Shown here: piece by piece, positions 1 to 62,026 of the stretch
How positions within the stretch are numbered: the stretch's first letter is position 1
Layout of the letters: each line of letters begins with the position of its first letter
Virus genome (UHGV): UHGV-1382945
Direction: 5' to 3' (one strand)
Length of the DNA: 62,026 bases
From: a virus
Position numbers and translations under genes: made by a program
Notes under the pieces: model-generated
Told to the model about the DNA's origin: nothing
The model's input: the letters and a program-made list of their open reading frames with translations, nothing else
Databases searched by the model: none

Positions 1-681
1 CACTGAAGGAGTAGCCTGATACGTTTGCAAAGAAGCACCCTTACGATAGTTAAGTGCCTGTGACTGACGAGACAGAGCAAGATCTTCAGCTTGACGAGAA
101 GCCTGAGTTCTACCCATAGCTTCAGACAGTGCCTGCTGAGAACCCATACGATTCATGTAGTTAGAGAAGGCACCAGAGCTAGCGTTGATACCAGCCATAC
201 CCATGGAACGCATGTCTTGCTCACGCTGTTGTGCATAGCCAGCAGCTACGTCAGCAGTAGCTTGATTCATAAGCCTGTCACGAATAATATCCTCACCCTC
301 AGTAAGCTTACGAATAACAGACTTCTCAGTATCTCTGTAAAGAGGATCAAGTTCTCGCTGTTGCTGGATGTCAGCAAGACCTCTGTCTACTGCGTACTGT
401 GCTTGTGCTTGACCTAGAGGTCTAAGCGTTTGAAGATCTTCCATACTATACTGAATATTCAAATCTTCAAGAGGCCAGTACTTTTCTTTCTGTCTCTGCC
501 AAGCTTCGGAAGCGTACTCGTCCTGTTTCTCGATAGAGCCAAACGCAAGGTCAGCATACTTTGACGCTTGGTTTGCTGATTTAATGCCGGAGTAAATGTC
601 GTACCCGGTAGCTGCAAGATTACCTACAGTACCAAGAGCACTCCATGTATCACCCCAAGACCAGTTATCAAAAAGTCCCAT
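1..681 (-). CDS. hypothetical virion/ejection protein, N-terminal 227 codons; ORF stays open to position 1; in frame with partial ORF 61886-62026 if contig is circular (combined 273 aa)
   Basis: ATG at 681-679 with RBS GGAAAATAAACA upstream on minus strand; no stop in frame down to position 1; Q/A/S-rich composition like neighbouring structural proteins. Confidence 0.55.
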   Translation of the reverse strand, partial: MGLFDNWSWGDTWSALGTVGNLAATGYDIYSGIKSANQASKYADLAFGSIEKQDEYASEAWQRQKEKYWPLEDLNIQYSMEDLQTLRPLGQAQAQYAVDRGLADIQQQRELDPLYRDTEKSVIRKLTEGEDIIRDRLMNQATADVAAGYAQQREQDMRSMGMAGINASSGAFSNYMNRMGSQQALSEAMGRTQASRQAEDLALSRQSQALNYRKGASLQTYQATPSV

Positions 682-706
682 TGTTTATTTTCCTTGTATG
701 TTTGGC

Positions 707-2254
707 TTACCAGCCACCATCATCGCCACCATCGTTCTGACCGTTGGCTCCAGAACCAGTGCCGTCACCGGCCTGTCCTTCACCAGTGCCTTGGCTATCA
801 GAGCCACCGTTAGGGCCACCTTCGTTATCACTGAAGCCACCGCCACCACCGCCGCTGTCGTTGTCACTGCCGAAGCCATCGTTGTCGCCACCGCCTCCTC
901 CATCGCCTCCGGAATCTCCATTATCAGAGCCGTTATCACCAGAGTCGTTGTCGGAGTCGTTGCCTTCATTAGCACCGTCTTCACCAGTAGTACCAGAGTC
1001 AGTACCTGTGTCTGTTCCACCGGTAGCTGTACCACCAGCAGTGTCAGATTCAGCAGCAGAAGTAGAAGCAGCAGTATCAGCAGCAGTTTCTCCTGTCACA
1101 CCACCAATACCAGAAAGGCCGGGACCACTCACGTCACCAAAGCCACCAATACCACCGAAGTTGTCTTGGGCTTTACCATGAGACATAGCACCACCGCCTA
1201 TGGTACCACCGACACTTGTGCCGTAGCCACCCTCGTCAGTACCAATACCACCGAACTGGCCAGTCTCTGCAAAGCCTCCCTTGCTGTCTCCACCAAAGGA
1301 ACCAGTATCCATACCAAGGTCACCAAGGCTAGCCATAGCACCAGCGTAGGTAGAAGCAACAGGGCCAACCATACTTTTACCCCAAGAAGAAGTAGGATTA
1401 GCCAGACCGATAGCGTTGTTTACAGCAGAAGTTGCATTAGCTACCTGAGAAGGACTCAGAGACTTAGAACCAGAGATGGCATCATTAAGAGCTTCAGCAA
1501 GAGTCATGTCGTTGATTGTGGCCATGTCCATATTATGTGTAGCAATGTTGTTAGCGAAGGCTGCACCAATCTGACGGCCAGTAATCGGACCAAAGGTATC
1601 TTCCATAGCGTCACGTGTAACTTCTTCGTCACGTATGTTCAAGGCGTCCGCAACCAAACCACCAATCGTGGGGCCTATAAGCCCACCAAGCAGTCCGCCA
1701 ATGGGGCCACCGAGCATACTACCCAGTGTGCCTAAGGCCATAGCACCCATCGTTGTACCTGTCGTCATACCAAAGGACTGAGCAGCTACTTGGCCAACAG
1801 TGCTTGCGAGACCACTGGGAAAACCAGATAAACCAAAGTTCAGAGCGACATTAGTAGGTGCGTTCAAACCAAGAGCTACCCCAGTCTTAGTTGCAGCCTC
1901 TAAACCCATCTGACTAAGACCATCAATGGCAGCGTCCATAGCTTGCTTGTCAGTGAAGCTATGCCCCTTGTTAGAGGAGCCAGCATCATTACCCTTGCTA
2001 GAAGAAGTAGTACCGCCACCAAAACCATCTCGTCCATCACCACCGGTAAACTCTTTGCCTAGAGTGGTGCCCTTGTTAGCCTTCTCATTATCTGAAGAAG
2101 ACTGCTGGTCAGAGAAACGGTTCTGACTGTCGTACCATTTGTTACGACTAGACTTACTCTGTGTAGTGTTGCCACCCAAACCGTAGTTACCTATCATCGT
2201 TTGGTAGAGAGGCAACATTGTAGTGTACGTAGGGAAGTATCCATAGTTGTACAT
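707..2254 (-). CDS. glycine-rich structural (putative internal/ejection) protein, 515 aa
   Basis: long ORF in structural operon; glycine-zipper hydrophobic stretches (GGLLGGLIGPTIGGLVA, GMTTGTTMGAMALG) and a ~110-aa acidic G/S/D/N low-complexity C-terminus. Confidence 0.6.
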   Translation of the reverse strand: MYNYGYFPTYTTMLPLYQTMIGNYGLGGNTTQSKSSRNKWYDSQNRFSDQQSSSDNEKANKGTTLGKEFTGGDGRDGFGGGTTSSSKGNDAGSSNKGHSFTDKQAMDAAIDGLSQMGLEAATKTGVALGLNAPTNVALNFGLSGFPSGLASTVGQVAAQSFGMTTGTTMGAMALGTLGSMLGGPIGGLLGGLIGPTIGGLVADALNIRDEEVTRDAMEDTFGPITGRQIGAAFANNIATHNMDMATINDMTLAEALNDAISGSKSLSPSQVANATSAVNNAIGLANPTSSWGKSMVGPVASTYAGAMASLGDLGMDTGSFGGDSKGGFAETGQFGGIGTDEGGYGTSVGGTIGGGAMSHGKAQDNFGGIGGFGDVSGPGLSGIGGVTGETAADTAASTSAAESDTAGGTATGGTDTGTDSGTTGEDGANEGNDSDNDSGDNGSDNGDSGGDGGGGGDNDGFGSDNDSGGGGGGFSDNEGGPNGGSDSQGTGEGQAGDGTGSGANGQNDGGDDGGW

Positions 2255-2707
2255 TTACTTCCACCTCCCGATAGCTACACACATAACTACATAGTCTGAG
2301 GTAGCGGTAATGTTGCCTGTTTCTCGTACACCTATATGGGTAAATGTTTTAGTCTTTTGCCAAACCCAAGAATGCACTACACTACCCCCATTATTTCCTG
2401 TAACATCAGATACTACAGTGTACTCTGTGTCAATAAACTCTATGGGCCAGTATACGTTTATACCTGCTATCGTTGCAGGTAGTAGGTTCTGGGAGCCTTG
2501 GATAAGTGCACCATCAGGTAGCTTTACGTACCAAGCATTACCCGACTTACCAGTGACAACACCTTCTTTGTCAACACGTTCGTTAAGTGCATTCACCTGA
2601 TTTTGCAAAGAAGCCAGTGCAGCATTAACAGATGTAAGATACTCGTAGGTGCCTCGGTCTTCTGTGTAAGGTACATCAGAAAGCTGTACTCGTTTTGTAG
2701 TAGCCAT
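2255..2707 (-). CDS. hypothetical structural protein, 150 aa
   Basis: ORF tightly packed (start overlaps stop of upstream gene) in minus-strand late operon. Confidence 0.5.
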   Translation of the reverse strand: MATTKRVQLSDVPYTEDRGTYEYLTSVNAALASLQNQVNALNERVDKEGVVTGKSGNAWYVKLPDGALIQGSQNLLPATIAGINVYWPIEFIDTEYTVVSDVTGNNGGSVVHSWVWQKTKTFTHIGVRETGNITATSDYVVMCVAIGRWK

Positions 2708-4617
2708 TACTTGCTTTCTCCTTCTACGAGTTCTCCCATACTTGAAGCAAGAGTAATCGAATGGATGTGAGCATTCGACTTAACTTCTACCTCAATAGTC
2801 TCACCTCTGAAACCAGAAGGAAGACGGAAAGGCTTAGAGTTTTTTATTTCTCGTGTATACCTAAGCTCACCATCTATGTAGTAGTTAAACACTGTATTGT
2901 CCATCAACTCAAGTGCATGCGCATTACTACACCAGCCGTTGATTGGCTCACCACCAAGAACACGAGCTGCAAAGTATGAGCCTGCAAGTTTACCTTCCCA
3001 AACAGGTTCGCCTTCTTGTATAGATGACTGTGATGTCAGCATAACACGGGCCACGCTCAGGTTAAACAAACCTTGTGTACTAGTATTAACCTTTGAACGC
3101 CATCTAAAAGATTTGCTTATACGAGAGTCTGAAGCAAAGGAACACAAGCTATACCTTGTACTATCCTCAAGAGGATAACATACATACAACTGCGTTTGTT
3201 CAATATCGTTGTAGATAACCTTTGCAGGCTGTGTAGTAAAAACCAAGCCTGAAGAAACGATACTGTTGTACACTGTGCTGTATGTATAACTGTCTAAGTC
3301 AAAGACAAAACCAGCTGCTGCGTCTGTAGGATTAGTAAAGAAACCATAGTAAGTATTGTTTAGAAAAGCACCTTTCAGTGACTCAGGACGCAAAGGCAAC
3401 CATTCGTCCTGTGTAATAAGCTTCTCTGTAATACAAGTGGGGCTCGTACTATTAATCAACACCAACCCATTCTGACTAGCAAAGATAACACCATTACGCG
3501 TATTCACAATAGAATCAGCAGACATACAAGGACAGTTCTCTTGGATAGCTTTAACTGTAGGGTTCGTCGGGTCTTGCACAACAATCAGCACAGGTGCTGC
3601 TTCAGTACAAACAACAATCGTATTACCAAAAGAACCAAGACCTACGATAGGATAGTCAATCGTTACCTTGTGCTCGTATGGCCACGCATGTGGAGCATTC
3701 CAGTCAGACACATATACAGTAGAGTCTTTGTAAGCTGCAAACAAACCGTTCTGCAAAGAGACAAGACCCTTGAGTCCATCTACTGGAGCATCCCAGTAAA
3801 GAGAAGGACAAGCCTCACCTAAGGCTGTATTTGGTTTAGAGTCAGTGTACTCGTAATAGTTAGTCTTCCAAACAGCGTTAGGATTATTAGTTTCTCTGCT
3901 TAGGTTAACGTCAAACTGATCTACATAACTGTACACTGCTTGACCGGAAGAAGTAACTTCAGACCTGTAAATATAGATCTTGTTGATACCTCTTACTGCA
4001 CCATTATGATGTGTCAATAGTGGTTCTTCTATAGATAGAGAAACAGTCTGTCCCGGACGAACATCAACAGTATAACGTGACTTATCATAAAGGTTCTTCA
4101 AAGGAAGACTGGACTTACCTACGTCTATAGTACCGTCAGGCCACTGCCTAACATAACAGTAGACATATGATCTAGACTCAATGTCACCAGAACCTGTACC
4201 ACCAGATACCCAGATATCAGACTGTCCCGGTTGAGGTATAGCTGTATGGTAGCAGGCTACTCCGGGAGTAAAATCAGAAGTATAATCCTGATCTTTCAAA
4301 AGAGAGCTGTCTGTTACAAAAAAGCCGTCGCTATTCGTAAAGTAAATGCGGTTGTTCTCATCATCATACACAGGGCCTTTAGCTACCCTAGTATCTTTAT
4401 TCCACATCAACCAACGGTAGTTCTGGTTCTTCCATCTATATCTATAGATAGACTTAATACTACTAGGGATATACTGAAGAATCTCATCAGCATACTGGGG
4501 TCGAAGCTCTCCACTCCACAGCTTAACGTCGAGAGCTTCCTGTGCAAGAGTAGCGGGTAAAAGCCGTGGAGCTATACGAGGAGCAACCCCGCTAAACTGT
4601 TGGAATGTTAGTTTCAT
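2707..4617 (-). CDS. hypothetical tail/structural protein, 636 aa
   Basis: long ORF in late operon downstream of tail fibre genes; beta-rich composition. Confidence 0.55.
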   Translation of the reverse strand: MKLTFQQFSGVAPRIAPRLLPATLAQEALDVKLWSGELRPQYADEILQYIPSSIKSIYRYRWKNQNYRWLMWNKDTRVAKGPVYDDENNRIYFTNSDGFFVTDSSLLKDQDYTSDFTPGVACYHTAIPQPGQSDIWVSGGTGSGDIESRSYVYCYVRQWPDGTIDVGKSSLPLKNLYDKSRYTVDVRPGQTVSLSIEEPLLTHHNGAVRGINKIYIYRSEVTSSGQAVYSYVDQFDVNLSRETNNPNAVWKTNYYEYTDSKPNTALGEACPSLYWDAPVDGLKGLVSLQNGLFAAYKDSTVYVSDWNAPHAWPYEHKVTIDYPIVGLGSFGNTIVVCTEAAPVLIVVQDPTNPTVKAIQENCPCMSADSIVNTRNGVIFASQNGLVLINSTSPTCITEKLITQDEWLPLRPESLKGAFLNNTYYGFFTNPTDAAAGFVFDLDSYTYSTVYNSIVSSGLVFTTQPAKVIYNDIEQTQLYVCYPLEDSTRYSLCSFASDSRISKSFRWRSKVNTSTQGLFNLSVARVMLTSQSSIQEGEPVWEGKLAGSYFAARVLGGEPINGWCSNAHALELMDNTVFNYYIDGELRYTREIKNSKPFRLPSGFRGETIEVEVKSNAHIHSITLASSMGELVEGESK

Positions 4618-4635
4618 AGTGTCCTCTACATAGAG

Positions 4636-4893
4636 TTATTGACCAACAGGCTTTGCACTAAGCGGACGCAACTCCGGAGGCAACTGTCTCCCTTCCTTCT
4701 CGCTTTCATAACTGCTTTTGCAGTGTTCTTTCTGCCAGAAGAATAGTCCGTTTACGAGCCTGCAAGGCCATGTTCTCACTCCATCTCGTGACCAACGATA
4801 ACAACGTGAGGACAAAGTCTCATCCGGCCATCCACCAAGGAGTGTATTGAGGAGCTGGTCGACGGCGATTAGCGTTCGCTTTCCGTAGGTCAT
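4636..4893 (-). CDS. hypothetical protein, 85 aa
   Basis: ORF fills gap in operon, start overlaps upstream stop. Confidence 0.35.
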   Translation of the reverse strand: MTYGKRTLIAVDQLLNTLLGGWPDETLSSRCYRWSRDGVRTWPCRLVNGLFFWQKEHCKSSYESEKEGRQLPPELRPLSAKPVGQ

Positions 4894-5453
4894 GCTTCTA
4901 CACCTTCCGGCATGATGATGATAACGACGATGCCCTGCACTTCTTCCAGTGTCCTACACGCATCAAGTCTATCTTCCAGTGCTTGCCTCTGACCGATGAT
5001 AGAACCAGAAGCAGCAGCAAAGGCATCAGCCTTGATGAGTACTCGCTTTACAAGCTCGTCCATAGAAAGGCCGCGTGCTTTAGCCAATGCCGAAAGAAGC
5101 GGAGTTGGAGCCTCAGGGTCAGCAGTATAGGCACGAGCCTCAGCTTCCTGCTTGTCGAACGTGCTGATCTCCCTGTCCGGATAGGTTGTCGTGAGTGCAG
5201 CTATAGCCTTGTCAGCAGCTCTGTTGATTTCAGAGAGTTTAGCAGCCTTCGCTTCCTCAAGCGTCTGCTTTGGAGGGACATAAGGTTGTTCCTCGGTCAC
5301 ACACTCGGGATGCTCCTTGGCATAGGCAGCCACATCTTTCCACTCTTCCTCGAACTCCTTGACGTTGGAGCAGACATGGTAAGGCATACCATTCTTCGTT
5401 ATGACATATGAATCATCAGTCACACGGTGGATTATGTTCTCATATTTAGCCAT
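4890..5453 (-). CDS. hypothetical protein, 187 aa
   Basis: ORF in late operon immediately after tail fibre gene. Confidence 0.5.
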   Translation of the reverse strand: MAKYENIIHRVTDDSYVITKNGMPYHVCSNVKEFEEEWKDVAAYAKEHPECVTEEQPYVPPKQTLEEAKAAKLSEINRAADKAIAALTTTYPDREISTFDKQEAEARAYTADPEAPTPLLSALAKARGLSMDELVKRVLIKADAFAAASGSIIGQRQALEDRLDACRTLEEVQGIVVIIIMPEGVEA

Positions 5454-5465
5454 GTTTCCTTCTCC

Positions 5466-7253
5466 TTAGCCTACCTTTATAGCGATGCCACCATCGTTGT
5501 CTGGGGTACCAGCACCACCAGCCAATATAGCAGATCTCAGATAGTGGTGGTCATAAGGCATGTAGATATAAAGCCAACTTCCTCCAGCAGGCATAGAACC
5601 ACCTCGACCAACATAAGTAACATTAGGTACTATAGTCGTTTGCCATGCGGTGCCTCCGTTCGCAGGAGCACTTCCAGCAGTGTTGGCATAGTTCACACTG
5701 AAGTTGGCAGGGTTATAGACACGCGTGCTGGAGCCGTCATTAGTTCCCCACAACCACGTGGGCTGACCACCCTGACCATCATAGTAGAAGTAACCATCAA
5801 GGCTCCCACTTAGAAGCAGACAACGTGCGCTGTGTGATGTACCACCATTTGCAGGTGCGCTCCCGGCAGAGTCTGCATACACAGCTGAATCAGCTTTCGC
5901 ATGTATTGCACGACCATCCATGTACGCTTCCCCAGTGTCAGGAGAAAAACGGAATGTATAGCCTTGGTTAGTGCGATCTCCACTGAGGATGAATACTCTG
6001 TTTCCACCGTCAATGGTTTGGTTTAGCTGTACGCCACTGATTTGGATAGGGTGGTATGTTACAACCTCACCCGTACCATCTTCATGAGCCACAGCAGCGA
6101 TAGTTGTAATATTTCCTTCGCTGCTTTTCGCATACATCTGCGTCCACTTCACGTTATCAGAAGCACGCTGAATGTTGTCAAACCCGCCCATGATTGCACC
6201 ATTCTTGTCGGCAAGGAATATACCACGTTCAGTATCCTTAGCAGGTGTTTCACTAATCACATTTGCAGTGTCGTTGATCTGCACACTGCCTGTCAAGACA
6301 CCACCCTTAGTCGAGAGTGCAGGCTTGTATTCACCGCCACCAGTCAGGAAGCTTTCCTGTTCTCCTGCTGCTGCGGGAGGAACAAGGCCAGACGTTCCAG
6401 CAGTAGATGCTGTAGCACCGTCATACTCAGGCACAGAGATGATACCATTGTTAATACGAATGCCATCACCTATGCTCGCAGACGATATAAGCTCTGACCA
6501 AGAAGACCAGTCCTTGCTCGATAAGCGATACTGTCTAACAAACACACGGTCTCTTCCCGTTGAGTAGGCATACGCTACCTGAACAAGATTCTTTATTACT
6601 GTACCCCTTTTACTGTAAAAGACCTGCAAGTAGAAAGCAGAATTTTTAATGGGGCTGTTTACACTACCTGTTGCATTTATTAAGTAAAAACCTGCTTCAG
6701 TAACTGTATCAAAGTCTACGTCATTTCCAAGTTCTTTTGCAGGTCCAAGCTGTCCTCGTGCACTCGCCAAGTCTGTGAGGATACCACCAACTGCTATGTC
6801 CTTTGCGGTAATCACACCTTTAGTATCAGTCTTCGTGGTCTTTCCATCTACGCCAGCAAAACCAACGTTTGTGGTGGAAGCAACACCGACTGCATCAAGG
6901 TTGTCTTGAGCAAGCTGCACCGCTGTAGGCACAAAAGAGTTAAGAGCCTCAGCAGTGATGCGCATCTCTATACGATCACCCTTAGTCCATTTCTGTGCAG
7001 TAGTACCTTCCTGTGCACGGTAAGACCTAAAGGCCAGCTTACCTGTATTAGTGTTAGTTATCTGAGCAAAGACTTTTACTATCTCAAGCGTATCTTCACC
7101 AACAAAAGTCAAGTAAAAGCAATCACCAGAATCCGGAGCTATCGTAGGAAAGACGGCAGGGTCATTCACATAGATATCGACAAAGTCTTTAGCCGGATCT
7201 TGGTACATATAGTCTAGCGTAGAAGCAGCGTTGTTTTTAAAGAGAATAGCCAT
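5466..7253 (-). CDS. tail fibre / receptor-binding protein, 595 aa
   Basis: N-terminal ~100 aa homologous to N-terminus of adjacent 260-aa fibre protein (MAIxFxNNAxxTL...LEIxKV); Gly-rich C-terminal repeats (SAPANGGT x2) typical of fibre tips. Confidence 0.6.
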   Translation of the reverse strand: MAILFKNNAASTLDYMYQDPAKDFVDIYVNDPAVFPTIAPDSGDCFYLTFVGEDTLEIVKVFAQITNTNTGKLAFRSYRAQEGTTAQKWTKGDRIEMRITAEALNSFVPTAVQLAQDNLDAVGVASTTNVGFAGVDGKTTKTDTKGVITAKDIAVGGILTDLASARGQLGPAKELGNDVDFDTVTEAGFYLINATGSVNSPIKNSAFYLQVFYSKRGTVIKNLVQVAYAYSTGRDRVFVRQYRLSSKDWSSWSELISSASIGDGIRINNGIISVPEYDGATASTAGTSGLVPPAAAGEQESFLTGGGEYKPALSTKGGVLTGSVQINDTANVISETPAKDTERGIFLADKNGAIMGGFDNIQRASDNVKWTQMYAKSSEGNITTIAAVAHEDGTGEVVTYHPIQISGVQLNQTIDGGNRVFILSGDRTNQGYTFRFSPDTGEAYMDGRAIHAKADSAVYADSAGSAPANGGTSHSARCLLLSGSLDGYFYYDGQGGQPTWLWGTNDGSSTRVYNPANFSVNYANTAGSAPANGGTAWQTTIVPNVTYVGRGGSMPAGGSWLYIYMPYDHHYLRSAILAGGAGTPDNDGGIAIKVG

Positions 7254-7262
7254 ATGTTACTC

Positions 7263-8045
7263 CTACAGCTTCATGATAAACGCCAAGGCGTAGTAAGGAG
7301 GACGAGAATCAATAGCAGAAGCATACGCAGTATGCGAATGCCCGTAGTCCACTATCGGGTGATTATGTCCTTGGTTACCACCAGCAGCATCAGTCCAGAG
7401 TTCGCCGTTGGTCATAAATGTGTAACCCGGTACATCCCTATTATCCGGTTCACCTTGTACATGAATATTACCAAGACGGTGACTGTGCGAAGGCATTTCA
7501 GCAACAGTCAAGGTGTGATAACCAACCTGCACACCAGTACCAGAACCATTCACAGTAATGGTAGGAGTGTACGAAGAGGAACCACCTACGTTACCGGGGG
7601 CATAGGAGCTGCCTGCACCTACAATAAAACGACTGCGCAGGTCAGGAGTACCGTTGTCACCATCACACAAAGCCCATCCAGAAGGAACAGCATCAACAGC
7701 ACCGGCCCACATTGAGATGATGCCACGCGGAATCTTTATGTCAACAGCAGCAAGAATAGACTGCGCAGTAAGACGGAGTTCTACTGGACTTCCAGCAGTA
7801 AAAGCTCTGGCAGTAGTATTTTCCTGTGCACGCTCCACAGTGAAAGTATCACCACTACGCTTAGTAACTTTCATGATCTCAAGATGACCAGCTGCGCTAT
7901 CGACCACCGTCACCATGAAATAGTCACTACCCCCAGCCGTTGGGAACAAAGCACCTCCTCCCGGAGAAACAACAATCTGCGTGTCCGACATAAGCACTGA
8001 GCTAAAGAGTGTCGTCGCCGCATTGTTTGCAAATTGAATTGCCAT
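7263..8045 (-). CDS. tail fibre protein with phage tail-collar domain, 260 aa
   Basis: motifs PSGWALCDG...FIVGAG...HSH...PPYYALAFIMKL resemble the tail-collar (T4 gp12 C-terminal type) domain; shares N-terminal anchor with 5466-7253. Confidence 0.65.
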   Translation of the reverse strand: MAIQFANNAATTLFSSVLMSDTQIVVSPGGGALFPTAGGSDYFMVTVVDSAAGHLEIMKVTKRSGDTFTVERAQENTTARAFTAGSPVELRLTAQSILAAVDIKIPRGIISMWAGAVDAVPSGWALCDGDNGTPDLRSRFIVGAGSSYAPGNVGGSSSYTPTITVNGSGTGVQVGYHTLTVAEMPSHSHRLGNIHVQGEPDNRDVPGYTFMTNGELWTDAAGGNQGHNHPIVDYGHSHTAYASAIDSRPPYYALAFIMKL

Positions 8046-8760
8046 TTATATCACATCCTTCTGGAGGGAAAGTAAGATTAGGCCCATATACAGGGCAGTC
8101 ACAATTACAGTCGTCAAGCTTAATGACATCGCCGACCTTGATTATGACATCGATTACAGGCCACTCATGGTTGGCTTCTATGCTTGTCGCGTTCTTAGAA
8201 ATAACATTCGCCCAAGGTTTAGACTCTGCTATAGGTTCGATCTCAACAGCACTAAGCCGACCAATTACTACAGGAACAGCCATGTCCGTTCCAGCTTCAC
8301 AGAACCATGCACGCTGTATGATGTCAGCTTCAGTGTCATCCATATGCGTAACCGCTTCAATGGAAGTAACACCTATCCTACCTACAGTTTGCTTAGCTTC
8401 CATGTCTGTATCGGCTTCTATCAAAACACCTCTGATAACAAGATCAAAAGGAAGTTTGTACATGTTAACACGAGATACTATGTTAGTTCCTACGTCTGTG
8501 ATAGGAATAACCTTTCTTATATCTATGTTAGTCATGTCAGTTACAGCCCACATAGGAGTTGCGTTAGACTGAAGACGAACAGTTGAGTCAGCTAGAAATT
8601 CTGCAATGGCCTTAACCGTTACATTAGTTGTCGTAATGACATTACCTTGTGTAAGCAGATCGACAATAACATCTGCATTAACAGCACCAAGCTGATGGGT
8701 GCCTGCGTTTATCAAGGTAGTGTTGACAAGCATCCCATTAACAGGATTCAAGAGTGTCAT
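8002..8760 (-). CDS. hypothetical tail/structural protein, 252 aa
   Basis: ORF in late operon between head-completion genes and fibres. Confidence 0.5.
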   Translation of the reverse strand: MTLLNPVNGMLVNTTLINAGTHQLGAVNADVIVDLLTQGNVITTTNVTVKAIAEFLADSTVRLQSNATPMWAVTDMTNIDIRKVIPITDVGTNIVSRVNMYKLPFDLVIRGVLIEADTDMEAKQTVGRIGVTSIEAVTHMDDTEADIIQRAWFCEAGTDMAVPVVIGRLSAVEIEPIAESKPWANVISKNATSIEANHEWPVIDVIIKVGDVIKLDDCNCDCPVYGPNLTFPPEGCDINGNSICKQCGDDTL

Positions 8761-8784
8761 TGTCCACCTACCTCAAATAACTTT

Positions 8785-9222
8785 TTACACAGTGGTGCTG
8801 TCAGTAATACGAATGCTCGAAGTCTGAGCACGGATGATGAACTGGTCACCAGCATCTACGTCACGCGGACGTTCATCAAGCGTATTAGGGTTACGAATAA
8901 TACCCCAAGCCAGAACGTTACCGCCCGTTTTCGCATCCATGATAGCAACATGCGTCACACGACCCCAGTTAGAGATAGCAACCGGGAACTCGATGTTGGT
9001 CGCATTCTTCACTACACTGGCAGAAGGCGTCGTAAAAGCAGCGTTATCAGCCGCGACACGAGCGTAACCATCACCAGTAACTTCGTCCCTGTCAGGGCTG
9101 TTATCAGTCAAGCCCTTGGCAGACGTGAACAGAGCCCAGTACCTAGCAGGAGTGTTGTAGGTGACACCCTTAAACACGTGGCCAAGAATCTTGTTGTCAA
9201 GGTAAGTACTAAAACCAGACAT
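8785..9222 (-). CDS. hypothetical structural protein, 145 aa
   Basis: ORF in late operon. Confidence 0.5.
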   Translation of the reverse strand: MSGFSTYLDNKILGHVFKGVTYNTPARYWALFTSAKGLTDNSPDRDEVTGDGYARVAADNAAFTTPSASVVKNATNIEFPVAISNWGRVTHVAIMDAKTGGNVLAWGIIRNPNTLDERPRDVDAGDQFIIRAQTSSIRITDSTTV

Positions 9223-9233
9223 GTTATTTCCTT

Positions 9234-9926
9234 TTAGAAAATTTTATGTTTAATGGGGAGCATCGTCTTTGACTGAGCAACCCAAGACTTATAAGCCTTA
9301 GACTTAGCACGAGAGATACCCGCACGGAACTTGCGAATGTAGTAGTTCACAAGGTTAGGCTTAGACCAAACTCTACCGGACAGACTGTGCAAATAAGCAA
9401 GCGCACCGGCAGCAATGGTCTCAGCCCAGTCCGTGTATAGGAACTCAGGGATCTCATCAGCTTCTCGTGTAGGCTTCACAGCAGCAAGCATATGCAAGGC
9501 TTCAGGGATGTCTTCCGTAGGTACACCTACAAGGTGCATCACATTAGGATTCTCCATGTAGAAGTACTTAGGATACTTATCCTTACGCAGACGCCAATCA
9601 GGAGAATACGAGTCAAGGTCTTGCCTATTTGTTTTCTCTACTTGATACTGACGAAGTTGTTGTCCTTCACTAGCATCACGGATAGTAACAGTGACAGGCA
9701 TCACAAGCGTAGCATCTTTACCTATGATATTGATGCCATACCTAGGCTCATCCTTAACAAGATCTCCACAGTAGATCTCTTGCTGCCAAATAAGAGACTT
9801 CTCACAAAACTCAATACATGCGTTTCGCAGAGCTTCTTTCACCATAGCCACAGGACAACCATGCACGTCAGGACGCACGTACTTAAAGAAGTCTTCCCAA
9901 ACAGCGCTATTAAAGTGATCAATCAT
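9234..9926 (-). CDS. hypothetical head-tail joining/structural protein (~230 aa; start chosen at ATGA overlap with upstream stop)
   Basis: ORF 9234-9983 in track; internal ATG at 9926 forms ATGA overlap with stop of 9919-10641 gene. Confidence 0.5.
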   Translation of the reverse strand: MIDHFNSAVWEDFFKYVRPDVHGCPVAMVKEALRNACIEFCEKSLIWQQEIYCGDLVKDEPRYGINIIGKDATLVMPVTVTIRDASEGQQLRQYQVEKTNRQDLDSYSPDWRLRKDKYPKYFYMENPNVMHLVGVPTEDIPEALHMLAAVKPTREADEIPEFLYTDWAETIAAGALAYLHSLSGRVWSKPNLVNYYIRKFRAGISRAKSKAYKSWVAQSKTMLPIKHKIF

Positions 9927-10641
9927 TGTTTGGCTGTGCCTCCCCAAGATTCGTAGGTAGCTCATCAATCTTCGGCATAGCAACTACAGAAGCATTATAC
10001 TCCTGCCCCAAAGACTGATAAAAAGATTGGACGTACTGTTGTGCAAGCTGCCTGTCATTTGCAGAAGTACTATCAGTACTGTACGCAAGGTACAGCATGT
10101 AGTCTATGATAGGACCACGATAGTTGCCCATAAGCTGCAAGTCTTGCTGCATAGCAGCATCAACATCCATTTCTGCAAAAGAAGCATACGGTGCAGAGTA
10201 AGCCATCTCTACATAAACATCTTTATCTTTTGCTACCGGAGGGTTAACAAGAAACTGCCGAGGTGTCTTACGATCATATACAAATTCGTAGACAACATCA
10301 GAAGGAGTAGTTCGTCTCCAATCAGAGAAGTAGTCAAGATCTCTACGCTCTACCTGAAACACAGGTTCACCAAACGTAAAGGTGTTGTCTTCTTCCTTTG
10401 TAGCGTTACAGTAGATGTCAATAAGAGCATAAGCATCATCAGGAATAGTCTGACGAATACCGGGGTTCAACTTCACTACGTCAGTTTTAACCCATACGTC
10501 AGGACGCATCATGATCAGCTTATTAATAGCATCGTCAAGAAACTCAAGGTACTGGTGCTTTGAGAGTCGAGCATAGTCCATATCATTATACAGAAGAGTT
10601 ACTCTATTGATGATATCAGAGACTTTCATTATTACCCTCAA
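9919..10641 (-). CDS. hypothetical structural protein, 240 aa
   Basis: ORF in late operon downstream of capsid gene. Confidence 0.5.
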   Translation of the reverse strand: MRVIMKVSDIINRVTLLYNDMDYARLSKHQYLEFLDDAINKLIMMRPDVWVKTDVVKLNPGIRQTIPDDAYALIDIYCNATKEEDNTFTFGEPVFQVERRDLDYFSDWRRTTPSDVVYEFVYDRKTPRQFLVNPPVAKDKDVYVEMAYSAPYASFAEMDVDAAMQQDLQLMGNYRGPIIDYMLYLAYSTDSTSANDRQLAQQYVQSFYQSLGQEYNASVVAMPKIDELPTNLGEAQPNND

Positions 10642-10658
10642 GTAAGCAAAAAGTTAGA

Positions 10659-11228
10659 CTAACTATTCTTACGCGGACGACCGGGGCCACGCTTCACAGG
10701 CATCGTCAGCTTGATGTCAAGAGCATCAGCTTCCATCTTACCAACCTGTTCAGGAGTGGGAACCACTTCTTCCGTTCCGTCAACCTGTTCCTCAACATAA
10801 CCAAGGAACGTATAAGGATACGTAGGAATGTGAACTTCAATAGTAGACTGCCTACCGAATTCATCCTGCTGCGTCTGGAAAGACGTAGTGTACGCACGGT
10901 CAATGCATTCACGAAGCATATACTCAGGAACAATCACTTCCTTACCGTAAGGAGCTTGGAAGTTCTTGCTGTTCACAGAAGCGTACACATAAGGGCCAGC
11001 AGAAGGATTAGAAGACGTATGAAAGATAACCCGGCACTTACGTGCGTTCGAGTTCATACTAGCGTGGTCCTGTCTCCAGTCCATCAACAGACGAACAGCG
11101 TGTTTACGAATGAGCTTGTTGTCTTCCGTCAACGGAATGTGCAGACCACGTTCAAAAAGCATATCCCGAATCTGCATGTCAGAAGCAGAGTTGAGATCGG
11201 TGTCAGTAAAAACAGGAGTGTTAGCCAT
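10659..11228 (-). CDS. hypothetical capsid-associated protein with C-terminal AT-hook-like KRGPGRPRK, 189 aa
   Basis: ORF directly downstream of major capsid gene; C-terminus PVKRGPGRPRKNS. Confidence 0.5.
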   Translation of the reverse strand: MANTPVFTDTDLNSASDMQIRDMLFERGLHIPLTEDNKLIRKHAVRLLMDWRQDHASMNSNARKCRVIFHTSSNPSAGPYVYASVNSKNFQAPYGKEVIVPEYMLRECIDRAYTTSFQTQQDEFGRQSTIEVHIPTYPYTFLGYVEEQVDGTEEVVPTPEQVGKMEADALDIKLTMPVKRGPGRPRKNS

Positions 11229-11333
11229 AAAGATTATACCTTAAAATTTAGTTTGTAGAGCTAGGTGTAGCAGAGCTAGATACGAGAAAGGGGAGAACCC
11301 CAAGAGTAGTTGTTCTCCCCGTATGGTCAAGGC

Positions 11334-12371
11334 TTAGTAGTCGGTACAAGCGACTTCAGCGCGAACCATCCAAGCCTGATTGAGAATCACGCAGGTCTGC
11401 ATGGTCTTCCAAGCAACGTGGGCACGCTGAGCGAGCGGGTCAGATTCGGTATAAGAAGGATTGATGATCACCGGAGTCAGGGACTCAGCACCCTTCAGGG
11501 GCACCAGACCATAAGCATCCTTCGCAAGGAAGAGAATGGGGTACACGTCAGCCTTGGTACCGCTGGTCGAAACCATCGTGTCACCAGCAGCATTCGTCTT
11601 AGCACCACCAGCATCCGGCCAGCTCTTCATCAGAGTGGTGAAGAGGTAACGCACGCCTTCAACAGCACCGATTTCATTTTCCCACGGAGTCGTGTTGCCG
11701 TAGTCCTTCACGTCTTGGAAGTGAGGCATCGAACGGATGTCAGCTTCACAGTCGGGATGGCAAACAGCCACGAAGCAGGGAGAGATGGATTCAGAGTAGA
11801 AGCGAGGCGTGGACTTAATGCTATCGGTCAGGAAGCGAGCCTTCTGGTTCTTCAGCTTACGCGTAATGCGACGCTGCAGGGGCAGAGTGACGGGCGTATT
11901 CACGTCACCACGAGCTTCACCATTCGCATACTCAACGTTGGAACCGCCGAGCAGCACACCGATACGCATGTTTTCAACAGTTTCCGCAGCCTGTTCACCC
12001 ACGATCTGCGTGACCTGTTCCATAACAGGGGAATCGTTGGTATCGAGCAGAACGTCGGTCATGGTCACGAGGTTACCGTACTGGTGCACAGTGGCTTCAA
12101 TGTCGGTAACCGAGAAGGTCTGAGCAGTAGGCGTAACGCCTTCAGTCAGTTCCTTCGGCGTGGCATCAAGAGATTCAAAGCGACGGAACTTAGCGGTCTT
12201 CGTGCTCTTGGTCGGCAGGGGATAAGCCTGACCAAACTTTTCAAACACGAGGTAAGGAAGAGCACGGATGAGCATCTTAGCAACGACATACGCGTTGGCC
12301 ATCGTGCTAAGAGTACCATTAGTAGAAGAACTGGTAGCACCAGTGTGCATGATAGTATTCGGAGTAGCCAT
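11334..12371 (-). CDS. putative major capsid protein, 345 aa
   Basis: position after portal and acidic scaffold genes; size and composition typical of HK97-fold coat proteins; no domain verified. Confidence 0.5.
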   Translation of the reverse strand: MATPNTIMHTGATSSSTNGTLSTMANAYVVAKMLIRALPYLVFEKFGQAYPLPTKSTKTAKFRRFESLDATPKELTEGVTPTAQTFSVTDIEATVHQYGNLVTMTDVLLDTNDSPVMEQVTQIVGEQAAETVENMRIGVLLGGSNVEYANGEARGDVNTPVTLPLQRRITRKLKNQKARFLTDSIKSTPRFYSESISPCFVAVCHPDCEADIRSMPHFQDVKDYGNTTPWENEIGAVEGVRYLFTTLMKSWPDAGGAKTNAAGDTMVSTSGTKADVYPILFLAKDAYGLVPLKGAESLTPVIINPSYTESDPLAQRAHVAWKTMQTCVILNQAWMVRAEVACTDY

Positions 12372-12401
12372 TAGATATAATTCCTAATTTCAAAAACGAG
12401 T

Positions 12402-13358
12402 TTAGCGCGTCCGTCTGCTACGTTCATACTCACGGGCAAAGTCATCAAAAGACTTCTCACGAGGTTTGGCTTTAGGCTTATTGCTGATATCAATAGGCTC
12501 CTTGCCAGTACGAACTGCCATAGCAGCGAGCACTTGTTTAACAATGTCTTCAGTCTCAGACGCAGGATTTGTCTGCACCTGAGTAGAAGAAGCCCTAGTC
12601 ATCTGTGGCTTGTTAACGCCACGAGCAGACTTGTAGTCGTCCAGAAGAGAAATAACTTCCTGCGCCGTACCGTACTGATACACATACTTGGCACCGTTCT
12701 GCATCACAGGAGGCAGAGAGTTAATCCAAGTAAAGAGATCACCACTATCCATAATCGCATTGATATCGGGGTGGGCAGCACGGATAGCACTGAAATGTTT
12801 GTCCGCTTCGGACTGGAAGATCTGCTGCTGAATAGGTTCAACCCGAGTCTTAAGCTCAGTCTCAACGTTCTTCTTAACAGCAGACACCTTGGTATCAACA
12901 AGCGCTTTCACTGCATTAGCAATTTCAGGATGAATCTCAAAGAGTTCCTTCACATTGTCGGGAAGTTCATCTGACTCTTCCTTCTTCTGTTCAGGCACGT
13001 TCTTCGTGTCTTTGAGTTCCTGATACTTATGTGACAGATCTGCGAGTCTGCTAGCCCACAGAGTATTCTGTGCTTCAGCGTCACGCTTTGCCTTTTCATA
13101 AAGCTCTTTATAATTCAGAGGAAGCTCAGTAGTCTGTTGTTCGTTCTGAACAGGAGCTTCTTGTTCCTGTTCCTGTTCTTCGTTCTCAGGCTGAACTTCG
13201 TCGTCATCATTCTGGCTCACGACGTTTTCTTCTTCGGAAGGATCTTCAGGCTCACTCATGAAATCATCAAACGAGGGCTCTACCTTAGAGGGATCTTCGT
13301 AAGACTTCGCAAGTTCGTCGAAGGCTTCATTGAAATCTTTGTTGTTCTGATCGTTCAT
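12402..13358 (-). CDS. putative scaffolding protein, 318 aa
   Basis: highly acidic, coiled-coil-prone sequence (E/D/Q-rich) between portal and capsid genes. Confidence 0.5.
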   Translation of the reverse strand: MNDQNNKDFNEAFDELAKSYEDPSKVEPSFDDFMSEPEDPSEEENVVSQNDDDEVQPENEEQEQEQEAPVQNEQQTTELPLNYKELYEKAKRDAEAQNTLWASRLADLSHKYQELKDTKNVPEQKKEESDELPDNVKELFEIHPEIANAVKALVDTKVSAVKKNVETELKTRVEPIQQQIFQSEADKHFSAIRAAHPDINAIMDSGDLFTWINSLPPVMQNGAKYVYQYGTAQEVISLLDDYKSARGVNKPQMTRASSTQVQTNPASETEDIVKQVLAAMAVRTGKEPIDISNKPKAKPREKSFDDFAREYERSRRTR

Positions 13359-13398
13359 ATTTTTATAACTAAGTTAGGGAGGGTTATTACCCTAAGTC

Positions 13399-13662
13399 CT
13401 AACTGGCTTGGCTCATGAGCAAGTTGTCCGAGAGGGGCTCGCTCCCAAGTTCCAGTACATCCAAGAGCTTTTGTACCATACGTAGTTCACCGATAAGTCG
13501 GTCTACGTTGTCTGTATTATCAGGACTTAGTAACTTACTGTACCGTTGGCTTCTAAGAACCTTCAGGTAAGCAACTATATTCTTTTGTAAGTCGGCATTG
13601 GCCGTGAGCCTGAAGGCTTTCTCCAAGCTCACACGCCTACCGTTAAGTGGTGTATCAGTCAT
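13399..13662 (-). CDS. hypothetical protein, 87 aa
   Basis: ORF between portal and scaffold genes. Confidence 0.4.
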   Translation of the reverse strand: MTDTPLNGRRVSLEKAFRLTANADLQKNIVAYLKVLRSQRYSKLLSPDNTDNVDRLIGELRMVQKLLDVLELGSEPLSDNLLMSQAS

Positions 13663-13663
13663 A

Positions 13664-15751
13664 TTAACTCTGAGGATACGCTTGTTCAGGCTGACTAATC
13701 AGAGACATGTCTTCACGAAGCTGTCTCAGACTATCGATCAAAGCCGCAGGGCTAACACCTTCAGACCGTGCAGTCTCAACCATATCGGTCATCCACTGCC
13801 GTTCTTCCTGAGCTTGCTTCTGCTCTTGCTGCTTCTGAACTTCAATCTCCTTGTCAGTGTACACCAAGTTGTCATCAGAAAGATCGAGGGCATCTGCGAT
13901 AGAACGAATAATGCTCGGACGCTTGACAGTGCCAAGGTCAACCTGATTGTTAGTGATCTGCGCAAAGTTAATCAGACTCTGTGCTCTGATCTCCTTAGCG
14001 ATAAGAGACGAAGTACCACGAGCTTGAACAGCATAGTCACCCTTGATATCAGAGTCACTATTGAACTTCATGTTCCAGTGATACATAGCAGAGATGAACG
14101 GCTTAGTGATGCCATCGTCAAAGTTCTTGACTTGGTCCTTGATCGTAATGTTTGCAGAACCCATCAACATAGACAGGCCAGAAGCAGTACGACCAGCAGC
14201 ACCAGAAGGTTCTCCCCACATCTGGCGAGGAATAGAAGTAACTTCATCCCCGTAGCTGCGGAAGAGTTCAATCATCCGTTCAAACTCAGTAGTATAACTG
14301 GGAAGCTGGAAGACACGAATAGCAGGGTTAGCAGCATCAGCTCCTTCACCTGTACGCATCCATACCTTAAACGGATAGACATCACGAGGATCTTCGTCTT
14401 CCGATATAAGGTCAAGGTTTACTTCGATCTGAGGACCAGCAGAGATAGCAGCGTTGTCCAGCATAGCTCTGAACGCACTGTTGATCAACTCCTGAACATC
14501 AGACATGATAGACGGAATACCTTCACCAAAGATAGAGGTTTCGTCTTTGTCATAATAGTAGAAGAAGTAAGGCCACTTAACGCCTTCCATAGGCATGAGA
14601 GACGCTTTAATGACGTGGTCACCAAGTACCCAAATGTTTGCAGCCAGTTCTACCTGACCCTGCATACGTTCAGGAATATCAACACCCACCTGATTCAGAT
14701 CATCAGCATCTACAAAACCCCAGAACTCAAGCACTTCATACTTCTTAGAGTGAGCAGCATCAGCAACACCGCTGTCGATTACATCACCCATAGAGGTCAG
14801 CTGGTTCTCAAAGTCCTTCTTCTGATAATCACCTTCAGGATTCTCAGCAACATAGGTAGAGATTAAATCTCCATTGAAGTCTGATCTCTTTCCGAGACCG
14901 ATGACATCGTGCTTATCCATCTTCCGTCGCTGAATGATGTATCTACATTCGGAGGGGCAAGTAGCTTCCATGTCCGGGTAGATATCCCATATGCGGACGT
15001 TTTCGATGAAGGGAGTGATGGAGTCATAATCACAGAGTATCCACTTCTCTTTGTCTCCATTCTTTTCCTTCTTATAGTACTGACGGTTTTCAGAGATAGA
15101 AACAAGAGGCCCTTTAAGAATACCAGTACCATACAGATTACCAGAATGCATAACATCACGCATAATCTCACGGTACTTCAACTCAGCAAGCTGGTCTTCG
15201 ATGACCTTAGACATCTTACCAGCTTGGTTCTTAGCTTCATCCTGCATAAGAACGTAGAGTTCTTCAGGGCTAATCTGCTTACCTTGGTCTTGAGAAACAA
15301 CTTCAAGGATAGCAGCTTCTTTCTTCTTGCTAAACTGCGGCAGTGGCGTAGGCTCAATACCCCAGTTCTTCTCTCCGTTCGCAGGGAACAGCAGGTCAGA
15401 CAGACGGCTGTCAACAGTCTTGACCTTAGTTCTCGTCATACGAACAAAAGCTTTACTACGAAGAGGGTCCATACGTTCAAGAACTTCAGGAGAGTAGATA
15501 CCTTTGTACTGACGAAGGGCGTTCAACCACTTCTCTTCAATAGTCTTACGTGCACTGTCCGATCGATCAAATGCTTCACGAACAAATGCAGCCAGACCTT
15601 GGGGCGTTTCAGGCGCACCTTCGGTATCTTCTGCGCCGGAATCTTCATCTACCTGCATGTCGTCAGAAACTTCTTTGAGAAAATCCTGCACGTCTTTGTC
15701 TTCGGCAGAGTCGATTACAGTTCCAGAACCGAAAAAATCTTTTTCAGTCAT
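13664..15751 (-). CDS. putative portal protein, 695 aa
   Basis: large ORF immediately downstream of large terminase, acidic C-terminus; positional inference. Confidence 0.55.
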   Translation of the reverse strand: MTEKDFFGSGTVIDSAEDKDVQDFLKEVSDDMQVDEDSGAEDTEGAPETPQGLAAFVREAFDRSDSARKTIEEKWLNALRQYKGIYSPEVLERMDPLRSKAFVRMTRTKVKTVDSRLSDLLFPANGEKNWGIEPTPLPQFSKKKEAAILEVVSQDQGKQISPEELYVLMQDEAKNQAGKMSKVIEDQLAELKYREIMRDVMHSGNLYGTGILKGPLVSISENRQYYKKEKNGDKEKWILCDYDSITPFIENVRIWDIYPDMEATCPSECRYIIQRRKMDKHDVIGLGKRSDFNGDLISTYVAENPEGDYQKKDFENQLTSMGDVIDSGVADAAHSKKYEVLEFWGFVDADDLNQVGVDIPERMQGQVELAANIWVLGDHVIKASLMPMEGVKWPYFFYYYDKDETSIFGEGIPSIMSDVQELINSAFRAMLDNAAISAGPQIEVNLDLISEDEDPRDVYPFKVWMRTGEGADAANPAIRVFQLPSYTTEFERMIELFRSYGDEVTSIPRQMWGEPSGAAGRTASGLSMLMGSANITIKDQVKNFDDGITKPFISAMYHWNMKFNSDSDIKGDYAVQARGTSSLIAKEIRAQSLINFAQITNNQVDLGTVKRPSIIRSIADALDLSDDNLVYTDKEIEVQKQQEQKQAQEERQWMTDMVETARSEGVSPAALIDSLRQLREDMSLISQPEQAYPQS

Positions 15752-15756
15752 GATTT

Positions 15757-17172
15757 TTAGTAGCCTCCAATCTGGCTAGCAGCACGATATTTACGTTGTG
15801 TATTAAACAAGAACTTCTTCTCTCGCTTATGCACGTACTCCATCATTGCGTACTGCAAGGCGTCATGAATGTGAGAGAATTCATTCTTGACAGGAGATGC
15901 TTTGTAGAGAACACCGTTAACAGTCTTAGACTCAGCGTACTTGTACTCAGACACAAAGCCTTTTCTTAGGGCTATGCACTGAGGACCAAGCTTGAACTTA
16001 CCCTTCAAACGAAGGAACTGAGCAACGGCTTCAAAGCGAGGAGTCCAATTGTTTGTCTTAGCTAACTTGACAGGAAGATTACATTCTTTCAGTATCTCCA
16101 AACCAGATTTAGCGTCGTTCATTGACCGCTGTGAAGTAGCAGGGTCGCACACAACTTTAAAGTTATTTACAATCCAAGGGTACTTAGATGTGATCTTAGG
16201 CCAAAGATGTTCTTCACAGAACTCTTTAAGCGAGCAGTTGTCCGTACAGATCTCATCAAATACAATAACTGTACCGTCTGGAGCTTGCTGTGTGAAAGCA
16301 GCAGAAGGAGTTAATCCTTGGTCCATTCCTATGACAACAGGCACACCACGAAGAGGAAGGACTTCTTCATCAACATGGTGGTCAAGGTCACTGTAATCCT
16401 TATAAACAGGCTTACCTCGTTTTACTTCACCATAGTTGTTAAGTACGTTGACGTTGATAAAGTCTTCGTCTGCACCCATACACATGGTTTCGTAGTAGTC
16501 CTTGTCAAGGTTGTCGAGGTTCTCTGCCTCAGGATTAAGGACATACTTACCTTCAACCTTAAGCATAGCCGGAGGTTGACGGTAGAAACTATGTCCGTCT
16601 GGCTTGTCTTCCTCTGCAAGGCGATATAACCAATGTTCGGTACTTACGGCGTTGTAGTCAAGTATGATGAATGGCCTGACTGGGCCACCATCTTTCATAG
16701 CAGGATAACGCCTAAAGCGTGTCTTGATAAGCTGGAAAGTACCTTCAGTAAGTTCAGACGCTTCGTTCAAGTGAGCAGAGGTCACTTCCAACGAACGAAG
16801 CTTTTCAGCAGATCTATCATCATCGACAGCGATGAATACGACTTCCATATCTACGGTCGTACCATCAGCTAACGGATACTTAATCTTGCCGATGATGGGG
16901 GTAGAATAAGTGATAGTGATCTTGTCTTTAAACCATGACAACCACGTTTTAATGGTGGTTGACTTTAGGGCCGGGTACGTTGCGCGGACAACAAGGTGTC
17001 TGCTGTGCCTGACGCCATGCTCGTCTGGTTTCTGACGCATAGCATTAAAGAACGCTTGAAAGATACAACCAGAGGACTTGCCAGATCCCACTGGCCCCAT
17101 CACGAACAGAAAAGGATTAGGGTCATGATGAATCTTTGCAAACGTGGGCAGGACTTGGTAGTTGATTTCCAT
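15757..17172 (-). CDS. terminase large subunit, 471 aa
   Basis: N-terminal Walker A FVMGPVGSGKSS; C-terminal nuclease-like acidic motifs (GMDQG, HIHDALQYAM). Confidence 0.85.
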   Translation of the reverse strand: MEINYQVLPTFAKIHHDPNPFLFVMGPVGSGKSSGCIFQAFFNAMRQKPDEHGVRHSRHLVVRATYPALKSTTIKTWLSWFKDKITITYSTPIIGKIKYPLADGTTVDMEVVFIAVDDDRSAEKLRSLEVTSAHLNEASELTEGTFQLIKTRFRRYPAMKDGGPVRPFIILDYNAVSTEHWLYRLAEEDKPDGHSFYRQPPAMLKVEGKYVLNPEAENLDNLDKDYYETMCMGADEDFINVNVLNNYGEVKRGKPVYKDYSDLDHHVDEEVLPLRGVPVVIGMDQGLTPSAAFTQQAPDGTVIVFDEICTDNCSLKEFCEEHLWPKITSKYPWIVNNFKVVCDPATSQRSMNDAKSGLEILKECNLPVKLAKTNNWTPRFEAVAQFLRLKGKFKLGPQCIALRKGFVSEYKYAESKTVNGVLYKASPVKNEFSHIHDALQYAMMEYVHKREKKFLFNTQRKYRAASQIGGY

Positions 17173-17180
17173 GACAGTCC

Positions 17181-17531
17181 TTACGCAATTTCTTTCGCCA
17201 GATCCTTGAGTCCCGCAGGAGCAGTCTCTTCATCAGGGAAAGAGATGTTAACGTTAATAACTTCACCAGCATTCGGATTGAAATCCATAGCTTTCATCTT
17301 CGGCTGATAGTAGCTCAGCAGTTCAGAGGCGATCTTAATCTTCTCTGCGCTGTTAGTCTTAGCAGACCTAGCCAAATGCACAAGTTCCTTGATGGGATCG
17401 TACCCAAATTCAAAGCGAAGACGACGAAGAAGTTCGTCTCCCTTGGTACATCCCTTACCATCAGGAACAACTACAGAAGGACTAGGCTTCTTCAGAAGGG
17501 GCTTTATAGAGTTTTTCTTCATCAAGGTCAC
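17181..17531 (-). CDS. putative terminase small subunit, 116 aa
   Basis: small basic ORF directly upstream of terminase large subunit; positional inference only. Confidence 0.35.
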   Translation of the reverse strand: MTLMKKNSIKPLLKKPSPSVVVPDGKGCTKGDELLRRLRFEFGYDPIKELVHLARSAKTNSAEKIKIASELLSYYQPKMKAMDFNPNAGEVINVNISFPDEETAPAGLKDLAKEIA

Positions 17532-18240
17532 CTAAGTCAGAGCGGTCAAGCAGTGTAGCTATCTTCTCTGCGTACATCTTTAAAAGGAATTGGAAATCAG
17601 CAGAAGTTATGTCTTCGCGGAGCTTACAGAACTCTACGACAAGGAAGCCAAAGACATCTTGGTCGTCAGAGATAAGGGGAGCAAGAGCAAAGGACACAGC
17701 CTTATGTGACTTCAACATTGTGTATGTGGACATATCAAACTTACGCAGGCGTTCGATGTTCATAATCACTTTAGGTTCTGTACCGAAAGCAGCGTTGGTA
17801 AGATATGAGAAAGCAGACACAGGCAGGTTTAGGAAGTCAGCCTGTGCTGGTTTAAGGCCGGGACGAACAGCCTCGTGTGTGCAGGACATCTTTGCAAAGT
17901 CAATACCAGACAAGTTCTGACACCCGTTATGGAACTGAATAACTGCAATTCTGTCTGCGTTCAATTCAGCCTTAGCATGTTTAAGCTTGGTAAGGACACG
18001 CCTATTCATATCAATGAGCGAAGGAAAATACGAAGCAAACTTTTTCGTCTTACCAGCAGCTAAACGCCTAACGTAATCAGATAAGGTTGCACATTCATAA
18101 ATAATGAATGCAGTCCCTCCCAGCATTGCAAGTGATATATAGTCAGCGTCTTTTACTAAGCTTGACAGACCATTAATGATCCCTAGTAAAATTTGACTAT
18201 CCATAACTTTCTTTTGTTTTCCCTCTTGACAAAGTGTCAA
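17482..18240 (-). CDS. hypothetical protein, first gene of late operon, 252 aa
   Basis: ORF immediately downstream of minus-strand sigma70-like promoter at 18282-18309. Confidence 0.5.
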   Translation of the reverse strand: MTLCQEGKQKKVMDSQILLGIINGLSSLVKDADYISLAMLGGTAFIIYECATLSDYVRRLAAGKTKKFASYFPSLIDMNRRVLTKLKHAKAELNADRIAVIQFHNGCQNLSGIDFAKMSCTHEAVRPGLKPAQADFLNLPVSAFSYLTNAAFGTEPKVIMNIERLRKFDMSTYTMLKSHKAVSFALAPLISDDQDVFGFLVVEFCKLREDITSADFQFLLKMYAEKIATLLDRSDLGDLDEEKLYKAPSEEA

Positions 18241-18254
18241 TTAGTGATTATAGT
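18226..18254 (+). promoter_or_regulatory. sigma70-like promoter (TTGACA-17-TATAGT) for plus-strand gene 18349
   Basis: -35 TTGACA 18226-18231, 17-nt spacer, -10 TATAGT 18249-18254. Confidence 0.55.
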
Positions 18255-18281
18255 ATTTATGTATACTATAACCTAAAATAT

Positions 18282-18309
18282 AGTATAAGAACTATATGAA
18301 TTTTGTCAA
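18282..18309 (-). promoter_or_regulatory. sigma70-like promoter on minus strand (TTGACA-16-TATACT) driving late operon; shares/overlaps -35 with a second plus-strand promoter (TTGTCA-17-TATATA, 18303-18331)
   Basis: minus-strand -35 is complement of 18304-18309, -10 complement of 18282-18287; about 40 nt upstream of ATG at 18240. Confidence 0.5.
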
Positions 18310-18348
18310 GGGGTTATAGTAAAAATATATATAAAAAGTGAAAATAAA

Positions 18349-19242
18349 ATGTCGTCGACGCTGATAGAAAAAGACCGTAGGAAGTTAAAGTGGCGGAGGA
18401 ATCCCATACTGAATGAAGACACACCTGAACCTTACAAGATCCCTAACTGTAGGTGTCAGGTAGGTTTGTCAGAGTGTGAAGTAGAAGGACAGTGGGACAA
18501 AGGTCTGTACACAAAAGGTGACCTTGTTAACGATCTGAACATCTTCTTTAACTATCTGCCTGAAAGTGAAGTAAGCAGAATGGTTAACGTTATGCTCTGG
18601 TGTCTGTCTACCGGTTTAAAGAACAGAGGAGGTATCGACCTCAAAGACTTTGCAGTCATCACTGTTGAAGAGAAGACATATAGCAGACCCTTGACACAAG
18701 TAACACGTGACTGCTTTGGTGTGACTAGACGTGTGTCCCGTGCACCTAAGAAGAGGTACTTTGTCTTCAGAGAATATCCTCAGCTTAAGGCTGTAGTTGT
18801 ACCACGAACAACTGATTTCTTCCCCGGGCATGAACGTACATGGTTTACATGGAAAGTGTCTGCAACAAACCATCCGTACTACTACGCAAGACACTGGCGT
18901 AGAGGTGCTCTGTATATGCAACAAGTCTTTGACAAGACCTTTGAATATACAGGGTATACAGACGAGTACATAGAGATGGCACAGAGTAACATCATAGAAC
19001 CTTTTGGTACAGAACGTGAACACATGAATACGGTCTACCTTGGCTTTGAGGCACCACCTTATGTCAAGGCAGCTTACACAGATGAACTCATCAAGGTACC
19101 CCTTAAGTACGTAGCAAGCAAATACTTTACAAGTAACAAGGTCAAGTACGATTACATGTTTGGTAAGATAACCAAGGAAGAAGCAAGTAAGCATCTTTTA
19201 AGTCAACCAAGAAAGCTAGCTATAGACAAGAAAAATACCTAG
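18349..19242 (+). CDS. hypothetical early protein, 297 aa
   Basis: isolated ORF between divergent promoter and a strong stem-loop terminator; AT-rich codon usage. Confidence 0.6.
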   Translation: MSSTLIEKDRRKLKWRRNPILNEDTPEPYKIPNCRCQVGLSECEVEGQWDKGLYTKGDLVNDLNIFFNYLPESEVSRMVNVMLWCLSTGLKNRGGIDLKDFAVITVEEKTYSRPLTQVTRDCFGVTRRVSRAPKKRYFVFREYPQLKAVVVPRTTDFFPGHERTWFTWKVSATNHPYYYARHWRRGALYMQQVFDKTFEYTGYTDEYIEMAQSNIIEPFGTEREHMNTVYLGFEAPPYVKAAYTDELIKVPLKYVASKYFTSNKVKYDYMFGKITKEEASKHLLSQPRKLAIDKKNT

Positions 19243-19287
19243 ATCGCACCTCCAAGGCTACGCCTTTACGGTGCTCTAAACGCAACA

Positions 19288-19350
19288 AGCCCCCGGCTAC
19301 AACAGGAACTATGCAGTGCATGGTCAGGTGTAGTACGGGGGCTTTTCTTT
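19288..19350 (+). terminator. rho-independent terminator-like stem-loop
   Basis: AGCCCCCG(19288-19295)...CGGGGGCT(19336-19343) followed by TTTCTTTT. Confidence 0.5.
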
Positions 19351-19648
19351 TGGTCAGAACTTGATAGGGGCGCTCGGCCCTATTGACTACAAAGCGTAGC
19401 TTAGTTCTAATAAGTCGGAGGAGAAGGTCACAGGTCTTTAGATACTATTCTCCCATGTCCTAATCAACTCAAACTACCTAAGTAGTTCGCTCGCTTTGAG
19501 GCTCGCTCACAACCTAAAGAGAGCGTGTTCACATGAGAAGCAGATGTAGTGCTCAAGTACAAACACTTTGCATGTGAACTGAGACATAACTCAGACAATT
19601 AATCATCCAATCAATCACAGCAGCTAGCCTGCGAATCACTCCGTGATT

Positions 19649-19668
19649 TCATATTCATATGAATATGA
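19649..19668. repeat. perfect 20-bp palindrome TCATATTCATATGAATATGA
   Basis: read directly; preceded by inverted repeat AATCAC-TCC-GTGATT. Confidence 0.9.
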
Positions 19669-19703
19669 TAATCAGTTTTTTTCAAAAGTCAAGGGGTTTG
19701 AGC

Positions 19704-19730
19704 AAAAAAAAGTTAAAAAAAAGTTAAAAA
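19704..19730. repeat. phased A-tracts (A8GTT A8GTT A5)
   Basis: AAAAAAAAGTTAAAAAAAAGTTAAAAA. Confidence 0.9.
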
Positions 19731-19761
19731 CTTTAGGCAGCCAAGAGGTAGGGCCCGGGCC

Positions 19762-19798
19762 GGTTACTAGTGGTTACTCCTGCCTACTGTTGGTTACG
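19762..19798. repeat. four 10-bp-phased iteron-like repeats xGGTTACTxx (third copy degenerate)
   Basis: cGGTTACTag tGGTTACTcc tGccTACTgt tGGTTACgta; a ~25-bp related copy TAGTGTTACTCCTCGTAGCTGTTGG recurs at 20034-20058. Confidence 0.7.
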
Positions 19799-20521
19799 TA
19801 TGTTGTGAGATGAGAAGGATCATAGTGAGTATACCTCCTAGACCTGTTCTGAACTTATAGAACTATGAGATATAGAAACGATTCTGATGAAGTCATTCAG
19901 CTCCTAAAAACTTACGTGTGAAGTCTGTGTCATCTGTACCCCCGTGCCTCCGCTGTGTCCCACGGGTAGGGTATGACCCTCTCCCCCTTGTGAAAGAAAG
20001 CACAGTGTGACTCCTAAGGTTTTTAGTGTTACTCCTCGTAGCTGTTGGCTAGGTTATAGTCTAGCTTGTGAGCTGACTTGCAAGTGATACTAAAGCATCA
20101 AACCTTGCCATCAATGGTAATCGTTATCAATAAGCAACAGTACTGGTTACTACTAGCATTCAAACGTTTCTAAAAGCTAACTAAATCAACTACCTATAGT
20201 AAGCATGGTCTAAAAGAGTAAATGATTACACATGTTTACATACAGGTTCAACTTATTGTACTCATGCGTTCCAAACGTACAAATGTTTGAACCATGTTCT
20301 AAGTACCTGTAGTTCTTATGGTTCCGCACTATGTGCGTGCGCCATAAGCTCCACAAGCACCTGCCGCGCGCATGTTGGGTACAAAAAGTTGAACTTACCC
20401 GCGTAGCGGGGTCTAATTATTTCAACTACTTACGTTTTGGCACACGGCTTGCTATATAAGAGACATCAGCGGGGGCACAGCTCCGCATGATAAGTTCTTT
20501 TGAAAAGTTGTTGAAAAGTGC

Positions 20522-20550
20522 TTGACATAGCCGAAAAGCTCATGTAGAGT
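20522..20550 (+). promoter_or_regulatory. sigma70-like promoter TTGACA-17-TAGAGT followed by short hairpin (20564-20577) and T-run
   Basis: -35 20522-20527, -10 20545-20550; upstream direct repeat TTGAAAAGT x2. Confidence 0.5.
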
Positions 20551-21603
20551 GCATTTCAACGAAAGGGCAAATGCCCTTAGTTCTTTCAAAAGCTCATAGC
20601 GCGTTTTGTTAAGTATCTAGTCTTTTGGGAAAACCGGAAGTAGGCGGACGTTACATGCCTTCGGTATGCTTGCTTGCGAGCGTTGCGACGCTTTATAGAG
20701 TAGTCGACAGCCGGAAGAACGAGACACAAAAGAGACGCAAAAAAGTACTTGACAAGCGCAACGACTTATGAGAGAACACTTTCAACGGAATAGAGGAACC
20801 TTCCCCAATAGAGGTCACTCTGAACGTTCGGAGAACGTCAGAGGCAGTACCATGACCGCCATTAAGGTCGTCGTGGGAACGAGAACGCAGCAGCCTGAAA
20901 ACGTATGCTTGCGGGGAAAGGTGAACAACTTGAGAGTCTCCGGATGGAGACAAGGGGCATGGAGTTGTCCCGATAGGTATCAGCTTATGATATCTTCCTG
21001 CACTAGCTGCACACAAGCACAAGGCGCAGCTATGGCGATATCCGAAAGGTGAGCTATGCATGGAGCTTGCAGGTCATGCGTTCTCTACCGTAACACTGGT
21101 TACAGTAGACTTGCACAGTAGCAGGGTGCCACAGGTGCGTTGCTTGTGTAAGTAGTAGTTCAGTAGGTAGACACGTACAGAAAAGCCGAGGCTTGCTTAT
21201 ATACTCCTTTTATCCTCGGGTGCGACGTATAAGCAAGAGGACGGAACAATCCGACTGGGGGCCTTGTGCGCAGGTGCAAGGTAGGTCGGGGGAAAGTCCT
21301 ACTTACAGCAAGCCTATAGTTTACCGATAAACTGTAAACGGCGTTGCAGATTTACAACCTAGCAATGCGATAAGTCGGCTCAAAGGGTAGACTGAAAGTA
21401 ACCTTAGAAAAGTTACAGCCGTAGAGTATTGGCGTTAAAAGGATGCGTTCCATCCTGCGTTGGAGACAGTACAACGGCTATAAATATTAGGTAAAGTGTT
21501 TTGAGTCTGTAAACAGTTTGACAGTTGCAGGGGAATGGGGTGCCTTGGGTGCGTTATGCCCTTGCAACCAGTCAAATTGTTTCACAACTTTAAGGAGAAC
21601 ACT

Positions 21604-21768
21604 ATGTTAAAGTATCTTTCTCAACGTTATGTCAATATGCTCATGAAAGGCAACCATGCCATAGACTTTTACGCATGGGCAGGTCACGTAGCTTATAAAA
21701 CTCAACAACTTAAAACTGCCGTTGAAGAACAGCAGGCGCAAGCTGTGGAGAAATGTCATGCACGATAA
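21604..21768 (+). CDS. hypothetical early protein, 54 aa
   Basis: RBS AAGGAGA before ATG 21604; first ORF after ORF-poor region. Confidence 0.5.
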   Translation: MLKYLSQRYVNMLMKGNHAIDFYAWAGHVAYKTQQLKTAVEEQQAQAVEKCHAR

Positions 21769-22330
21769 GCCGCAAGGTTATAAGAGACAGGCTAATGCCC
21801 TGAATATCTGTAGGAATCAGGGCCTGACTAACCTCTATCAAACGGAAGGGGAAGACCTGCGCTATAGTCCTGTTTGGAACAAGCGCGGGGAATGTGTAGG
21901 CTATAGAAACCAGCATGGCCAGTTTCTGGATGTAACAACTCTGCTATGGTCTGATTTTGCTGGTACTATTAAGCGTTACGCTGATTTGACACCAGCAGAA
22001 AGGAAGGTATTCTTCCCTGTTCTCCCCGGTCTGGCGGATGTGCCTTTCCTGTACGCTGAATATGGACAAAACAAGTCCGTAACTGGCAAGCATGGCAAGC
22101 ACATCAACATCCGCAAGGTACGTACAAGCGAACGCCCACGCGCTAAGTATCGTACTACAAACTTGGGCACAGGCGAGGCTATGGACAAGCAGGACGGGTA
22201 CGCTTGTGCCCTCGTGACTCTGGATAAGCCTCAAAAGGTTCGGCGTGTTAATCGACATGCTAAGGTCGTCGTGCATACGGAAGATGACTACATCATGGCT
22301 ACAACTCGGTCGTCCCGGCGTTTCCGCTAA
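21758..22330 (+). CDS. hypothetical early protein, ~190 aa
   Basis: ATG overlapping upstream stop (ATGcacgaTAA); basic protein. Confidence 0.55.
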   Translation: MHDKPQGYKRQANALNICRNQGLTNLYQTEGEDLRYSPVWNKRGECVGYRNQHGQFLDVTTLLWSDFAGTIKRYADLTPAERKVFFPVLPGLADVPFLYAEYGQNKSVTGKHGKHINIRKVRTSERPRAKYRTTNLGTGEAMDKQDGYACALVTLDKPQKVRRVNRHAKVVVHTEDDYIMATTRSSRRFR

Positions 22331-22339
22331 GGGGGTACT

Positions 22340-22558
22340 ATGTATTACATCGTTCCGCCACAGGCTTTTGTCCCTCGTCGGCTTACTAACCATTTAATGC
22401 GCAAGCATGTACCTAGCTGCATCCCTGTAGACCTGTGGGAAAAGCAACGTCTGCAAGACGCGTACAAGGCCCGTCTTGCCTGTGAGCTGGCGCATAAGAT
22501 TACAAGTCCATGCCGCTACATTCGTGCCTCGGTCTGGACTGGTGATGGTTGGGCATAA
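22340..22558 (+). CDS. hypothetical protein, 72 aa
   Basis: ORF with GGGGGTACTATG RBS-like leader. Confidence 0.45.
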   Translation: MYYIVPPQAFVPRRLTNHLMRKHVPSCIPVDLWEKQRLQDAYKARLACELAHKITSPCRYIRASVWTGDGWA

Positions 22559-22660
22559 CTGTTGACTTATATACAAGAGGGGAAGTTTACCTTCCCTTTT
22601 TGCAATAAGGCAATGGACTTTCCAAACGACTACAAACCTTTAAACATATGAGGTATTACT

Positions 22661-23557
22661 ATGAACGCTGCTATTGCTACCCCCATCGCTCCGGTTACTG
22701 CTGAAATTGCCGCTGCTCCCGCTAAGATTACGGACTGGACGGAAGCCGACTTCAGGGCACAGGTCAACGTCTTTGTGAACTCTCAAAAGGAATTTGTCAA
22801 CGGTGTCACTCGTTGCACGCTGTACGCTGTTCGCGCCGCCATGATGAACAGCAACAACCAGCCTCTGAACTACATTCTTGGCAACCTTTCGGAAAAGCTC
22901 CGCCCGGCGTGGACGGCTTGGCTGTTCTACTTCGCGCCCTTCGCCTTGTCCGGGGGGAAGGACGCCAGCTCTATCACGCTTGACGATGGGACGATTGTTG
23001 ACCTCAAGTCGTCCATCAAGCTGGTCGCTAAGCGTTGCGACGAATTGTGCGACGCCGCCGAAATTGACAAGCTCGCTCGTGATAAGGGCGGGAACGTCAA
23101 TGACCCTGCGGGCATGATGCGCTTGTGTGACTACGTGATTGGTTCCCTGCGCTCTGCCCCGCGTTTCGATACGTGGAAGCGTGAAAAGTCTACCGGACGG
23201 GGTGACAAGCCCTTGACCGAAGAAGAAGTCATGGCGAAGTACACCAGCCTTTCCAACAAGCTGAACAAGTTGTTGGAACAGGCGAAGGCGTCCGGTGTTC
23301 ATGATGCCCGCAAGTTCCCCGGTATCGAAACTCCGCATGGTCTGGAGTACTACATTCAGATGCTGGAGAATGCGGACGAGAACGATATGAGCGACGATGT
23401 ACTTGCTAAGGTGCGTCTGCTCAAGGGGGAAAGCCTTCCCTTCTCGTCCCTGATTAAGCTCATGTCGAACTGTGACAGGTCTAACCTGACCCCTGAACAG
23501 GAACTGTTCTATGAAGAAGTCCTTAAGAGTGCCGTTGTCCACGGTATTGAACTTTAA
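22661..23557 (+). CDS. hypothetical protein, 298 aa, GC-rich codon usage
   Basis: long ORF with strong GC3 bias unlike flanking genes; RBS GAGGTATTACTATG. Confidence 0.6.
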   Translation: MNAAIATPIAPVTAEIAAAPAKITDWTEADFRAQVNVFVNSQKEFVNGVTRCTLYAVRAAMMNSNNQPLNYILGNLSEKLRPAWTAWLFYFAPFALSGGKDASSITLDDGTIVDLKSSIKLVAKRCDELCDAAEIDKLARDKGGNVNDPAGMMRLCDYVIGSLRSAPRFDTWKREKSTGRGDKPLTEEEVMAKYTSLSNKLNKLLEQAKASGVHDARKFPGIETPHGLEYYIQMLENADENDMSDDVLAKVRLLKGESLPFSSLIKLMSNCDRSNLTPEQELFYEEVLKSAVVHGIEL

Positions 23558-23647
23558 CCTCTAACATTCACAACACATTAAAGCTCCGGTAGGCTAGAGT
23601 CTTATCGGAGCTTTTTTGTGTCCTATGTACAACAAGGGAGCTCAATC

Positions 23648-23812
23648 ATGCCTGACATAAGGCTGTTTTTATCTAAGCGTTATCTGCGCCTTGCCGATAA
23701 CCTGTCAGAGTCCTTTTTGCTGTCACCCTCTGTTTATATAGATTGGAAAACTCAACGACTGATTGAACTCATGGAACAAATCAATACCTGTATTATCTAC
23801 AGACTTTATTAA
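23648..23812 (+). CDS. hypothetical protein, 54 aa
   Basis: RBS AAGGGAG 8 nt before ATG 23648. Confidence 0.4.
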   Translation: MPDIRLFLSKRYLRLADNLSESFLLSPSVYIDWKTQRLIELMEQINTCIIYRLY

Positions 23813-23921
23813 ATAAGTATCTAAGAAACAGGCTGAACATCAGCTTGTTTCAAAGGATGCTTATTGCATCCAGTTAAACCATAACTGTTAAGGCTACATC
23901 CTTAAAAGGAAGTGTTGCTAG

Positions 23922-24089
23922 ATGGAAAAGGTTTGTTTTAACGCGGTGACATGCATCCTTTGTCCTTTGTATGGCAGAATGTGTGACGGTAAACCTGAAC
24001 ACCCTCTTGATGTACAGGACATTCCTACTACGGAAGAGGAAGATGTACTTTTTGAACTGCGTTTTGAGCGAGATTGTTGCTCATTCTAG
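23922..24089 (+). CDS. possible small Cys-rich (zinc-binding) protein, 55 aa
   Basis: ORF MEKVCFNAVTCILCPLYGRMCDG...; below track size cutoff. Confidence 0.3.
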   Translation: MEKVCFNAVTCILCPLYGRMCDGKPEHPLDVQDIPTTEEEDVLFELRFERDCCSF

Positions 24090-24143
24090 CATACATTCTT
24101 AAAAGCCACGGAGTCTTTCGTGGCTTTCGTAGGAGGTGTGCTT

Positions 24144-24425
24144 ATGCTTAACGCTAACTATAGGGTCGCTGTCTATGGTAGTCGCCTGCATGAAAAGACA
24201 GGCCGCTACATCGGGGAATTGTGTGCCTTCAAGACGTTCTACTTTAAGAAGAACATAATCAAATGGGCAAGAGAACAAATCAACAGGCCGGATATTCATC
24301 CGACTAGTGTTAAGTTCTACTTTAAGAAAGGTAATGTCTGGGAGCTTAAACTTAAAGTGCGAGTCAAGATTCCCAAGGGGAAGAACAGAATGCGCACGCT
24401 TATATGGGAAGGTCGTAATGTTTGA
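24144..24425 (+). CDS. hypothetical basic protein, 93 aa
   Basis: strong RBS AGGAGGTG before ATG 24144. Confidence 0.5.
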   Translation: MLNANYRVAVYGSRLHEKTGRYIGELCAFKTFYFKKNIIKWAREQINRPDIHPTSVKFYFKKGNVWELKLKVRVKIPKGKNRMRTLIWEGRNV

Positions 24426-24570
24426 AGTCATTGTCATTATGGTGTCGTCGTTTGGCCTCGGCTGTTGTTCCATGATGCTGTTCCGTAGGCACTTGGATAG
24501 ACGAAATGCCTTTCGTTCTTACTATGCACAGGGTCTGTTCCTCGTGCGAAACTGGGGGAGACAGTCATGA
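24418..24570 (+). CDS. small single-TM membrane protein, 50 aa
   Basis: ATG overlaps upstream stop; hydrophobic N-terminus VIVIMVSSFGLGCCSMML followed by basic stretch. Confidence 0.45.
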   Translation: MFEVIVIMVSSFGLGCCSMMLFRRHLDRRNAFRSYYAQGLFLVRNWGRQS

Positions 24571-24746
24571 GATGGTACACTAATCTGATGTTCTTCTGGA
24601 CGTTGTTCTTCATGTGCGTGTGTGTCGTTCTGTTGAGCGGATGCGCAGGCAATCAGTCGTGGGGAGAGTCCCTCATGAACATGGTATCCACGGAACTGAC
24701 CACATATATGTCCAATCCTAGCGTCTTCCATGTGATAGGACTGTAA
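24567..24746 (+). CDS. small lipoprotein, 59 aa
   Basis: signal peptide MRWYTNLMFFWTLFFMCVCVVLLSGC with lipobox LLSGC; ATGA overlap with upstream gene. Confidence 0.55.
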   Translation: MRWYTNLMFFWTLFFMCVCVVLLSGCAGNQSWGESLMNMVSTELTTYMSNPSVFHVIGL

Positions 24747-24916
24747 ACAATGCTTGACCATATGGTTAGCAAGTTGGCTACGGATTGCATGGCACAGCGT
24801 GCAAGGAAGTTCTTTTACAAGGACTGGTATGCACATAACTATAGCTACTGCTATGATTATATCATTCAACTAAGTAATGCTATGTCACAACATCCATACA
24901 TCAAAGGTAGGTCTGT

Positions 24917-25258
24917 ATGTTTAAGCATTTTAAGAAGTCTGCTATCGCTGGCGTTCTTTGTGGTACGGTATTGCTTTCTGTCATGCCGTCTCTGGGTCTT
25001 GCGGAAACTGTCAGGAACTTCCACGATCCCGAAGGGATATTCTTCCAAGAATACCAATATGTTTCCGTGGCACTGAGAGTCAGAGCCAAGATGCTGCTCG
25101 ACAAGGGACACTTCATGGACACTGAGATGTACGCAATCATGAAGGATGGCTATGGCCTTCAGGCGGCAGACGCGTACCGTTTTGCGTGGATTCTTGCTGA
25201 CCTTCTCAAGCACAGAGATGTGATGAAGGAATGCATTGACCGGAACACTTTCAACTAA
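24917..25258 (+). CDS. secreted/periplasmic protein with cleavable signal peptide, 113 aa
   Basis: MFKHFKKSAIAGVLCGTVLLSVMPSLGLA-ETV signal peptide; RBS AAGGTAGG. Confidence 0.55.
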   Translation: MFKHFKKSAIAGVLCGTVLLSVMPSLGLAETVRNFHDPEGIFFQEYQYVSVALRVRAKMLLDKGHFMDTEMYAIMKDGYGLQAADAYRFAWILADLLKHRDVMKECIDRNTFN

Positions 25259-25267
25259 GGGGATACG

Positions 25268-25546
25268 ATGCTTACGCTGGAAGAATTCGGTGAGCTCAGA
25301 CATCTGTGGTTGAAGTACAATATTGAGCTCAAGCGCTGTTGCATCTATGGAGAAAGGTACGGCAAAAGAGTACCCGTTGCCCTCGACCTCAAGCGTATGA
25401 GGCGATATCATAAGCGGATACTTGCAGTTGATCGTGCACTCAAGTGCCTTATTGCACGACATCCTGCTGAAGTGTTCGACGCATTCATCTGTCCTACTGT
25501 TTGCCTGCACTACAGTGATGCCCTTACTCGACATGACAATGCCTGA
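25268..25546 (+). CDS. hypothetical protein, paralogue family A copy 1, 92 aa
   Basis: ~50% identical to 26205-26483 (LAVDRALKCLIARHPAEVFDAFICP vs IAVERALKCLIASNPAAIFYTFVCP); followed by hairpin GCCTGAataaaTCAGGC. Confidence 0.6.
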   Translation: MLTLEEFGELRHLWLKYNIELKRCCIYGERYGKRVPVALDLKRMRRYHKRILAVDRALKCLIARHPAEVFDAFICPTVCLHYSDALTRHDNA

Positions 25547-25581
25547 ATAAATCAGGCGTCATACATAAGGAGATATAACAT

Positions 25582-25878
25582 ATGAACACAAACGAAACTA
25601 AACTGCTCAACGCCATGCTTGTCGTCGCTGCCAACGTCTCCCCTGAAAAACTGCGGGAGTACGCCAACATCATGGAGATGTCCCCGGATGTTCGGAGCGA
25701 CAACAGGTTCAGTGATGCGGACATTCTCCGCACTGCGCAGGGTCTGCTCCGGGCATACCGTGACAAGCATGTGCAGGAAATTCCTGCTGAAGGTGCCCAG
25801 CCTTTCCGCAGAAGGTTCATGCCTGCGCTTGAGCTGCTGGACGAATGCCTTGAGTACTACTCTCCCAAGAAGGATTAG
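25582..25878 (+). CDS. hypothetical protein, paralogue family B copy 1, 98 aa
   Basis: homologous to 25881-26204 (MLxxAANV..PEKLxxY...LLRAYRD...LDECLEYY). Confidence 0.6.
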   Translation: MNTNETKLLNAMLVVAANVSPEKLREYANIMEMSPDVRSDNRFSDADILRTAQGLLRAYRDKHVQEIPAEGAQPFRRRFMPALELLDECLEYYSPKKD

Positions 25879-25880
25879 CC

Positions 25881-26204
25881 ATGACTGCTGATGAAACTCT
25901 CATCCTTAAGACGATGCTTGCACTCGCTGCAAACGTAACCAAAATCTCCCCGGAAAAGTTGGAAGACTACATCAACGTCATCTCCTTCATCACTGACAAA
26001 GACAAAGCCGATGACGATGTCAGTGACAACGAGGTCAGTGACATAGATGTTCTTATGCGGGCTCTCGCCCTGCTCCGGGCATACCGGGATGAGTCCCTTG
26101 AACATCTGGCCGTGGTTGAAAAGCATCCTTTCTTGAGAAAGGTTACTCCTGCCATCGGTGTGATGGAAGACTGCTTGGAATACTATACCAACAAGGAGGA
26201 ATAG
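25881..26204 (+). CDS. hypothetical protein, paralogue family B copy 2, 107 aa
   Basis: see 25582-25878; acidic insertion DKDKADDDVSDNEVSD. Confidence 0.6.
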   Translation: MTADETLILKTMLALAANVTKISPEKLEDYINVISFITDKDKADDDVSDNEVSDIDVLMRALALLRAYRDESLEHLAVVEKHPFLRKVTPAIGVMEDCLEYYTNKEE

Positions 26205-26483
26205 ATGCTTTCTTTTTTCGAATTCAGTGAGCTTAGGGCCTTGTGGCTCCTGTTCATGCAAGACATTGAGTCTTGCTATCGCTACGTAGAACAGGATGGC
26301 AAAAGATGCATGACGAACATCGACCCCATGCGCACGAAACGGTGCCACAACAGGGCAATTGCTGTTGAGCGTGCGCTTAAGTGTCTCATTGCATCGAATC
26401 CCGCAGCAATCTTTTACACCTTTGTTTGTCCTGACATCAGTCTGGCTCACATCAAAGCTCTCATTCAGCACGACAAAACCTGA
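26205..26483 (+). CDS. hypothetical protein, paralogue family A copy 2, 92 aa
   Basis: see 25268-25546; followed by hairpin ACCTGAattatTCAGGT. Confidence 0.6.
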   Translation: MLSFFEFSELRALWLLFMQDIESCYRYVEQDGKRCMTNIDPMRTKRCHNRAIAVERALKCLIASNPAAIFYTFVCPDISLAHIKALIQHDKT

Positions 26484-26517
26484 ATTATTCAGGTGTCATA
26501 TAAACAAGGACTACAAC

Positions 26518-26694
26518 ATGGAGGTAGACTACCAAGCTATCTTTGACTACATGCTTAGGTTTGGACTCTGTGATGAGTCCGACAGACCGCAGGCAGTAGA
26601 ACTTGTAGAGGACTGGCTCAACATCTACAGAGAAACCAATGAACAACAAGGAGATATATTCTATGGGAACACCAGTTGGTTCTGCTACGCTTGA
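26518..26694 (+). CDS. hypothetical protein, 58 aa
   Basis: internal ATG of track ORF 26359-26694 placed after paralogue A2 and its hairpin. Confidence 0.4.
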   Translation: MEVDYQAIFDYMLRFGLCDESDRPQAVELVEDWLNIYRETNEQQGDIFYGNTSWFCYA

Positions 26695-27076
26695 CGATGA
26701 GATTGTCAAGTTCTTTGAAGAACTGGTTGAGTTCTATGGTCATGGTAGCCCGCAGGCCCGCATCATTGAACGCGTCAAACGCAAGCTGGAAGTCGTGCCT
26801 ATCGGTGATAAGTACGGACGACTGTGCCCCACGTGCAAGTGTCCTGTATGTGGCAAGACCAGATCGCAAGCTGCTGCCCTTGCTCGTGAACGTCAGCGCC
26901 GGGGTAGGGACAAGTATCTTACCCATAAATATCCCGGCATGGGAATGGAACTGTCGCAACCTGATGACGACATTCCGGTGAAGTCTGTTGGCTTCTCTGT
27001 ACTTGACATCGGTAAAGCTGAGGCCGATGCTATTGCCTACATCATAGGCACTGAACCTTCCAAGCGGGGAGAGTAA
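26663..27076 (+). CDS. hypothetical zinc-ribbon protein, 137 aa
   Basis: RBS AAGGAGA before ATG 26663; CPTCKCPVCG motif. Confidence 0.5.
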   Translation: MGTPVGSATLDDEIVKFFEELVEFYGHGSPQARIIERVKRKLEVVPIGDKYGRLCPTCKCPVCGKTRSQAAALARERQRRGRDKYLTHKYPGMGMELSQPDDDIPVKSVGFSVLDIGKAEADAIAYIIGTEPSKRGE

Positions 27077-27142
27077 CATCTGTTACTGTACCATATAAAC
27101 AGACAACGAACAGCAACCATCAAACCATTAGGAGTACTTACT

Positions 27143-28183
27143 ATGTCCATGCGCAACATCTTCAAGATCGTCCTCGACTCCAACGCTGAAGCTGGCAAGC
27201 TCGTGACCGCCCGTATCGCTGGCAAGGCTGCGAAGGAAGCTCTCTTTGCCAATCCCACCGTGCTTCAAGGTGTGCTCACGTCCTCCGCTGTGCTGACCGC
27301 TGCTTCCCTCGCTGACCCGGACACCGCCCACGGAAAAGCCCTGCACTACCTCGGCCTTGGCATGACGATGGACGCCGCCGATGAACTCCTGCGTGTGTGT
27401 GATGAGGCGGGTGTGTTCCAGATGCGTGGCACTGCGGAAGACAGCGCGACCGCTGACATGCAGGCCGTGGTCTCCAAGACCTTCGACTCCAAGCCTTTCC
27501 TCCAGATGCTCGGTGTTCTGCCCAAGGCTGACGGTACCAAGGAAACCAAGCCCCGGTTCTCCACACAGGCCAAGCCCGCTGGTGTCACCGCCAACGCCAT
27601 CGAGAATCCCGCCAAGGCCGAAGTCAAGGAAGAAGCCACCGATAAGCCCCTGTCTGTGAAGGTCGGCCCCGAGGTGGCTACGCCTGTTATCCTGCCCAAC
27701 AAGGATGGCAAGGTTGAAAAGCCCGTGCTCCGCTGCGCCTTCGAAGGATGCGGCAGCGAACTTCGCAAGCCTGCCGAACAGAAGCCCTTCCACCTGCCCA
27801 CCGACAAGGAAACGCAGAAGTACATCACCGATGATGAACGCAAGCTCGAAGGCAGCTACCTCTGCCGGTTCCATCGTGACGTGGTGACCAAGTCCATCCA
27901 GAAGCGCAAGAACGACGACCGCATGAACAAGGTTCGTGAACAGCGCCTCGATGAGGCCACGAAAGAACTGACCAACGTGGAAGCCGAACTGCGTGAAAGT
28001 GAAAGGGCCCTCGCCGCCAGCGAAAAGACCATCACCAAGATCACCGACCCCATCATCAAGTCCGGCGCTGAGAAGGCCCTGACGGAAAAGCGCAACAGCA
28101 TCCAGAACCTGCGCAAGCGCAGCATCGCTCTTCAGAACAAGTGCAAGCAGATCTCTGACGAGCTCGCCCGCAGCGGCAAGTAA
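27143..28183 (+). CDS. hypothetical protein, 346 aa, GC-rich codon usage, C-terminal coiled coil
   Basis: RBS TAGGAGT; strong GC3 bias; CAFEGCGS...CRFH Cys/His pair. Confidence 0.6.
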   Translation: MSMRNIFKIVLDSNAEAGKLVTARIAGKAAKEALFANPTVLQGVLTSSAVLTAASLADPDTAHGKALHYLGLGMTMDAADELLRVCDEAGVFQMRGTAEDSATADMQAVVSKTFDSKPFLQMLGVLPKADGTKETKPRFSTQAKPAGVTANAIENPAKAEVKEEATDKPLSVKVGPEVATPVILPNKDGKVEKPVLRCAFEGCGSELRKPAEQKPFHLPTDKETQKYITDDERKLEGSYLCRFHRDVVTKSIQKRKNDDRMNKVREQRLDEATKELTNVEAELRESERALAASEKTITKITDPIIKSGAEKALTEKRNSIQNLRKRSIALQNKCKQISDELARSGK

Positions 28184-28213
28184 CACACTGAAACTCATGG
28201 AGGTATGTAATAC

Positions 28214-28714
28214 ATGAACAAAAACAATGAGTTCATCATCGACGTGGAAGAAGCGCACGAGCCCATGGGTTTCGGTGCGAAGGTTATCGGTCTTGCCAAG
28301 AGCGTGACCAGTTCCCCCACCATGCACCGTCAGATTGACAAGACCAAGGAAGCCGGCGTGGTTATCACCAAGCTTGCTGCTGGTCGTCTGGTTCTGAACA
28401 ACGTGACCGATGTGATTGCGTCCGGCCTGCCTTGGGGCATGGGTGGATTCATCAAGTCCAATCCGCTGAACGAGGCTCTGTTCAAGTTCAGCTTGGCGCA
28501 GGCTCTGTCCATCATGGGTGGTGCGTTCGTCTCGAATGTTGGTGAAGACGACCCGAAAGCCAAGTACTTCATGACGGCCATCGATGCGGCCACTCTGGCA
28601 TCGGTTGACGCTCTGCGTGAAGCCTCGGGTATTGAAGAGTTCATCATGTCCAAAATTCTGACCAAGGATGTGATGGACAAAATCAAGCCCCTCGTTAACT
28701 CCCATCCCATGTAA
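28214..28714 (+). CDS. hypothetical protein, 166 aa, GC-rich
   Basis: RBS GGAGGT before ATG; followed by terminator. Confidence 0.6.
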   Translation: MNKNNEFIIDVEEAHEPMGFGAKVIGLAKSVTSSPTMHRQIDKTKEAGVVITKLAAGRLVLNNVTDVIASGLPWGMGGFIKSNPLNEALFKFSLAQALSIMGGAFVSNVGEDDPKAKYFMTAIDAATLASVDALREASGIEEFIMSKILTKDVMDKIKPLVNSHPM

Positions 28715-28722
28715 CCCATAAC

Positions 28723-28756
28723 AAGCAGGGCCGGGGCAACTCGGCCTTGTTTGGAA
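28723..28756 (+). terminator. rho-independent terminator
   Basis: stem 28723-28733 / 28742-28752 (GGCCG/CGGCC core) followed by TTGTTT. Confidence 0.5.
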
Positions 28757-29159
28757 CTAGGTTGCAAGTGAAAGGAGTAAGGCAGACACTGTCGTGTACA
28801 AGAGAGCCAACGCAACTGGTAGGTTGCAGCCTCCGCACAAGGTCCGCTCCACCGAACATGTAGACTTAGGGTGGCTATTGAAGTGTTGGTTAGGTAAACG
28901 CTATGCAAACTTGTGTATCAGAGTGAGGTGTAGAATCCTCGATGGCTGCTGATACTGTGCTCAATGTCGGCACATCAAAAGCAAACTACGGATACACAAC
29001 TTGTGTCTGGGTCGAACACAAAGCTAGTGGATGACGCAAGTAACATGAGTACCGGCTAGCCATGCCGCGAAGTTGTTACTGAATATGGCAGGTAAGATAG
29101 TCTAGCAATGTGCATCATGTCCTTCATAAGATCAACTTACTGACTACAAGGAGCCAGTC

Positions 29160-29567
29160 ATGTTTGATATACTAGGAGAACTCATGGTGTCCAGCCCTGC
29201 AGTGCGACAAGTCTATCTGCATGGTGGTGCACTGGTAGTTGGCGTGGGGCTGTGTGCTTTTACTCGAGCACGCTATAGAGAGTACAAGCATTGCAGGCAT
29301 GTGTTGACGGAGGAACTTAACAAGCTGTACTCGATGGGGATTCTCATGAGAACCTTTGTGTTCACATGTGAAACCAGTTTGGTGATGGCTGATCTCATCG
29401 ACGCTATGGCTACAACTAGGAGTAGATGGTATGTCTTACACCTCGTTGTTAGGTCACTGCGAAGAACCCCCGTAAGAGAGATGCTGCTGGATGCTCTGCA
29501 CGTGAACAAGGTACAACCTCTGACTGGACTAAAGAGAGTCAAGGCCCTGTTCACCTCGGCATTCTAG
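29160..29567 (+). CDS. hypothetical protein, 135 aa
   Basis: ORF after a 400-bp non-coding stretch; RBS AAGGAG. Confidence 0.45.
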   Translation: MFDILGELMVSSPAVRQVYLHGGALVVGVGLCAFTRARYREYKHCRHVLTEELNKLYSMGILMRTFVFTCETSLVMADLIDAMATTRSRWYVLHLVVRSLRRTPVREMLLDALHVNKVQPLTGLKRVKALFTSAF

Positions 29568-29650
29568 CCTCTTGTCTTTAACCTCTACTCGGACTGGGGT
29601 TGGTTGCTCTCTGCTAATCCCAGTCCGTTTACATAACAAGGAGAAAGTTT

Positions 29651-29935
29651 ATGGCTACGTATCATGACAAGCTGGACTACTGGTCTCAGAAAGACCCTTA
29701 TGCTCCCCCTCGATTCCTTCCGAAGAAGTCCCGTCAGCTCACCGAAGAAGAGGTGGAAGAGTGGAAGCTGAAGAACGCAGGCAACTTTCTCACCTGCCTC
29801 AAGTCTGGCACCAGTCTCTTGAAAAGCAACTGTGGCAAACTGCTGATGTGTTATCAGCAAGGGACGTGCAAACGTGTGGATGAAACCAACTTCGACAAGA
29901 ACCTGCAACGAAAGGCATACGACTTCACCATGTAA
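29651..29935 (+). CDS. hypothetical protein, 94 aa
   Basis: RBS AAGGAGAAAG before ATG. Confidence 0.5.
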   Translation: MATYHDKLDYWSQKDPYAPPRFLPKKSRQLTEEEVEEWKLKNAGNFLTCLKSGTSLLKSNCGKLLMCYQQGTCKRVDETNFDKNLQRKAYDFTM

Positions 29936-30014
29936 CAGGGCTGGAGTGTGACAGGTGTAGAGGCAGGGATGGTCCTTGTCTCTTTCCTGTCACACTTTAA
30001 CAAAGGAGTTTCTT

Positions 30015-30164
30015 ATGTTTCGTTTCCTGAAGCCTGTTGTGTATGCCGTCATCGCTGCCGTCGCTGGTTCCTTCGCTTTCAAGGAAGGCAAGCAGGCGCT
30101 GTTCCCGGCCCCGGCTTCCGACCAGACTGTTGATGTCAAGCCGGTGGAGGACAAGAAGGACTAG
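30015..30164 (+). CDS. small membrane protein, 49 aa
   Basis: RBS AAAGGAG; TM segment PVVYAVIAAVAGSFAF. Confidence 0.45.
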   Translation: MFRFLKPVVYAVIAAVAGSFAFKEGKQALFPAPASDQTVDVKPVEDKKD

Positions 30165-30199
30165 TTTCCTTCTTTAACCTTTAACTAGGAGAGGTTGCT

Positions 30200-30604
30200 G
30201 TGAGTGTTGACCAAGACGCCTTAGACATCCTGTGTGAAGTCTTCGATGATAGAGTAGAGGATGTCATGTCAAGTCGTGACAACCTCTCCTATACTCTGTA
30301 TGATGACGATGGCTATCCAATGGGCGCTGTTATCTATGATGTGTACGTGAAGGACGAACCACTGCCCTTTGTGTACGTATCATGGCTTGGGGTGCGCTAC
30401 CGTGGTATCGGCATTGGAGGACGGATACTTAGATACTTGCACCAGCAGTTCCCTAAGTACTGGTTCGTTTTAAGTACACGCAAGGCGAACTTGAACGCCA
30501 TCAGATTCTATCAACACCTCGGGTATGAAATAACTGGAGACTTACCCGGGTGTCCTCACTTCTATCATCTCCAGCGTAAACCTGAAGAGGAGTTCACAAC
30601 ATGA
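30200..30604 (+). CDS. GNAT-family N-acetyltransferase, 134 aa (GTG start)
   Basis: acetyl-CoA binding motif VSWLGVRYRGIGIGGRIL and NLNAIRFYQHLGYEI typical of GNAT fold; RBS AGGAGAGG. Confidence 0.6.
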   Translation: MSVDQDALDILCEVFDDRVEDVMSSRDNLSYTLYDDDGYPMGAVIYDVYVKDEPLPFVYVSWLGVRYRGIGIGGRILRYLHQQFPKYWFVLSTRKANLNAIRFYQHLGYEITGDLPGCPHFYHLQRKPEEEFTT

Positions 30605-31164
30605 GCGGTGATCAGAACAATAACAACCAGAACCAGCAGAAGCAGAAAGGTGGCAATCAGAACAGCCCGAAAGAAGGCATCACCATTGCTACCTCGGTCG
30701 TTCCGTCTCAGCCCTCCTCCGTCGGCCAGCAGGTACAGAGCGCTGTGGTCACCTGCATCGGTGGTGTTGTCGCTGCGATGGCGTGCGCTGGTGTGCAGAA
30801 AGGCTTCGACTGGGTTGTTGGTAAATGGACTGGTCGTAAAATTCGTCCTGTTTTCAACGTGACTCCCACCGGCCCCGCCACGGGTGGCTCCGGCAACATC
30901 ATGCAGGACTTGCATACCGTGGCTGGTACCAATCCTGATGAAGCCAAGCGTGCTATCCAGTCCGTGGCCAAGCGTCTCGGTATGCAGATCGGCCAGCCTG
31001 CCCCTGCTCCTATGACTGTCGACGCTGGTGTGGTAGAGATGACTCCTCCCACTCCGGCCCCTGCTCCTGCTCCCACCGCTGTTGGTGTGGTTCCCAGTGA
31101 AGCCGCTCTCAAGGTGGAGCCCAAGCAGCCCAAACCTCAGCAGGGTAAGGGTGGCAAGAAGTAA
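30601..31164 (+). CDS. hypothetical low-complexity protein (N/Q-rich N-terminus, PAPAP linker), 187 aa, GC-rich
   Basis: ORF with ATGA overlap to GNAT gene. Confidence 0.5.
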   Translation: MSGDQNNNNQNQQKQKGGNQNSPKEGITIATSVVPSQPSSVGQQVQSAVVTCIGGVVAAMACAGVQKGFDWVVGKWTGRKIRPVFNVTPTGPATGGSGNIMQDLHTVAGTNPDEAKRAIQSVAKRLGMQIGQPAPAPMTVDAGVVEMTPPTPAPAPAPTAVGVVPSEAALKVEPKQPKPQQGKGGKK

Positions 31165-31291
31165 TGTGGCGCGTACTCAAGCATGTGTGTGTGTTAGCTT
31201 CCTGACCTTCGGTGCCGCTGGCCTGTACATGTATGCTGGCGTAAGATCGTTGGACACGATGATGTTTGGAAAGAAGGAAGGTGACAAATGA
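31164..31291 (+). CDS. small hydrophobic peptide, 42 aa
   Basis: TAATG overlap; TM-like LASLTFGAAGLYMYAGV. Confidence 0.3.
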
Positions 31292-31402
31292 TTACCCGCA
31301 TTGCCGGGTTCATTTTCTATGCTTTGATGGCCGGCCTGTGCGCCATCACCACCGTTGGTTATGCCAACGATGCAGTTAAGGCCCTTGACAAAAAGAACTA
31401 AC
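31289..31402 (+). CDS. small hydrophobic peptide, 37 aa
   Basis: ATGA overlap; MITRIAGFIFYALMAGLCAITTVGYA. Confidence 0.3.
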
Positions 31403-31602
31403 CTCTAGCACATAGCAGGACTCATACGTACTAGGTGCGACTAGTCGCGTAACGGGGTCTTGTGTAGGGATAGCACCTCCACATAAGGTTGTCTTGTGTG
31501 GGTTGTGTGAGTCCTGCTATGCAACTAGGGATTAGATCAACGTGCTATTCTCCTAGCGTTGCCACGTAGTACAGTCATGTTTACCAAGTTTAGCGTATAC
31601 TT

Positions 31603-32097
31603 GTGACCATGATGGTTGGTACTCATCACGTTTCAACTCACGAGGTTTTTCTTATGTGCAACTACACTTCCTGCTTCTGCTCCGCTGCCCCTCGCATTGC
31701 CATGCCCGCCCCTGTTCGTCCTTCTGTTAAGCGTGGAGCTCTGCTCCGTGCTGTCAGCGGTGAAAAGGTCGGTGACATGTACATGCTGGTTCGTGAAGCG
31801 ACTGGTGTGTATGCTAAGGATGCTGCTGGTAGTCGTATCGGTTCTGCCAAGAACCTCTTCAACCTCATCAACCTGACGAATGAAGGCAAGGCTCGTGTGT
31901 CTCGGCCTGAACGCAAGCTGATTTGGGGACATGAGGAAGTACCGATGGATGTACTCGAGCAGCACTTTGGTTTCCAGATGGTTCCTGTTGCTGACAACAT
32001 CAGCAAGATTGAGCCCACTCTTCGTAACGTGTGCGTGAATCTTCACGCTGCCAAGGTTCGCGAAGAGCTGGCTGAAAGGACTCTCCGTCTGTTCTAA
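31603..32097 (+). CDS. hypothetical protein, up to 164 aa (start uncertain, possibly 31654), GC-rich
   Basis: ORF after structured intergenic region. Confidence 0.45.
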   Translation: MTMMVGTHHVSTHEVFLMCNYTSCFCSAAPRIAMPAPVRPSVKRGALLRAVSGEKVGDMYMLVREATGVYAKDAAGSRIGSAKNLFNLINLTNEGKARVSRPERKLIWGHEEVPMDVLEQHFGFQMVPVADNISKIEPTLRNVCVNLHAAKVREELAERTLRLF

Positions 32098-32208
32098 CCT
32101 TTAATCTTACCAGTCCATGCGTACTCTCTGAGAAAGCCACGACCCCTACGGGAGGGTCACTGCCCAAAGGACATAGTGCGCATGGGCTGGCCTCTTTGGA
32201 GGTTTTAT

Positions 32209-33735
32209 ATGTCCATTGATCTGAACAAGCAATGGCCATCTCTGTTGTCTTATTACGTAGGTATTCCTGCTGATGGCACTAGCACTTACATCGAGAACAT
32301 CTACAAGCTGAGCAAGCAGAACAAGGCTAAGCTGGCTGCTAAGCTCGGGCTGCCTGACACGCTGACTGTTGAGGAAGAGGTTTTGGTTGATTTGAGTGAG
32401 AGGTTTGCGTTCTCATACAAGATTGCGTGTGCGGTGATGCCCGAAGACAAGAAGCCTACGTTTGATGAGTTCATCACGAATAGAACGGCTAACCAGATGA
32501 AGTTGTCCAAACGTATCTTGTCTTATGCCAAGACCAACAGTGGTGTGACTACAAAGATTCTCCTCAGTGGTTTGCATTCCACTACCTTCCGCATGAAGCT
32601 GAGTAAAGAGCTGCCAAAGGTTCCTAATGCCGGAGCGTTTGTTAAGAATACTGACTTAGCTGAAGATGCTTTGAGCATTCAGGACTACGACTACTATGCT
32701 GCCATCATTCAGAACATCTATTCTGAAATTGCGTCGATTAAGAAAGCGACTTACGGTTTCAGCATGGACATGTTCACGATGCTGTCGGCAGGCAGTAGCA
32801 ACAGTTTCTCGTCATGCTTTACGGTTGGAAGATTCAACAGCAAGGGTCCGCTTGATATAGCCCTCAGTCCCTTGACTGGTGTAATCTACAACCGACAAGG
32901 AAATAATGTCACCGGTAGAGCTTGGGTTGTTTTTGATAAAGACTTCAATAAGTTTGTTGTCATGAAGTCTTATGGGTTTATTGACGATGACATTATCAAG
33001 AAGGTGTGTAGTTGGTTGTGTGCTCTGCTCGATGACAAGGCAGACTGGTCATACATCAACGGGAACAATGAAGACGTTTATCTTTCCCTCGACTACAAGC
33101 CAGCAGGATGGTATCTCGACCCCATTCGTATGTTCTTTTTCTCGTCTACGTCTGACAAGACAAGGAACATTGATGTACACGGGTGCGTAGAAGCACCTTG
33201 TTTGTTGTGTGGTAAGCATCACACTAGATCGACACTCCTTTGCAGTGAATGCGAAGAAACAAAGCTGACTACCTGCAAACGGTGTAACAAGTTGATGCTT
33301 AAGACAGACAGAAACAAGATGTATCCTTTGTGCGATAACTGCGTTGAGAAGGTTACGTTCTGTCCTGTTTGCGGTGCACAGATGAAGGAAGGTAAGACCT
33401 GTCCTAAGTGTGCATGGAATAACATGTGCGCTGTCTGTGGAACCAAGTCGGATAAGCCTTTGAAGTGGATTGAAGGTATCCCTGTATGTGATAGCTGCAT
33501 CAGTCTCTTGCACAAGACGACCTGTGAATGTTGTGGTTCCCATGGTTTAATGTATCCTTATCGTGGTCATGCTTTGTGCAATACCTGTTATCAGCAGTTG
33601 TCTTCCCTGCCTTCGGCATCAATCAGCGAAGCACAGGTTCACATAAATCCTGATGTCTTAGAAAGATTTGTTGCCAACAACACTGACCTCAACATCAGCT
33701 GGAATGTCAGCGAAGGAGATAACAATGGGCATTGA
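32209..33735 (+). CDS. large hypothetical protein with C-terminal array of about five CxxC...CxxC zinc ribbons, 508 aa
   Basis: RBS GGAGGT before ATG 32209; C-terminal 200 aa contains 10 CxxC pairs (CLLCG, CSEC, CKRC, CDNC, CPVCG, CPKC, CAVCG, CDSC, CECCG, CNTC). Confidence 0.65.
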   Translation: MSIDLNKQWPSLLSYYVGIPADGTSTYIENIYKLSKQNKAKLAAKLGLPDTLTVEEEVLVDLSERFAFSYKIACAVMPEDKKPTFDEFITNRTANQMKLSKRILSYAKTNSGVTTKILLSGLHSTTFRMKLSKELPKVPNAGAFVKNTDLAEDALSIQDYDYYAAIIQNIYSEIASIKKATYGFSMDMFTMLSAGSSNSFSSCFTVGRFNSKGPLDIALSPLTGVIYNRQGNNVTGRAWVVFDKDFNKFVVMKSYGFIDDDIIKKVCSWLCALLDDKADWSYINGNNEDVYLSLDYKPAGWYLDPIRMFFFSSTSDKTRNIDVHGCVEAPCLLCGKHHTRSTLLCSECEETKLTTCKRCNKLMLKTDRNKMYPLCDNCVEKVTFCPVCGAQMKEGKTCPKCAWNNMCAVCGTKSDKPLKWIEGIPVCDSCISLLHKTTCECCGSHGLMYPYRGHALCNTCYQQLSSLPSASISEAQVHINPDVLERFVANNTDLNISWNVSEGDNNGH

Positions 33736-35275
33736 AAGACTCAAGGCAATCCTTCGCATGACAGATGCGGAGGTAATACAGAACATCGTTGGTACTCTGT
33801 CGAGTTCCGACGCTGGGTACAAAGTACTGACAGACAATGAGAACTTTGTCTTCGGTATTCCTACGACTGATACCATATGTCCTGTACTTTTACAGGCACA
33901 TGTGGACACAAAACGAAATGCCTCGGTGGATGAGCCTCTCATCTTGTGCACCGAGTACGGTGTCCTTACGAATGCCAATGGTATCCTCGGTGGTGATGAC
34001 CGCTGTGGTGTTGCCGGTATTCTGGACATCATTGAACGCCATACCAGTAAGCCATTCGTTCTCTTCACAAACTATGAAGAAACGGGTGGAAGAGGCATGA
34101 AGTATTTCCTCAACACGGGCTATCTCAACAAGTTCGTTGACTATATTTATTGTGTCATTGCTCTTGATAGAAGAGGGCACAATGAATATGTATACTATAG
34201 CCCTACGTTACCGAGCAAGCTGCACTACTTCCTTGCCAAACTCGGTTACTATGAGGCCAGTGGTATTTACTCTGATTGCTGTGACATTTGGAAAGAGCAC
34301 GACATCGCTCATGTCAATCTGTCATGCGGCTATGGTCGGCAGCACACAGCTGATGAGTTTATCTTGGTTGAAAGCTATGTGTCTTCCATCCTTCGTGCTG
34401 ATCGTTTGATGCAGATGATTGACGAACCCTTCCGAGTAAAGGAACGTTTCTCGTACCGAAGCGGATACGGGCATTCGTCTGTCACCTATACTCTTCCCAA
34501 ACCTACTGACAATGCTGGTCAAGGTTCTGCTGCTCTCGAGATAATAGGTAGCGAAGAGCTTGCATCTGATGATGGCCCTGAACATACTGAAGAAACTCAT
34601 ACCTGCTCACCTGTTCACATGCCTCCTGAAGCGGTGTACGCATACTCTGCTGCACCGAAATGCTTTGTGTGTGCACGTGACGACAGGCCGATGGAGTACG
34701 ACACCAAGAACAGTTTCTTCATCTGTGAAACGTGCAAAAGACAAATCATGAAACACTTCGATACGGTGACAGTCCCCAACGCTATGGCGTACTACGACCT
34801 GCTTGAGGAAGTCAGGGCCAAGAGCCGCGAGGCTAACAGGAATTTGAACAAGGCCAAGCTCAAGGCGAAGAGTTCTCTTCCTGTGTGTCCGGGATGCGGT
34901 GACAATCACCATGTCATCTGGTCGAGGAAGGACATAGGATTTGTGTGCACGTCTTGCTTTGAGTATCCTACTACCGATGGATACAACGGTAAGTTCTGGG
35001 TACGAGGAGACAAGAAGTTCTTTGTGAAGACAGTGGATGGTAAGCAAATGGTACTGGTGACAGACATCAAGGGTGAACGTCTTCTGTCAAGTGAAGAGCT
35101 GTCGAAGAGCAGTAAACTTCACCAGTGCGCTGTCTGCCATGAGCCTCACATCTCCTGCTCTTGTGAAACCATAGGCAAGACAAGAAAGGTAAACGTTTAT
35201 GTTTGCCCCTCTTGTAAACAAGAAGCCTTGGACACACTTCTCAACGACAATCTCCCTCCGTGGGACTTGGACTAG
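33725..35275 (+). CDS. putative M20/M28-clan dinuclear-zinc hydrolase domain fused to C-terminal zinc-ribbon array, 516 aa
   Basis: RBS AAGGAGA; N-terminal motifs QAHVDT, GGDDRCGVAGIL, NYEETGGRG, HTADEF match the HxD / D / EE / H metal-ligand pattern of M20/M28/M42 peptidases; C-terminus has 6+ CxxC pairs. Confidence 0.55.
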   Translation: MGIERLKAILRMTDAEVIQNIVGTLSSSDAGYKVLTDNENFVFGIPTTDTICPVLLQAHVDTKRNASVDEPLILCTEYGVLTNANGILGGDDRCGVAGILDIIERHTSKPFVLFTNYEETGGRGMKYFLNTGYLNKFVDYIYCVIALDRRGHNEYVYYSPTLPSKLHYFLAKLGYYEASGIYSDCCDIWKEHDIAHVNLSCGYGRQHTADEFILVESYVSSILRADRLMQMIDEPFRVKERFSYRSGYGHSSVTYTLPKPTDNAGQGSAALEIIGSEELASDDGPEHTEETHTCSPVHMPPEAVYAYSAAPKCFVCARDDRPMEYDTKNSFFICETCKRQIMKHFDTVTVPNAMAYYDLLEEVRAKSREANRNLNKAKLKAKSSLPVCPGCGDNHHVIWSRKDIGFVCTSCFEYPTTDGYNGKFWVRGDKKFFVKTVDGKQMVLVTDIKGERLLSSEELSKSSKLHQCAVCHEPHISCSCETIGKTRKVNVYVCPSCKQEALDTLLNDNLPPWDLD

Positions 35276-35287
35276 GAGGATTACAAC

Positions 35288-35575
35288 ATGATCGTGTCAC
35301 GTCGCCCTGAGGTTTGCAATCCTTCTGTTCCCGGATGTGAACTCAAACTTCCTTTATATACGGAAGAAGAACAGAAGCGTATTGAAAACATGATCGACTT
35401 CCCCGGTGAATACACCGCAGACGATTTTCGTTCTGTGCTTGACCTCTGCTTCAAGCGTAGCACGGAAGCGGAAGCCTTCATCCGTTCCCTTCACGACTAC
35501 ACCCTTCGATTGAAAGGTGTGTGGCATAGGTGGTTGGGTGCTCTTCGCCCTGCTGCTGTTGTTCGGAAACCTTAA
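35288..35575 (+). CDS. hypothetical protein, 95 aa
   Basis: ORF with RBS GGAGGA. Confidence 0.45.
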   Translation: MIVSRRPEVCNPSVPGCELKLPLYTEEEQKRIENMIDFPGEYTADDFRSVLDLCFKRSTEAEAFIRSLHDYTLRLKGVWHRWLGALRPAAVVRKP

Positions 35576-35581
35576 CACGAG

Positions 35582-35926
35582 GTGCTTATGCGTAATCGTA
35601 TCAAGCAGTTCTTTGGCTGGTTGTTCAACGGAATCAAAGCCCTGTGGCAGATTGGTTGGAAGAAGATCATGGACTTCGTCACCAACATAGAAGCTGCCAA
35701 CGAACTACTTGACAAACTGGAAAAGAGTGATTACGTAATCATTCCTGAGAAGATGTCAAGAGTTCGCAAGACAGTTTCCTTTGTGTCCGGATGTTGTCAC
35801 AGTTTCTTTAATAGATTCTTTAAGAGAACTGACAAAGAGTACAAGCTGCTTGACATAGACATCCCTAAGAACTGGATGCGAGGGAAGAGAAGACGTTTAA
35901 GCGACGCTGAGCAGCTTGCTCTCTAG
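35582..35926 (+). CDS. hypothetical protein, 114 aa
   Basis: ORF; amphipathic N-terminus. Confidence 0.45.
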   Translation: MLMRNRIKQFFGWLFNGIKALWQIGWKKIMDFVTNIEAANELLDKLEKSDYVIIPEKMSRVRKTVSFVSGCCHSFFNRFFKRTDKEYKLLDIDIPKNWMRGKRRRLSDAEQLAL

Positions 35927-36177
35927 TGTAGGTTTTAAGCCTCGTTTACTATGAAGATGAACTATGAGTTATCTTTTAACTAAACGTGTCTTAGAATCAA
36001 TCCTCGTGCGTTTAAACGGTATATCCAACCTTAACCGAGGGACGTAGAAATGTAATGCAAACAGAACTTCAACAACAGGTCAGTCGTACTACTTGTCTCT
36101 GACGTAAAGGCAAGACATGAACTCGTGCTTAGAGGCATGGATGTATCAGCTTGTAATCATAACAGAGACGCAAGAGT

Positions 36178-37080
36178 ATGGCTGTCAGGCGAGAGGAGCT
36201 TGAGAAGTTCCTTGATTACAACGCACCTATGGACGTGCCAGTAAGACAAGCCTACTGCCCTTTCTGTGAACCAGACAAGGTAACCAGTCATGGCTTTGTT
36301 GTGACACGTAAGAGGAATGGATTCAGTATGTGGTGTCATAGGTGCCACACTAAATACTGGTATCCGGTTAAAAGCCCATCATCTAGCGCGATCTTAAGTG
36401 AATTGCATCGAAGAGCAGTGGGCAACAAAGACAATGCCAGTGTCGTAACGAAGAAAGTCACTCTCCCGTCAGACTTTACAGCTGATATTCCCGCGTCAGG
36501 TTTGCTGTGGTTACGTACCTACGGCGTCAGTGAGGATGAGATACGCCGTTATCATATTGGGTACAGCCCCAGACTAGATAGGTTAATCCTTCCTGTGTTC
36601 CGGGATGGAGAGCTGGTCTTTTGGCAGGGCCGCAACCTTTCTTCAGACACATCCAGACCTAAGTACATGAACGTGAGATCACAAAGGTCGGATATCGTTC
36701 TGTTTGTAAATAACCAAACATCGAAGGTCGTACTCGTCGAGGATATACTTTCATGCCTCGCAGTAGCTAGAGCTGGTGTGAGTGCCGTTGCTCTACTCGG
36801 AAGCTACGTGAAGATGGACCTTTTGCGTGATGTTCTGGCGGACGCAGATATAGAGTGTATAAAGGTCTGGCTTGACCCAGACAAAAGACAAGAGGCTTGT
36901 AAGTACGCAAAGCAATTGCGTGCGTTTGGTTACAGTGCAAGTCCAGTTGTACTGTCACATCAAGACCCTAAGTGTTATAAACCCGAAGAAGTCCAACGCT
37001 TCATAGGAGGTGCGACATGTTCGGATTCGGAAAGAAAACCTACGATGGCCCCACGTGGAAGGACGTGTCCATCGGTGTGA
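36178..37080 (+). CDS. DNA primase (zinc-binding domain + TOPRIM), 300 aa
   Basis: CPFC...CHRCH zinc finger; TOPRIM-like VVLVEDILSCLAV and WLDPDKRQ (DxD). Confidence 0.75.
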   Translation: MAVRREELEKFLDYNAPMDVPVRQAYCPFCEPDKVTSHGFVVTRKRNGFSMWCHRCHTKYWYPVKSPSSSAILSELHRRAVGNKDNASVVTKKVTLPSDFTADIPASGLLWLRTYGVSEDEIRRYHIGYSPRLDRLILPVFRDGELVFWQGRNLSSDTSRPKYMNVRSQRSDIVLFVNNQTSKVVLVEDILSCLAVARAGVSAVALLGSYVKMDLLRDVLADADIECIKVWLDPDKRQEACKYAKQLRAFGYSASPVVLSHQDPKCYKPEEVQRFIGGATCSDSERKPTMAPRGRTCPSV

Positions 37081-37214
37081 CCATTGGCAAGAAGACCATG
37101 AGCATCTTCGAGATCATTCGTAAGTTGTTCTGGAACGTGATCAACATCATCAGCAACGCCCGTTCTATCTGGCGTACTTTGTGCAAGGCGGTTAAGGAGG
37201 TGTGTCATGCTTAG
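37017..37214 (+). CDS. hypothetical protein, 65 aa
   Basis: strong RBS AGGAGGTG before ATG; overlaps primase 3' end. Confidence 0.5.
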   Translation: MFGFGKKTYDGPTWKDVSIGVTIGKKTMSIFEIIRKLFWNVINIISNARSIWRTLCKAVKEVCHA

Positions 37215-37494
37215 CTTCAACGACAAGACTGTCACTTTTGTGAAGTCTTCCTCTTCCTCTGGGTATGACGTACAGCGTACCCTGTCTCGTAAACGTAACC
37301 AGCTGTCGAACTTCTACGACATGCAACTGGTCGTGTGTGAAGACTGTGAAACTCTCTTCGCTGACAAGCTTAAGGACATGCCCTGTCCTAAGTGTGGTTC
37401 CACTGTTCGCAAGTATCACACGTACACCACTGCGAGCCTCGGCTATCTTGACAACATCAGGATGAAGTCGTTCGACTACGCCATGGCCGCCTAA
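37207..37494 (+). CDS. zinc-ribbon protein, 95 aa
   Basis: strong RBS AAGGAGGTG; CEDC...CPKCG. Confidence 0.55.
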   Translation: MLSFNDKTVTFVKSSSSSGYDVQRTLSRKRNQLSNFYDMQLVVCEDCETLFADKLKDMPCPKCGSTVRKYHTYTTASLGYLDNIRMKSFDYAMAA

Positions 37495-37499
37495 CAAAT

Positions 37500-37862
37500 G
37501 TGCAGACAGGTACTTGACAAGCAGGTATTTGATCTTATACCTATAGTACTATAGGTTACTTAATAGGTAAACCTAATAGATTAACCTTTAGGTTTATTTA
37601 TTATAATACTTAATAAGTTAACTTGACTTAATTTAATTAAGTATTATAATATAATTAAGTTTAGCTTAACTGTTAATTAACCTTACTTAAGTATAATATC
37701 TTAAATAACCTACTTCGTAAGTACTTTAATTAGGTATAATATCCTAAGTCAAAACCTAACTCTTAATTCATAAGTACTATAGGTAACTAATGCCTTGAAC
37801 ATTAAGACTATATTTCTTCTGAATTAGTAGGTTGACCTTAACTCCTGAACAAGCAAGGCACT
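37500..37862. repeat. AT-rich repeat array (TAAGTATAATATC / TAGGTATAATATC / TAGTACTATAGGT units) containing consensus sigma70 promoter TTGACT-16-TATAAT (37623-37650)
   Basis: read directly; about 25% GC, several TATAAT boxes and direct repeats. Confidence 0.8.
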
Positions 37863-39242
37863 ATGAACATTGAGGAAATCTCCCTTGTTTTGTTCTTGTT
37901 AAGCAAAGAAAACTTTGACAAGTACTTTAAATTCATCTTTGAGTTGAACCTTGAACTTGAAACTAAGAACTTTCTGAAAACAATTAAGGAGTATTTCTCT
38001 GAATATCCTGATAAGGAAGTACTTAGTGTTGAGGAATTACTTGTTTTCTTTTCAGTGAAGCACCCTATCCTGAAGAAGAGAACATCTTATTCTGCTTATC
38101 TTGAGCGTTTAGGTTCAACTGAGATTGATAATAAAGTCCTTGAAGAAAACTTAAACCATTTCCTTGAAAAGTACTTTGCAAGTGAGATGGTGTTTAAGTT
38201 GACTGAAGTCCTTGACGGTGATTCATACTCTGTCCTTGACGAAGTACAAGATATGTTATCCGAGTTCAACGAACGCAAAGTAAAGCTTAACAAAGATGAA
38301 GACCAACTTTTTGTAAAGTCTAACTTGACTGAACTCTTACAAGAAGAAGTACATGAAGCTGGATTACGATGGCGCTTGTCATGCCTGAACGAAAGCATCG
38401 GAGAACTAAGAGGTGGTAGCCTTGGTCACGTATTTGCTAGAGTTGACACAGGTAAGACATCGTTTATTGTATCAGAAGTTTCTAACTTCGCATCACAGCT
38501 AAAGGATGATGAGGTTATACTCTGGTGTAATAACGAAGAGAAAGGCAAGCGTGTTCTCTTTCGTATCTATCAGTCAGTGCTTAAGTGCAGTAAGGCTGAT
38601 CTCGTCAACTACCCTGCTGATGCAGAAGAAGAGTTCACCAAACTAGGCGGACACAAGATAAAAATCTATGATCAAGCTGTCATCTCAGTTGAAGACATTG
38701 AGCAGTTGATGAAGACGTACAATGTACGCCTCTTAGTTATCGACCAAGGTGACAAGGTTCGTTTCTCTGGTGACAGAGATATGTCAACTGTTGAAAGACT
38801 TAAAGCTGTATATGGTAAGTTTCGCGAACTTGCTAAAGCATACGACTGTGATGTCATTGCTGTTGGTCAGGCGTCAGCTTCAGCAGAAGGTGCTAAATGG
38901 CTGAAGACATCTGACATGGATAACAGCAAGACCGGTAAACCCGGTGAGCTTGACTATGCAATCGGGATAGGAAAATCACTAGATGATGTTGACAATCCTG
39001 TTTGCAGTATTAGATATATATCTCTGTGCAAGAACAAGATGAATGAAGGTAGACATGGCAAGTATGAAGTAGTGTTCAATGCTTCATGCGCCCTGTATAC
39101 TGACAAGGCATCAGGTAGCTTCTCTGAAGTGTCGAAGTCCGACGACCAGTCTCACCACGGTTCTGGCTCATCTGAAGTTAAGTCAACCTTCAAGACTCTT
39201 TTGTCTGAGATATATGGGAACCCTAACTTGGAACAGAAGTAA
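37863..39242 (+). CDS. DnaB-like (SF4) replicative helicase, 459 aa
   Basis: Walker A-like ARVDTGKTSF, Walker B LLVIDQGD; location next to primase and polymerase; AT-rich codon usage. Confidence 0.55.
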   Translation: MNIEEISLVLFLLSKENFDKYFKFIFELNLELETKNFLKTIKEYFSEYPDKEVLSVEELLVFFSVKHPILKKRTSYSAYLERLGSTEIDNKVLEENLNHFLEKYFASEMVFKLTEVLDGDSYSVLDEVQDMLSEFNERKVKLNKDEDQLFVKSNLTELLQEEVHEAGLRWRLSCLNESIGELRGGSLGHVFARVDTGKTSFIVSEVSNFASQLKDDEVILWCNNEEKGKRVLFRIYQSVLKCSKADLVNYPADAEEEFTKLGGHKIKIYDQAVISVEDIEQLMKTYNVRLLVIDQGDKVRFSGDRDMSTVERLKAVYGKFRELAKAYDCDVIAVGQASASAEGAKWLKTSDMDNSKTGKPGELDYAIGIGKSLDDVDNPVCSIRYISLCKNKMNEGRHGKYEVVFNASCALYTDKASGSFSEVSKSDDQSHHGSGSSEVKSTFKTLLSEIYGNPNLEQK

Positions 39243-39244
39243 AC

Positions 39245-39460
39245 ATGTCCGTATTCACTAACAAGGTTATTGCTCAGGCTGATATCGCTTTCGAAGAGTT
39301 TGTTGCTAAGCTGGAACAGGAAACTGGTCTTGCCTTGCGCGATCTCTCCCTCGTCGACATGCTCACCGCTCTCAAGAACTATGCGCAGCCGGCTGCTGCC
39401 GCTGCTATGTCTTTCTCTCTTGATGAGCCTGAAGTGACGACGAACAAGCCGAGCAAGTAA
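39245..39460 (+). CDS. hypothetical protein, 71 aa
   Basis: ORF between helicase and polymerase. Confidence 0.45.
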   Translation: MSVFTNKVIAQADIAFEEFVAKLEQETGLALRDLSLVDMLTALKNYAQPAAAAAMSFSLDEPEVTTNKPSK

Positions 39461-39461
39461 T

Positions 39462-41426
39462 ATGCCTTACGCGGTACTCGACATAGAATGTTCTAAAGCA
39501 CCGAAGCACATGCCTTGGACAGTAGGTTCCTTCTTGTGCTCTGTTGGAATTGAACGTCAGGACGGTACCTCAACCGTGTGGTTCTTCAATCCGAATAGCA
39601 GGCCACACGAAGAACTTCTTGCTGAAATCCAACAAGAGATTGACAAAGTTGATGTTTTGGTTGGACACAACATTAAGTTCGACTTGAACTGGTTGAAGTG
39701 GATTGGTTTGAATGTCAAGAACAAACCAGTCTGGTGTACGATGATAGCTGACTATCTCATAAATGGTCAGGGTAGACTTGAGTACAGTCTTAATGCTGTT
39801 GCAGAACGCTATGACCTAGGGCGTAAGCTCGATGCTATGGCTATGTACTGGCAAGCTGGATACGAGACGGATGAGATTCCGTTGGAGATTCATGAAGACT
39901 ATCTCAAGCAGGACATACATCTTACACATGCCGTGTTCAAGAAGCAAGTCCCACTCGTTGAGCGTGCAGGACTTGACAAGATAACGGAACTTTCTTTCCG
40001 TATAACCCAGATTCTTTCTGATGTAGAAGTATCTGGTGCAGCCTTCGACAAAGAAGAAGCCACTGCTTACTGTGATCAAACACGTGATCAAGTTAAAGCA
40101 ATGGACAAGACGCTTGTCGAACTGGCTGGCATTGACTTTACTCCCTCCTCTGCTCCACAACTCAGTGCTGTTTTGTATGGTGGTTATCTAAAGAAGGAAG
40201 TTCCTGAACTTGTAGCTCGTCAGCTGAAGAGCGGTAAGTTTAAGATCACCACACGTAAGACTAAGATCGAGATTCCTATCAAGGGACTTGGCTTCAAAGT
40301 TCCAGAAGGCTGTGTATCCAAAAAGACTGGCTTGCCTTTGACCGATAAGAATACTCTTGATCTATTAAAGTCTAACGACGAATGCTCTGAGTCCTTCCTT
40401 CAAACACTACGAGATCAGAAGAAGCTGAACAAAGTAGTGTCCACAATTGCTGGTTCCAAAGAAGAAAAAGAGACAGGCCTGATTGCTGTCATCGGTAAAG
40501 ATGGCAGACTTCATCCTTCCTTTAACCAGTGCGTAACACGTACAGGTAGACTCTCTTCTTCAAATCCGAACGGGCAAAACTTTCCCCGTAGTGGTACCAG
40601 CCCCATCAAAACATTCTTTAAAAGTACACAAGGGGTTATAATAAACATTGACTTAGCTCAGATTGAATGGCGTATAGCTGCTGAGTTAAGCCGTGATCCT
40701 GTGATGCTTCGTGAGTTGAACGAAGGTCTGGACATTCATGCTGATAATGCTTTACGTTTCTTCGGTGCAGACAAGTATCCGAGAGACTCGAAAGAGTTTA
40801 AGAAACTTCGCACTACTGCAAAGACAATGTCATTCCGTCTTTTATACGGTGGTTCAGCCTCTGGGTTCTACAAAGATCAACGGATGCCTGACTACAGTCT
40901 AAAGAAGTGGAAAGAGATTGTAGCAGCTTTCTACCAAAAGTATCAAGGACTTAAGAAGTGGCAAGACACAAACATGCAGATTGCCAAGTCACGTGGGTAT
41001 CTTCGTAATCCATCTGGACGTGTCCTTACGTTTGACAACATGATGGGATACGATGGTGTAGAAACTGTTGACGGTAAGCAGGTGTCAAACTATCCAGTAC
41101 AGTCTGGGTCGACTGACGTTATGTACTTGCTTATGTGGAAGTTGCTTACACGTACACAAGAGTTTAAACTTCTTGCTAAGTTTATTCTTCAAGTGCACGA
41201 CTCTATGGTATTTGACGCTCCTATTGAAGAAGCAGAGACGTTATGTCGTGAAGCTATCAAGCTGATGCATAGCCTTCCTCAGCTTGCTAAAGAATACTTT
41301 GGTTGGGATATTGCGGCTCCCTTGACAGGAGACTGTGAGATAGGGTATGATTATGGTAACATGAAAGAGATCAAGGAAGAAGATATGGATAAGATCTTCG
41401 CCGATCTTCCTGCCTTCTTGTCTTGA
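39462..41426 (+). CDS. family A DNA polymerase with 3'-5' exonuclease domain, 654 aa
   Basis: Exo I VLDIECS, Exo II VGHNIKFDLNWL; Pol motif A RTGRLSSSNPNGQNFPR, motif B KTMSFRLLYGGS, motif C QVHDSMVFD. Confidence 0.9.
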   Translation: MPYAVLDIECSKAPKHMPWTVGSFLCSVGIERQDGTSTVWFFNPNSRPHEELLAEIQQEIDKVDVLVGHNIKFDLNWLKWIGLNVKNKPVWCTMIADYLINGQGRLEYSLNAVAERYDLGRKLDAMAMYWQAGYETDEIPLEIHEDYLKQDIHLTHAVFKKQVPLVERAGLDKITELSFRITQILSDVEVSGAAFDKEEATAYCDQTRDQVKAMDKTLVELAGIDFTPSSAPQLSAVLYGGYLKKEVPELVARQLKSGKFKITTRKTKIEIPIKGLGFKVPEGCVSKKTGLPLTDKNTLDLLKSNDECSESFLQTLRDQKKLNKVVSTIAGSKEEKETGLIAVIGKDGRLHPSFNQCVTRTGRLSSSNPNGQNFPRSGTSPIKTFFKSTQGVIINIDLAQIEWRIAAELSRDPVMLRELNEGLDIHADNALRFFGADKYPRDSKEFKKLRTTAKTMSFRLLYGGSASGFYKDQRMPDYSLKKWKEIVAAFYQKYQGLKKWQDTNMQIAKSRGYLRNPSGRVLTFDNMMGYDGVETVDGKQVSNYPVQSGSTDVMYLLMWKLLTRTQEFKLLAKFILQVHDSMVFDAPIEEAETLCREAIKLMHSLPQLAKEYFGWDIAAPLTGDCEIGYDYGNMKEIKEEDMDKIFADLPAFLS

Positions 41427-41486
41427 CAAATACTCCTTCGTGTTTATCTTTTTTTTTGTACGCGTGCGAAAATATAGGAAAAGACC

Positions 41487-41918
41487 ATGTGGTTTATTTT
41501 TGATAGTATCGAACTGAAGAACGATCTGGTGTCTAGGGCTGGCCGTCCCTTTACTGGTTACGTCCTCAAAGGAGAACGCAAAGGTTTTAACAAAGACCCT
41601 AACACTCCTTATGAAAAGATTCTCTTCGACAATACTGCTACCACAGTAATTGAGAAGGGTATCGAACGCCCTAACTGTTCTATAGTACAGTTCTTCCAGA
41701 AGGCATGTTCTCCGGGTGACATTGTCATCATGAAGTTCGTTCGACGAGGTGGTAATATGTGGGATATTGCTTCCGTTGAAAAGCTCGGTGAGCGCCAAGA
41801 CCTTCCCACATATGAACCGTTGACAGAAGAGCAAGAGAAAGCTCTCAAGTCACAAGGTGTTGCAGGTAGTGAAGCTGCTATGGCTGCTACCAGCAAAGTT
41901 CCTGCTTGGGTAAGATAA
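41487..41918 (+). CDS. hypothetical protein, 143 aa (possible DNA-binding accessory protein)
   Basis: ORF after polymerase; no motif recognised. Confidence 0.45.
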   Translation: MWFIFDSIELKNDLVSRAGRPFTGYVLKGERKGFNKDPNTPYEKILFDNTATTVIEKGIERPNCSIVQFFQKACSPGDIVIMKFVRRGGNMWDIASVEKLGERQDLPTYEPLTEEQEKALKSQGVAGSEAAMAATSKVPAWVR

Positions 41919-42011
41919 TTAGCTTAACTCAAAAGAGGCCAGTCTACTGATGTGAATATGTAACTTGACAGCATATGCATCGTATACTGGCCTTTTCTTT
42001 TTAGGAGTGTT

Positions 42012-42920
42012 ATGTACACGAACAAGTATCGTCTGCCCAAAGCATTTGAAGACGCCCTTCAACCTCAACCCTATGACCCTGTTGGTGCATCAGACTACAG
42101 TGCTACGTCACTGATCGACAGTCCGCGTTATGTGCAGCTCTACAAGAGACACAAGCATGAGATCGTTGAAGACCTGATGGACCAGTGGTATGTCTGGAGA
42201 GGTAACGCAGTACACCATAAGATGGAATCAGCTCTTTCAAACAATCCAAGATATCTGGTCGAACGTAAAGTCACACGCTTTGACAAGCCTGACGGAAGCG
42301 ATGAGTCAGCATACAGACGGGTCGTCGCAAAGTTTGACCTGTATGATAAAGAGACACAAACTCTTTCTGACTGGAAGACTTGCTCCGCGTACATGCACGG
42401 AAGCACAGGCAAGAAAGAATGGATTGACCAGCTCAACATCAATGCATACTTCCTTGAGAAAGAAGGGTATCCTGTAAAGGATGTCGCCATCAATGCCATC
42501 TACATGGACTGGCGACCTCAGTCTGGACGGTACAAAGATGACAAGTATCCCGAACTACCTTTCAATGAATTCAAGTTCCAAGTGCTGCCTCTTGCTGAGC
42601 GTGAAGCTTTCTACAAGGAACGTCTTCGTATGCACGTGGAAGCTGAATCACTGAGTGATGACATGCTGCCTACATGTACTCCGGAAGAATGTTGGGAGAA
42701 GCCTGCTAAGTATGCCATCTACAAGATGGGTGCAGCTAAGGCCACAAAACTTTGTGACACTCGTGAAGAAGCAGATGAGTACATCCGTCACAAGAGGCTT
42801 GGTCCTGACTACAAGATTGAGTTTCGTCCGGGCGAACGTACTCGCTGCGAGAAGTACTGTCCTGTAAGGCAATGGTGCAACCAGTATAAGGAGTGGAAAG
42901 ATGATCAAGGTAAAATATAA
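42012..42920 (+). CDS. PD-(D/E)XK nuclease with C-terminal 4-Cys cluster (Cas4/RecB-like exonuclease), 302 aa
   Basis: FDLYD...SDWKT core; C-terminal CTPEEC...C...CEKYC...C cysteine cluster. Confidence 0.5.
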   Translation: MYTNKYRLPKAFEDALQPQPYDPVGASDYSATSLIDSPRYVQLYKRHKHEIVEDLMDQWYVWRGNAVHHKMESALSNNPRYLVERKVTRFDKPDGSDESAYRRVVAKFDLYDKETQTLSDWKTCSAYMHGSTGKKEWIDQLNINAYFLEKEGYPVKDVAINAIYMDWRPQSGRYKDDKYPELPFNEFKFQVLPLAEREAFYKERLRMHVEAESLSDDMLPTCTPEECWEKPAKYAIYKMGAAKATKLCDTREEADEYIRHKRLGPDYKIEFRPGERTRCEKYCPVRQWCNQYKEWKDDQGKI

Positions 42921-43236
42921 CCCTGAGTGGCACGATGACCCAAAGAACTGGTATGCTATAAAGTACAATGACGAGCAATTCTCTGAACTGTCCAAGGTCT
43001 GGGCTGACCTAGGTCTTGAACTTCTTGTTCATAAACAAGATGTTGATCCCTTGATTGACATCGTGCAGAGAGGTGAGGATGACCGCATCGTGTTCGCCGA
43101 GACAATTGGCGCTGGCGAATGGTTCATCTTCGACCCTATGATCAAGGACGAATGGTTCATTGCTACGAACATGGAATTTGCAGCAGCTTTTGTTGCTGTA
43201 GAGGAGGAGCCTAAAAATGATCAAGGTAATGTATAA
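42901..43236 (+). CDS. hypothetical protein, tandem paralogue 1, 111 aa
   Basis: MIKVKYNPEWHDDP...LGLE...GEWF ; about 45% identical to 43217-43543. Confidence 0.55.
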   Translation: MIKVKYNPEWHDDPKNWYAIKYNDEQFSELSKVWADLGLELLVHKQDVDPLIDIVQRGEDDRIVFAETIGAGEWFIFDPMIKDEWFIATNMEFAAAFVAVEEEPKNDQGNV

Positions 43237-43543
43237 CCCTAAGTGGTGTGAAGACGCGACCGTCGAGCACGCCATACGATACACCAGTGACAACTTCGCT
43301 GAGCTGTACAAGTTATGGGCTGAGCTAGGACTTGAGACTTTCCTGCACAAACGGGAAGGCGGTCCCCTTACTGATATCATACAGAGGGACGAAGACGGCC
43401 TCATCGTGTACGCTATGACTATCCGCGTTGGCGATTGGTTCAAGGTCGATCCTATGGACAACGAATGGTACGTTGTTCCTAATAAGGAGCTCACGGAAAG
43501 ATATATTGTCATTGAAGAGGAGGCACCTCATGCACAAGCTTGA
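43217..43543 (+). CDS. hypothetical protein, tandem paralogue 2, 108 aa
   Basis: MIKVMYNPKWCEDA...LGLE...GDWF. Confidence 0.55.
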   Translation: MIKVMYNPKWCEDATVEHAIRYTSDNFAELYKLWAELGLETFLHKREGGPLTDIIQRDEDGLIVYAMTIRVGDWFKVDPMDNEWYVVPNKELTERYIVIEEEAPHAQA

Positions 43544-43817
43544 TTCAACTTGGGAGATTATCCGCATACCAGAGAAGTCAGAGTTCTCTGAGGAAGACAA
43601 GCAGCAGATGAAAGCTCTCGCAGGCAAGTGCTCCGAAGTAGAAGATATCTCTTTCGTTCATGACTATGACGATGACATGAAGGTTGTGGTGGAATACTAC
43701 AACGGTGGAAGTACGGTAGCTTCTAACGGATACATGGCTTACTGTGAAAACCTTGACATCCTGCTCTTCCTGACTTATGAACAGTACGTTAAGCTCTTTA
43801 AGGGGGTGACTTTGTAG
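43530..43817 (+). CDS. hypothetical protein, 95 aa
   Basis: internal ATG of track ORF 43428; overlaps upstream stop. Confidence 0.4.
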   Translation: MHKLDSTWEIIRIPEKSEFSEEDKQQMKALAGKCSEVEDISFVHDYDDDMKVVVEYYNGGSTVASNGYMAYCENLDILLFLTYEQYVKLFKGVTL

Positions 43818-43826
43818 TGATTAGAT

Positions 43827-43976
43827 ATGAGTTGAGGATACCTGCCATCGTCACATATAGAGACAAGGGTATTGTCGATGTGTTACTTCGGTCTGGTATC
43901 AAGGTTACTTTGAAGGAAGACGACTTCGTTCGTTGCTTCAAGGTTATGAAGGATATCTCAACCATAGAGGACTAGC
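43827..43976 (+). CDS. hypothetical small protein, 49 aa
   Basis: small ORF filling gap. Confidence 0.3.
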
Positions 43977-43977
43977 G

Positions 43978-44241
43978 ATGAATAAGCTTGAACCGATGAC
44001 TGTTGTCAAGCATTTCAAAGGTAACCAGTATCTCGTACTTGGGACTGCTAAGCATACTGAACTCGACGATGAGTTTGTTGTTTATCGTCCTCTTGATGGA
44101 GATCGCAGGTTGTTCGTTAGACCTATTGATATGTTCCTGTCTGATGTGGATAAGGAGAAGTATCCTGATGTGCAGCAGAAGGAACGGTTTGAGTACGTAG
44201 CTCCTCTTAAGGATATCCTAGCAGCGAAGGCGATTGCATAG
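43978..44241 (+). CDS. DUF1653-like protein, 88 aa
   Basis: VVKHFKGNQYLVLG...HTE...EFVVYRPLDGD...FVRP pattern characteristic of DUF1653. Confidence 0.5.
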   Translation: MNKLEPMTVVKHFKGNQYLVLGTAKHTELDDEFVVYRPLDGDRRLFVRPIDMFLSDVDKEKYPDVQQKERFEYVAPLKDILAAKAIA

Positions 44242-44299
44242 TGCTTAACCTTTAAGAGTGGGGTAGCTTAGGTTACCTCACTCATTACAAGGAGTATGT

Positions 44300-44467
44300 A
44301 TGCAAGTATACGTTGTCCTTTTGCATAAGCGCAATCCTGATACAGGTCAGGTGAAGACTACTATCACTGGTGTATTCAAAGAGAAGGGACACCTTGAAGA
44401 GAACATCAAGTTGTATGATGTCCCTGACTCGTGGTTTACACTTGAGACATGGGAGGTGATAGAATGA
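44300..44467 (+). CDS. small protein, dispersed paralogue 1 (MQVYVVLLHKRNPDTG...), 55 aa
   Basis: below track cutoff; RBS AAGGAG; N-terminal half similar to 44795-44971. Confidence 0.45.
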   Translation: MQVYVVLLHKRNPDTGQVKTTITGVFKEKGHLEENIKLYDVPDSWFTLETWEVIE

Positions 44468-44634
44468 AAGCAGATGTAATCCTTAGGCTGGAAACCAGAA
44501 GCGAGCCTGTCGTAGAAGAAATAGCTTATGTTCATGCTGTTATCTTGGGTCGCTCTGGTCTTGAAGAGTTTAATAAACTCGAACAGACAGATTGGGTACG
44601 GTACACTATTCAAACTGTGGAGGCACAAGAATGA
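44464..44634 (+). CDS. hypothetical protein, 56 aa
   Basis: ATGA overlap. Confidence 0.4.
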   Translation: MKADVILRLETRSEPVVEEIAYVHAVILGRSGLEEFNKLEQTDWVRYTIQTVEAQE

Positions 44635-44795
44635 GAGTGTACAATGTTGTCTTGATAGACGACTACGGTGATTGTACTACTTTGGCTACGTGTGATTCTC
44701 AGGATACTGCTGCGCAGTGGGCCAAGAATCATTCGTCTGGGTATACCTTTGTCATTGAAGAAGTGGAAGTCTTAACTGCGGACAAGGTGAACTAA
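44631..44795 (+). CDS. hypothetical protein, 54 aa
   Basis: ATGA overlap. Confidence 0.4.
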   Translation: MRVYNVVLIDDYGDCTTLATCDSQDTAAQWAKNHSSGYTFVIEEVEVLTADKVN

Positions 44796-44971
44796 TGCAA
44801 GTGTATGTCCTCATGAGCCATATGTACAATCCCGAGACAGAATGCAACGACACTAAGGTTGTCGGTGTGTTCAAAGAAAGGGTACACTTTAAAGACAACA
44901 TTAGGAAAGCCATTGAGGAAACTCTTGGCATTACCTTTGAACTTCAAGCCTGTGAGTATACGAATGATTAA
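44795..44971 (+). CDS. small protein, dispersed paralogue 2 (MQVYVLMSHMYNPETE...), 58 aa
   Basis: TAATG overlap; similar to 44300-44467. Confidence 0.45.
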   Translation: MQVYVLMSHMYNPETECNDTKVVGVFKERVHFKDNIRKAIEETLGITFELQACEYTND

Positions 44972-45158
44972 GAAATTCATTGGGACTATCTGGCGGTGTG
45001 TAGCTAATGTGTACTGGGGCACGATGGCTGTATTCAATCTTCCTATCTTTCTCATGGACATCGCTGTTCGTGTGAAGACTAGCACGGTAGAAGACATCCT
45101 GCGTACCATCCAGATGCTTCAGCAAGACCTTCGAGACAGTGTAAAGGCAGGTATCTAA
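44964..45158 (+). CDS. small membrane protein, 64 aa
   Basis: TM-like GTMAVFNLPIFLMDIAV. Confidence 0.4.
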   Translation: MIKKFIGTIWRCVANVYWGTMAVFNLPIFLMDIAVRVKTSTVEDILRTIQMLQQDLRDSVKAGI

Positions 45159-45159
45159 G

Positions 45160-45528
45160 ATGATTTATCCTAGCTCGCTTAACGTGTTCGGTCATGACGT
45201 AAGCGTAAAAGTTTTCAGTGACCCTATTGAGGTAGTGGAGGACGGTCAGAAGACTGATGTTGTGCTTGCACAGTATGATCCTCAGACGACTACCATTTCT
45301 CTGATGCATGTCCCGGACAAGCCGGGCATCGGTGGTAGTAACTTCATACATGAGGTTATCGAAGCCATCGATGTGCACGGGGACTTGCAGTTGAACCATA
45401 CACAAATTTCCACACTGGCGTCTGGTTTGTATCAGGCGTTTGTGTCTGGGGAGGTAAACTTTGGACGAGCCTGTTATGAAACTGTTCCCGCTGGTAAACG
45501 GGAGTATGTGTCCAATATGTTCCAGTAA
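45160..45528 (+). CDS. hypothetical protein, 122 aa
   Basis: ORF. Confidence 0.5.
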   Translation: MIYPSSLNVFGHDVSVKVFSDPIEVVEDGQKTDVVLAQYDPQTTTISLMHVPDKPGIGGSNFIHEVIEAIDVHGDLQLNHTQISTLASGLYQAFVSGEVNFGRACYETVPAGKREYVSNMFQ

Positions 45529-45646
45529 ACATGTTGACGTATACAAAGCACCGAACGAACTGCTCTTTGTTAAATGTTCTGACTGTGGCAACGAATCTTC
45601 TTTTGTAAGCGACACAAGGCTGGCGAGGCTTGTCTGGTTGTCTTAA
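45506..45646 (+). CDS. zinc-ribbon protein, 46 aa
   Basis: CPICS...CSDCG. Confidence 0.4.
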   Translation: MCPICSSKHVDVYKAPNELLFVKCSDCGNESSFVSDTRLARLVWLS

Positions 45647-45664
45647 CAGAGGTAGTGTGCATAT

Positions 45665-46147
45665 GTGAGATCTATAAAATCAACCTATAACAAGACAAGG
45701 TTTGCTTCTAAGTTTGAAGCAGAACTTGCTAAAAAGTTCGACGAGCTTGGTATCAAGTGGGAGTATGAACCTTGTCGTATTCCTTGGCAGCCCGCTGTAC
45801 GATATTATAAACCTGACTTTAAGGTTACACTTCCAGACGGTGAGGAGTTCTTTGTCGAAGCAAAGGGATACTTTGATCCCTCTATGCGAAGTAAGATGGC
45901 TCAGATTCGTGAGCAACATCCAGACTTAGATATACGCTTCGTCTTCATGCTTGAAGATAAAGTTATCTCTCGGTCTACAAAGAACCCCACCACGTACAAA
46001 ACGTGGGCTAAACGACACGGCTACTCGTGTTGGAAGCCTGATACCTTAGCTGAGAGTAATAGTACTAATGTCGAACGAAAGACTTGTAGAACAGGCAAAC
46101 ATGGAAACACTCGAAGAAGTAAAGGAAGCCATCAAGGACGCGCATAA
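45665..46147 (+). CDS. T7 endonuclease I-like Holliday-junction resolvase, 160 aa
   Basis: YKPDFKVTLPDGEEFFVEAKG...IREQHPDLDIRFVF closely mirrors T7 gene 3 motifs (PDF...VETKG...IREQHPELDIRIVF). Confidence 0.8.
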   Translation: MRSIKSTYNKTRFASKFEAELAKKFDELGIKWEYEPCRIPWQPAVRYYKPDFKVTLPDGEEFFVEAKGYFDPSMRSKMAQIREQHPDLDIRFVFMLEDKVISRSTKNPTTYKTWAKRHGYSCWKPDTLAESNSTNVERKTCRTGKHGNTRRSKGSHQGRA

Positions 46148-46376
46148 ACGTCATCCTGAGACGCATCCGTCTATCGAGCATTCTGCTTGGATTCTCAAAG
46201 AGGAGATGGCCGAGCTGAAACATGAGCTTTACAAACCGGAGAGATGGCGTGACACTACTGCGATTTGTGAAGAAGCCTGTCAAGTTGCTGCTTCTGCTAT
46301 CCGCCTGATTGCTGACATGAAAGTTCGTAAGATGGAAGGGTATAAGGAGAACGAACATTACCGTCACGCAGCATAA
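46068..46376 (+). CDS. possible MazG-like all-alpha NTP pyrophosphohydrolase, 102 aa
   Basis: ILKEEMAELKHEL resembles EExxEL motif; overlaps 3' end of endonuclease ORF. Confidence 0.3.
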   Translation: MSNERLVEQANMETLEEVKEAIKDAHKRHPETHPSIEHSAWILKEEMAELKHELYKPERWRDTTAICEEACQVAASAIRLIADMKVRKMEGYKENEHYRHAA

Positions 46377-46389
46377 GCTGAGGTAATAT

Positions 46390-46680
46390 ATGGGAGTCAT
46401 GTGTTGGCTCAAAGACCACAACTGGGAACGCACTGAGATGTGGACTGGCACTGCGTATGACATCATCCGCATTGAAGTCGAACAGTTCAAGTGCTCTCGT
46501 TGTGGCAAGACAAAGAAGTCTGTCCGAGTGTTTGGTAAGTTGAGTAAGAAAATTGCAGAAGATATCGTTGACAATTCCACAGGAGTGGTTAATGATAGAT
46601 ATGTAAAGGAAGAAACTACTCTTCCTGAAAGTATTACTCTTACCAACACAAAGGAAGACGAATGCAAGACAACAGCGTAA
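46390..46680 (+). CDS. hypothetical protein, 96 aa
   Basis: CSRCGKTKK motif. Confidence 0.45.
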   Translation: MGVMCWLKDHNWERTEMWTGTAYDIIRIEVEQFKCSRCGKTKKSVRVFGKLSKKIAEDIVDNSTGVVNDRYVKEETTLPESITLTNTKEDECKTTA

Positions 46681-47813
46681 TAGCATACAGTACTGCTCTT
46701 CTCTATGCACTGACTGCTAACGGCAAGACAATGACGTGGCAAGCTCATGTGTATGAGAATGAGAATGGTACAGCTAGCATACTTATCCAGTCTGGTTACG
46801 AAGGCGGTACTCTTAAGGAGACTACTCGTACCTATGACTGTGGTAAGAATGCTGGCAAGAAGAATGCTACGACTGCGCTACAACAAGCTGTAAATGAAAC
46901 TAAGTCTAGGTTCAAGAAGCAGCTTGATAAGGGATACAGGGAGAGCAAGGCTGAGTTGTCCGCTCTCCCTATTCGTCCTATGCTAGCTCAGTCTTATACA
47001 GAACAGCAAAACAAAGTCAACGACAGCACGATCTATATCTGTCAGCCCAAGCTCAACGGTGTACGCTGCACGTGCCAAAGGCATGGTGACAAGCTGACCT
47101 TCCTGTCGAGGACAGGTAAGTCATACGATGTCTTGCAGCGCCATAAAAAACTCTGCAAAGAGCTGCTTGAAGTTATACCTGATGGGTGTGTATGGGACGG
47201 TGAGATATACTGCCACGGTATGCCCCTGCAAGATATAGTGTCTGCTGTTAAAGCATACAGTCCTGCTACAAACAAGTTGCAGTACTGGGTGTACGACACC
47301 ATCAGTGAAGAGCTCCAGTTTGAACGCATTGCACGTTACCGTGCTTTGCTTGCAGACAAAGATCTTAAAAAAGTTGTGGCTTGCCCTATTGACTATATCA
47401 AAGGAATAGTTAATATAAAGAAGAAGCAGAAAGAATATCTTGCAGAAGGATACGAAGGACTGATGCTGCGTAACTACAGTGCTAAGTATCGGCAAGGTAT
47501 TAGATCTTATGATCTTCTGAAGTATAAACAGTACAAAGATATTAACGCTAAGATATCAGGCTTTGTGTCTGATGTGAACGGTGCTATTATCTTTATGTTT
47601 AGACTAAATAACGAGCCTTTCTATGCCGTGCCTTCGTTTCCTTTAAAGACTCGGCAGGCCATGTATAAAGAGGGAAGCGACAAACCTTTTAATTTTATAG
47701 GCAAGGTCGCTAACATCAGATGTGTAGAGTTCTCTAAGAAAGGTCTTCCCATCGGCAATCCAATTGTTACACAGATAAGATTGGATGAAGATGTTGAGCA
47801 AAAGGTAGCATAA
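46662..47813 (+). CDS. ATP-dependent DNA ligase, 383 aa
   Basis: motif I KLNGVR, motif IV EGLMLR, motif V LLKYK. Confidence 0.8.
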   Translation: MQDNSVIAYSTALLYALTANGKTMTWQAHVYENENGTASILIQSGYEGGTLKETTRTYDCGKNAGKKNATTALQQAVNETKSRFKKQLDKGYRESKAELSALPIRPMLAQSYTEQQNKVNDSTIYICQPKLNGVRCTCQRHGDKLTFLSRTGKSYDVLQRHKKLCKELLEVIPDGCVWDGEIYCHGMPLQDIVSAVKAYSPATNKLQYWVYDTISEELQFERIARYRALLADKDLKKVVACPIDYIKGIVNIKKKQKEYLAEGYEGLMLRNYSAKYRQGIRSYDLLKYKQYKDINAKISGFVSDVNGAIIFMFRLNNEPFYAVPSFPLKTRQAMYKEGSDKPFNFIGKVANIRCVEFSKKGLPIGNPIVTQIRLDEDVEQKVA

Positions 47814-48124
47814 TGGACTTCTTCGATATGATCGACAAGGCACTCAAGCATTCTGATGAGATTCCAATTCCTCTTCGTAGGAAGGATGAACCTTACTGGG
47901 GCACACTACCTAGGATGTGTCGTCAATGCACAAACAGAGAGGAATCAACACCTCCTCCATCCTTGAAGAAAACAGGCATCAAGCCTTGTCAGTTCTGCAA
48001 GGTGTTCGAGAAAGCGTGTTACATTGCGTCGGCAATGTGCCGCCGTGTTGCAGACCCTCTCAACTTTAAGGTAAAGAAAAATGAAAGACACAACATACTT
48101 CAAGGCAAAAGAATTTCAGTGTAA
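47813..48124 (+). CDS. hypothetical protein, 103 aa
   Basis: ORF; Cys pairs CRQC, CQFC. Confidence 0.45.
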   Translation: MDFFDMIDKALKHSDEIPIPLRRKDEPYWGTLPRMCRQCTNREESTPPPSLKKTGIKPCQFCKVFEKACYIASAMCRRVADPLNFKVKKNERHNILQGKRISV

Positions 48125-48440
48125 GTGTGGGTGTAACACAAATGAGATGAACCAAGAGTTTGTGGATAAGCTCACCCTTGCTCGCGAAATCGCCGGGGTT
48201 CCTTTCTCCATTACTTCTGGTTACCGTTGTCCTGCACACAACAAGGCTGTTGGTGGTGTAGCTGGTTCTGCCCATTCTACTGGGTACGCTGCTGACATCA
48301 GTGCGACTACAGGTGAACAGAAGTTCAAGATTGTTCAGGCTCTTATTACAGCAGGCTTCACTCGTATCGGCGTCGCTAAGTCTTTCATCCATGTGGACAG
48401 CGATCCCAAGAAGCCGAGCCCAACTATCTGGCTGTACTAG
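48081..48440 (+). CDS. peptidase M15 family (candidate endolysin peptidase), 119 aa
   Basis: SGYRCPAHNKAVGGVAGSAHSTGYAADI matches M15 zinc-peptidase signature (H..D...H). Confidence 0.65.
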   Translation: MKDTTYFKAKEFQCKCGCNTNEMNQEFVDKLTLAREIAGVPFSITSGYRCPAHNKAVGGVAGSAHSTGYAADISATTGEQKFKIVQALITAGFTRIGVAKSFIHVDSDPKKPSPTIWLY

Positions 48441-48448
48441 GAGTTGAT

Positions 48449-48682
48449 ATGAAGTTCCGTGCTCGTTATCGTGGTAGAGGAGCCAACGGAAAGTATGTCA
48501 CGACTCAGATGTTTATCAACGCAACAAGCGAAGGCGAAGCTCAGGAAGAAGCAAGCAAGCGTATTCCAGAAGTAGCTAAGCGTTTGGCTGAGCGTGAAGG
48601 ACAGGATGTTGGACATGTTGTCTGTTGGAAGATTGAACCTCATGAACAAAAGAAAAGAAAGGAAGATATGTATGTCGGTTAA
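48449..48682 (+). CDS. hypothetical protein, 77 aa
   Basis: ORF. Confidence 0.45.
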   Translation: MKFRARYRGRGANGKYVTTQMFINATSEGEAQEEASKRIPEVAKRLAEREGQDVGHVVCWKIEPHEQKKRKEDMYVG

Positions 48683-49112
48683 TAAGGAAGCTGTGTTGGA
48701 AGAAGTGCGTGCTCAGTTGGCTGTTGATGCATGGGTCAAGGAAATGGCTAAGGAGAATGAAGCTGACGGCGAATATGTTGCTCGTTCTAATCGTCTTCTT
48801 CTGTGGGACTGCTTTTCTGAAGAAGTAGGCAGACACGTCGAAGAGTACACTGTTCCTCAGTATGGTGACTTCCCCGACGACAACGTTGCTTCTTGGTCTG
48901 CTGATGACTGTGTCAAGCAGATTCAGAAGTATGTGAACCGTATTGACTCTAACTCTCGTGGTGAGCTTGAAGCTACACGTGACCTGCTCAAGATTGCACA
49001 CTATGCTTCTCTTGTGTGGTGCAAGCGTCTCGGCTTTGAAGAAGCTCTTGCGGAAGTAAGGAAGGAACAGGAAGCACAGCCTGAAGTTAAGGAAGAGGTG
49101 CAGAATGGGTAA
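48672..49112 (+). CDS. hypothetical protein, 146 aa
   Basis: RBS AAAGGAAG. Confidence 0.45.
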   Translation: MSVNKEAVLEEVRAQLAVDAWVKEMAKENEADGEYVARSNRLLLWDCFSEEVGRHVEEYTVPQYGDFPDDNVASWSADDCVKQIQKYVNRIDSNSRGELEATRDLLKIAHYASLVWCKRLGFEEALAEVRKEQEAQPEVKEEVQNG

Positions 49113-49473
49113 GGTATACTTCGTCTTCCAAGACAAGTCTCTGATTAGCCTGCTTGAGAACTATGCAGCAGCTGGCAAGTTCGAAGGATATGACACTGTG
49201 TTCATGCATGTGAACGACAGCGCAGACTTCAGTGAGAAAGGTACTGTCATCGCAAGAGGTGACGCTGTAGTCTTCGTTGACTTTGAACCTGATTGCGAAC
49301 GTCACCGTGTCCTTGCGGACGAGTTTGAATGCCTTCGCTGGTACTGTGATGAGGATGGACTTAAGAGGCTTAACCTTAAGCGGCTCTTTAAGACCAAGAA
49401 TCAGGAAGCCCTTGCTGTTGAAGCTGACGAAGAAGTTGCACCTTTTGCTAGAGGAGAAAGACTCAATGCCTAG
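49105..49473 (+). CDS. hypothetical protein, 122 aa
   Basis: ORF. Confidence 0.45.
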   Translation: MGKVYFVFQDKSLISLLENYAAAGKFEGYDTVFMHVNDSADFSEKGTVIARGDAVVFVDFEPDCERHRVLADEFECLRWYCDEDGLKRLNLKRLFKTKNQEALAVEADEEVAPFARGERLNA

Positions 49474-50422
49474 TACGTATGTTTTTTACCATGAAGATGC
49501 TGATGGTCACTGCGCTGCTGCTGTCTTCAAGTATTCTTGTGAACAGAGCGGTCAGAATGAAGAGCTTGACCTTCGCACCATTAACTACGGTTATGACGCG
49601 GACAAGATGTTCGGTGATCTTGAAGCTGGTGCTCGGCTTGTGTTCCTTGACTTCTGTCCTACGGAAGAAGACCTCAAGGCTCTTCACGACAAGGGTTTCC
49701 CTATCGTAGTTGTTGACCATCACAAGTCTTCTGAATGGGCTAAGGACTACGATACGACTGGCACGAACACGAAGCCTTACATCCGTGTGTATCACAGTAT
49801 CTATCAGTCTGGCTGTGAGATTACTTGGGGAACCTTTATGGGTGAAGCCAAGATGCCTCCGGCTGTGTGGATGACTGGTCGATATGATGTCTGGGATCAT
49901 AAGGCAGACGAACGCATTGTTCCTTTCGTCACTGGCATGAAGCTCATCATCACCGATCCTAATACGGAAGATGGTTATGAGTTCTGGAAGGCGTGCTTTG
50001 ATACGCTTGATGCTCTTCCTGATGATGCACCTGCCGAAGAACGCGCTAAGCGTTTGAAGTGGGATGTAGTCATGCAGCTCATCAACATGGGTAGTGTTGC
50101 TCATCTGTATCGCATTGGTCTTGCTGAGGAACGCGAAGGTGCTGTGCATGACATGGTGATTGAAGGCAAGAAGTTCCTCATGGTGAACTCGAAGCTTTCC
50201 GATAGCTATGACTTCCCCATGCAGAAGCTCGACGATAGCTACTTCGGTTTTGGTTGGTACTACTGGGACGGTAAGGAATGGCACTTCAGTATGCGGTCTG
50301 AAGGTGACAACGACCTTACTACCGTTGCTGGTATTCGTGGTCACAAGAATGCAGCTGGCTTTGCTATGTATGTTTTCCAAGACCCCAACATCTACCTGAA
50401 GGCTGCTAATGAAAGTAATTGA
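49466..50422 (+). CDS. DHH-family phosphoesterase (RecJ/NrnA-like), 318 aa
   Basis: motif I HEDADGHCAAA, motif III VVVDHH. Confidence 0.7.
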   Translation: MPSTYVFYHEDADGHCAAAVFKYSCEQSGQNEELDLRTINYGYDADKMFGDLEAGARLVFLDFCPTEEDLKALHDKGFPIVVVDHHKSSEWAKDYDTTGTNTKPYIRVYHSIYQSGCEITWGTFMGEAKMPPAVWMTGRYDVWDHKADERIVPFVTGMKLIITDPNTEDGYEFWKACFDTLDALPDDAPAEERAKRLKWDVVMQLINMGSVAHLYRIGLAEEREGAVHDMVIEGKKFLMVNSKLSDSYDFPMQKLDDSYFGFGWYYWDGKEWHFSMRSEGDNDLTTVAGIRGHKNAAGFAMYVFQDPNIYLKAANESN

Positions 50423-51167
50423 TCCTTCTGTCATAGTGTCTTTGCAATCTGCTCCACACTTCATCATGCAAACGATTGAAGAAGCTGGACGTACTTGTTA
50501 CAAATCGGAGGACAAAATCAATGCAACTTCCCACGTGGCTTTCATCGAGCGACTTGTTCGTCGAGGGCACGAAGCTATGCTCGAACACGGGTACGCTACT
50601 GCACACTTTCGGATTGACCGTGGTATCTCTCATGAACTGGTTCGTCACCGCCTTGCGAGTTTCGCTCAAGAAAGTACTCGATATTGCAACTACAAGGATA
50701 AGGACATTGAGTTTATAAGACCTTCTTGGTTTACCAACGAAGAAGCAGACAAAGCTCTTGAGAACTACAGCTACTACTTGGCTAATCCTAGTCAGAATGT
50801 CAAGAAGTACGCTATCATCAAATGGTACGATGCATGTCAAGATGCTAGTGTTGTTTACAAAGAGCTTATAAACCACTGCGGACGTAGTCCACAGGAGGCT
50901 AGGTCTGTTCTTCCTAACGCTCTTGCCACTGACATTGTAGTAACTGCTAACCTTCGTGAGTGGAGAACGATCTTCAAATTTAGGTGTGCAAAGGATGCTC
51001 ACCCAGACATGCGGTACATTATGCTACGGCTGCTGAGTGATATGCATAAACTCTTTCCACCTGTGTTTGAAGACATCTATCAACTTTACAAGGAGGAAGT
51101 AGATGAGCTTGCTAGAGACCTTGTGTATGTTCTTCCGCACACAGCAGAGTCCTCAAAAGAGGCCTAG
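50409..51167 (+). CDS. thyX: FAD-dependent thymidylate synthase ThyX, 252 aa
   Basis: ThyX signature RHRLASFAQESTRY. Confidence 0.85.
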   Translation: MKVIDPSVIVSLQSAPHFIMQTIEEAGRTCYKSEDKINATSHVAFIERLVRRGHEAMLEHGYATAHFRIDRGISHELVRHRLASFAQESTRYCNYKDKDIEFIRPSWFTNEEADKALENYSYYLANPSQNVKKYAIIKWYDACQDASVVYKELINHCGRSPQEARSVLPNALATDIVVTANLREWRTIFKFRCAKDAHPDMRYIMLRLLSDMHKLFPPVFEDIYQLYKEEVDELARDLVYVLPHTAESSKEA

Positions 51168-51298
51168 TACTTGTCATTGGTATGAAGACCAGCAGTATAA
51201 AGACCAATGTACTGACTGGATGTACCCAGACAAATGTACCTGTGATACGTGTGACAATTACCAACCCTCAATCTTTCTTGAAGAAAAGGTAAAGAAAC

Positions 51299-51439
51299 AT
51301 GACTAAGTTTGAAATCAAGGCTACTTGTAATGGCAAGGACTACAACATTGACTTTGAAGTTCCGAAGGATGTTACGCAGGAAGACTGGGACCAGTTCTCT
51401 AGGTTGCTGAAGATGGCCTGTCAGCAAATGGGTAAGTAG
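51299..51439 (+). CDS. hypothetical small protein, 46 aa
   Basis: small ORF below cutoff. Confidence 0.3.
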   Translation: MTKFEIKATCNGKDYNIDFEVPKDVTQEDWDQFSRLLKMACQQMGK

Positions 51440-51589
51440 CCCTTGACAAATCTCTAACAAGTCTTATTCTTATTGTAAGACACATCATGTTGCCTTAAAC
51501 GTAGTTGTTAGCTACGTCAGAGACAGGTGGACTTTATCTCCTTGGCTACCTGTCTCTGTCCTAACGCTTAACTAACTAGAAGGTTGAAC

Positions 51590-52309
51590 ATGATGGAACA
51601 GGGCTCTCTTGCGGATCTCCTTACTCTTGCTAAGTCTGGTGACGACAACAAGCTCGCTGAAATGATGGCTATGAACGGCGGTGCTATGGGTGGTCAGCAG
51701 TGGATGTGGTGGATCCTGATTATCTTGTTTGCTTTCGGAGGGTTCGGGAACGGTATGTTTGGTAATCGTGGTGGGGCTGCTATGCCCAATAGTGCTGCGA
51801 CTTCTGATACGTTCCAGATTATGGATCGTCTGAACTCGCTTGGTAACGGGATGTGTGATACTACATTCTCTCTGAACAATAGTATTCGTGACGCCCGTGA
51901 CGCTGCCTCGAAGTGTTGCTGCGAAACCAATCTGAACATCGAACGTTCTACGAATGCTGCTCAGCGTGCCACTGACGCGCTGTCTCACCAGCTTTCCGAT
52001 TGCTGCTGCCAGACGCAGCTCCGTATGCAGGATCTTGCTACTGGTATTCGGGAACAGGCTACGGCAAATCAGTTCCAGAACCAGCAGGAATTCTGCGACA
52101 TCAAGACCCGCATGGCCGCCAACCATTGTGAAACGCTTGCTGCCATTCAGGCTAATCAGGCGGCGATCATTGGTTACATGACTCAGGAAAAAATTAGTGG
52201 GCTGGAACGTGAGAACGCTGCACTTACGATGCAGCTGTCTCAGAATGCCCAGACTCGTGCTATCATTGATGCACTGTCTAAGACTACGACTACCACGCCT
52301 GCTGCCTAG
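51590..52309 (+). CDS. type II membrane protein with N-terminal TM helix and periplasmic coiled-coil containing two CCC triplets, 239 aa
   Basis: TM WMWWILIILFAFGGFG; KCCCE and DCCCQ; C-terminal heptad-like Q/A-rich region. Confidence 0.55.
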   Translation: MMEQGSLADLLTLAKSGDDNKLAEMMAMNGGAMGGQQWMWWILIILFAFGGFGNGMFGNRGGAAMPNSAATSDTFQIMDRLNSLGNGMCDTTFSLNNSIRDARDAASKCCCETNLNIERSTNAAQRATDALSHQLSDCCCQTQLRMQDLATGIREQATANQFQNQQEFCDIKTRMAANHCETLAAIQANQAAIIGYMTQEKISGLERENAALTMQLSQNAQTRAIIDALSKTTTTTPAA

Positions 52310-52372
52310 TAGTTAAAGCATAGCTAATAGTTTGGGGGAACCGTAGTTCCCCCTTCTTATAAGGACTAAAAC

Positions 52373-52603
52373 ATGGTTGGTGTTCCTTCTATCGAAGAAC
52401 GTATTAAGCAAGCTCAGCGTAATGCTGACGTGTACAAGCGTGAACTTGACAAGGCGCTTCGTAATATCGACCGCTATCAAAGCTGCTTGAACAAAGAAAT
52501 GTCTCGAGTAGGGGAGCTTACCCTGCTGAAAGACGTGCGGGATGGCAAGCTTCTCGTACTCGATCTTGAGAGTATGGAACCTGCCCGCATCGCATTCCTC
52601 TAA
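52373..52603 (+). CDS. hypothetical coiled-coil protein, 76 aa
   Basis: ORF with RBS-like leader. Confidence 0.4.
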   Translation: MVGVPSIEERIKQAQRNADVYKRELDKALRNIDRYQSCLNKEMSRVGELTLLKDVRDGKLLVLDLESMEPARIAFL

Positions 52604-52807
52604 GGGGAGGTACGTATGGCCTGTGGTGGTAAGAAAAAGAAGAAAAAAAGGACGCTAGGTCTTGACAACGGAACTATGTTCCTTCAAGTTTTTCTTTCAG
52701 AAAACACTTGACAACTTCTCGTTAATGATTATCTTATAATCAAGAGCGACAGTTGCGTGGACTGGCTGTACTCTGGGAGTGACCCACTGGTTGCATACAC
52801 ACGCAGA

Positions 52808-52850
52808 AACCCCTTGCAGGAAAGATCAAGAACTGCAGGGGGTTTTCTAT
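52808..52850 (+). terminator. stem-loop terminator (12-bp stem, 13-nt loop, U-run)
   Basis: AACCCCTTGCAG...CTGCAGGGGGTTTT. Confidence 0.45.
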
Positions 52851-52863
52851 TAGAGGAGTTACG

Positions 52864-53172
52864 ATGTCGAAACTTACTGCTCTTGCAGAATACGTTCATA
52901 CGTGGGCACCTATAGCCACACAGCTATTAGCTTCTGACAATGACGCTGTTAAAATGTACGGTGTTAAGATTCAGCAAGAAGTGGACGTTAAGAAACGTCA
53001 GCTTGAAGCAGAACTTGGAGAAGCTAAAGCTATTCTAGGTATGACTCTATCAACACAAACTATTCAACCTGCACAACAGAAAGAAGTCAGTAACCCTGAA
53101 CTAGTAGAGCATTCGACTATTCATGGTTGTACAGAAACACAAGTTAAAACAGAATGCATTATCGAACCGTAG
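52864..53172 (+). CDS. hypothetical protein, last plus-strand gene, 102 aa
   Basis: RBS AGAGGAG. Confidence 0.45.
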   Translation: MSKLTALAEYVHTWAPIATQLLASDNDAVKMYGVKIQQEVDVKKRQLEAELGEAKAILGMTLSTQTIQPAQQKEVSNPELVEHSTIHGCTETQVKTECIIEP

Positions 53173-53180
53173 ATACAAAG

Positions 53181-53222
53181 AAACCCCCTTTGGGCCTTCG
53201 GGCTCTTAGGGGGTTTTCTTTT
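53181..53222. terminator. bidirectional rho-independent terminator between convergent arms
   Basis: AAACCCCCTTTGGGCCTTCGGGCTCTTAGGGGGTTTT flanked by T-runs on both strands. Confidence 0.75.
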
Positions 53223-53224
53223 GC

Positions 53225-53692
53225 CTAATTTTTATCTTCAGGCATATCAGCAAGTAGCTGTTTTATTTCTTGTACGCGTGAAACATTGACACCATTCTTG
53301 AGGGACATGATCTCAGCAAACTTCTTGAAACCAAAGGCAGACGACACACAGATACCAAATGCTATCTGATACCAATCAGGCATAGTAGCAAAGGTTTCAA
53401 ACCCTTGTGTCACCCAGTCTGCTGTCCACGGACACCAAGCAAGAATAAGTGGCATAGAGATAACTACTGTCCAGAACTCATCCTTCCATCCAGAGTTGTC
53501 GAGGGAGTCTTTCTCCCACGCAATATCTCCCACCACTCCAGACTTGTAGAGGTCAATCTTAGCAGCAGCCTTAGCTTTAGCTACTTCGATCTTACTCTGC
53601 AACTCTACCTCTTTAAGCTTTTGCTTACTCGTGAACCATCCCACAACACCGGAAACAAGTGCTTCAACAGGTTTGGCAATTAAGCTTAGCAT
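53225..53692 (-). CDS. small membrane protein with two TM helices, 155 aa (holin-like candidate)
   Basis: TM FWTVVISMPLILAWCPW and WYQIAFGICVSSAFGF; last gene of late operon. Confidence 0.45.
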   Translation of the reverse strand: MLSLIAKPVEALVSGVVGWFTSKQKLKEVELQSKIEVAKAKAAAKIDLYKSGVVGDIAWEKDSLDNSGWKDEFWTVVISMPLILAWCPWTADWVTQGFETFATMPDWYQIAFGICVSSAFGFKKFAEIMSLKNGVNVSRVQEIKQLLADMPEDKN

Positions 53693-53694
53693 AG

Positions 53695-56600
53695 TTAATC
53701 CCTATAGTCAAGACCTGACTGCTTAGCTACACGAGTAAGTTCCTTCATCAAGAATTCCTTGCGCTTCTGCAGCCGTTCCTTTTCTTCGTAGTACTTAGCA
53801 CCCGAAGACCTGTTGTTCTTTTCATTTAACTTCTCAAGCTTACGCACACTGTTCAAGCGAGCGTTGATAGAATCATACCTACCCTTGAGCTGCTGAATAG
53901 TTCTGTTCTTATTCATGATTGCAGTACGTTCGTCAGGAGAAAGAGTATCGTCCTTCCTCGCAAGATCAAGTTCGTTCAAGCCAATCTGAATCTTATTACG
54001 AACCTTACTGTACTCATTGAGCGTATCACCGTAGCCTACCTTACCAAAGAAAGAACTGGCGAGGGGTACGTTCTTCAGCTCAACAGGAGCACCAGTAACA
54101 GGAGAAACCATTATGTTAAGAGCTTGTGTAATAACTCTGCCAAGACCACCCATGTACGATTCAGTAAGATGCTGAATGGTTTCAGGAGACACGTCAATCC
54201 AACCCTTCTCAACCTTAGACCCGAACGTCCAAGAGTTCAGTGTCTCTGCCACAACACGACACCACATAGGATTAGTACCCCAGTACTTCTGACTGTTAGG
54301 TACTTCACCCTTAAAGCTGTGCGTGCTGTCAGGCATAAGGGCATAGCCAAAGCTGTTCTGATTGGCTACTACTTCACTGATAGGACGTAAGATAGTAGGC
54401 ATGAAGTTCAACAAGGAAGCTCCACCAACAGGGTTGAAATTATCAAAGGAAGCACCAAAGATTTTAGCAGCAGCAGAGGAAGGTTTGGTGCGTCCGCTGA
54501 TTACACCTTCTATTGCATTAGAAGCTACCCAGAAGATATTGTAACCATAAGGCAAGGGGATCTTTACATAGCCGCCATCACCAAAGGGTGCAGGTATGAT
54601 AAGGTTACTGTCCTTGATGTAGTCAGGAATCTTATCGTACTTACTCACACCGTCATCGTCATCACCCATAAGCCATCTGCACAACAAAGCATGAGGAATA
54701 CCACAAGCTATTGAGTAAGCCATGTAAGCAGCAGTTCTTTTTGCGTTGTTGGCAAAGCTATCTCCACGCCTCCAGAGGTTACGCAGAATACGGACGTTAC
54801 CACCGATGTTAGCAGAGGAGAATGCCCACAGACTGTTAAAGAACGGAGCCCATGAACCCTTACGAGTAAAGTTAACCGTGATCTCCAGAGCTTCGTTAGC
54901 TGCACGTTGATGTGCAGTTTCCATCATCTCTTGCATCTGTTGAGCAGACCAACCATTACGCTTAGCTTCCTGAGCAATATGGTTGTCAAACTCCTGTGTC
55001 AGAGCAACAAACACAGAGAACCGGGTAGCGTTTTCAGACACGTCAGAAATAGTGTCCAGATACTTGAGAGCCTTATCAAGAGTCTCCTTAAACTTACCCT
55101 TCTGCTTTGACAGTTCACGTACATCCTTGTACATAGTCTTGTAGTCATTAGCAAGGAACATACGAGTATGCCCGCCAGACTCAGTAAACTTCTTGTACAT
55201 CTCCTTGAGGTACGCTGCATCCTTACCGCCATATTCCTTACCGTTCAGTTCTGCCCAGAGGAACTTGACCATGCGCATAGACATAGCATCCTTAATGATA
55301 CGCTGACGAATGTTGTTCTCTTTACCAAGCAGGTTATTGGCCTGTGCTTCAGAGATCACATTACCTACGTTAAGGATAGCAGTCTGAATATCACGAGGAT
55401 AGTTCTTGATAGCAAATACAGGGTTGAACGTAGTGTACAAAGCAGCAAACTTCTGAGTTATCTTACGAATGTTGTTAATGATTGCGCCTGTTTCAAGGTT
55501 GTTCTCGTTACGCAAAGCAGCAGCAAGTGCTACGTCCTTGATAGCAATACGAACACGGTTACCCTTCTCATCAATTACGTTGATGAACTTGTAGTCTTTA
55601 CCTTCAAGACTATGTGACTTCCTCACATAGGCAAGAGTACCGTCTCCCTTCTCAGACATACGGAAGTATGGCTGTCCCTTCTCATTCTTATCCGTAGCGA
55701 TTTCCCACAGCTCTTCGTTAGGAGCTTCTCGAACGAGGTTGAGCAGACGACGAGACACATCGTTCTTCTCACCGATGTTGATAGTATCCATGATCTGTAA
55801 CATCAGGTGTGTAGAAGGACTTTCTGCAAGACCTTCCCGCCCCTTCGCCTTCTTCAACAACTCCCGACCACCCATAGAAATACCAGCCTTAGATCTCTTA
55901 TGCGCATAGTCAGGGTCAAGGTCGTCAACGAATTCTTCCCAGTTCTTCAACGGGACATAGTGCTTATAGGTAGCACGCAGCTTGTCAGTAAGAGTCTTAG
56001 GTACAATGTGATACTTATCCAGCAAGTCCAGATGGTATCTACCAAGCTGGTCAAACTGTGCAGCTATCTCGTTCATACCCGGCACATCAGAGTACTTATC
56101 AATAATAGCCTGCGCCTGCTGGTCAGTAAGACCAGAAGGAGACTCTAGCTTATTCTTACCACGATACCGCCTGTTGACTTCAGCGTTACGTTCCAGCGCA
56201 TGTCGAGCCAGAAGGAACTCATCAAGAGCAGACCAAATAGCATTCACTCTGTCCTGTTCAGTAACCTTACGACCAGCCTTGCGCAGAGCATCAAGAGCTT
56301 CCTTCACAGCAGGAATGTCAAGCTTACCAATCTTTTCACAAAGAGGGGCAAACTTCTGGTTCATGATATCAGTACGCTGTTCGTTAATCCTGTTCACCAT
56401 ACCGGTCAAGTGACGGTAGATGTTCGTAGCAGGAGTGATGATATTCTTACCGATCGTTTCCTTGATGTACCTCTGCACAACCTGAACACGACGATACTTG
56501 TCGTACATACCATCTGCAAGTCTTTCAAAGCCAGTGTGTGAAACAAGCTTACCATCCAAGCCTACGGACTTGCCGATGTTTCTTATACGAGCAATAAGAC

Positions 56601-59600
56601 CGTTCCACTTCTGCTGTCTCATCTGTGCACGCTTCCACTCTTCAAGGTAGAGAGGAGGCATGTCACTGTAAGTAGTATCTTCAGTTATCATGAAGCGAAC
56701 TTCAGGAGAACTATATGCAGGAGCAGTATGACTGATGTCATCACCTTCAAACAAACAATAGCTCTGAGAGGTGTTGTAGTTAAAGGTAGTACCAGCCACA
56801 CCCAAGTCTCTCAGCATACTGGAGATCTGCTTAGTATCGTTAAGCTGAGAAGCAAGGTATTCGTACACATCCTGACCGGTCACACGTTCAAGGTACTTCT
56901 TGCTCTTCATAAACTGAGTAAGTTCATTCTTGTCAAGGAAGACACCAATGTCCTTACCCAAGAACTGGATATGCATACCGTCCTGTGCAGGAACCTGCTG
57001 AGGAGGCATCTGCTTGAACAAACGATTGAGATGTTCTGCAACATATCTTTGTTCAGACAGAGGACGTTCCCAGTTCATGAACTGTTCAAAGGAAGGAGCG
57101 TAGTTCTTGTAGATCTGTCCGGGAAGACCAGACTGCTTGTTGTTAAATCTCCTGAAATAATCAGCAAGCTTCGTAGGATGAGAGAAGTAAGTTCCCCAAC
57201 CATACGGAGCAGCGAAAGCGTCAGGGCCCACAAGGTCAACACGTTCGTACTGAGGAGCCACGTCATTCATAGCCGAGCTCATGTACGTAGCACGACCCCA
57301 GATAGTGTAGCCAGAAGAAACACCTTGAGGCTTGTTGCTAGCAAGGTTCTGTGCAGAAGCAGCAAGGACATCCTTGATATCCGCTTCAGTAACATAACCA
57401 TCTACACCAAACAACTTCTGATACAACTTACGAATAAACTTGTACAGGTCACTAATGACAGGGAGCCGTTCAAGCAAAGACTTAGGAGACTCACGTTCAG
57501 CTATCCAAGCAATGAACTCTTCTGTGCGAACAAGGTCATTAGCGTTCTCGTATGCAGGACGCTGACGTTCAAACTCTCTCCACAGAGGAGTACCGTAAGC
57601 ATCACGGTAGACAGCAGCCATGAACCCAGTAAACTGACGAGGAGTCATGATAGCACGCAGACCATAGTGAGCAACGCCTTCGTGCATAAGCAGACGTACT
57701 GCCTGTGCCTTAGACTTTACTCGGTCAGCGAACACGTAGATCTTCCCGTCACAGTACACTGCCTGCGGGATAGCTTTCTTGTTTGTACTCTTAAAGGACA
57801 AATTAACAAGAGCATCATGCACAGCAGTAGGTACGTTGCTGTCAGTGACAGAAGAACAGATAGACACAACATCCTTCAAACCGGGAAGCTGAGCCAACGT
57901 ATTCTTCATCCAGTCGTACACTTGTTGAGTAGCTTCAGAAGCAAGCTGGTAGTCTACTTCCTTTTCCTGCTGAGTGTACCGTTCAAAGGACTGGCGCTGT
58001 ACTTCAATGTCATTACGAATCTGCTTGGACCGCTGCTCTTGCTTATACATACGCTTGAGCTGTTCAGCCTCAAGGTCACGACGAGCTTGAGAAGTCTCTT
58101 GAGGAATAGCCTGACGTGCAGGGATGTTGCCATCCAAAGCGTTGTCATAGCTAGCCTTGTCCTGAGCCACCTTAAGCTGTGCCTGATAAGCAGGAGAAGC
58201 CTCATATGCACGCTGCTGTTGTTCAGCAATCATGTTACGCATGTACTGGTCAGCAGCAACTCTATCACGATCAATCTGATTGTTCAGAGCAGCAGCTTGT
58301 TCAAGAGCAACATTCTGCTGAAGAGCACCATACTTCTGTGTGAAAGCATCAGCACTAGGAAGAGCAGCCTGCTGATTAGAGGAGCCCATCTGTGCAGCCT
58401 GCCAGTCAGCAAAGTCTGCATCCCACGTATAGTTGGGATCGTTGGTCAGCTTAGCTGTGCTGCGCAGAGCACGTGCATTCTTAAGCAGAGCATCAATACG
58501 GTCTTGAGTTTCCTTGTCTGCAAGATCCTTCAGCTGCTTGCGCAAGTCAAGTTCAAAAGGAACAGCAGGGTCAAGCCTGTCTGCCTTAGCAAACAAGGCA
58601 TCCATGTTCGTCTGAACTTCAGTCAAGTCCTGAGCACGTGCAGTAGAACGAGCAAAATTAACAGCAGACTTTCTAACATCTGCCTTCATTCTGCTCATCT
58701 GTGCAAGGTCTTTGTCAATACGAGCAAGCTCACTTGTAACAAACTCATACTGGCGTTCACTGTACGGAATAGCATTCTGCTGCAGGAGTTCAAGGTATAC
58801 GTTGTATTCACTTCTGCGTGCGTGCAGCTTAGACATACGTTCATCAGCACGGTTGAGCTTACGCTGTACGTACTGCTGAGTATCTTGAATGCTATTTATA
58901 ATCTCAGTGTACTTGACTGGGTCTTTCTTAAACAAAGCTTCCTGATACCTACGGTCATCAACAATCTGTTCAGCCGTAAGGTTGGTATCATAGCCAAGCT
59001 TCTTAAAACGTTCTGTTACAGTTTCACGGAAAGCCTTACGAGCCTTCTTATCAGACTCAGAAAGGTCCTTCTCAAACTGTTGCTTACGCTGCTTGATGTC
59101 TTCACGCTCTGCTTGAGCAAGCCGGGCAAGCTGGGCAGTGTACTTCTGCTGGGCTCGTTCAAGCTTCTTGATGTATGCATCCTTTGCTTCTTGCGTAGCA
59201 AGCAGAGCATACTTAGGAGACGTACCTGCACGAGCAGTAGTCAGCTCTTCCTTTGTCTTACGCAAAGCGTTGACAATAGGATTACGAGCACGAGCAAAAG
59301 ATTCTTCAGAAACAGCTACAGCTCTCTGTGCTTCTACACGAATAGCATCGCGCATGATACCTTCACCCTTAGAGATCTGAGTGAAGGGGTCAATCTTAGT
59401 CAGTTCTTCTTCAAACTTAGTCTGAAGTTCAAGAGGCGTCTGGTCTGGGTTAACATACGGAATGTCTGTCTTAGGTGAATGCTTAAGCATGTCAACCATA
59501 ACGCTAGCTCCACCAGAGGCAGAACCAACAAGAGCACCAGCAATACCAGCTTCCATCATACGGTCGAAGTCATCAGCAGTAAGCTGAGCACGTCCATCCT

Positions 59601-60681
59601 GAATCATACTGTTTACTGCACCCAACCATTCCTGTGCATATTCTTCTGCACCCTCACCAATCATGGCCTTGGGCAGAGACAACGCAGAAGCCTTGAGCTT
59701 TTCCTTGAAGGAGCGTTCAACAGCGTCAGGTACCTTAACACCAGTCATCTTGCGAAGCAGCTGGCTTTCACCACCAAGCAGTGTAACAGCAGACTGCAAG
59801 AGACCAGTACCAATATCCATGCCGGGGTTAGAAGTAAGGAGTCCTCCCTCAGCATAGTTACCAGAGTAGTTCTCACCAGTGTTCAGTACAAACTCAGGAG
59901 CCATTGCGCCAATCTGTGCACCAACAGTAGCAGTCACAGCCTTAGTAGCAGCAGTCCTAGCCTCAGCTTCAGCAACACCAGAAGCTACAAGCTGAGCAGT
60001 CTTCTTTTCAATAGCACCAGACAAAGCACCAGCAAGTACCTTCTTACCTGCAGCAGCACCTACGCCACCACTAAGCAAAGACATACCTACGTTCAAGGTT
60101 TGATCACCAAGAAGACTAGCAAAGTAATCACCAAACTTCTGTATGCTGTCTACGTCTTTGTAAGATTCAACAGCAGCTTTCAGCTCAGGAGCTTGTGCTT
60201 CTTCCTGCTTCTGTTGTGCATAGTACATCAAGTCACCAGCAGTCTGCTCGTGACCCATGAGGTCAGCAAGAGCAGCACCGCCAGCAGCAACAAGAGCCTG
60301 TGTCTGAGGAATAGAACGAAGAACACCCTTTACATATTCACCATGTTCAGGCTTCGGTTCCTGATATTCAAACGGCTGAGAGTAACCACTAAAAGCAGGA
60401 ACAGCCATGTGCATAGGAACTTCATCAGGTACTGTGCTTACATAGGAAGAGGCAAGGTTAGCTCGACTACTGGGCCTTCTAAGAGGAACACTAGTCGTGA
60501 ACTGCTGACGCGGGTACGCAGCCTGATGAGCAAGAGTATCTTGCAGAGGTCCCTGCTCAGTAAGGCCGGGAACCATCACAACACTATAGGGCTGTACACC
60601 AGAAGAGACAGGTGCAGCCTGTGCAGCAGCATACGCTTGTGCTGCAGAAATATCCGTATTCAAAACACCATCCAGTGCCAT
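53695..60681 (-). CDS. giant virion-associated protein, 2328 aa (putative internal/ejection protein; function unknown)
   Basis: single uninterrupted ORF; Gly/Ala-rich hydrophobic N-terminal region, central ~900-aa coiled-coil-like Q/A/R/E-rich region, C-terminal ~900-aa globular region. Confidence 0.8.
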   Translation of the reverse strand: MALDGVLNTDISAAQAYAAAQAAPVSSGVQPYSVVMVPGLTEQGPLQDTLAHQAAYPRQQFTTSVPLRRPSSRANLASSYVSTVPDEVPMHMAVPAFSGYSQPFEYQEPKPEHGEYVKGVLRSIPQTQALVAAGGAALADLMGHEQTAGDLMYYAQQKQEEAQAPELKAAVESYKDVDSIQKFGDYFASLLGDQTLNVGMSLLSGGVGAAAGKKVLAGALSGAIEKKTAQLVASGVAEAEARTAATKAVTATVGAQIGAMAPEFVLNTGENYSGNYAEGGLLTSNPGMDIGTGLLQSAVTLLGGESQLLRKMTGVKVPDAVERSFKEKLKASALSLPKAMIGEGAEEYAQEWLGAVNSMIQDGRAQLTADDFDRMMEAGIAGALVGSASGGASVMVDMLKHSPKTDIPYVNPDQTPLELQTKFEEELTKIDPFTQISKGEGIMRDAIRVEAQRAVAVSEESFARARNPIVNALRKTKEELTTARAGTSPKYALLATQEAKDAYIKKLERAQQKYTAQLARLAQAEREDIKQRKQQFEKDLSESDKKARKAFRETVTERFKKLGYDTNLTAEQIVDDRRYQEALFKKDPVKYTEIINSIQDTQQYVQRKLNRADERMSKLHARRSEYNVYLELLQQNAIPYSERQYEFVTSELARIDKDLAQMSRMKADVRKSAVNFARSTARAQDLTEVQTNMDALFAKADRLDPAVPFELDLRKQLKDLADKETQDRIDALLKNARALRSTAKLTNDPNYTWDADFADWQAAQMGSSNQQAALPSADAFTQKYGALQQNVALEQAAALNNQIDRDRVAADQYMRNMIAEQQQRAYEASPAYQAQLKVAQDKASYDNALDGNIPARQAIPQETSQARRDLEAEQLKRMYKQEQRSKQIRNDIEVQRQSFERYTQQEKEVDYQLASEATQQVYDWMKNTLAQLPGLKDVVSICSSVTDSNVPTAVHDALVNLSFKSTNKKAIPQAVYCDGKIYVFADRVKSKAQAVRLLMHEGVAHYGLRAIMTPRQFTGFMAAVYRDAYGTPLWREFERQRPAYENANDLVRTEEFIAWIAERESPKSLLERLPVISDLYKFIRKLYQKLFGVDGYVTEADIKDVLAASAQNLASNKPQGVSSGYTIWGRATYMSSAMNDVAPQYERVDLVGPDAFAAPYGWGTYFSHPTKLADYFRRFNNKQSGLPGQIYKNYAPSFEQFMNWERPLSEQRYVAEHLNRLFKQMPPQQVPAQDGMHIQFLGKDIGVFLDKNELTQFMKSKKYLERVTGQDVYEYLASQLNDTKQISSMLRDLGVAGTTFNYNTSQSYCLFEGDDISHTAPAYSSPEVRFMITEDTTYSDMPPLYLEEWKRAQMRQQKWNGLIARIRNIGKSVGLDGKLVSHTGFERLADGMYDKYRRVQVVQRYIKETIGKNIITPATNIYRHLTGMVNRINEQRTDIMNQKFAPLCEKIGKLDIPAVKEALDALRKAGRKVTEQDRVNAIWSALDEFLLARHALERNAEVNRRYRGKNKLESPSGLTDQQAQAIIDKYSDVPGMNEIAAQFDQLGRYHLDLLDKYHIVPKTLTDKLRATYKHYVPLKNWEEFVDDLDPDYAHKRSKAGISMGGRELLKKAKGREGLAESPSTHLMLQIMDTINIGEKNDVSRRLLNLVREAPNEELWEIATDKNEKGQPYFRMSEKGDGTLAYVRKSHSLEGKDYKFINVIDEKGNRVRIAIKDVALAAALRNENNLETGAIINNIRKITQKFAALYTTFNPVFAIKNYPRDIQTAILNVGNVISEAQANNLLGKENNIRQRIIKDAMSMRMVKFLWAELNGKEYGGKDAAYLKEMYKKFTESGGHTRMFLANDYKTMYKDVRELSKQKGKFKETLDKALKYLDTISDVSENATRFSVFVALTQEFDNHIAQEAKRNGWSAQQMQEMMETAHQRAANEALEITVNFTRKGSWAPFFNSLWAFSSANIGGNVRILRNLWRRGDSFANNAKRTAAYMAYSIACGIPHALLCRWLMGDDDDGVSKYDKIPDYIKDSNLIIPAPFGDGGYVKIPLPYGYNIFWVASNAIEGVISGRTKPSSAAAKIFGASFDNFNPVGGASLLNFMPTILRPISEVVANQNSFGYALMPDSTHSFKGEVPNSQKYWGTNPMWCRVVAETLNSWTFGSKVEKGWIDVSPETIQHLTESYMGGLGRVITQALNIMVSPVTGAPVELKNVPLASSFFGKVGYGDTLNEYSKVRNKIQIGLNELDLARKDDTLSPDERTAIMNKNRTIQQLKGRYDSINARLNSVRKLEKLNEKNNRSSGAKYYEEKERLQKRKEFLMKELTRVAKQSGLDYRD

Positions 60682-60734
60682 AACTAGAATACCTTTCTTT
60701 GGCCCATATTTCGATTCTAAGGGCCTTTAATTAG

Positions 60735-61886
60735 TTAACGTATAAAACCATAAGCACGAGCTCGTTCAAGAGCTCTGGTCTGCCTTGCAGCCTCAGCAGC
60801 GGCAGCATCCTGTGCTTGCTTATCAAGAGTTTGTTGAACAGCCCCGAGCTGCTGGCCTCCAAAGTTGAAGCCAAAGTTATTGTAAGGATTACCCTGAACA
60901 CCAGAGAGACCAGTATTGAACGTAAGAGAAGGTACGCCCAGAGGCATCTGTGTCTCATAGTCAAACATGCGTTGTGTATTCAGAGCTGAGTCAGACCTGC
61001 CTCGCAGCACTTCATCAGTATAGACATGAGAAGGCATCATTCCGGGGCCATACTTGCCAGACAGGCTAGTCATACCAGAATAATAGTTCAACGCTTTCGC
61101 AGCTTGTTCAGGAGACAGCGGCGCAAGCATGAGGTTATTTGTTGCTGAGTCCAACGTAGGTGCAAGACCACTTGCAGCAGCATTAGCTTGTACCCACTTA
61201 GCTCGTTCAATCTTGTCCAAGTTCTCCAGAGTACTTACATGCAAAGCTTTCTGAAAATCCAAGTTAGCCTTGTATTTATCACTATCAGCCCGCATGGCAG
61301 TAGAACCAAGAGTAGCGTTAGCTCCTATAGAGGCAGCACCAAGAGTAGCATTAGACTTAATGTTCTCAACGTCAACAGCCTTCTTGTAGTCGAAGCCCTT
61401 CTCTTCACGCATCTTAGTCATTTCATAAGCGCGCTGTTGAGCAAGCTGCTGGGCTGCGACATTAGCTGCGTAGGTCTGGTCAATTGTGTTACCCAGCTGC
61501 ATCAACTTAGCAACACCATCCATACCCATAAGGGGCTGCTGTCTGCCTACTTCCTTACCGTCTCTGTCTATGATGACAACTTCTTTAGTATCAGGGTCAA
61601 CAGTAACCTTACCGTCAAAGTCACGATACACAGTGTCTCTCAGTACGTTAGCAGTACCAGTAGGGTCACCGATAAGGATACGTTCACGGTTGTTAAGAAT
61701 AGACTTCTTAGCAGACCGAGCCTGTTCATTAGCCTGATTCAAATATTCAGCAGCAGCTTCTTGTTCCTTAAGCTGTGCTTCAAAGAGCTTACGTTCAGCG
61801 AGGAAGCGATCGTTGGTTTCTTTTTCCTTACGTTCGCTTTCCCACATCTGACGACCAGCATGTAGTGCAAGTCCGATAGAAGGCAT
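60735..61886 (-). CDS. hypothetical virion protein, 383 aa
   Basis: ORF upstream of giant gene; Q/A-rich. Confidence 0.55.
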   Translation of the reverse strand: MPSIGLALHAGRQMWESERKEKETNDRFLAERKLFEAQLKEQEAAAEYLNQANEQARSAKKSILNNRERILIGDPTGTANVLRDTVYRDFDGKVTVDPDTKEVVIIDRDGKEVGRQQPLMGMDGVAKLMQLGNTIDQTYAANVAAQQLAQQRAYEMTKMREEKGFDYKKAVDVENIKSNATLGAASIGANATLGSTAMRADSDKYKANLDFQKALHVSTLENLDKIERAKWVQANAAASGLAPTLDSATNNLMLAPLSPEQAAKALNYYSGMTSLSGKYGPGMMPSHVYTDEVLRGRSDSALNTQRMFDYETQMPLGVPSLTFNTGLSGVQGNPYNNFGFNFGGQQLGAVQQTLDKQAQDAAAAEAARQTRALERARAYGFIR

Positions 61887-62026
61887 TACACATTACCTCC
61901 AGTGAGATATTGCAGACCACGAGCAGCACCAGCCCAACTGTTCTGTGCCTGTTGATTATACATACCAGCAAGGTTAGCAGAACTACCACCAGCACTACCA
62001 AGACCAGAGAGAATAGAAGAACTGTT
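61886..62026 (-). CDS. partial CDS, C-terminal 46 codons; in frame with 1-681 across contig ends
   Basis: open frame from window end to TAA at 61886-61888 (TAATG overlap with downstream gene). Confidence 0.5.
   Translation of the reverse strand, partial: NSSSILSGLGSAGGSSANLAGMYNQQAQNSWAGAARGLQYLTGGNV

Follow-up and report, generated by a model that had tools for sequence, protein, structure and literature searches.

The window analysed here, a stretch of 62,026 nucleotides that is best explained as the genome of a ~62-kb human-gut podophage-like phage, is interrupted at 19243-21603 by a 2.4-kb gap without genes, and the question raised by this locus is what such a stretch carries in place of proteins. 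The gap is real. Every related ~62-kb human-gut phage contig has such a gap, of 2.2-2.4 kb, and in L022, L024, L025, and L027 independent gene callers place no gene over 2.27-2.35 kb. No ORF of at least 130 aa is present within 19243-21603, as had been concluded in an earlier sequence-only reading of this DNA, which found no convincing ORF over 2.3 kb; the longest frame, located on the - strand, comprises 126 codons from stop to stop, or 122 aa from its ATG. The same reading held that small conserved protein genes would speak against it. Such genes were sought by tblastn with all 40 ORFs of at least 20 aa against 15 relatives, followed by a codon-position test, and none were found in the gap, nor was any ORF conserved in position across the relatives.

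The explanation that we consider best, with a probability of roughly 0.8 for the reading as a whole, is that the gap represents a non-coding control region, flanked by the leftward structural/packaging genes on one side and by the rightward early/replication genes on the other, with two functionally different halves, the right one (~1 kb) being an RNA and the left one (~1.25 kb) consisting of DNA-level signals. On this reading, the 'empty' 2.4 kb of these phages is a conserved RNA gene together with a dense DNA control region, and neither junk nor misassembly.

The structured RNA of the right half

The elements of the right half, together with the motif located just upstream of it, are as follows.

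20494-20505, + strand: first of two boxA-like motifs, GTTCTTTTGAAA, located ahead of P1; conserved in the main clade
20522-20550, + strand: P1, sigma70-type early promoter with an A-rich upstream tract, TTGACA, a variable 17-nt spacer, and TAGAGT, followed by the conserved TTTCAACG
20557-21582, + strand: multi-domain structured RNA of about 1,025 nt (~1.05 kb), extending from the start predicted for P1 to the base of the terminal hairpin
20580-20591, + strand: second boxA-like motif, GTTCTTTCAAAA, ~25 nt into the P1 transcript, in the outer 5' strand of the D1 closing helix
20582-20775, + strand: RNA domain D1, with a long-range closing helix of ~25 bp and three internal hairpins
20749-20777, + strand: 'P2', consensus -35 TTGACA with a poor -10 (GAGAAC) at 17-bp spacing, in the 3' strand of the D1 closing helix
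20785-21177, + strand: RNA domain D2, a modular array of variable hairpins
21183-21510, + strand: RNA domain D3, best conserved of all parts, combining multi-way junctions with invariant single-stranded motifs
21511-21582, + strand: long terminal hairpin of 11 + 18 bp (helices 15-16, with seven covarying pairs)

The global consensus fold of 16 genomes contains 216 pairs, 80 of them with compensatory double changes, many of which were inherited from few events, since the sequences represent one phage lineage and one distant relative (L018), and L021 and L027 alone supply many of these changes. The covariation signal of the + strand extends from about 20540 onward, and all three domains passed both shuffle and slide controls. 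In D1, 97.5% of the cells are paired, compared to 36-44% with slid partners, and 10 of 47 pairs covary, compared to 6.4 in shuffled alignments, with 10 being reached in one shuffle out of 500. The corresponding values for D2 are 92.8% (33-41% when slid) and 38 of 63 pairs (19.4 in shuffles, none of 500 reaching it), although the 5' ~200 nt of this domain (20790-20990) are missing from L003, L008, L025, L027, and L013. D3, with the terminal hairpin included, is paired in 98.5% of the cells (32-40% when slid), and 38 of its 115 pairs covary, compared to 13 after shuffling (0/500 reach the observed number) and 2-6 after sliding. The + strand is fixed by the large excess of G·U over A·C cells (238 vs 7); eight pairs are G·U in all 16 sequences, and the MFE z score of D3 is -4.25 on the + strand vs -1.71 on the - strand. 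Longer than 500 nt, with a multi-domain structure supported by covariation and without coding potential, the element fits the description of a large ornate ncRNA, and it is almost certainly a real structured RNA.

The D3 domain carries the invariant single-stranded motifs CCGAUAAAC and GCUCAAAGGGUA, the loop CCUUAGAAAAG, as well as UUGGAGACA and CUAUAAAUA, and its segment 21393-21442 is 100% identical in seven genomes. Conservation of up to 100% in this domain compares with 84-94% identity (blastn) in the neighbouring coding DNA. A covariance model of D3 matches L018 over its full length (34.7 bits, E about 3e-6); in this distant relative the loops are conserved and the helices compensated, whereas the neighbouring protein is only 41% identical. 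One D3 element, GGCUUGCUUAUA, has two mutually exclusive partners that are both compatible with the sequences, and the alternative helix could represent a conformational switch, but it is supported by one lineage only. The first early ORF (ATG at 21604) has the Shine-Dalgarno sequence AAGGAG at 21592-21597, and the terminal hairpin that follows D3 stops 10 nt short of it. As no U-run follows it, this hairpin is not a canonical terminator.

The gap RNA matches no catalogued RNA family. The Rfam scan suggested along with the sequence-only reading gave no match to Rfam 15 at gathering thresholds over the whole window, GOLLD, ROOL, and OLE included, and over 19000-21900 at E <= 10 it gave just four chance-level matches, to eukaryotic lncRNA models and RT-11. 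The option of a 'regulatory RNA hub' or non-coding RNA, raised in that reading beside an origin and a partition site, is strongly supported by the ~1-kb covarying RNA behind P1 and not by the features that were listed in its favour.

The extensive secondary structure at 20557-21582, the most important feature of the region, had been missed in the earlier reading.

The RNA family is confined to one ~62-kb human-gut phage lineage. The wider search used exact and degenerate DNA patterns over viral, genome, and metagenome collections, and the matches located outside this clade were due to chance, since all of them failed the covariance model, even with filters off. No prophage copy of the RNA region was found in the collections scanned, hence no host is assigned. 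The gap has no blastn match among cultured or deposited phages, and TerL is at most 37% identical to that of any deposited phage. The ends of the window show no terminal overlap, so that the physical ends of the genome cannot be inferred from them.

P1 precedes the RNA directly. Across the 16 genomes its -35 hexamer is invariant and its -10 hexamer is TAGAG(T) in 15 (L021 differs), with a variable spacer, and L018 has the same TTGACA-17-TAGAGT arrangement plus three further tandem copies. Hexamers at 17 +/- 1 bp that are conserved while the spacer varies define P1 as a sigma70-type promoter, with a predicted transcription start near 20557. A simple promoter scan of the gap is not enriched (11 sites vs 7.1 +/- 2.9 in shuffles), and the credibility of P1, as well as of the leftward promoter described below, derives from conservation in 11-16 genomes and not from scan counts. 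The promoter proposed earlier at 20522 is thus present and conserved, but the mini-hairpin described with it is an insertion found in 3 of 16 genomes, namely in the window and, in longer versions, in L019 and L024.

The second promoter proposed in the right half, 'P2' at about 20749, fares differently. The sequence CTTGACA is indeed present at 20749, but no recognisable sigma70-type -10 is found at the right spacing (GAGAAC), and the sequence is one strand of an RNA helix, with covarying pairs inside 'P2' at alignment columns 162:333 and 163:332. Pairing within the D1 closing helix accounts for the conservation of this sequence, and, as that helix spans 'P2', transcripts from P1 would read through it. 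Its activity as a promoter is uncertain.

The pattern GTTCTTTNRAAA, to which both boxA-like motifs conform, occurs exactly twice in the 62-kb window, both times in the gap, and two or more occurrences were seen in 1 of 100 shuffles. The motif is conserved in the main clade and absent from L018, and its second copy is predicted to be base-paired in D1. Its resemblance to the boxA of Gram-positive rrn operons is a lead only; a literature check confirmed no more than that GTTCTTTGAAAACT is conserved in the 16S-23S spacer.

Role of the RNA and comparison with known systems

The RNA stops 10 nt short of the first ribosome-binding site, no terminator intervenes, and physically it would therefore be the 5' leader of the early operon; its transcription from P1 as such a leader is likely. 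Host RNA polymerase would transcribe it from P1, with possible additional input from the sigma54-like site (described below) and from 'P2', and the product would be the first RNA made after entry of the DNA. The boxA-like motifs near the 5' end would help the polymerase to cross 1 kb of untranslated RNA without termination by Rho. The folded core of D3 would be the functional module, with its invariant junction and loop nucleotides contacting a partner, which may be a protein, a ligand, or another copy of the RNA. We tentatively suggest, at somewhat less than even odds, that the RNA acts in trans as a stable ncRNA or RNP that originates from the leader and is similar in kind to GOLLD and ROOL. 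We infer the points at which transcription would start and end, as well as the stability of the RNA, antitermination, and any function in trans.

A more far-reaching proposal, which we regard as doubtful, is that the RNA belongs to a new class of giant functional phage RNAs acting alone as the first 'gene product', an RNA-only device for host takeover or anti-defence. Such an RNA would be transcribed off the leading DNA only seconds after its injection, ahead of every phage protein, and might self-assemble into a higher-order RNA particle, act in catalysis, or capture host factors, such as the ribosome, RNA polymerase or Nus factors, an RNase, or a defence protein.

We lean against, while considering it possible, a purely cis-acting early leader, in which the RNA would have no free role and would only control the downstream early operon, by processive antitermination, by mRNA stability or processing, or by ligand- or factor-sensing control of the translation of the first gene. 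The RNA directly fills the interval from the early promoter to the first ribosome-binding site, which contains no terminator; this is consistent with such an arrangement, as are the boxA-like motifs near the 5' end and the two mutually exclusive partners of GGCUUGCUUAUA, which could form a switch. Lambda nut, the put RNA of HK022, and the immunity RNAs of P4 and P1, which derive from leaders, are precedents. However, the known cis-acting antitermination and riboswitch elements are 50-250 nt long, and a four-domain fold of 1 kb, with multi-way junctions and invariant loops kept in a distant relative, goes far beyond any known need of that kind, while the alternative helix is supported by a single lineage. 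The gene immediately downstream varies between genomes, which disfavours a gene-specific sensor in particular.

The closest known RNAs are GOLLD and ROOL, large ornate non-coding RNAs of phages and prophages that form RNA-only nanocages (PMC12286853). Like them, the gap RNA is phage-encoded, falls in the range of hundreds of nucleotides to ~1 kb, has a multi-domain structure based on covariation, and is of unknown function; as in GOLLD, strong conservation on the 3' side is combined with variability on the 5' side (PMC12286853). It differs in matching neither Rfam model, even at E <= 10, and in length (about 1,025 nt, compared to >800 nt for a typical GOLLD and about 660 nt for ROOL). Whereas GOLLD and ROOL are commonly found near tRNA islands, ARAGORN detects no tRNA gene in these 62 kb, and the gap RNA is located instead in front of the early operon, as its probable 5' leader downstream of early promoters of the host type. 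Self-assembly into homo-oligomeric RNA cages, as in GOLLD and ROOL, is conceivable for the gap RNA.

The boxA/Nus-dependent leaders of rRNA operons, lambda nut, and CRISPR arrays (PMC7665894, PMC3177189) also combine strong promoters with a long untranslated transcript, and the U-rich GTTCTTT(C/T)(A/G)AAA close to the 5' end of the gap RNA adds to this likeness. The logic of shielding untranslated RNA from Rho would be shared as well, since long untranslated RNAs need such protection (PMC7665894). Nevertheless, the gap motif departs from the E. coli consensus, is missing from L018, and has one copy that is predicted to be paired; in addition, boxA leaders lack a conserved 400-nt multi-junction domain like that of the gap RNA. 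A match of the motif to a Gram-positive boxA is possible.

The put RNA of HK022 and the P4 CI and P1 c4 immunity RNAs are likewise functional RNAs that arise from the untranslated leader of an early operon, right behind its promoter, although with ~70-100 nt and one or two stem-loops these are ten times smaller than the gap RNA. T7-like podophages have tandem host-type promoters and an untranslated leader of several hundred nucleotides before the first early gene. Tandem host-type promoters, a long leader, and the start of a rightward early block are features shared with the locus described here, but no phage RNA polymerase was found among the about 35 ORFs scanned, and the T7 leader is not known to form a conserved multi-domain fold.

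Well-supported structured ncRNAs longer than ~500 nt are rare in bacteria and phages, with few classes beyond rRNA, RNase P, tmRNA, and self-splicing introns, and each of OLE, GOLLD, ROOL, and raiA began a new line of RNA biology. The gap RNA is a further candidate of similar or greater size, with boundaries, strand, and core clean enough for synthesis and direct study, and the phage lineage that carries it is encountered repeatedly, in many metagenomes of the human gut. The probable position of the RNA as the first-transcribed part of an early operon, unlike that of GOLLD and ROOL, raises the question of whether some phages start infection with a large functional RNA instead of a protein.

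The left half and the question of an origin

The left half of the gap (19243-20520) is best explained as a regulatory nucleoprotein region, which may also hold a replication origin. Its elements are as follows.

19287-19353, + strand: intrinsic terminator of the upstream 297-aa gene, a long GC-rich hairpin (19287-19344) followed by the U-run UUUUCUUUU
19443-19648, no strand: variable, indel-rich stretch, mostly missing from 8 of 11 relatives
19649-19668, no strand: perfect 20-bp palindrome TCATATTCATATGAATATGA, preceded by an AATCAC/GTGATT inverted repeat
19665-19692, - strand: leftward sigma70-type promoter, -35 TTGACT (19692-19687), 16-nt spacer, -10 TATCAT (19670-19665)
19703-19735, no strand: semi-conserved phased A-tracts with an 11-bp period, directly upstream of the -35 of the leftward promoter
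19762-19800, no strand: four 10-bp-phased units, consensus GGTnACTAGT (AGCTACTCCT GACTACTGTT GGTTACGTAT), conserved in 11 of 11 genomes
19893-20012, no strand: conserved C/G-rich block between both repeat copies, identity 0.82-0.91
20028-20058, no strand: second, 27-30-bp repeat copy (GTTACTCCT..CTGTTGGyTAgGT), 74% identical over 20028-20054
20245-20293, no strand: conserved inverted repeats GGTTCAAC..GTAC / GTAC..TTTGAACC
20378-20394, no strand: conserved inverted repeat GTACAAAAAGTTGAAC; identity is 0.88-0.94 in the whole segment 20245-20394
20438-20452, + strand: sigma54-like -24/-12 motif TGGCAC-N5-TTGC, perfect consensus, invariant in 15 genomes

The terminator lies 45 nt past the stop codon of the 297-aa gene and combines, at a gene end, a stable GC-rich hairpin (-35.1 kcal/mol, z = -3.7; identity to relatives 0.82-0.89) with an immediate U-run. 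The terminator-like hairpin reported earlier at 19288-19350 is thus a strong and conserved intrinsic terminator. It may be bidirectional, as it is terminator-like on the - strand as well, and the scan flagged that version. The leftward promoter, which has the form TTGACA-17-TATACT in most relatives, has hexamers that are invariant or nearly so in 11 genomes, within variable surroundings; it is predicted to start near 19658 and to read toward the terminator (19353-19287). The phased A-tracts upstream of it (A8GTT A8GTT A5 at 19704-19730, exactly as previously described) look like an UP element or bent DNA. On the other side of this promoter, the variable stretch reaches a gap fraction of 0.83 over 19493-19592 in the alignment with the relatives. 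The palindrome and the inverted repeat preceding it do exist, but the palindrome is not a conserved element, being present in only 3 of 11 genomes (the window, L001, and L025).

The repeats at 19762-19798 show the reported 10-bp spacing and location, although only three of the four units contain GGTTAC and the remaining one contains GCCTAC; they form a candidate protein-binding array. The related copy that had been placed at 20034-20058 was recovered as the 74%-identical one, and in several relatives additional GGTAGGTTA-type copies follow the repeat at 20028-20058.

That the gap, and especially 19650-20400, is the replication origin of the phage, as the sequence-only reading had suggested, is on balance unlikely, and the same holds for an origin anywhere in the left half. 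In that case the phased repeats would serve as binding sites of an initiator, melting would be assisted by the A-tracts and by bending of the HU/IHF type, and promoters close by would supply the transcription that activates or primes replication by the DnaB-like helicase, the primase-like protein, and PolA of the phage. The conserved 10-bp-phased repeats and their 27-30-bp second copy recall iterons in that the copy number varies among relatives, and phased A-tracts are present. The adjacent 297-aa protein gives a weak HU/IHF-like domain signal in a profile search against the PDB, in which the downstream flanking protein has no match; the AlphaFold2 models of both are of low confidence (pLDDT 43.6 and 44.4, respectively). 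The DnaB-like helicase and the family A polymerase PolA are clear, whereas the primase is represented only by a weak, below-threshold match to DNAG_N. The site is at the divergence of two transcription blocks, and the cumulative GC skew has its minimum between 15 and 20 kb, but this turn coincides with the switch in gene orientation and is therefore not independent evidence. Also against an origin, the palindrome is not conserved, the A-tracts are more simply explained by their position exactly upstream of the conserved leftward promoter, no initiator protein was identified, and RNA structure, not DNA sites, accounts for the largest and best-conserved portion of the gap. An origin would nevertheless agree with the nucleoprotein region that we favour in the left half, and it offers no rival account of the right half, where the RNA lies.

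A ColE1-type primer, that is, a transcript that would form a persistent RNA-DNA hybrid at a downstream origin and be processed to prime leading-strand synthesis by PolA, is improbable. A large structured untranslated transcript does lie beside candidate origin features in a phage that encodes a family A polymerase, and T7-type origins depend on tandem promoters. However, the 3' end has no evident G-rich/C-rich hybrid-forming segment or RNase H-type site, and a translated gene follows the RNA without a break; a conserved antisense regulator resembling RNA I is not seen, and the - strand folds poorly. We consider it highly improbable that the fold belongs to single-stranded DNA, as a signal for single-strand initiation or packaging. 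A functional ssDNA fold would likewise preserve compensatory helices, but the 238 G·U (G·T) cells and the eight pairs that are G·U in all 16 sequences fit RNA much better; the fold is on the sense strand directly behind a conserved promoter, and the replication proteins are of the helicase-primase-PolA type and not of the rolling-circle type. Hidden coding, whether by recoded stops, many small genes, or a decayed pseudogene with only incidental structure, is effectively refuted: although TAG or TGA is recoded in some gut phages and a few ORFs of 20-46 aa are intact in most relatives, no single stop reassignment yields a long frame (at most 180 codons, with frames scattered over both strands), the intact mini-ORFs are distributed over the two strands of the 93-100% identical segment of D3 and show no third-codon-position bias, the substitutions in helices are compensatory, and a pseudogene would not exceed the flanking genes in conservation.

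The C/G-rich block folds better on the - strand (-23.5 vs -10.5 on the + strand), and its part at 19925-20010 was considered as a - strand small RNA, but the covariation (3 of 26 pairs, covariation term -0.25) is too weak for such a call. In the segment 20245-20394, where covariation is low (6 of 58 pairs), the inverted repeats are candidate regulator-binding sites. The sigma54-like motif is the sole match in the 62 kb, yet at least one match is found in 18 of 100 shuffles, and no bEBP was found in the phage ORFs scanned; it is thus a candidate sigma54 promoter only. The conserved inverted repeats are located 45-190 bp upstream of this motif.

Coding content and conservation of the gap

The gap at 19243-21603 is non-coding. 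Its longest ORF comprises 126 codons, which bears out the statement of the sequence-only reading that no convincing ORF is present, and read-through of TAG, TGA or TAA as recoded stop codons opens no long frame, the best reaching 180 codons with the frames scattered on both strands. Gene callers independently leave 2.27-2.35 kb empty in four relatives, and among seven aligned genomes no ORF of at least 70 aa is conserved in position or strand. When all 40 ORFs of at least 20 aa were translated and searched against 15 relatives, the frames surviving in most genomes were only 20-46 aa long, occurred on either strand within the 3' segment of 93-100% identity, and had no third-position excess in their variable columns (e.g. 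16/18/11 and 9/6/6); therefore neither the search nor the codon-position counts reveal the small conserved genes that the sequence-only reading had named as evidence against itself. Other apparent gaps in the window hold ordinary ORFs of 55-99 aa, and this gap is unique.

The length of the gap is 2,238-2,373 bp in all relatives, and its conservation is a mosaic. The terminator is kept, the region 19443-19640 consists mostly of indels, 19755-20790 is ~72-78% identical with islands at 85-94%, and 20793-20992 is variable and missing in some genomes. In turn, 21193-21592 shows 83-100% identity, at or above the level of the neighbouring protein-coding DNA (84-94%, blastn). Fragmentary contigs of the relatives often begin or end at ~19880-20410 (L002, L004, L013, L014, L019, L020, L021, L023 and L026), coinciding with varying repeat copy number; these ends probably reflect assemblies broken by heterogeneity among strains.

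A conserved plus-strand RNA between a host-type promoter and the early genes

The plus strand of the gap carries a conserved RNA fold of ~1.05 kb, immediately preceded by a conserved host-type promoter and immediately followed by the early genes.

Parts of the structured RNA
20582-20775, plus strand: D1, closed by a ~25-bp long-range helix
20785-21177, plus strand: D2, a modular hairpin array, the first ~200 nt of which are absent from five genomes
21183-21510, plus strand: D3, with multi-way junctions and invariant single-stranded motifs
21511-21582, plus strand: terminal hairpin of 29 bp

The global consensus fold of 20552-21603 contains 216 pairs, 80 of which covary. Apart from one distant relative, all sequences belong to a single phage lineage; in the tallies of compensatory cells a small number of evolutionary events weighs too heavily, and many of the cells come from L021 and L027, two members of the clade. 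Folding of the 3' block yields -147.8 kcal/mol (z = -4.25) on the plus strand and -113.3 (z = -1.71) on the minus strand. For the 3' domain, RNAalifold applied to a 16-genome alignment gives 115 pairs, 38 of them covarying, compared with 13 +/- 2.4 in shuffled alignments (none of 500 shuffles reaches 38) and 2-6 with the partners slid by 1-3 columns; 98.5% of the cells are paired, as opposed to 32-40% when slid. These pairs include 238 G.U cells versus only 7 A.C cells, and eight pairs are G.U in all genomes compared; it is therefore the plus strand that folds, as RNA and not as duplex DNA. The variable middle segment, D2, has 63 consensus pairs with 38 covarying, a number reached in none of 500 shuffles, and is 92.8% paired (33-41% when slid), while D1, lying between two promoter-like sites, has 47 pairs with 10 covarying, reached in one of 500 shuffles, and is 97.5% paired (36-44% when slid). 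Upstream of ~20520 covariation is weak, both in 20120-20520 (6 of 58 pairs) and in sliding windows.

Within D2, a hairpin-rich module of ~200 nt (20790-20990) is cleanly absent in L003, L008, L025, L027 and L013, and in L005 and L026 other or extra hairpins are present; judged by this presence and absence among genomes, the RNA gains and loses modules. In D3, the strand GGCUUGCUUAUA (21190-21201) has two mutually exclusive partners, 21228-21237 or 21307-21315. Each of the alternative helices is 96-97% paired across the genomes and has compensatory changes in the L021/L027 lineage, the single lineage whose changes hint at a possible conformational switch.

A covariance model built on the D3 core, with 167 positions and 48 pairs, detects a single copy in the window and gives every clade member a full-length match, at 160-211 bits. 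The distant relative L018, in which the protein neighbouring the RNA is only 41% identical to that of the window, also gives a full-length match (34.7 bits, E about 3e-6). Essentially every helix of its D3 differs in sequence with the pairing retained, and the unpaired motifs CCGAUAAAC, GCUCAAAGGGUA, UUGGAGACA and AUA are kept; such a pattern is the hallmark of a functional fold that makes specific contacts. When viral, genome and metagenome collections were scanned with degenerate patterns, this clade alone was recovered, and the pattern matches outside it were rejected, as all of them failed the D3-core model.

In Rfam 15, the window has no match at gathering thresholds and the gap region has none that is credible at E <= 10. 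Nearest in kind are GOLLD and ROOL, large ornate RNAs of 0.6-0.8 kb or more and of unknown function that are likewise phage-encoded and defined by covariation, and GOLLD also combines a conserved 3' region with a variable 5' region, as does the RNA described here (PMC12286853). However, the gap RNA does not match their Rfam models, which is the defining test, and its context differs in that the 62-kb window has no tRNAs. Among leader-embedded phage RNAs are HK022 put, P4 CI and P1 c4; these, as well as boxA/nut leaders, are similar in position, but the gap RNA is about ten times larger. Since membership in the Rfam models fails and the early-leader position is shared with smaller RNAs, we rate it as a candidate new family of large structured phage ncRNA, placed, unusually, in an early leader, its newness being judged against Rfam 15. 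Parts of it may be among the 10,006 motif candidates that Fremin et al. listed in 2023 (PMC10690425).

Transcription signals and possible role of the RNA

Taken alone, the sequence of the gap has no excess of promoter-like sites (11 versus 7.1 +/- 2.9 in shuffles). The meaning of these features had to be judged against the relatives. The TTGACA-17-TAGAGT promoter proposed in the sequence-only reading is present at 20522-20550 and conserved. Its -35 element TTGACA is invariant in 16 genomes, preceded by an A-rich tract and followed by a freely varying 17-nt spacer; TAGAGT is conserved as well, and so is TTTCAACG, where transcription is predicted to start, near 20557. In the alignment this has the classic pattern expected of a real promoter. 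L018 carries a TTGACA-17-TAGAGT promoter of the same type together with three more tandem TTGAC(A/T) promoters, similar to the tandem early-promoter array of T7-type early regions. The four tandem sites lie upstream of its RNA copy (L018 40-400, plus strand), each with a -10 element starting with T-A at 17-bp spacing.

The second promoter proposed in the same reading, at 20749, has a consensus -35, but its -10 is only GAGAAC. Its sequence forms the 3' strand of the closing helix of D1, including covarying pairs, and in L007 this helix is compensated, AAGAGCU/AGCUCUU replacing GAGUAC/GUACUU; transcripts started at 20522-20550 thus evidently read through this site.

Two copies of GTTCTTTNRAAA, which we take to resemble the Gram-positive boxA and treat as a lead, are found in the window at 20494 and 20580, with at least two copies present in 1 of 100 shuffles; the motif is absent from L018. 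A U-rich boxA recruits NusB/NusE and shields long untranslated RNAs from Rho (PMC7665894), and GTTCTTTGAAAACT is described in the literature as a conserved 16S-23S spacer sequence. A sigma54-like TGGCAC-N5-TTGC at 20438-20452 (plus strand) matches the -24/-12 consensus perfectly and is invariant in 15 genomes; it is the sole match in 62 kb, yet 18% of shuffled windows give one. Conserved GTTCAAC..GTAC inverted repeats are located upstream of it (20245-20293 and 20376-20394). A scan of ~35 ORFs of the window showed neither a phage RNA polymerase nor a sigma factor nor an activator of sigma54.

At the other end, no U-run comes after the terminal hairpin, and 10 nt separate the end of the RNA from the AAGGAG that serves the first ORF; therefore the RNA is physically the 5' leader of the early operon. 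The gene that comes first varies, being a 54-aa ORF (21604-21768, plus strand) in the window, L007 and L008, and the conserved MHDKPQGYK protein (21758-22330 in the window), placed directly after the RNA, in the other genomes. Thus, the RNA is more conserved than the gene it precedes.

Host RNA polymerase would make the ~1.05-kb RNA first after DNA entry, with the boxA-like elements possibly aiding its passage across 1 kb of untranslated RNA, and the D3 core, with invariant junctions and loops kept across deep divergence, may be a functional module contacting a partner. On the comparative evidence, we tentatively prefer the reading that the leader gives rise to a stable RNA or RNP, with a probability of about 0.4. 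A leader acting purely in cis, regulating the operon at whose 5' end it lies, is a nearly as probable reading that we place second, because no known antitermination or riboswitch element comes near this fold in size and elaboration, and because the gene directly downstream is not constant.

The left half of the gap and the surrounding genome

The left half (19243-20520) looks like a set of signals acting at the level of the DNA. It contains, in order, a terminator, a variable stretch and a conserved leftward promoter.

Position of the leftward promoter
19692-19665, minus strand: TTGACT-16-TATCAT in the window, with a predicted start near 19658; TTGACA-17-TATACT in most relatives

The hairpin noted earlier as terminator-like (19288-19350) is indeed a strong terminator (19287-19344, then UUUUCUUUU; -35.1 kcal/mol, z = -3.7), possibly bidirectional, and 220-370 variable nt separate it from the leftward promoter. 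The 20-bp palindrome is also present, overlapping this promoter at its -10 and start region, but it occurs in only 3 of 11 genomes and does not hold as a conserved element. The A8GTT-A8GTT-A5 tract and the 10-bp-spaced repeat units lie where the sequence-only reading had placed them. The phased A-tracts are directly upstream of the -35 of the leftward promoter, in the position of an UP element or bent DNA, and the four 10-bp-phased units, kept in all genomes, form with a copy at 20028-20058 a 27-30-bp direct repeat that flanks a conserved C/G-rich block. Several relatives have extra copies of this repeat. The C/G-rich block folds better on the minus strand; as an RNA it was set aside, its covariation being too weak to call.

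A 297-aa protein (18349-19242, plus strand) is always found to the left of the gap and includes a weak HU/IHF-like segment at ~residues 52-125, with a PDB profile match to HU at E = 0.066 and, for three of seven homologues, matches to PF00216 that stay below the Pfam threshold (best E = 0.0015). Its AlphaFold2 model is poor (pLDDT 44), and the structure models of both gap-flanking proteins are unusable. Taken together, the features of the left half and of this adjacent protein would fit a nucleoprotein control region, and they are compatible with the replication origin proposed for the gap.

The 62,026-bp window is an essentially complete genome of an uncultured tailed phage, the close relatives of which are 59-63 kb contigs from human-gut metagenomes.

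Selected genes of the window
13664-15751, minus strand: SU10-type portal
15757-17172, minus strand: large terminase
39462-41426: family A DNA polymerase
53695-60681, minus strand: 2,328-aa ORF with an LPD38 'large polyvalent protein' domain near the C terminus, probably an injected or internal virion protein

A DnaB-like helicase, DNA ligase, T7-type endonuclease I and ThyX are also encoded, as well as a weak primase-like match below threshold. Genes run leftward from ~18.2 kb and rightward from 18.35 kb, so that the gap is positioned just inside the rightward block, past the isolated 297-aa gene. Between the leftward packaging genes and this gene, two divergent near-consensus sigma70-type promoters are arranged back to back, TTGACA-17-TATAGT (18226-18254, plus strand) and TTGACA-16-TATACT (18309-18282, minus strand). 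The scanned viral, genome and metagenome collections yielded neither a prophage copy of the RNA nor a host; in our view, the presence of Shine-Dalgarno sites and of promoters with TTGACA makes a host among the Bacteroidota less likely.

The region 27000-29000 is a GC-rich island (0.53-0.58 versus ~0.46 elsewhere) with long ORFs on each strand (27143-28183, plus; 27128-28705, minus), for which gene calls in the relatives favour the plus strand. In L024, a further clade member, the gene call for the terminase (1-614, minus strand) gives 802 aa and includes a faint match to LAGLIDADG, compared with 471 aa in the window and the other relatives, which suggests an intein or homing-endonuclease insertion.

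Follow-up and report, generated by a model that had tools for sequence, protein, structure and literature searches.

Two adjacent early genes of an uncultured gut phage of about 62 kb, called P1 and P2 here, would form a conserved early/middle module of two genes, and their products would jointly target a protein or peptide of the host or of the phage, a reading to which we give slightly less than even credence. The two proteins may assemble into a complex or act one after the other on such a substrate, and host takeover or counter-defence would be the purpose of this activity. Judged from its sequence, P2 is a dinuclear-metal hydrolase of clan MH, predicted to be catalytically competent and closest to the PepT-type M20 enzymes. 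The N-terminal domain of P1 is the most novel part of the pair and represents a conserved, uncurated family.

The window is the whole stretch of DNA that was analysed (62,026 nucleotides). The first-pass annotation had described two adjacent and slightly overlapping genes for proteins of 508 and 516 aa, and the reading frames are arranged in this manner (Table 1). Their overlap of 11 nt suggests translational coupling of P1 and P2, and relatives have P1/P2-type junctions that are just as tight, with the two reading frames overlapping by up to 16 nt or separated by up to 29 nt. ATG 32209 was taken as the start codon of P1, whose stop ends at 33735, because of the GGAGG located 6 nt upstream and of homologues that are 508 aa long; P2 extends from ATG 33725 to a stop ending at 35275. 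Both genes are real coding sequences, since full-length homologues of both are found on roughly 60-kb metagenomic contigs and since both evolve under purifying selection (dN/dS of 0.09-0.12 for P1 and 0.03-0.14 for P2). A scan for promoters and terminators between 29 and 38 kb returned sites no more numerous than in shuffled sequence.

Table 1. Features of the P1/P2 locus, numbered along the window.
Feature	Residues	Position	Strand	Basis
GGAGG Shine-Dalgarno-like site, 6 nt 5' of the P1 ATG		32198..32202	+	sequence GGCCTCTTTGGAGGTT TTATATG
P1 gene, 508 aa: novel N-terminal domain and five C-terminal zinc ribbons		32209..33735	+	ORF, homologues
P1 N-terminal domain, new family	1-325	32209..33183	+	profile search, conservation
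P1 alpha/beta core (approximate), putative remote GNAT-like fold	~160-312	32686..33144	+	
Codon of the invariant P1 Cys203	203	32815-32817	+	
P1 array of five CxxC...CxxC zinc ribbons, net charge +6	331-460	33199..33588	+	
P1 stop/P2 start overlap, 11 nt		33725..33735	+	ORF coordinates
P2 gene, 516 aa: lid-less MH-clan peptidase domain, acidic linker, three zinc ribbons		33725..35275	+	ORF, homologues
P2 metallohydrolase domain	1-245	33725..34459	+	PHROG, NCBIfam and PDB profile matches
P2 acidic linker, poorly conserved, net charge -9	246-310	34460..34654	+	
P2 C-terminal region, three zinc ribbons	313-337, 388-411, 468-497	34661..35215	+	

The primase, helicase and DNA polymerase genes follow closely downstream of the pair in the window, which bears out the earlier placement of the pair in an early/middle region beside the replication genes. 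Genes for ThyX, a ligase, endonuclease I, a DHH phosphoesterase and a GNAT are also present in the window. A role in DNA hypermodification was considered and dropped, the window having no hydroxymethylase or kinase set and no other supporting genes. On the T7-like contig L011, the pair is located just upstream of the integrase and RNA polymerase genes. This context bears on whether P1 and P2 could be virion or morphogenesis proteins, with one of them serving as a maturation protease and the other located inside the virion or ejected from it. Head-maturation proteases are frequent in phages and the phage of the window has very large virion proteins, but some 15 kb separate the structural genes from P1 and P2, which belong to the early/replication strand block, the pair is found outside the structural modules in both L011 and Enterococcus phage H1, and we know of no MH-clan exopeptidase acting as a prohead protease, so that a virion role appears highly improbable.

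P2 starts, as first proposed, with a clan-MH domain of the M20/M28/M42 type that carries the full ligand pattern and is fused to zinc ribbons. Its putative metal ligands (H59, D91/D92, E119, D148 and H207) follow the five-ligand order of the clan, i.e., His, bridging Asp, Glu, Asp/Glu and His, and the putative catalytic residues D61 and E118 belong to the H-x-D and E-E signatures (H59-V-D61 and E118-E119). The ligands and catalytic residues are invariant in 13 divergent phage homologues sharing 26-72% identity, and so are the previously quoted motifs, all of which are present: HVD (59-61), GGDDRCG (89-95), EETGG (118-122) and HTADE (207-211). Furthermore, H59, D91/D92, E118-E119 and H207 align with the HxD, DD, EE and HT residues of PDB entries 3gb0 and 3rza, and D148 was assigned as the fourth ligand by spacing, not by explicit alignment. 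The similarity to clan MH is supported by the P2 family profile, which matches the solved PepT-like structure 3gb0 (1e-19) and 3rza (1.3e-16) and also yields M42 and M28 matches. P2 itself matches phrog_34186 (E 1.2e-23, residues 2-219), phrog_4191 annotated as "peptidase" (E 9e-22, residues 29-220) and the PepT-like model TIGR01883 (E 7e-11), the latter with 41.7 bits against a cutoff of 274 and thus far under it. Scores also stay under the Pfam gathering cutoffs for M28 (PF04389, 18.7 vs 21.3 bits), M20 (PF01546, 14.5 vs 24.6) and M42 (PF05343, 11.5 vs 23.2).

Comparison with known peptidases shows that P2 and the PepT-like tripeptidases (MEROPS M20B; PDB 3gb0, 3rza and 1fno; TIGR01883) have a common motif order, namely H-x-D, G-x-D-D-[KR]-x-G, E-E-x-G, D and H-T-x-x-E. 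Unlike them, P2 is devoid of the M20 lid/dimerisation domain, residues 160-317 of 3gb0 corresponding to profile positions 137-177, so that about 157 residues of lid are reduced to about 40 in the P2 family profile; it possesses in addition a C-terminal acidic linker and three zinc ribbons, and is phage-encoded beside a dedicated partner gene. The M28 (PDB 2ek8) and M42 TET/FrvX (2cf4, 1y0r) enzymes are single-domain and lid-less with the same ligand pattern as P2, and the matches to them are weak but significant (1.5e-3 for Pfam M28 and 9.5e-9 for TET1). In sequence, however, P2 is closer to M20B than to M28, and it has no counterpart of the PDZ-like or dodecamerisation domain of M42. Because of the loss of the lid, the P2 active site is predicted to be open, as in M28 enzymes, and could for this reason admit, beyond tripeptides, the N-terminus of a protein or bulky substrates carrying an N-acyl or aminoacyl group.

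Homologues of the peptidase domain are known in phages. Residues 1-220 of P2 place it within the phage "peptidase" families PHROG 4191/34186, exemplified by Bacillus phage Tsamsa gp22, Enterococcus phage H1 gp6 and the Aquificae Joseph's Coat Spring virus peptidase; these proteins of 266-357 aa bear zero or one ribbon, whereas P2 has three in 516 aa, and among these named phages P1-like neighbours occur only in Enterococcus phages. Relatives of the peptidase retrieved by tblastn share 28-34% identity, and the annotations of P2-type domains in phages of Bacillus, Brevibacillus and Enterococcus read peptidase, M20 or aminopeptidase. The pair had been presented as a module not described in phages; this holds for P1 and P2 together, of which a literature search found no description, but not for the peptidase domain, already included in PHROG 4191/34186. 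Given these relatives, P2 could work by itself, as a tripeptidase of PepT type or an aminopeptidase, to finish the degradation of host peptides and thereby feed amino acids into the protein synthesis of the phage, P1 being unrelated in function or no more than a chaperone. The nearest solved or curated relatives are indeed tripeptidases and dipeptidases (PepT, PepD, TIGR01883), and the peptidase stands without a P1 partner in some phages, as does the homologue in Bacillus phage Tsamsa. We nevertheless regard such scavenging as quite unlikely: the loss of the lid, the fusion to three ribbons and the strict adjacency to a P1-family gene at 23% identity are atypical of a housekeeping peptidase, several of which are already encoded by the hosts.

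P1 had been presented as a zinc-ribbon protein, and its five ribbons are there, but the conserved 325-residue N-terminal domain with its invariant Cys had been missed. An exhaustive profile search gathers 65 representative clusters with this domain, whose conserved motifs are N91-x4-G-x-K98-x-S100, E134-L-P-x-x-P139, Q168-N169, S185, S202-C203, G236-R237-x-W239, Y255-G256, W280 and Y302-x-D304. Cys203 is invariant in 63/63 sequences of the family, and S202, R237 and Y255 are each present in 62. Pfam, PHROG, NCBIfam and PADLOC scans of P1 and of 63 members of its family returned no match over the N-terminal domain, and the P1 profile gave only generic Cys-rich matches among PDB sequences, all located over the ribbons.

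The AlphaFold model of the P1 domain obtained with 63 sequences reaches a pLDDT of 90.4 and supersedes a first model of P1 built from 8 sequences (pLDDT 60.7). The only recurrent structural neighbours of this domain model are GNATs, and the putative likeness of its alpha/beta core to the GNAT fold (e.g., RimI, AAC(3) and Gcn5) is remote. P1 lacks the CoA-binding motif Q/R-x-x-G-x-G/A, only Y255-G256 being conserved at the position of GNAT motif A (the pyrophosphate loop, beta4/alpha3); it bears an extra helical N-terminal region of 160 residues as well as the zinc ribbons, and canonical GNATs have nothing equivalent to its invariant Cys. At the sequence level, a GNAT assignment of P1 was rejected: none of the 63 family members matches the Pfam GNAT models (0/63), and hhalign against the window's own GNAT gives a probability of 0.07%. 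The polar constellation formed by Cys203, Ser202, Arg237, Tyr255 and Asp304 resembles that of an enzyme or ligand-binding site and, together with the GNAT-like core, is the reason why we propose P1 as a second enzyme or as a substrate-presenting subunit. As an enzyme, P1 might transfer acyl or aminoacyl groups in a Cys-dependent manner, or be a hydrolase. A phage precedent on the GNAT side is the protein Rac of phiKMV-like phages, described as acetylating the alpha subunit of the host RNA polymerase, which leads to the cleavage of this subunit (cited in PMC7824862).

One specific form of this proposal, which we consider distinctly improbable, is that P1 and P2 constitute a phage-encoded machine editing protein N-termini, by trimming and then capping or extending them. 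The lid-less P2 would act as an aminopeptidase trimming the N-termini of selected host or phage proteins, and the GNAT-like, Cys-dependent P1 would then cap or extend the trimmed end with an acyl or aminoacyl group. The association of MetAP with NAT offers a precedent for this order of events, and the Leu/Phe-tRNA-protein transferase of the bacterial N-degron pathway, which has a GNAT fold, is a parallel for the role proposed for P1.

The C-terminal arrays follow the zinc-ribbon pattern of paired CxxC knuckles, 10-25 residues apart, with conserved Cys residues. P1 contains 10 CxxC motifs forming five ribbons (C331/334-C345/348, C356/359-C375/378, C385/388-C398/401, C407/410-C427/430 and C439/442-C457/460), and P2 contains six forming three ribbons (C313/316-C334/337, C388/391-C408/411 and C468/471-C494/497), where a rough estimate of the chance expectation is about 0.1 CxxC per protein of such size and ordinary Cys content. 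The earlier count of about five was thus right for P1, and that of about three to four for P2 becomes three. Nearly all of the ribbon Cys residues are invariant in the alignments of P1 and P2 with close and distant homologues, but C391 of P2 is not. Ribbons 1 and 2 of P2 are separated by a basic helix that is conserved, SREANRNLN (aa ~365-375). No similarity between the two arrays is detectable. Tandem CxxC-x(n)-CxxC units are common to P1 and to the Pfam families DZR (PF12773) and DZR_2 (PF18912), which have no defined function; DZR_2 matches 27/63 members of the P1 family and DZR 13/63, and the P1 of the window scores under the DZR_2 gathering cutoff (E 2.6e-4, 21.2 vs 27 bits), its array of five units being longer than those of the DZR families.

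Ribbon number ranges from 0 to 7 per protein across P1/P2-type homologues, and for this reason we consider the ribbons accessory; they may be variable modules that tether P1 and P2 to each other or to their target. It may also be envisaged that DNA, RNA or a host polymerase is what the arrays bind, and that both proteins are non-enzymatic scaffolds or regulators whose N-terminal domains are structural remnants, which would fit the position of the pair directly upstream of the primase-helicase-polymerase genes, the mildly basic character of the arrays in the window and matches, weak and generic, to zinc ribbons of ribosomal and PriA type. These PDB matches, however, reflect generic CxxC similarity, the ribbons are the dispensable part, those of one subfamily are strongly acidic (net charge of -24 to -40), and the MH-clan catalytic residues and the Cys/Arg/Tyr/Asp set of P1 are invariant or nearly so, all of which makes a purely scaffolding role very doubtful.

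A joint action of P1 and P2 is supported by their co-occurrence in other phages, a check called for by the first-pass annotation. In every informative locus, the P1-like gene adjoins a P2-like peptidase gene, and the latter lies directly downstream of the former in the window and in loci L001-L004, L007, L009-L011 and L021-L034, with identities as low as 23% for P1 and 29% for P2. Two P1 paralogues lie upstream of the peptidase in L010, and in Enterococcus phage H1 and its relatives the peptidase H1_6 is located between two P1-domain paralogues, H1_5 and H1_7 (hhalign probability ~97.6%, E ~1e-12). Since this adjacency persists across very distant phages, P1 and P2 probably work together, and P1 would be an obligate partner of P2. 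The module is carried by roughly 60-kb podovirus-like contigs, by a T7-like contig with an integrase and by 140-kb Enterococcus phages, cultured representatives of which infect Enterococcus faecalis and E. faecium (H1, EF1, EF5 and VRE9_1-4). P1 relatives in cultured phages were detected by profile comparison only, tblastn searches of cultured phages with P1, P0069 and P0092 as queries giving no match. Among 50,697 phage records, none matched the region in a DNA search at near-identity, a scan of viral contigs with the closer alignment recovered only close relatives, no prophage copy was found in the GTDB genomes searched, and the gene upstream of the peptidase in the Aquificae virus is not P1-like.

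The distribution of the family is also relevant to the hypothesis of an anti-defence effector, put forward in the first-pass annotation, in which P2 would destroy a peptide, aminoacyl or acyl immune signal or take off a conjugate that a host defence system attaches to proteins, with targeting by P1 and the ribbons. The early location of the pair, the standalone homologue of phage Tsamsa lying four genes from an ocr-like anti-restriction gene, and a phage-restricted, patchily distributed family with fast-evolving P1 paralogues, as is typical of conflict genes, are in line with it. On the other hand, PADLOC gives only noise over the ribbon regions (E of at least 0.012), a literature search finds no link, the synteny beside the replication genes is stable across deep divergence rather than that of a variable accessory island, and, to our knowledge, no known immune signal is the substrate of an MH-clan enzyme. 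We therefore hold an anti-defence function to be rather unlikely.

Our preferred reading of P1 and P2 as partners acting on a protein or peptide associates a recognisable enzyme with a new domain family in which a candidate active site stands out clearly. Metagenomes commonly contain the phage, and the P2 cluster at 90% identity comprises 811 member sequences, from samples whose names suggest the human gut. The recurrence of the module in very different phages makes it a widespread piece of early phage biology, and its presence in cultured Enterococcus phages renders the question directly open to phage genetics and biochemistry. Were the N-terminus editing scheme true, protein stability or activity would be reprogrammed during takeover and P1 would be the first member of a new family of enzymes; more generally, P1 would define a new family if it is an enzyme, and the pair would represent a new takeover mechanism if it modifies host proteins or defeats defence.

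The gene for P1, a novel N-terminal domain followed by a zinc-ribbon array, and that for P2, a predicted MH-clan peptidase with ribbons of its own, form a conserved and selected pair that is probably co-translated. Both ORFs are present with the lengths and slight overlap (11 nt) given by the first-pass annotation, and a Shine-Dalgarno-like motif precedes each start codon. Against close relatives, dN/dS is 0.03–0.14 for P1 and P2, and both are under purifying selection; longer minus-strand ORFs inside the two genes were taken as spurious, being without support. To the relatives L024/L025, dS is 0.78 for P1 and 0.34 for P2, a more than two-fold gap between adjacent genes, and protein identity is lower for P1 (83%) than for P2 (90%). 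This dS mismatch suggests either that P1 evolves faster or that a recombination boundary lies close to where the two genes meet.

A co-occurrence check was run in other phages, and a P2-family peptidase adjoins the P1-family gene at every informative locus (L008 is uninformative, its contig stopping at the gene). The pair is kept in close and moderately distant relatives (L001/L002, L032–L034, L021–L031), in the distant L003/L004, with identities of 23% for P1 and 29–30% for P2, and in the distant L007 and L009. At L010, the P2 profile is matched by the 408-aa neighbour (8e-43), and upstream there is a second P1 paralogue (5e-23). L011 is a T7-like contig that encodes a T7-type terminase, a T7-type single-subunit RNA polymerase and a tyrosine integrase; its pair of a P1-like gene and a peptidase gene lies immediately upstream of the integrase and polymerase genes, a 30-aa ORF separating the two members. 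Among cultured phages, the Enterococcus phages H1, EF1, EF5 and VRE9_1-4 have the peptidase gp6 between two paralogous P1-domain proteins, gp5 and gp7 (hhalign probability ~97.6%, E ~1e-12), all annotated as hypothetical. Paired genes lie close together, overlapping by up to 16 nt or standing at most 29 nt apart. Peptidases lacking a P1 neighbour occur in Tsamsa and an Aquificae virus.

The MH-clan pattern first noticed in P2 from the sequence alone is borne out by profile matches across the clan and by invariant motif residues. Residues 1–245 match the phage families phrog_34186 (1.2e-23) and phrog_4191 "peptidase" (9e-22), Pfam M28, M20 and M42 below gathering scores only, and the NCBIfam PepT-like model (7e-11) far under its cutoff. 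Searched against solved structures, a P2-family profile built from 13 divergent phage homologues matches PepT-like 3gb0 (1e-19) and tripeptidase 3rza (1.3e-16), and more weakly M42 TET/FrvX, PepD, carboxypeptidase G2, ArgE and an M28 aminopeptidase. H59-x-D61, D91-D92, E118-E119 and H207-T208 align on the corresponding PepT motifs and are invariant, together with D148, in 13/13 sequences (26–72% identity), so that this domain is very probably an active dinuclear metallohydrolase. Furthermore, the ~157 lid/dimerisation residues of the M20-type 3gb0 are replaced by ~40 in P2, whose architecture therefore resembles that of single-domain M28 enzymes. These comparisons point to a peptidase that lacks the lid but has kept its MH-clan catalytic site intact, and this site should be open. 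Simple peptide scavenging by P2 is improbable, and a morphogenetic protease, which fits poorly with the conservation pattern and the gene position, is very hard to credit. Since homologues carrying the annotation peptidase, M20 or aminopeptidase occur in an Aquificae virus and in phages of Bacillus, Brevibacillus and Enterococcus, the domain is an already known, though uncharacterised, phage family, and the first-pass view of an undescribed phage module does not extend to the peptidase domain itself.

P1 presents a different picture. Over its N-terminal 325 residues, Pfam, PHROGs, NCBIfam and PADLOC gave no match for the window protein or 63 family members, and an exhaustive HMMER search of 1.84 billion representatives returned only 65 clusters at E <= 1e-3; proteins of 460–620 aa sharing the layout of N-domain and ribbons make up most of these. 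Cys203 is invariant (63/63) and is accompanied by Ser202, Arg237 and Tyr255 (62/63 each), Gly256 (60/63), Asp304 (59/60) and Asn91 (58/62); N-x4-G-x-K-x-S, E-L-P-x-x-P and Q-N-x-x-S-E-x-A are conserved motifs of the 63-sequence alignment. From this alignment AlphaFold2 gave a confident model (pLDDT 90.4, pTM 0.75), against a pLDDT of only 60.7 from 8 sequences. Foldseek found nothing significant in the PDB (best E 0.064), with GNATs, the recurrent structural neighbours, ranking first, and, in BFVD, only uncharacterised proteins from an Enterococcus phage, Dickeya phage JA29, Agrobacterium phage Atu_ph07 and uncultured phages. In our reading of the model, the element order of residues 180–284 would fit the GNAT succession beta1-alpha1-alpha2-beta2-beta3-beta4-alpha3-beta5, placing Ser202-Cys203 in the alpha1-alpha2 loop and Tyr255-Gly256 at the motif A position. 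Because P1 displays neither a CoA-binding motif nor a sequence-level GNAT signal, we describe it not as a GNAT but as a new family whose core may be remotely GNAT-like and whose polar residue set centres on the invariant Cys.

As for the arrays, the estimates of about five and three to four ribbons settle at five in P1 (ten CxxC motifs, residues 331–460) and three in P2 (six motifs; 313–337, 388–411, 468–497), the latter following an acidic linker (aa 246–310) and carrying a conserved basic helix. Ribbon Cys are nearly all invariant in both family alignments, C391 being the exception in P2, and no similarity is detectable between the P1 and P2 arrays of the window. Ribbon number varies (0–7 among P1 relatives, 0–3 among P2 relatives) and array net charge spans +11 to -40; it follows that the ribbons are accessory and that nucleic-acid binding cannot be common to all of them. 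A pair acting as a non-enzymatic zinc-ribbon regulator is slightly less probable still than scavenging and agrees poorly with the conservation pattern and gene position. A subfamily of P1 proteins (P0069, P0072, P0076, P0079, P0080, P0089, P0094, P0095) has strongly acidic ribbon arrays (net charge -24 to -40) with a regular repeat including a conserved Asp and Tyr-Cys, unlike the mildly basic arrays of the window clade; P0080 (808 aa) bears a long additional C-terminal region.

At 62 kb, the window resembles the whole or almost the whole genome of a podovirus-like phage, with the pair in its early, replication-proximal block, where the first-pass annotation had placed it. No tRNA was found, DNA search gave no close cultured phage, and for the DNA polymerase identity to the enzymes of Proteobacteria-infecting podoviruses reaches only ~30%. 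Near-identical ~60-kb contigs are plentiful in metagenomes, sample names suggesting human gut cohorts, and no copy was found among 185,579 GTDB species genomes. The layout with a small GNAT upstream of P1 is kept in L001/L002 (Pfam Acetyltransf_10, weak) and was not found at loci further removed; where the window has its 187-aa ORF, L001/L002 have a gene about as long (178 aa). Their three-ORF polymerase possibly reflects intervening elements or frameshifts.

Location of the P1/P2 pair and of other features (window unless stated)
Feature	Position	Strand	Description
Structural genes	1-18 kb and 53-62 kb	minus	include major head protein, portal/adaptor, large terminase, internal virion protein, tail fibre, 2327-aa giant protein
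Early and replication genes	18-52 kb	plus	include GNAT acetyltransferase, primase, DnaB-type helicase, family A DNA polymerase, exonuclease, T7-type endonuclease I, ligase, DHH phosphoesterase, ThyX
Small GNAT	30200-30604	plus	canonical acetyltransferase (phrog_3810/1249), three genes 5' of P1
187-aa ORF	30601-31164	plus	Asn/Gln-rich and Pro/Ala-rich low-complexity segments flanking a hydrophobic stretch; family match not found
P1	32209-33735		508 aa
P2	33725-35275		516 aa
95-aa ORF	37207-37494	plus	between primase and helicase; one ribbon (CEDC...CPKC); no PHROG match
Family A DNA polymerase	39462-41426		single 654-aa ORF
2327-aa ORF	53695-60681	minus	probably a very large virion or ejected protein; C-terminal ~900 residues match PHROGs 14770, 616, 10691 (giant profiles of 2800-3900 positions, no function assigned)
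L001 polymerase	15959-18450		three ORFs (374, 126, 214 aa)
L002 polymerase	12309-14800		three ORFs (374, 126, 214 aa)
L005, Enterococcus phage H1, OP534061.1	2766-6091		gp5 399 aa, no ribbon; gp6 peptidase; gp7 335 aa, one ribbon
L011, logan SRR30255803 contig	1-13560		P1-like/peptidase pair

During host takeover, P1 and P2 would work together on a substrate that is bulky or macromolecular, either by forming a complex or by acting one after the other, and the ribbons would serve as tethers. A loose precedent is Rac, a GNAT of phiKMV-like phages, which acetylates the RNA polymerase alpha subunit and thereby leads to its cleavage (reviewed in PMC7824862). That the pair is instead an anti-defence hydrolase of a signal or conjugate is unlikely, though the least so of the alternatives. 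The P2 peptidase, lid-less and fused to ribbons, is a variant within an enzyme clan that is already known and a phage family that is already annotated. The P1 domain and its conserved pairing with P2 appear undescribed, full-text literature searches having turned up nothing on either. The module is widespread, with clear candidate active sites, and its presence in cultured Enterococcus phages opens it to testing there.
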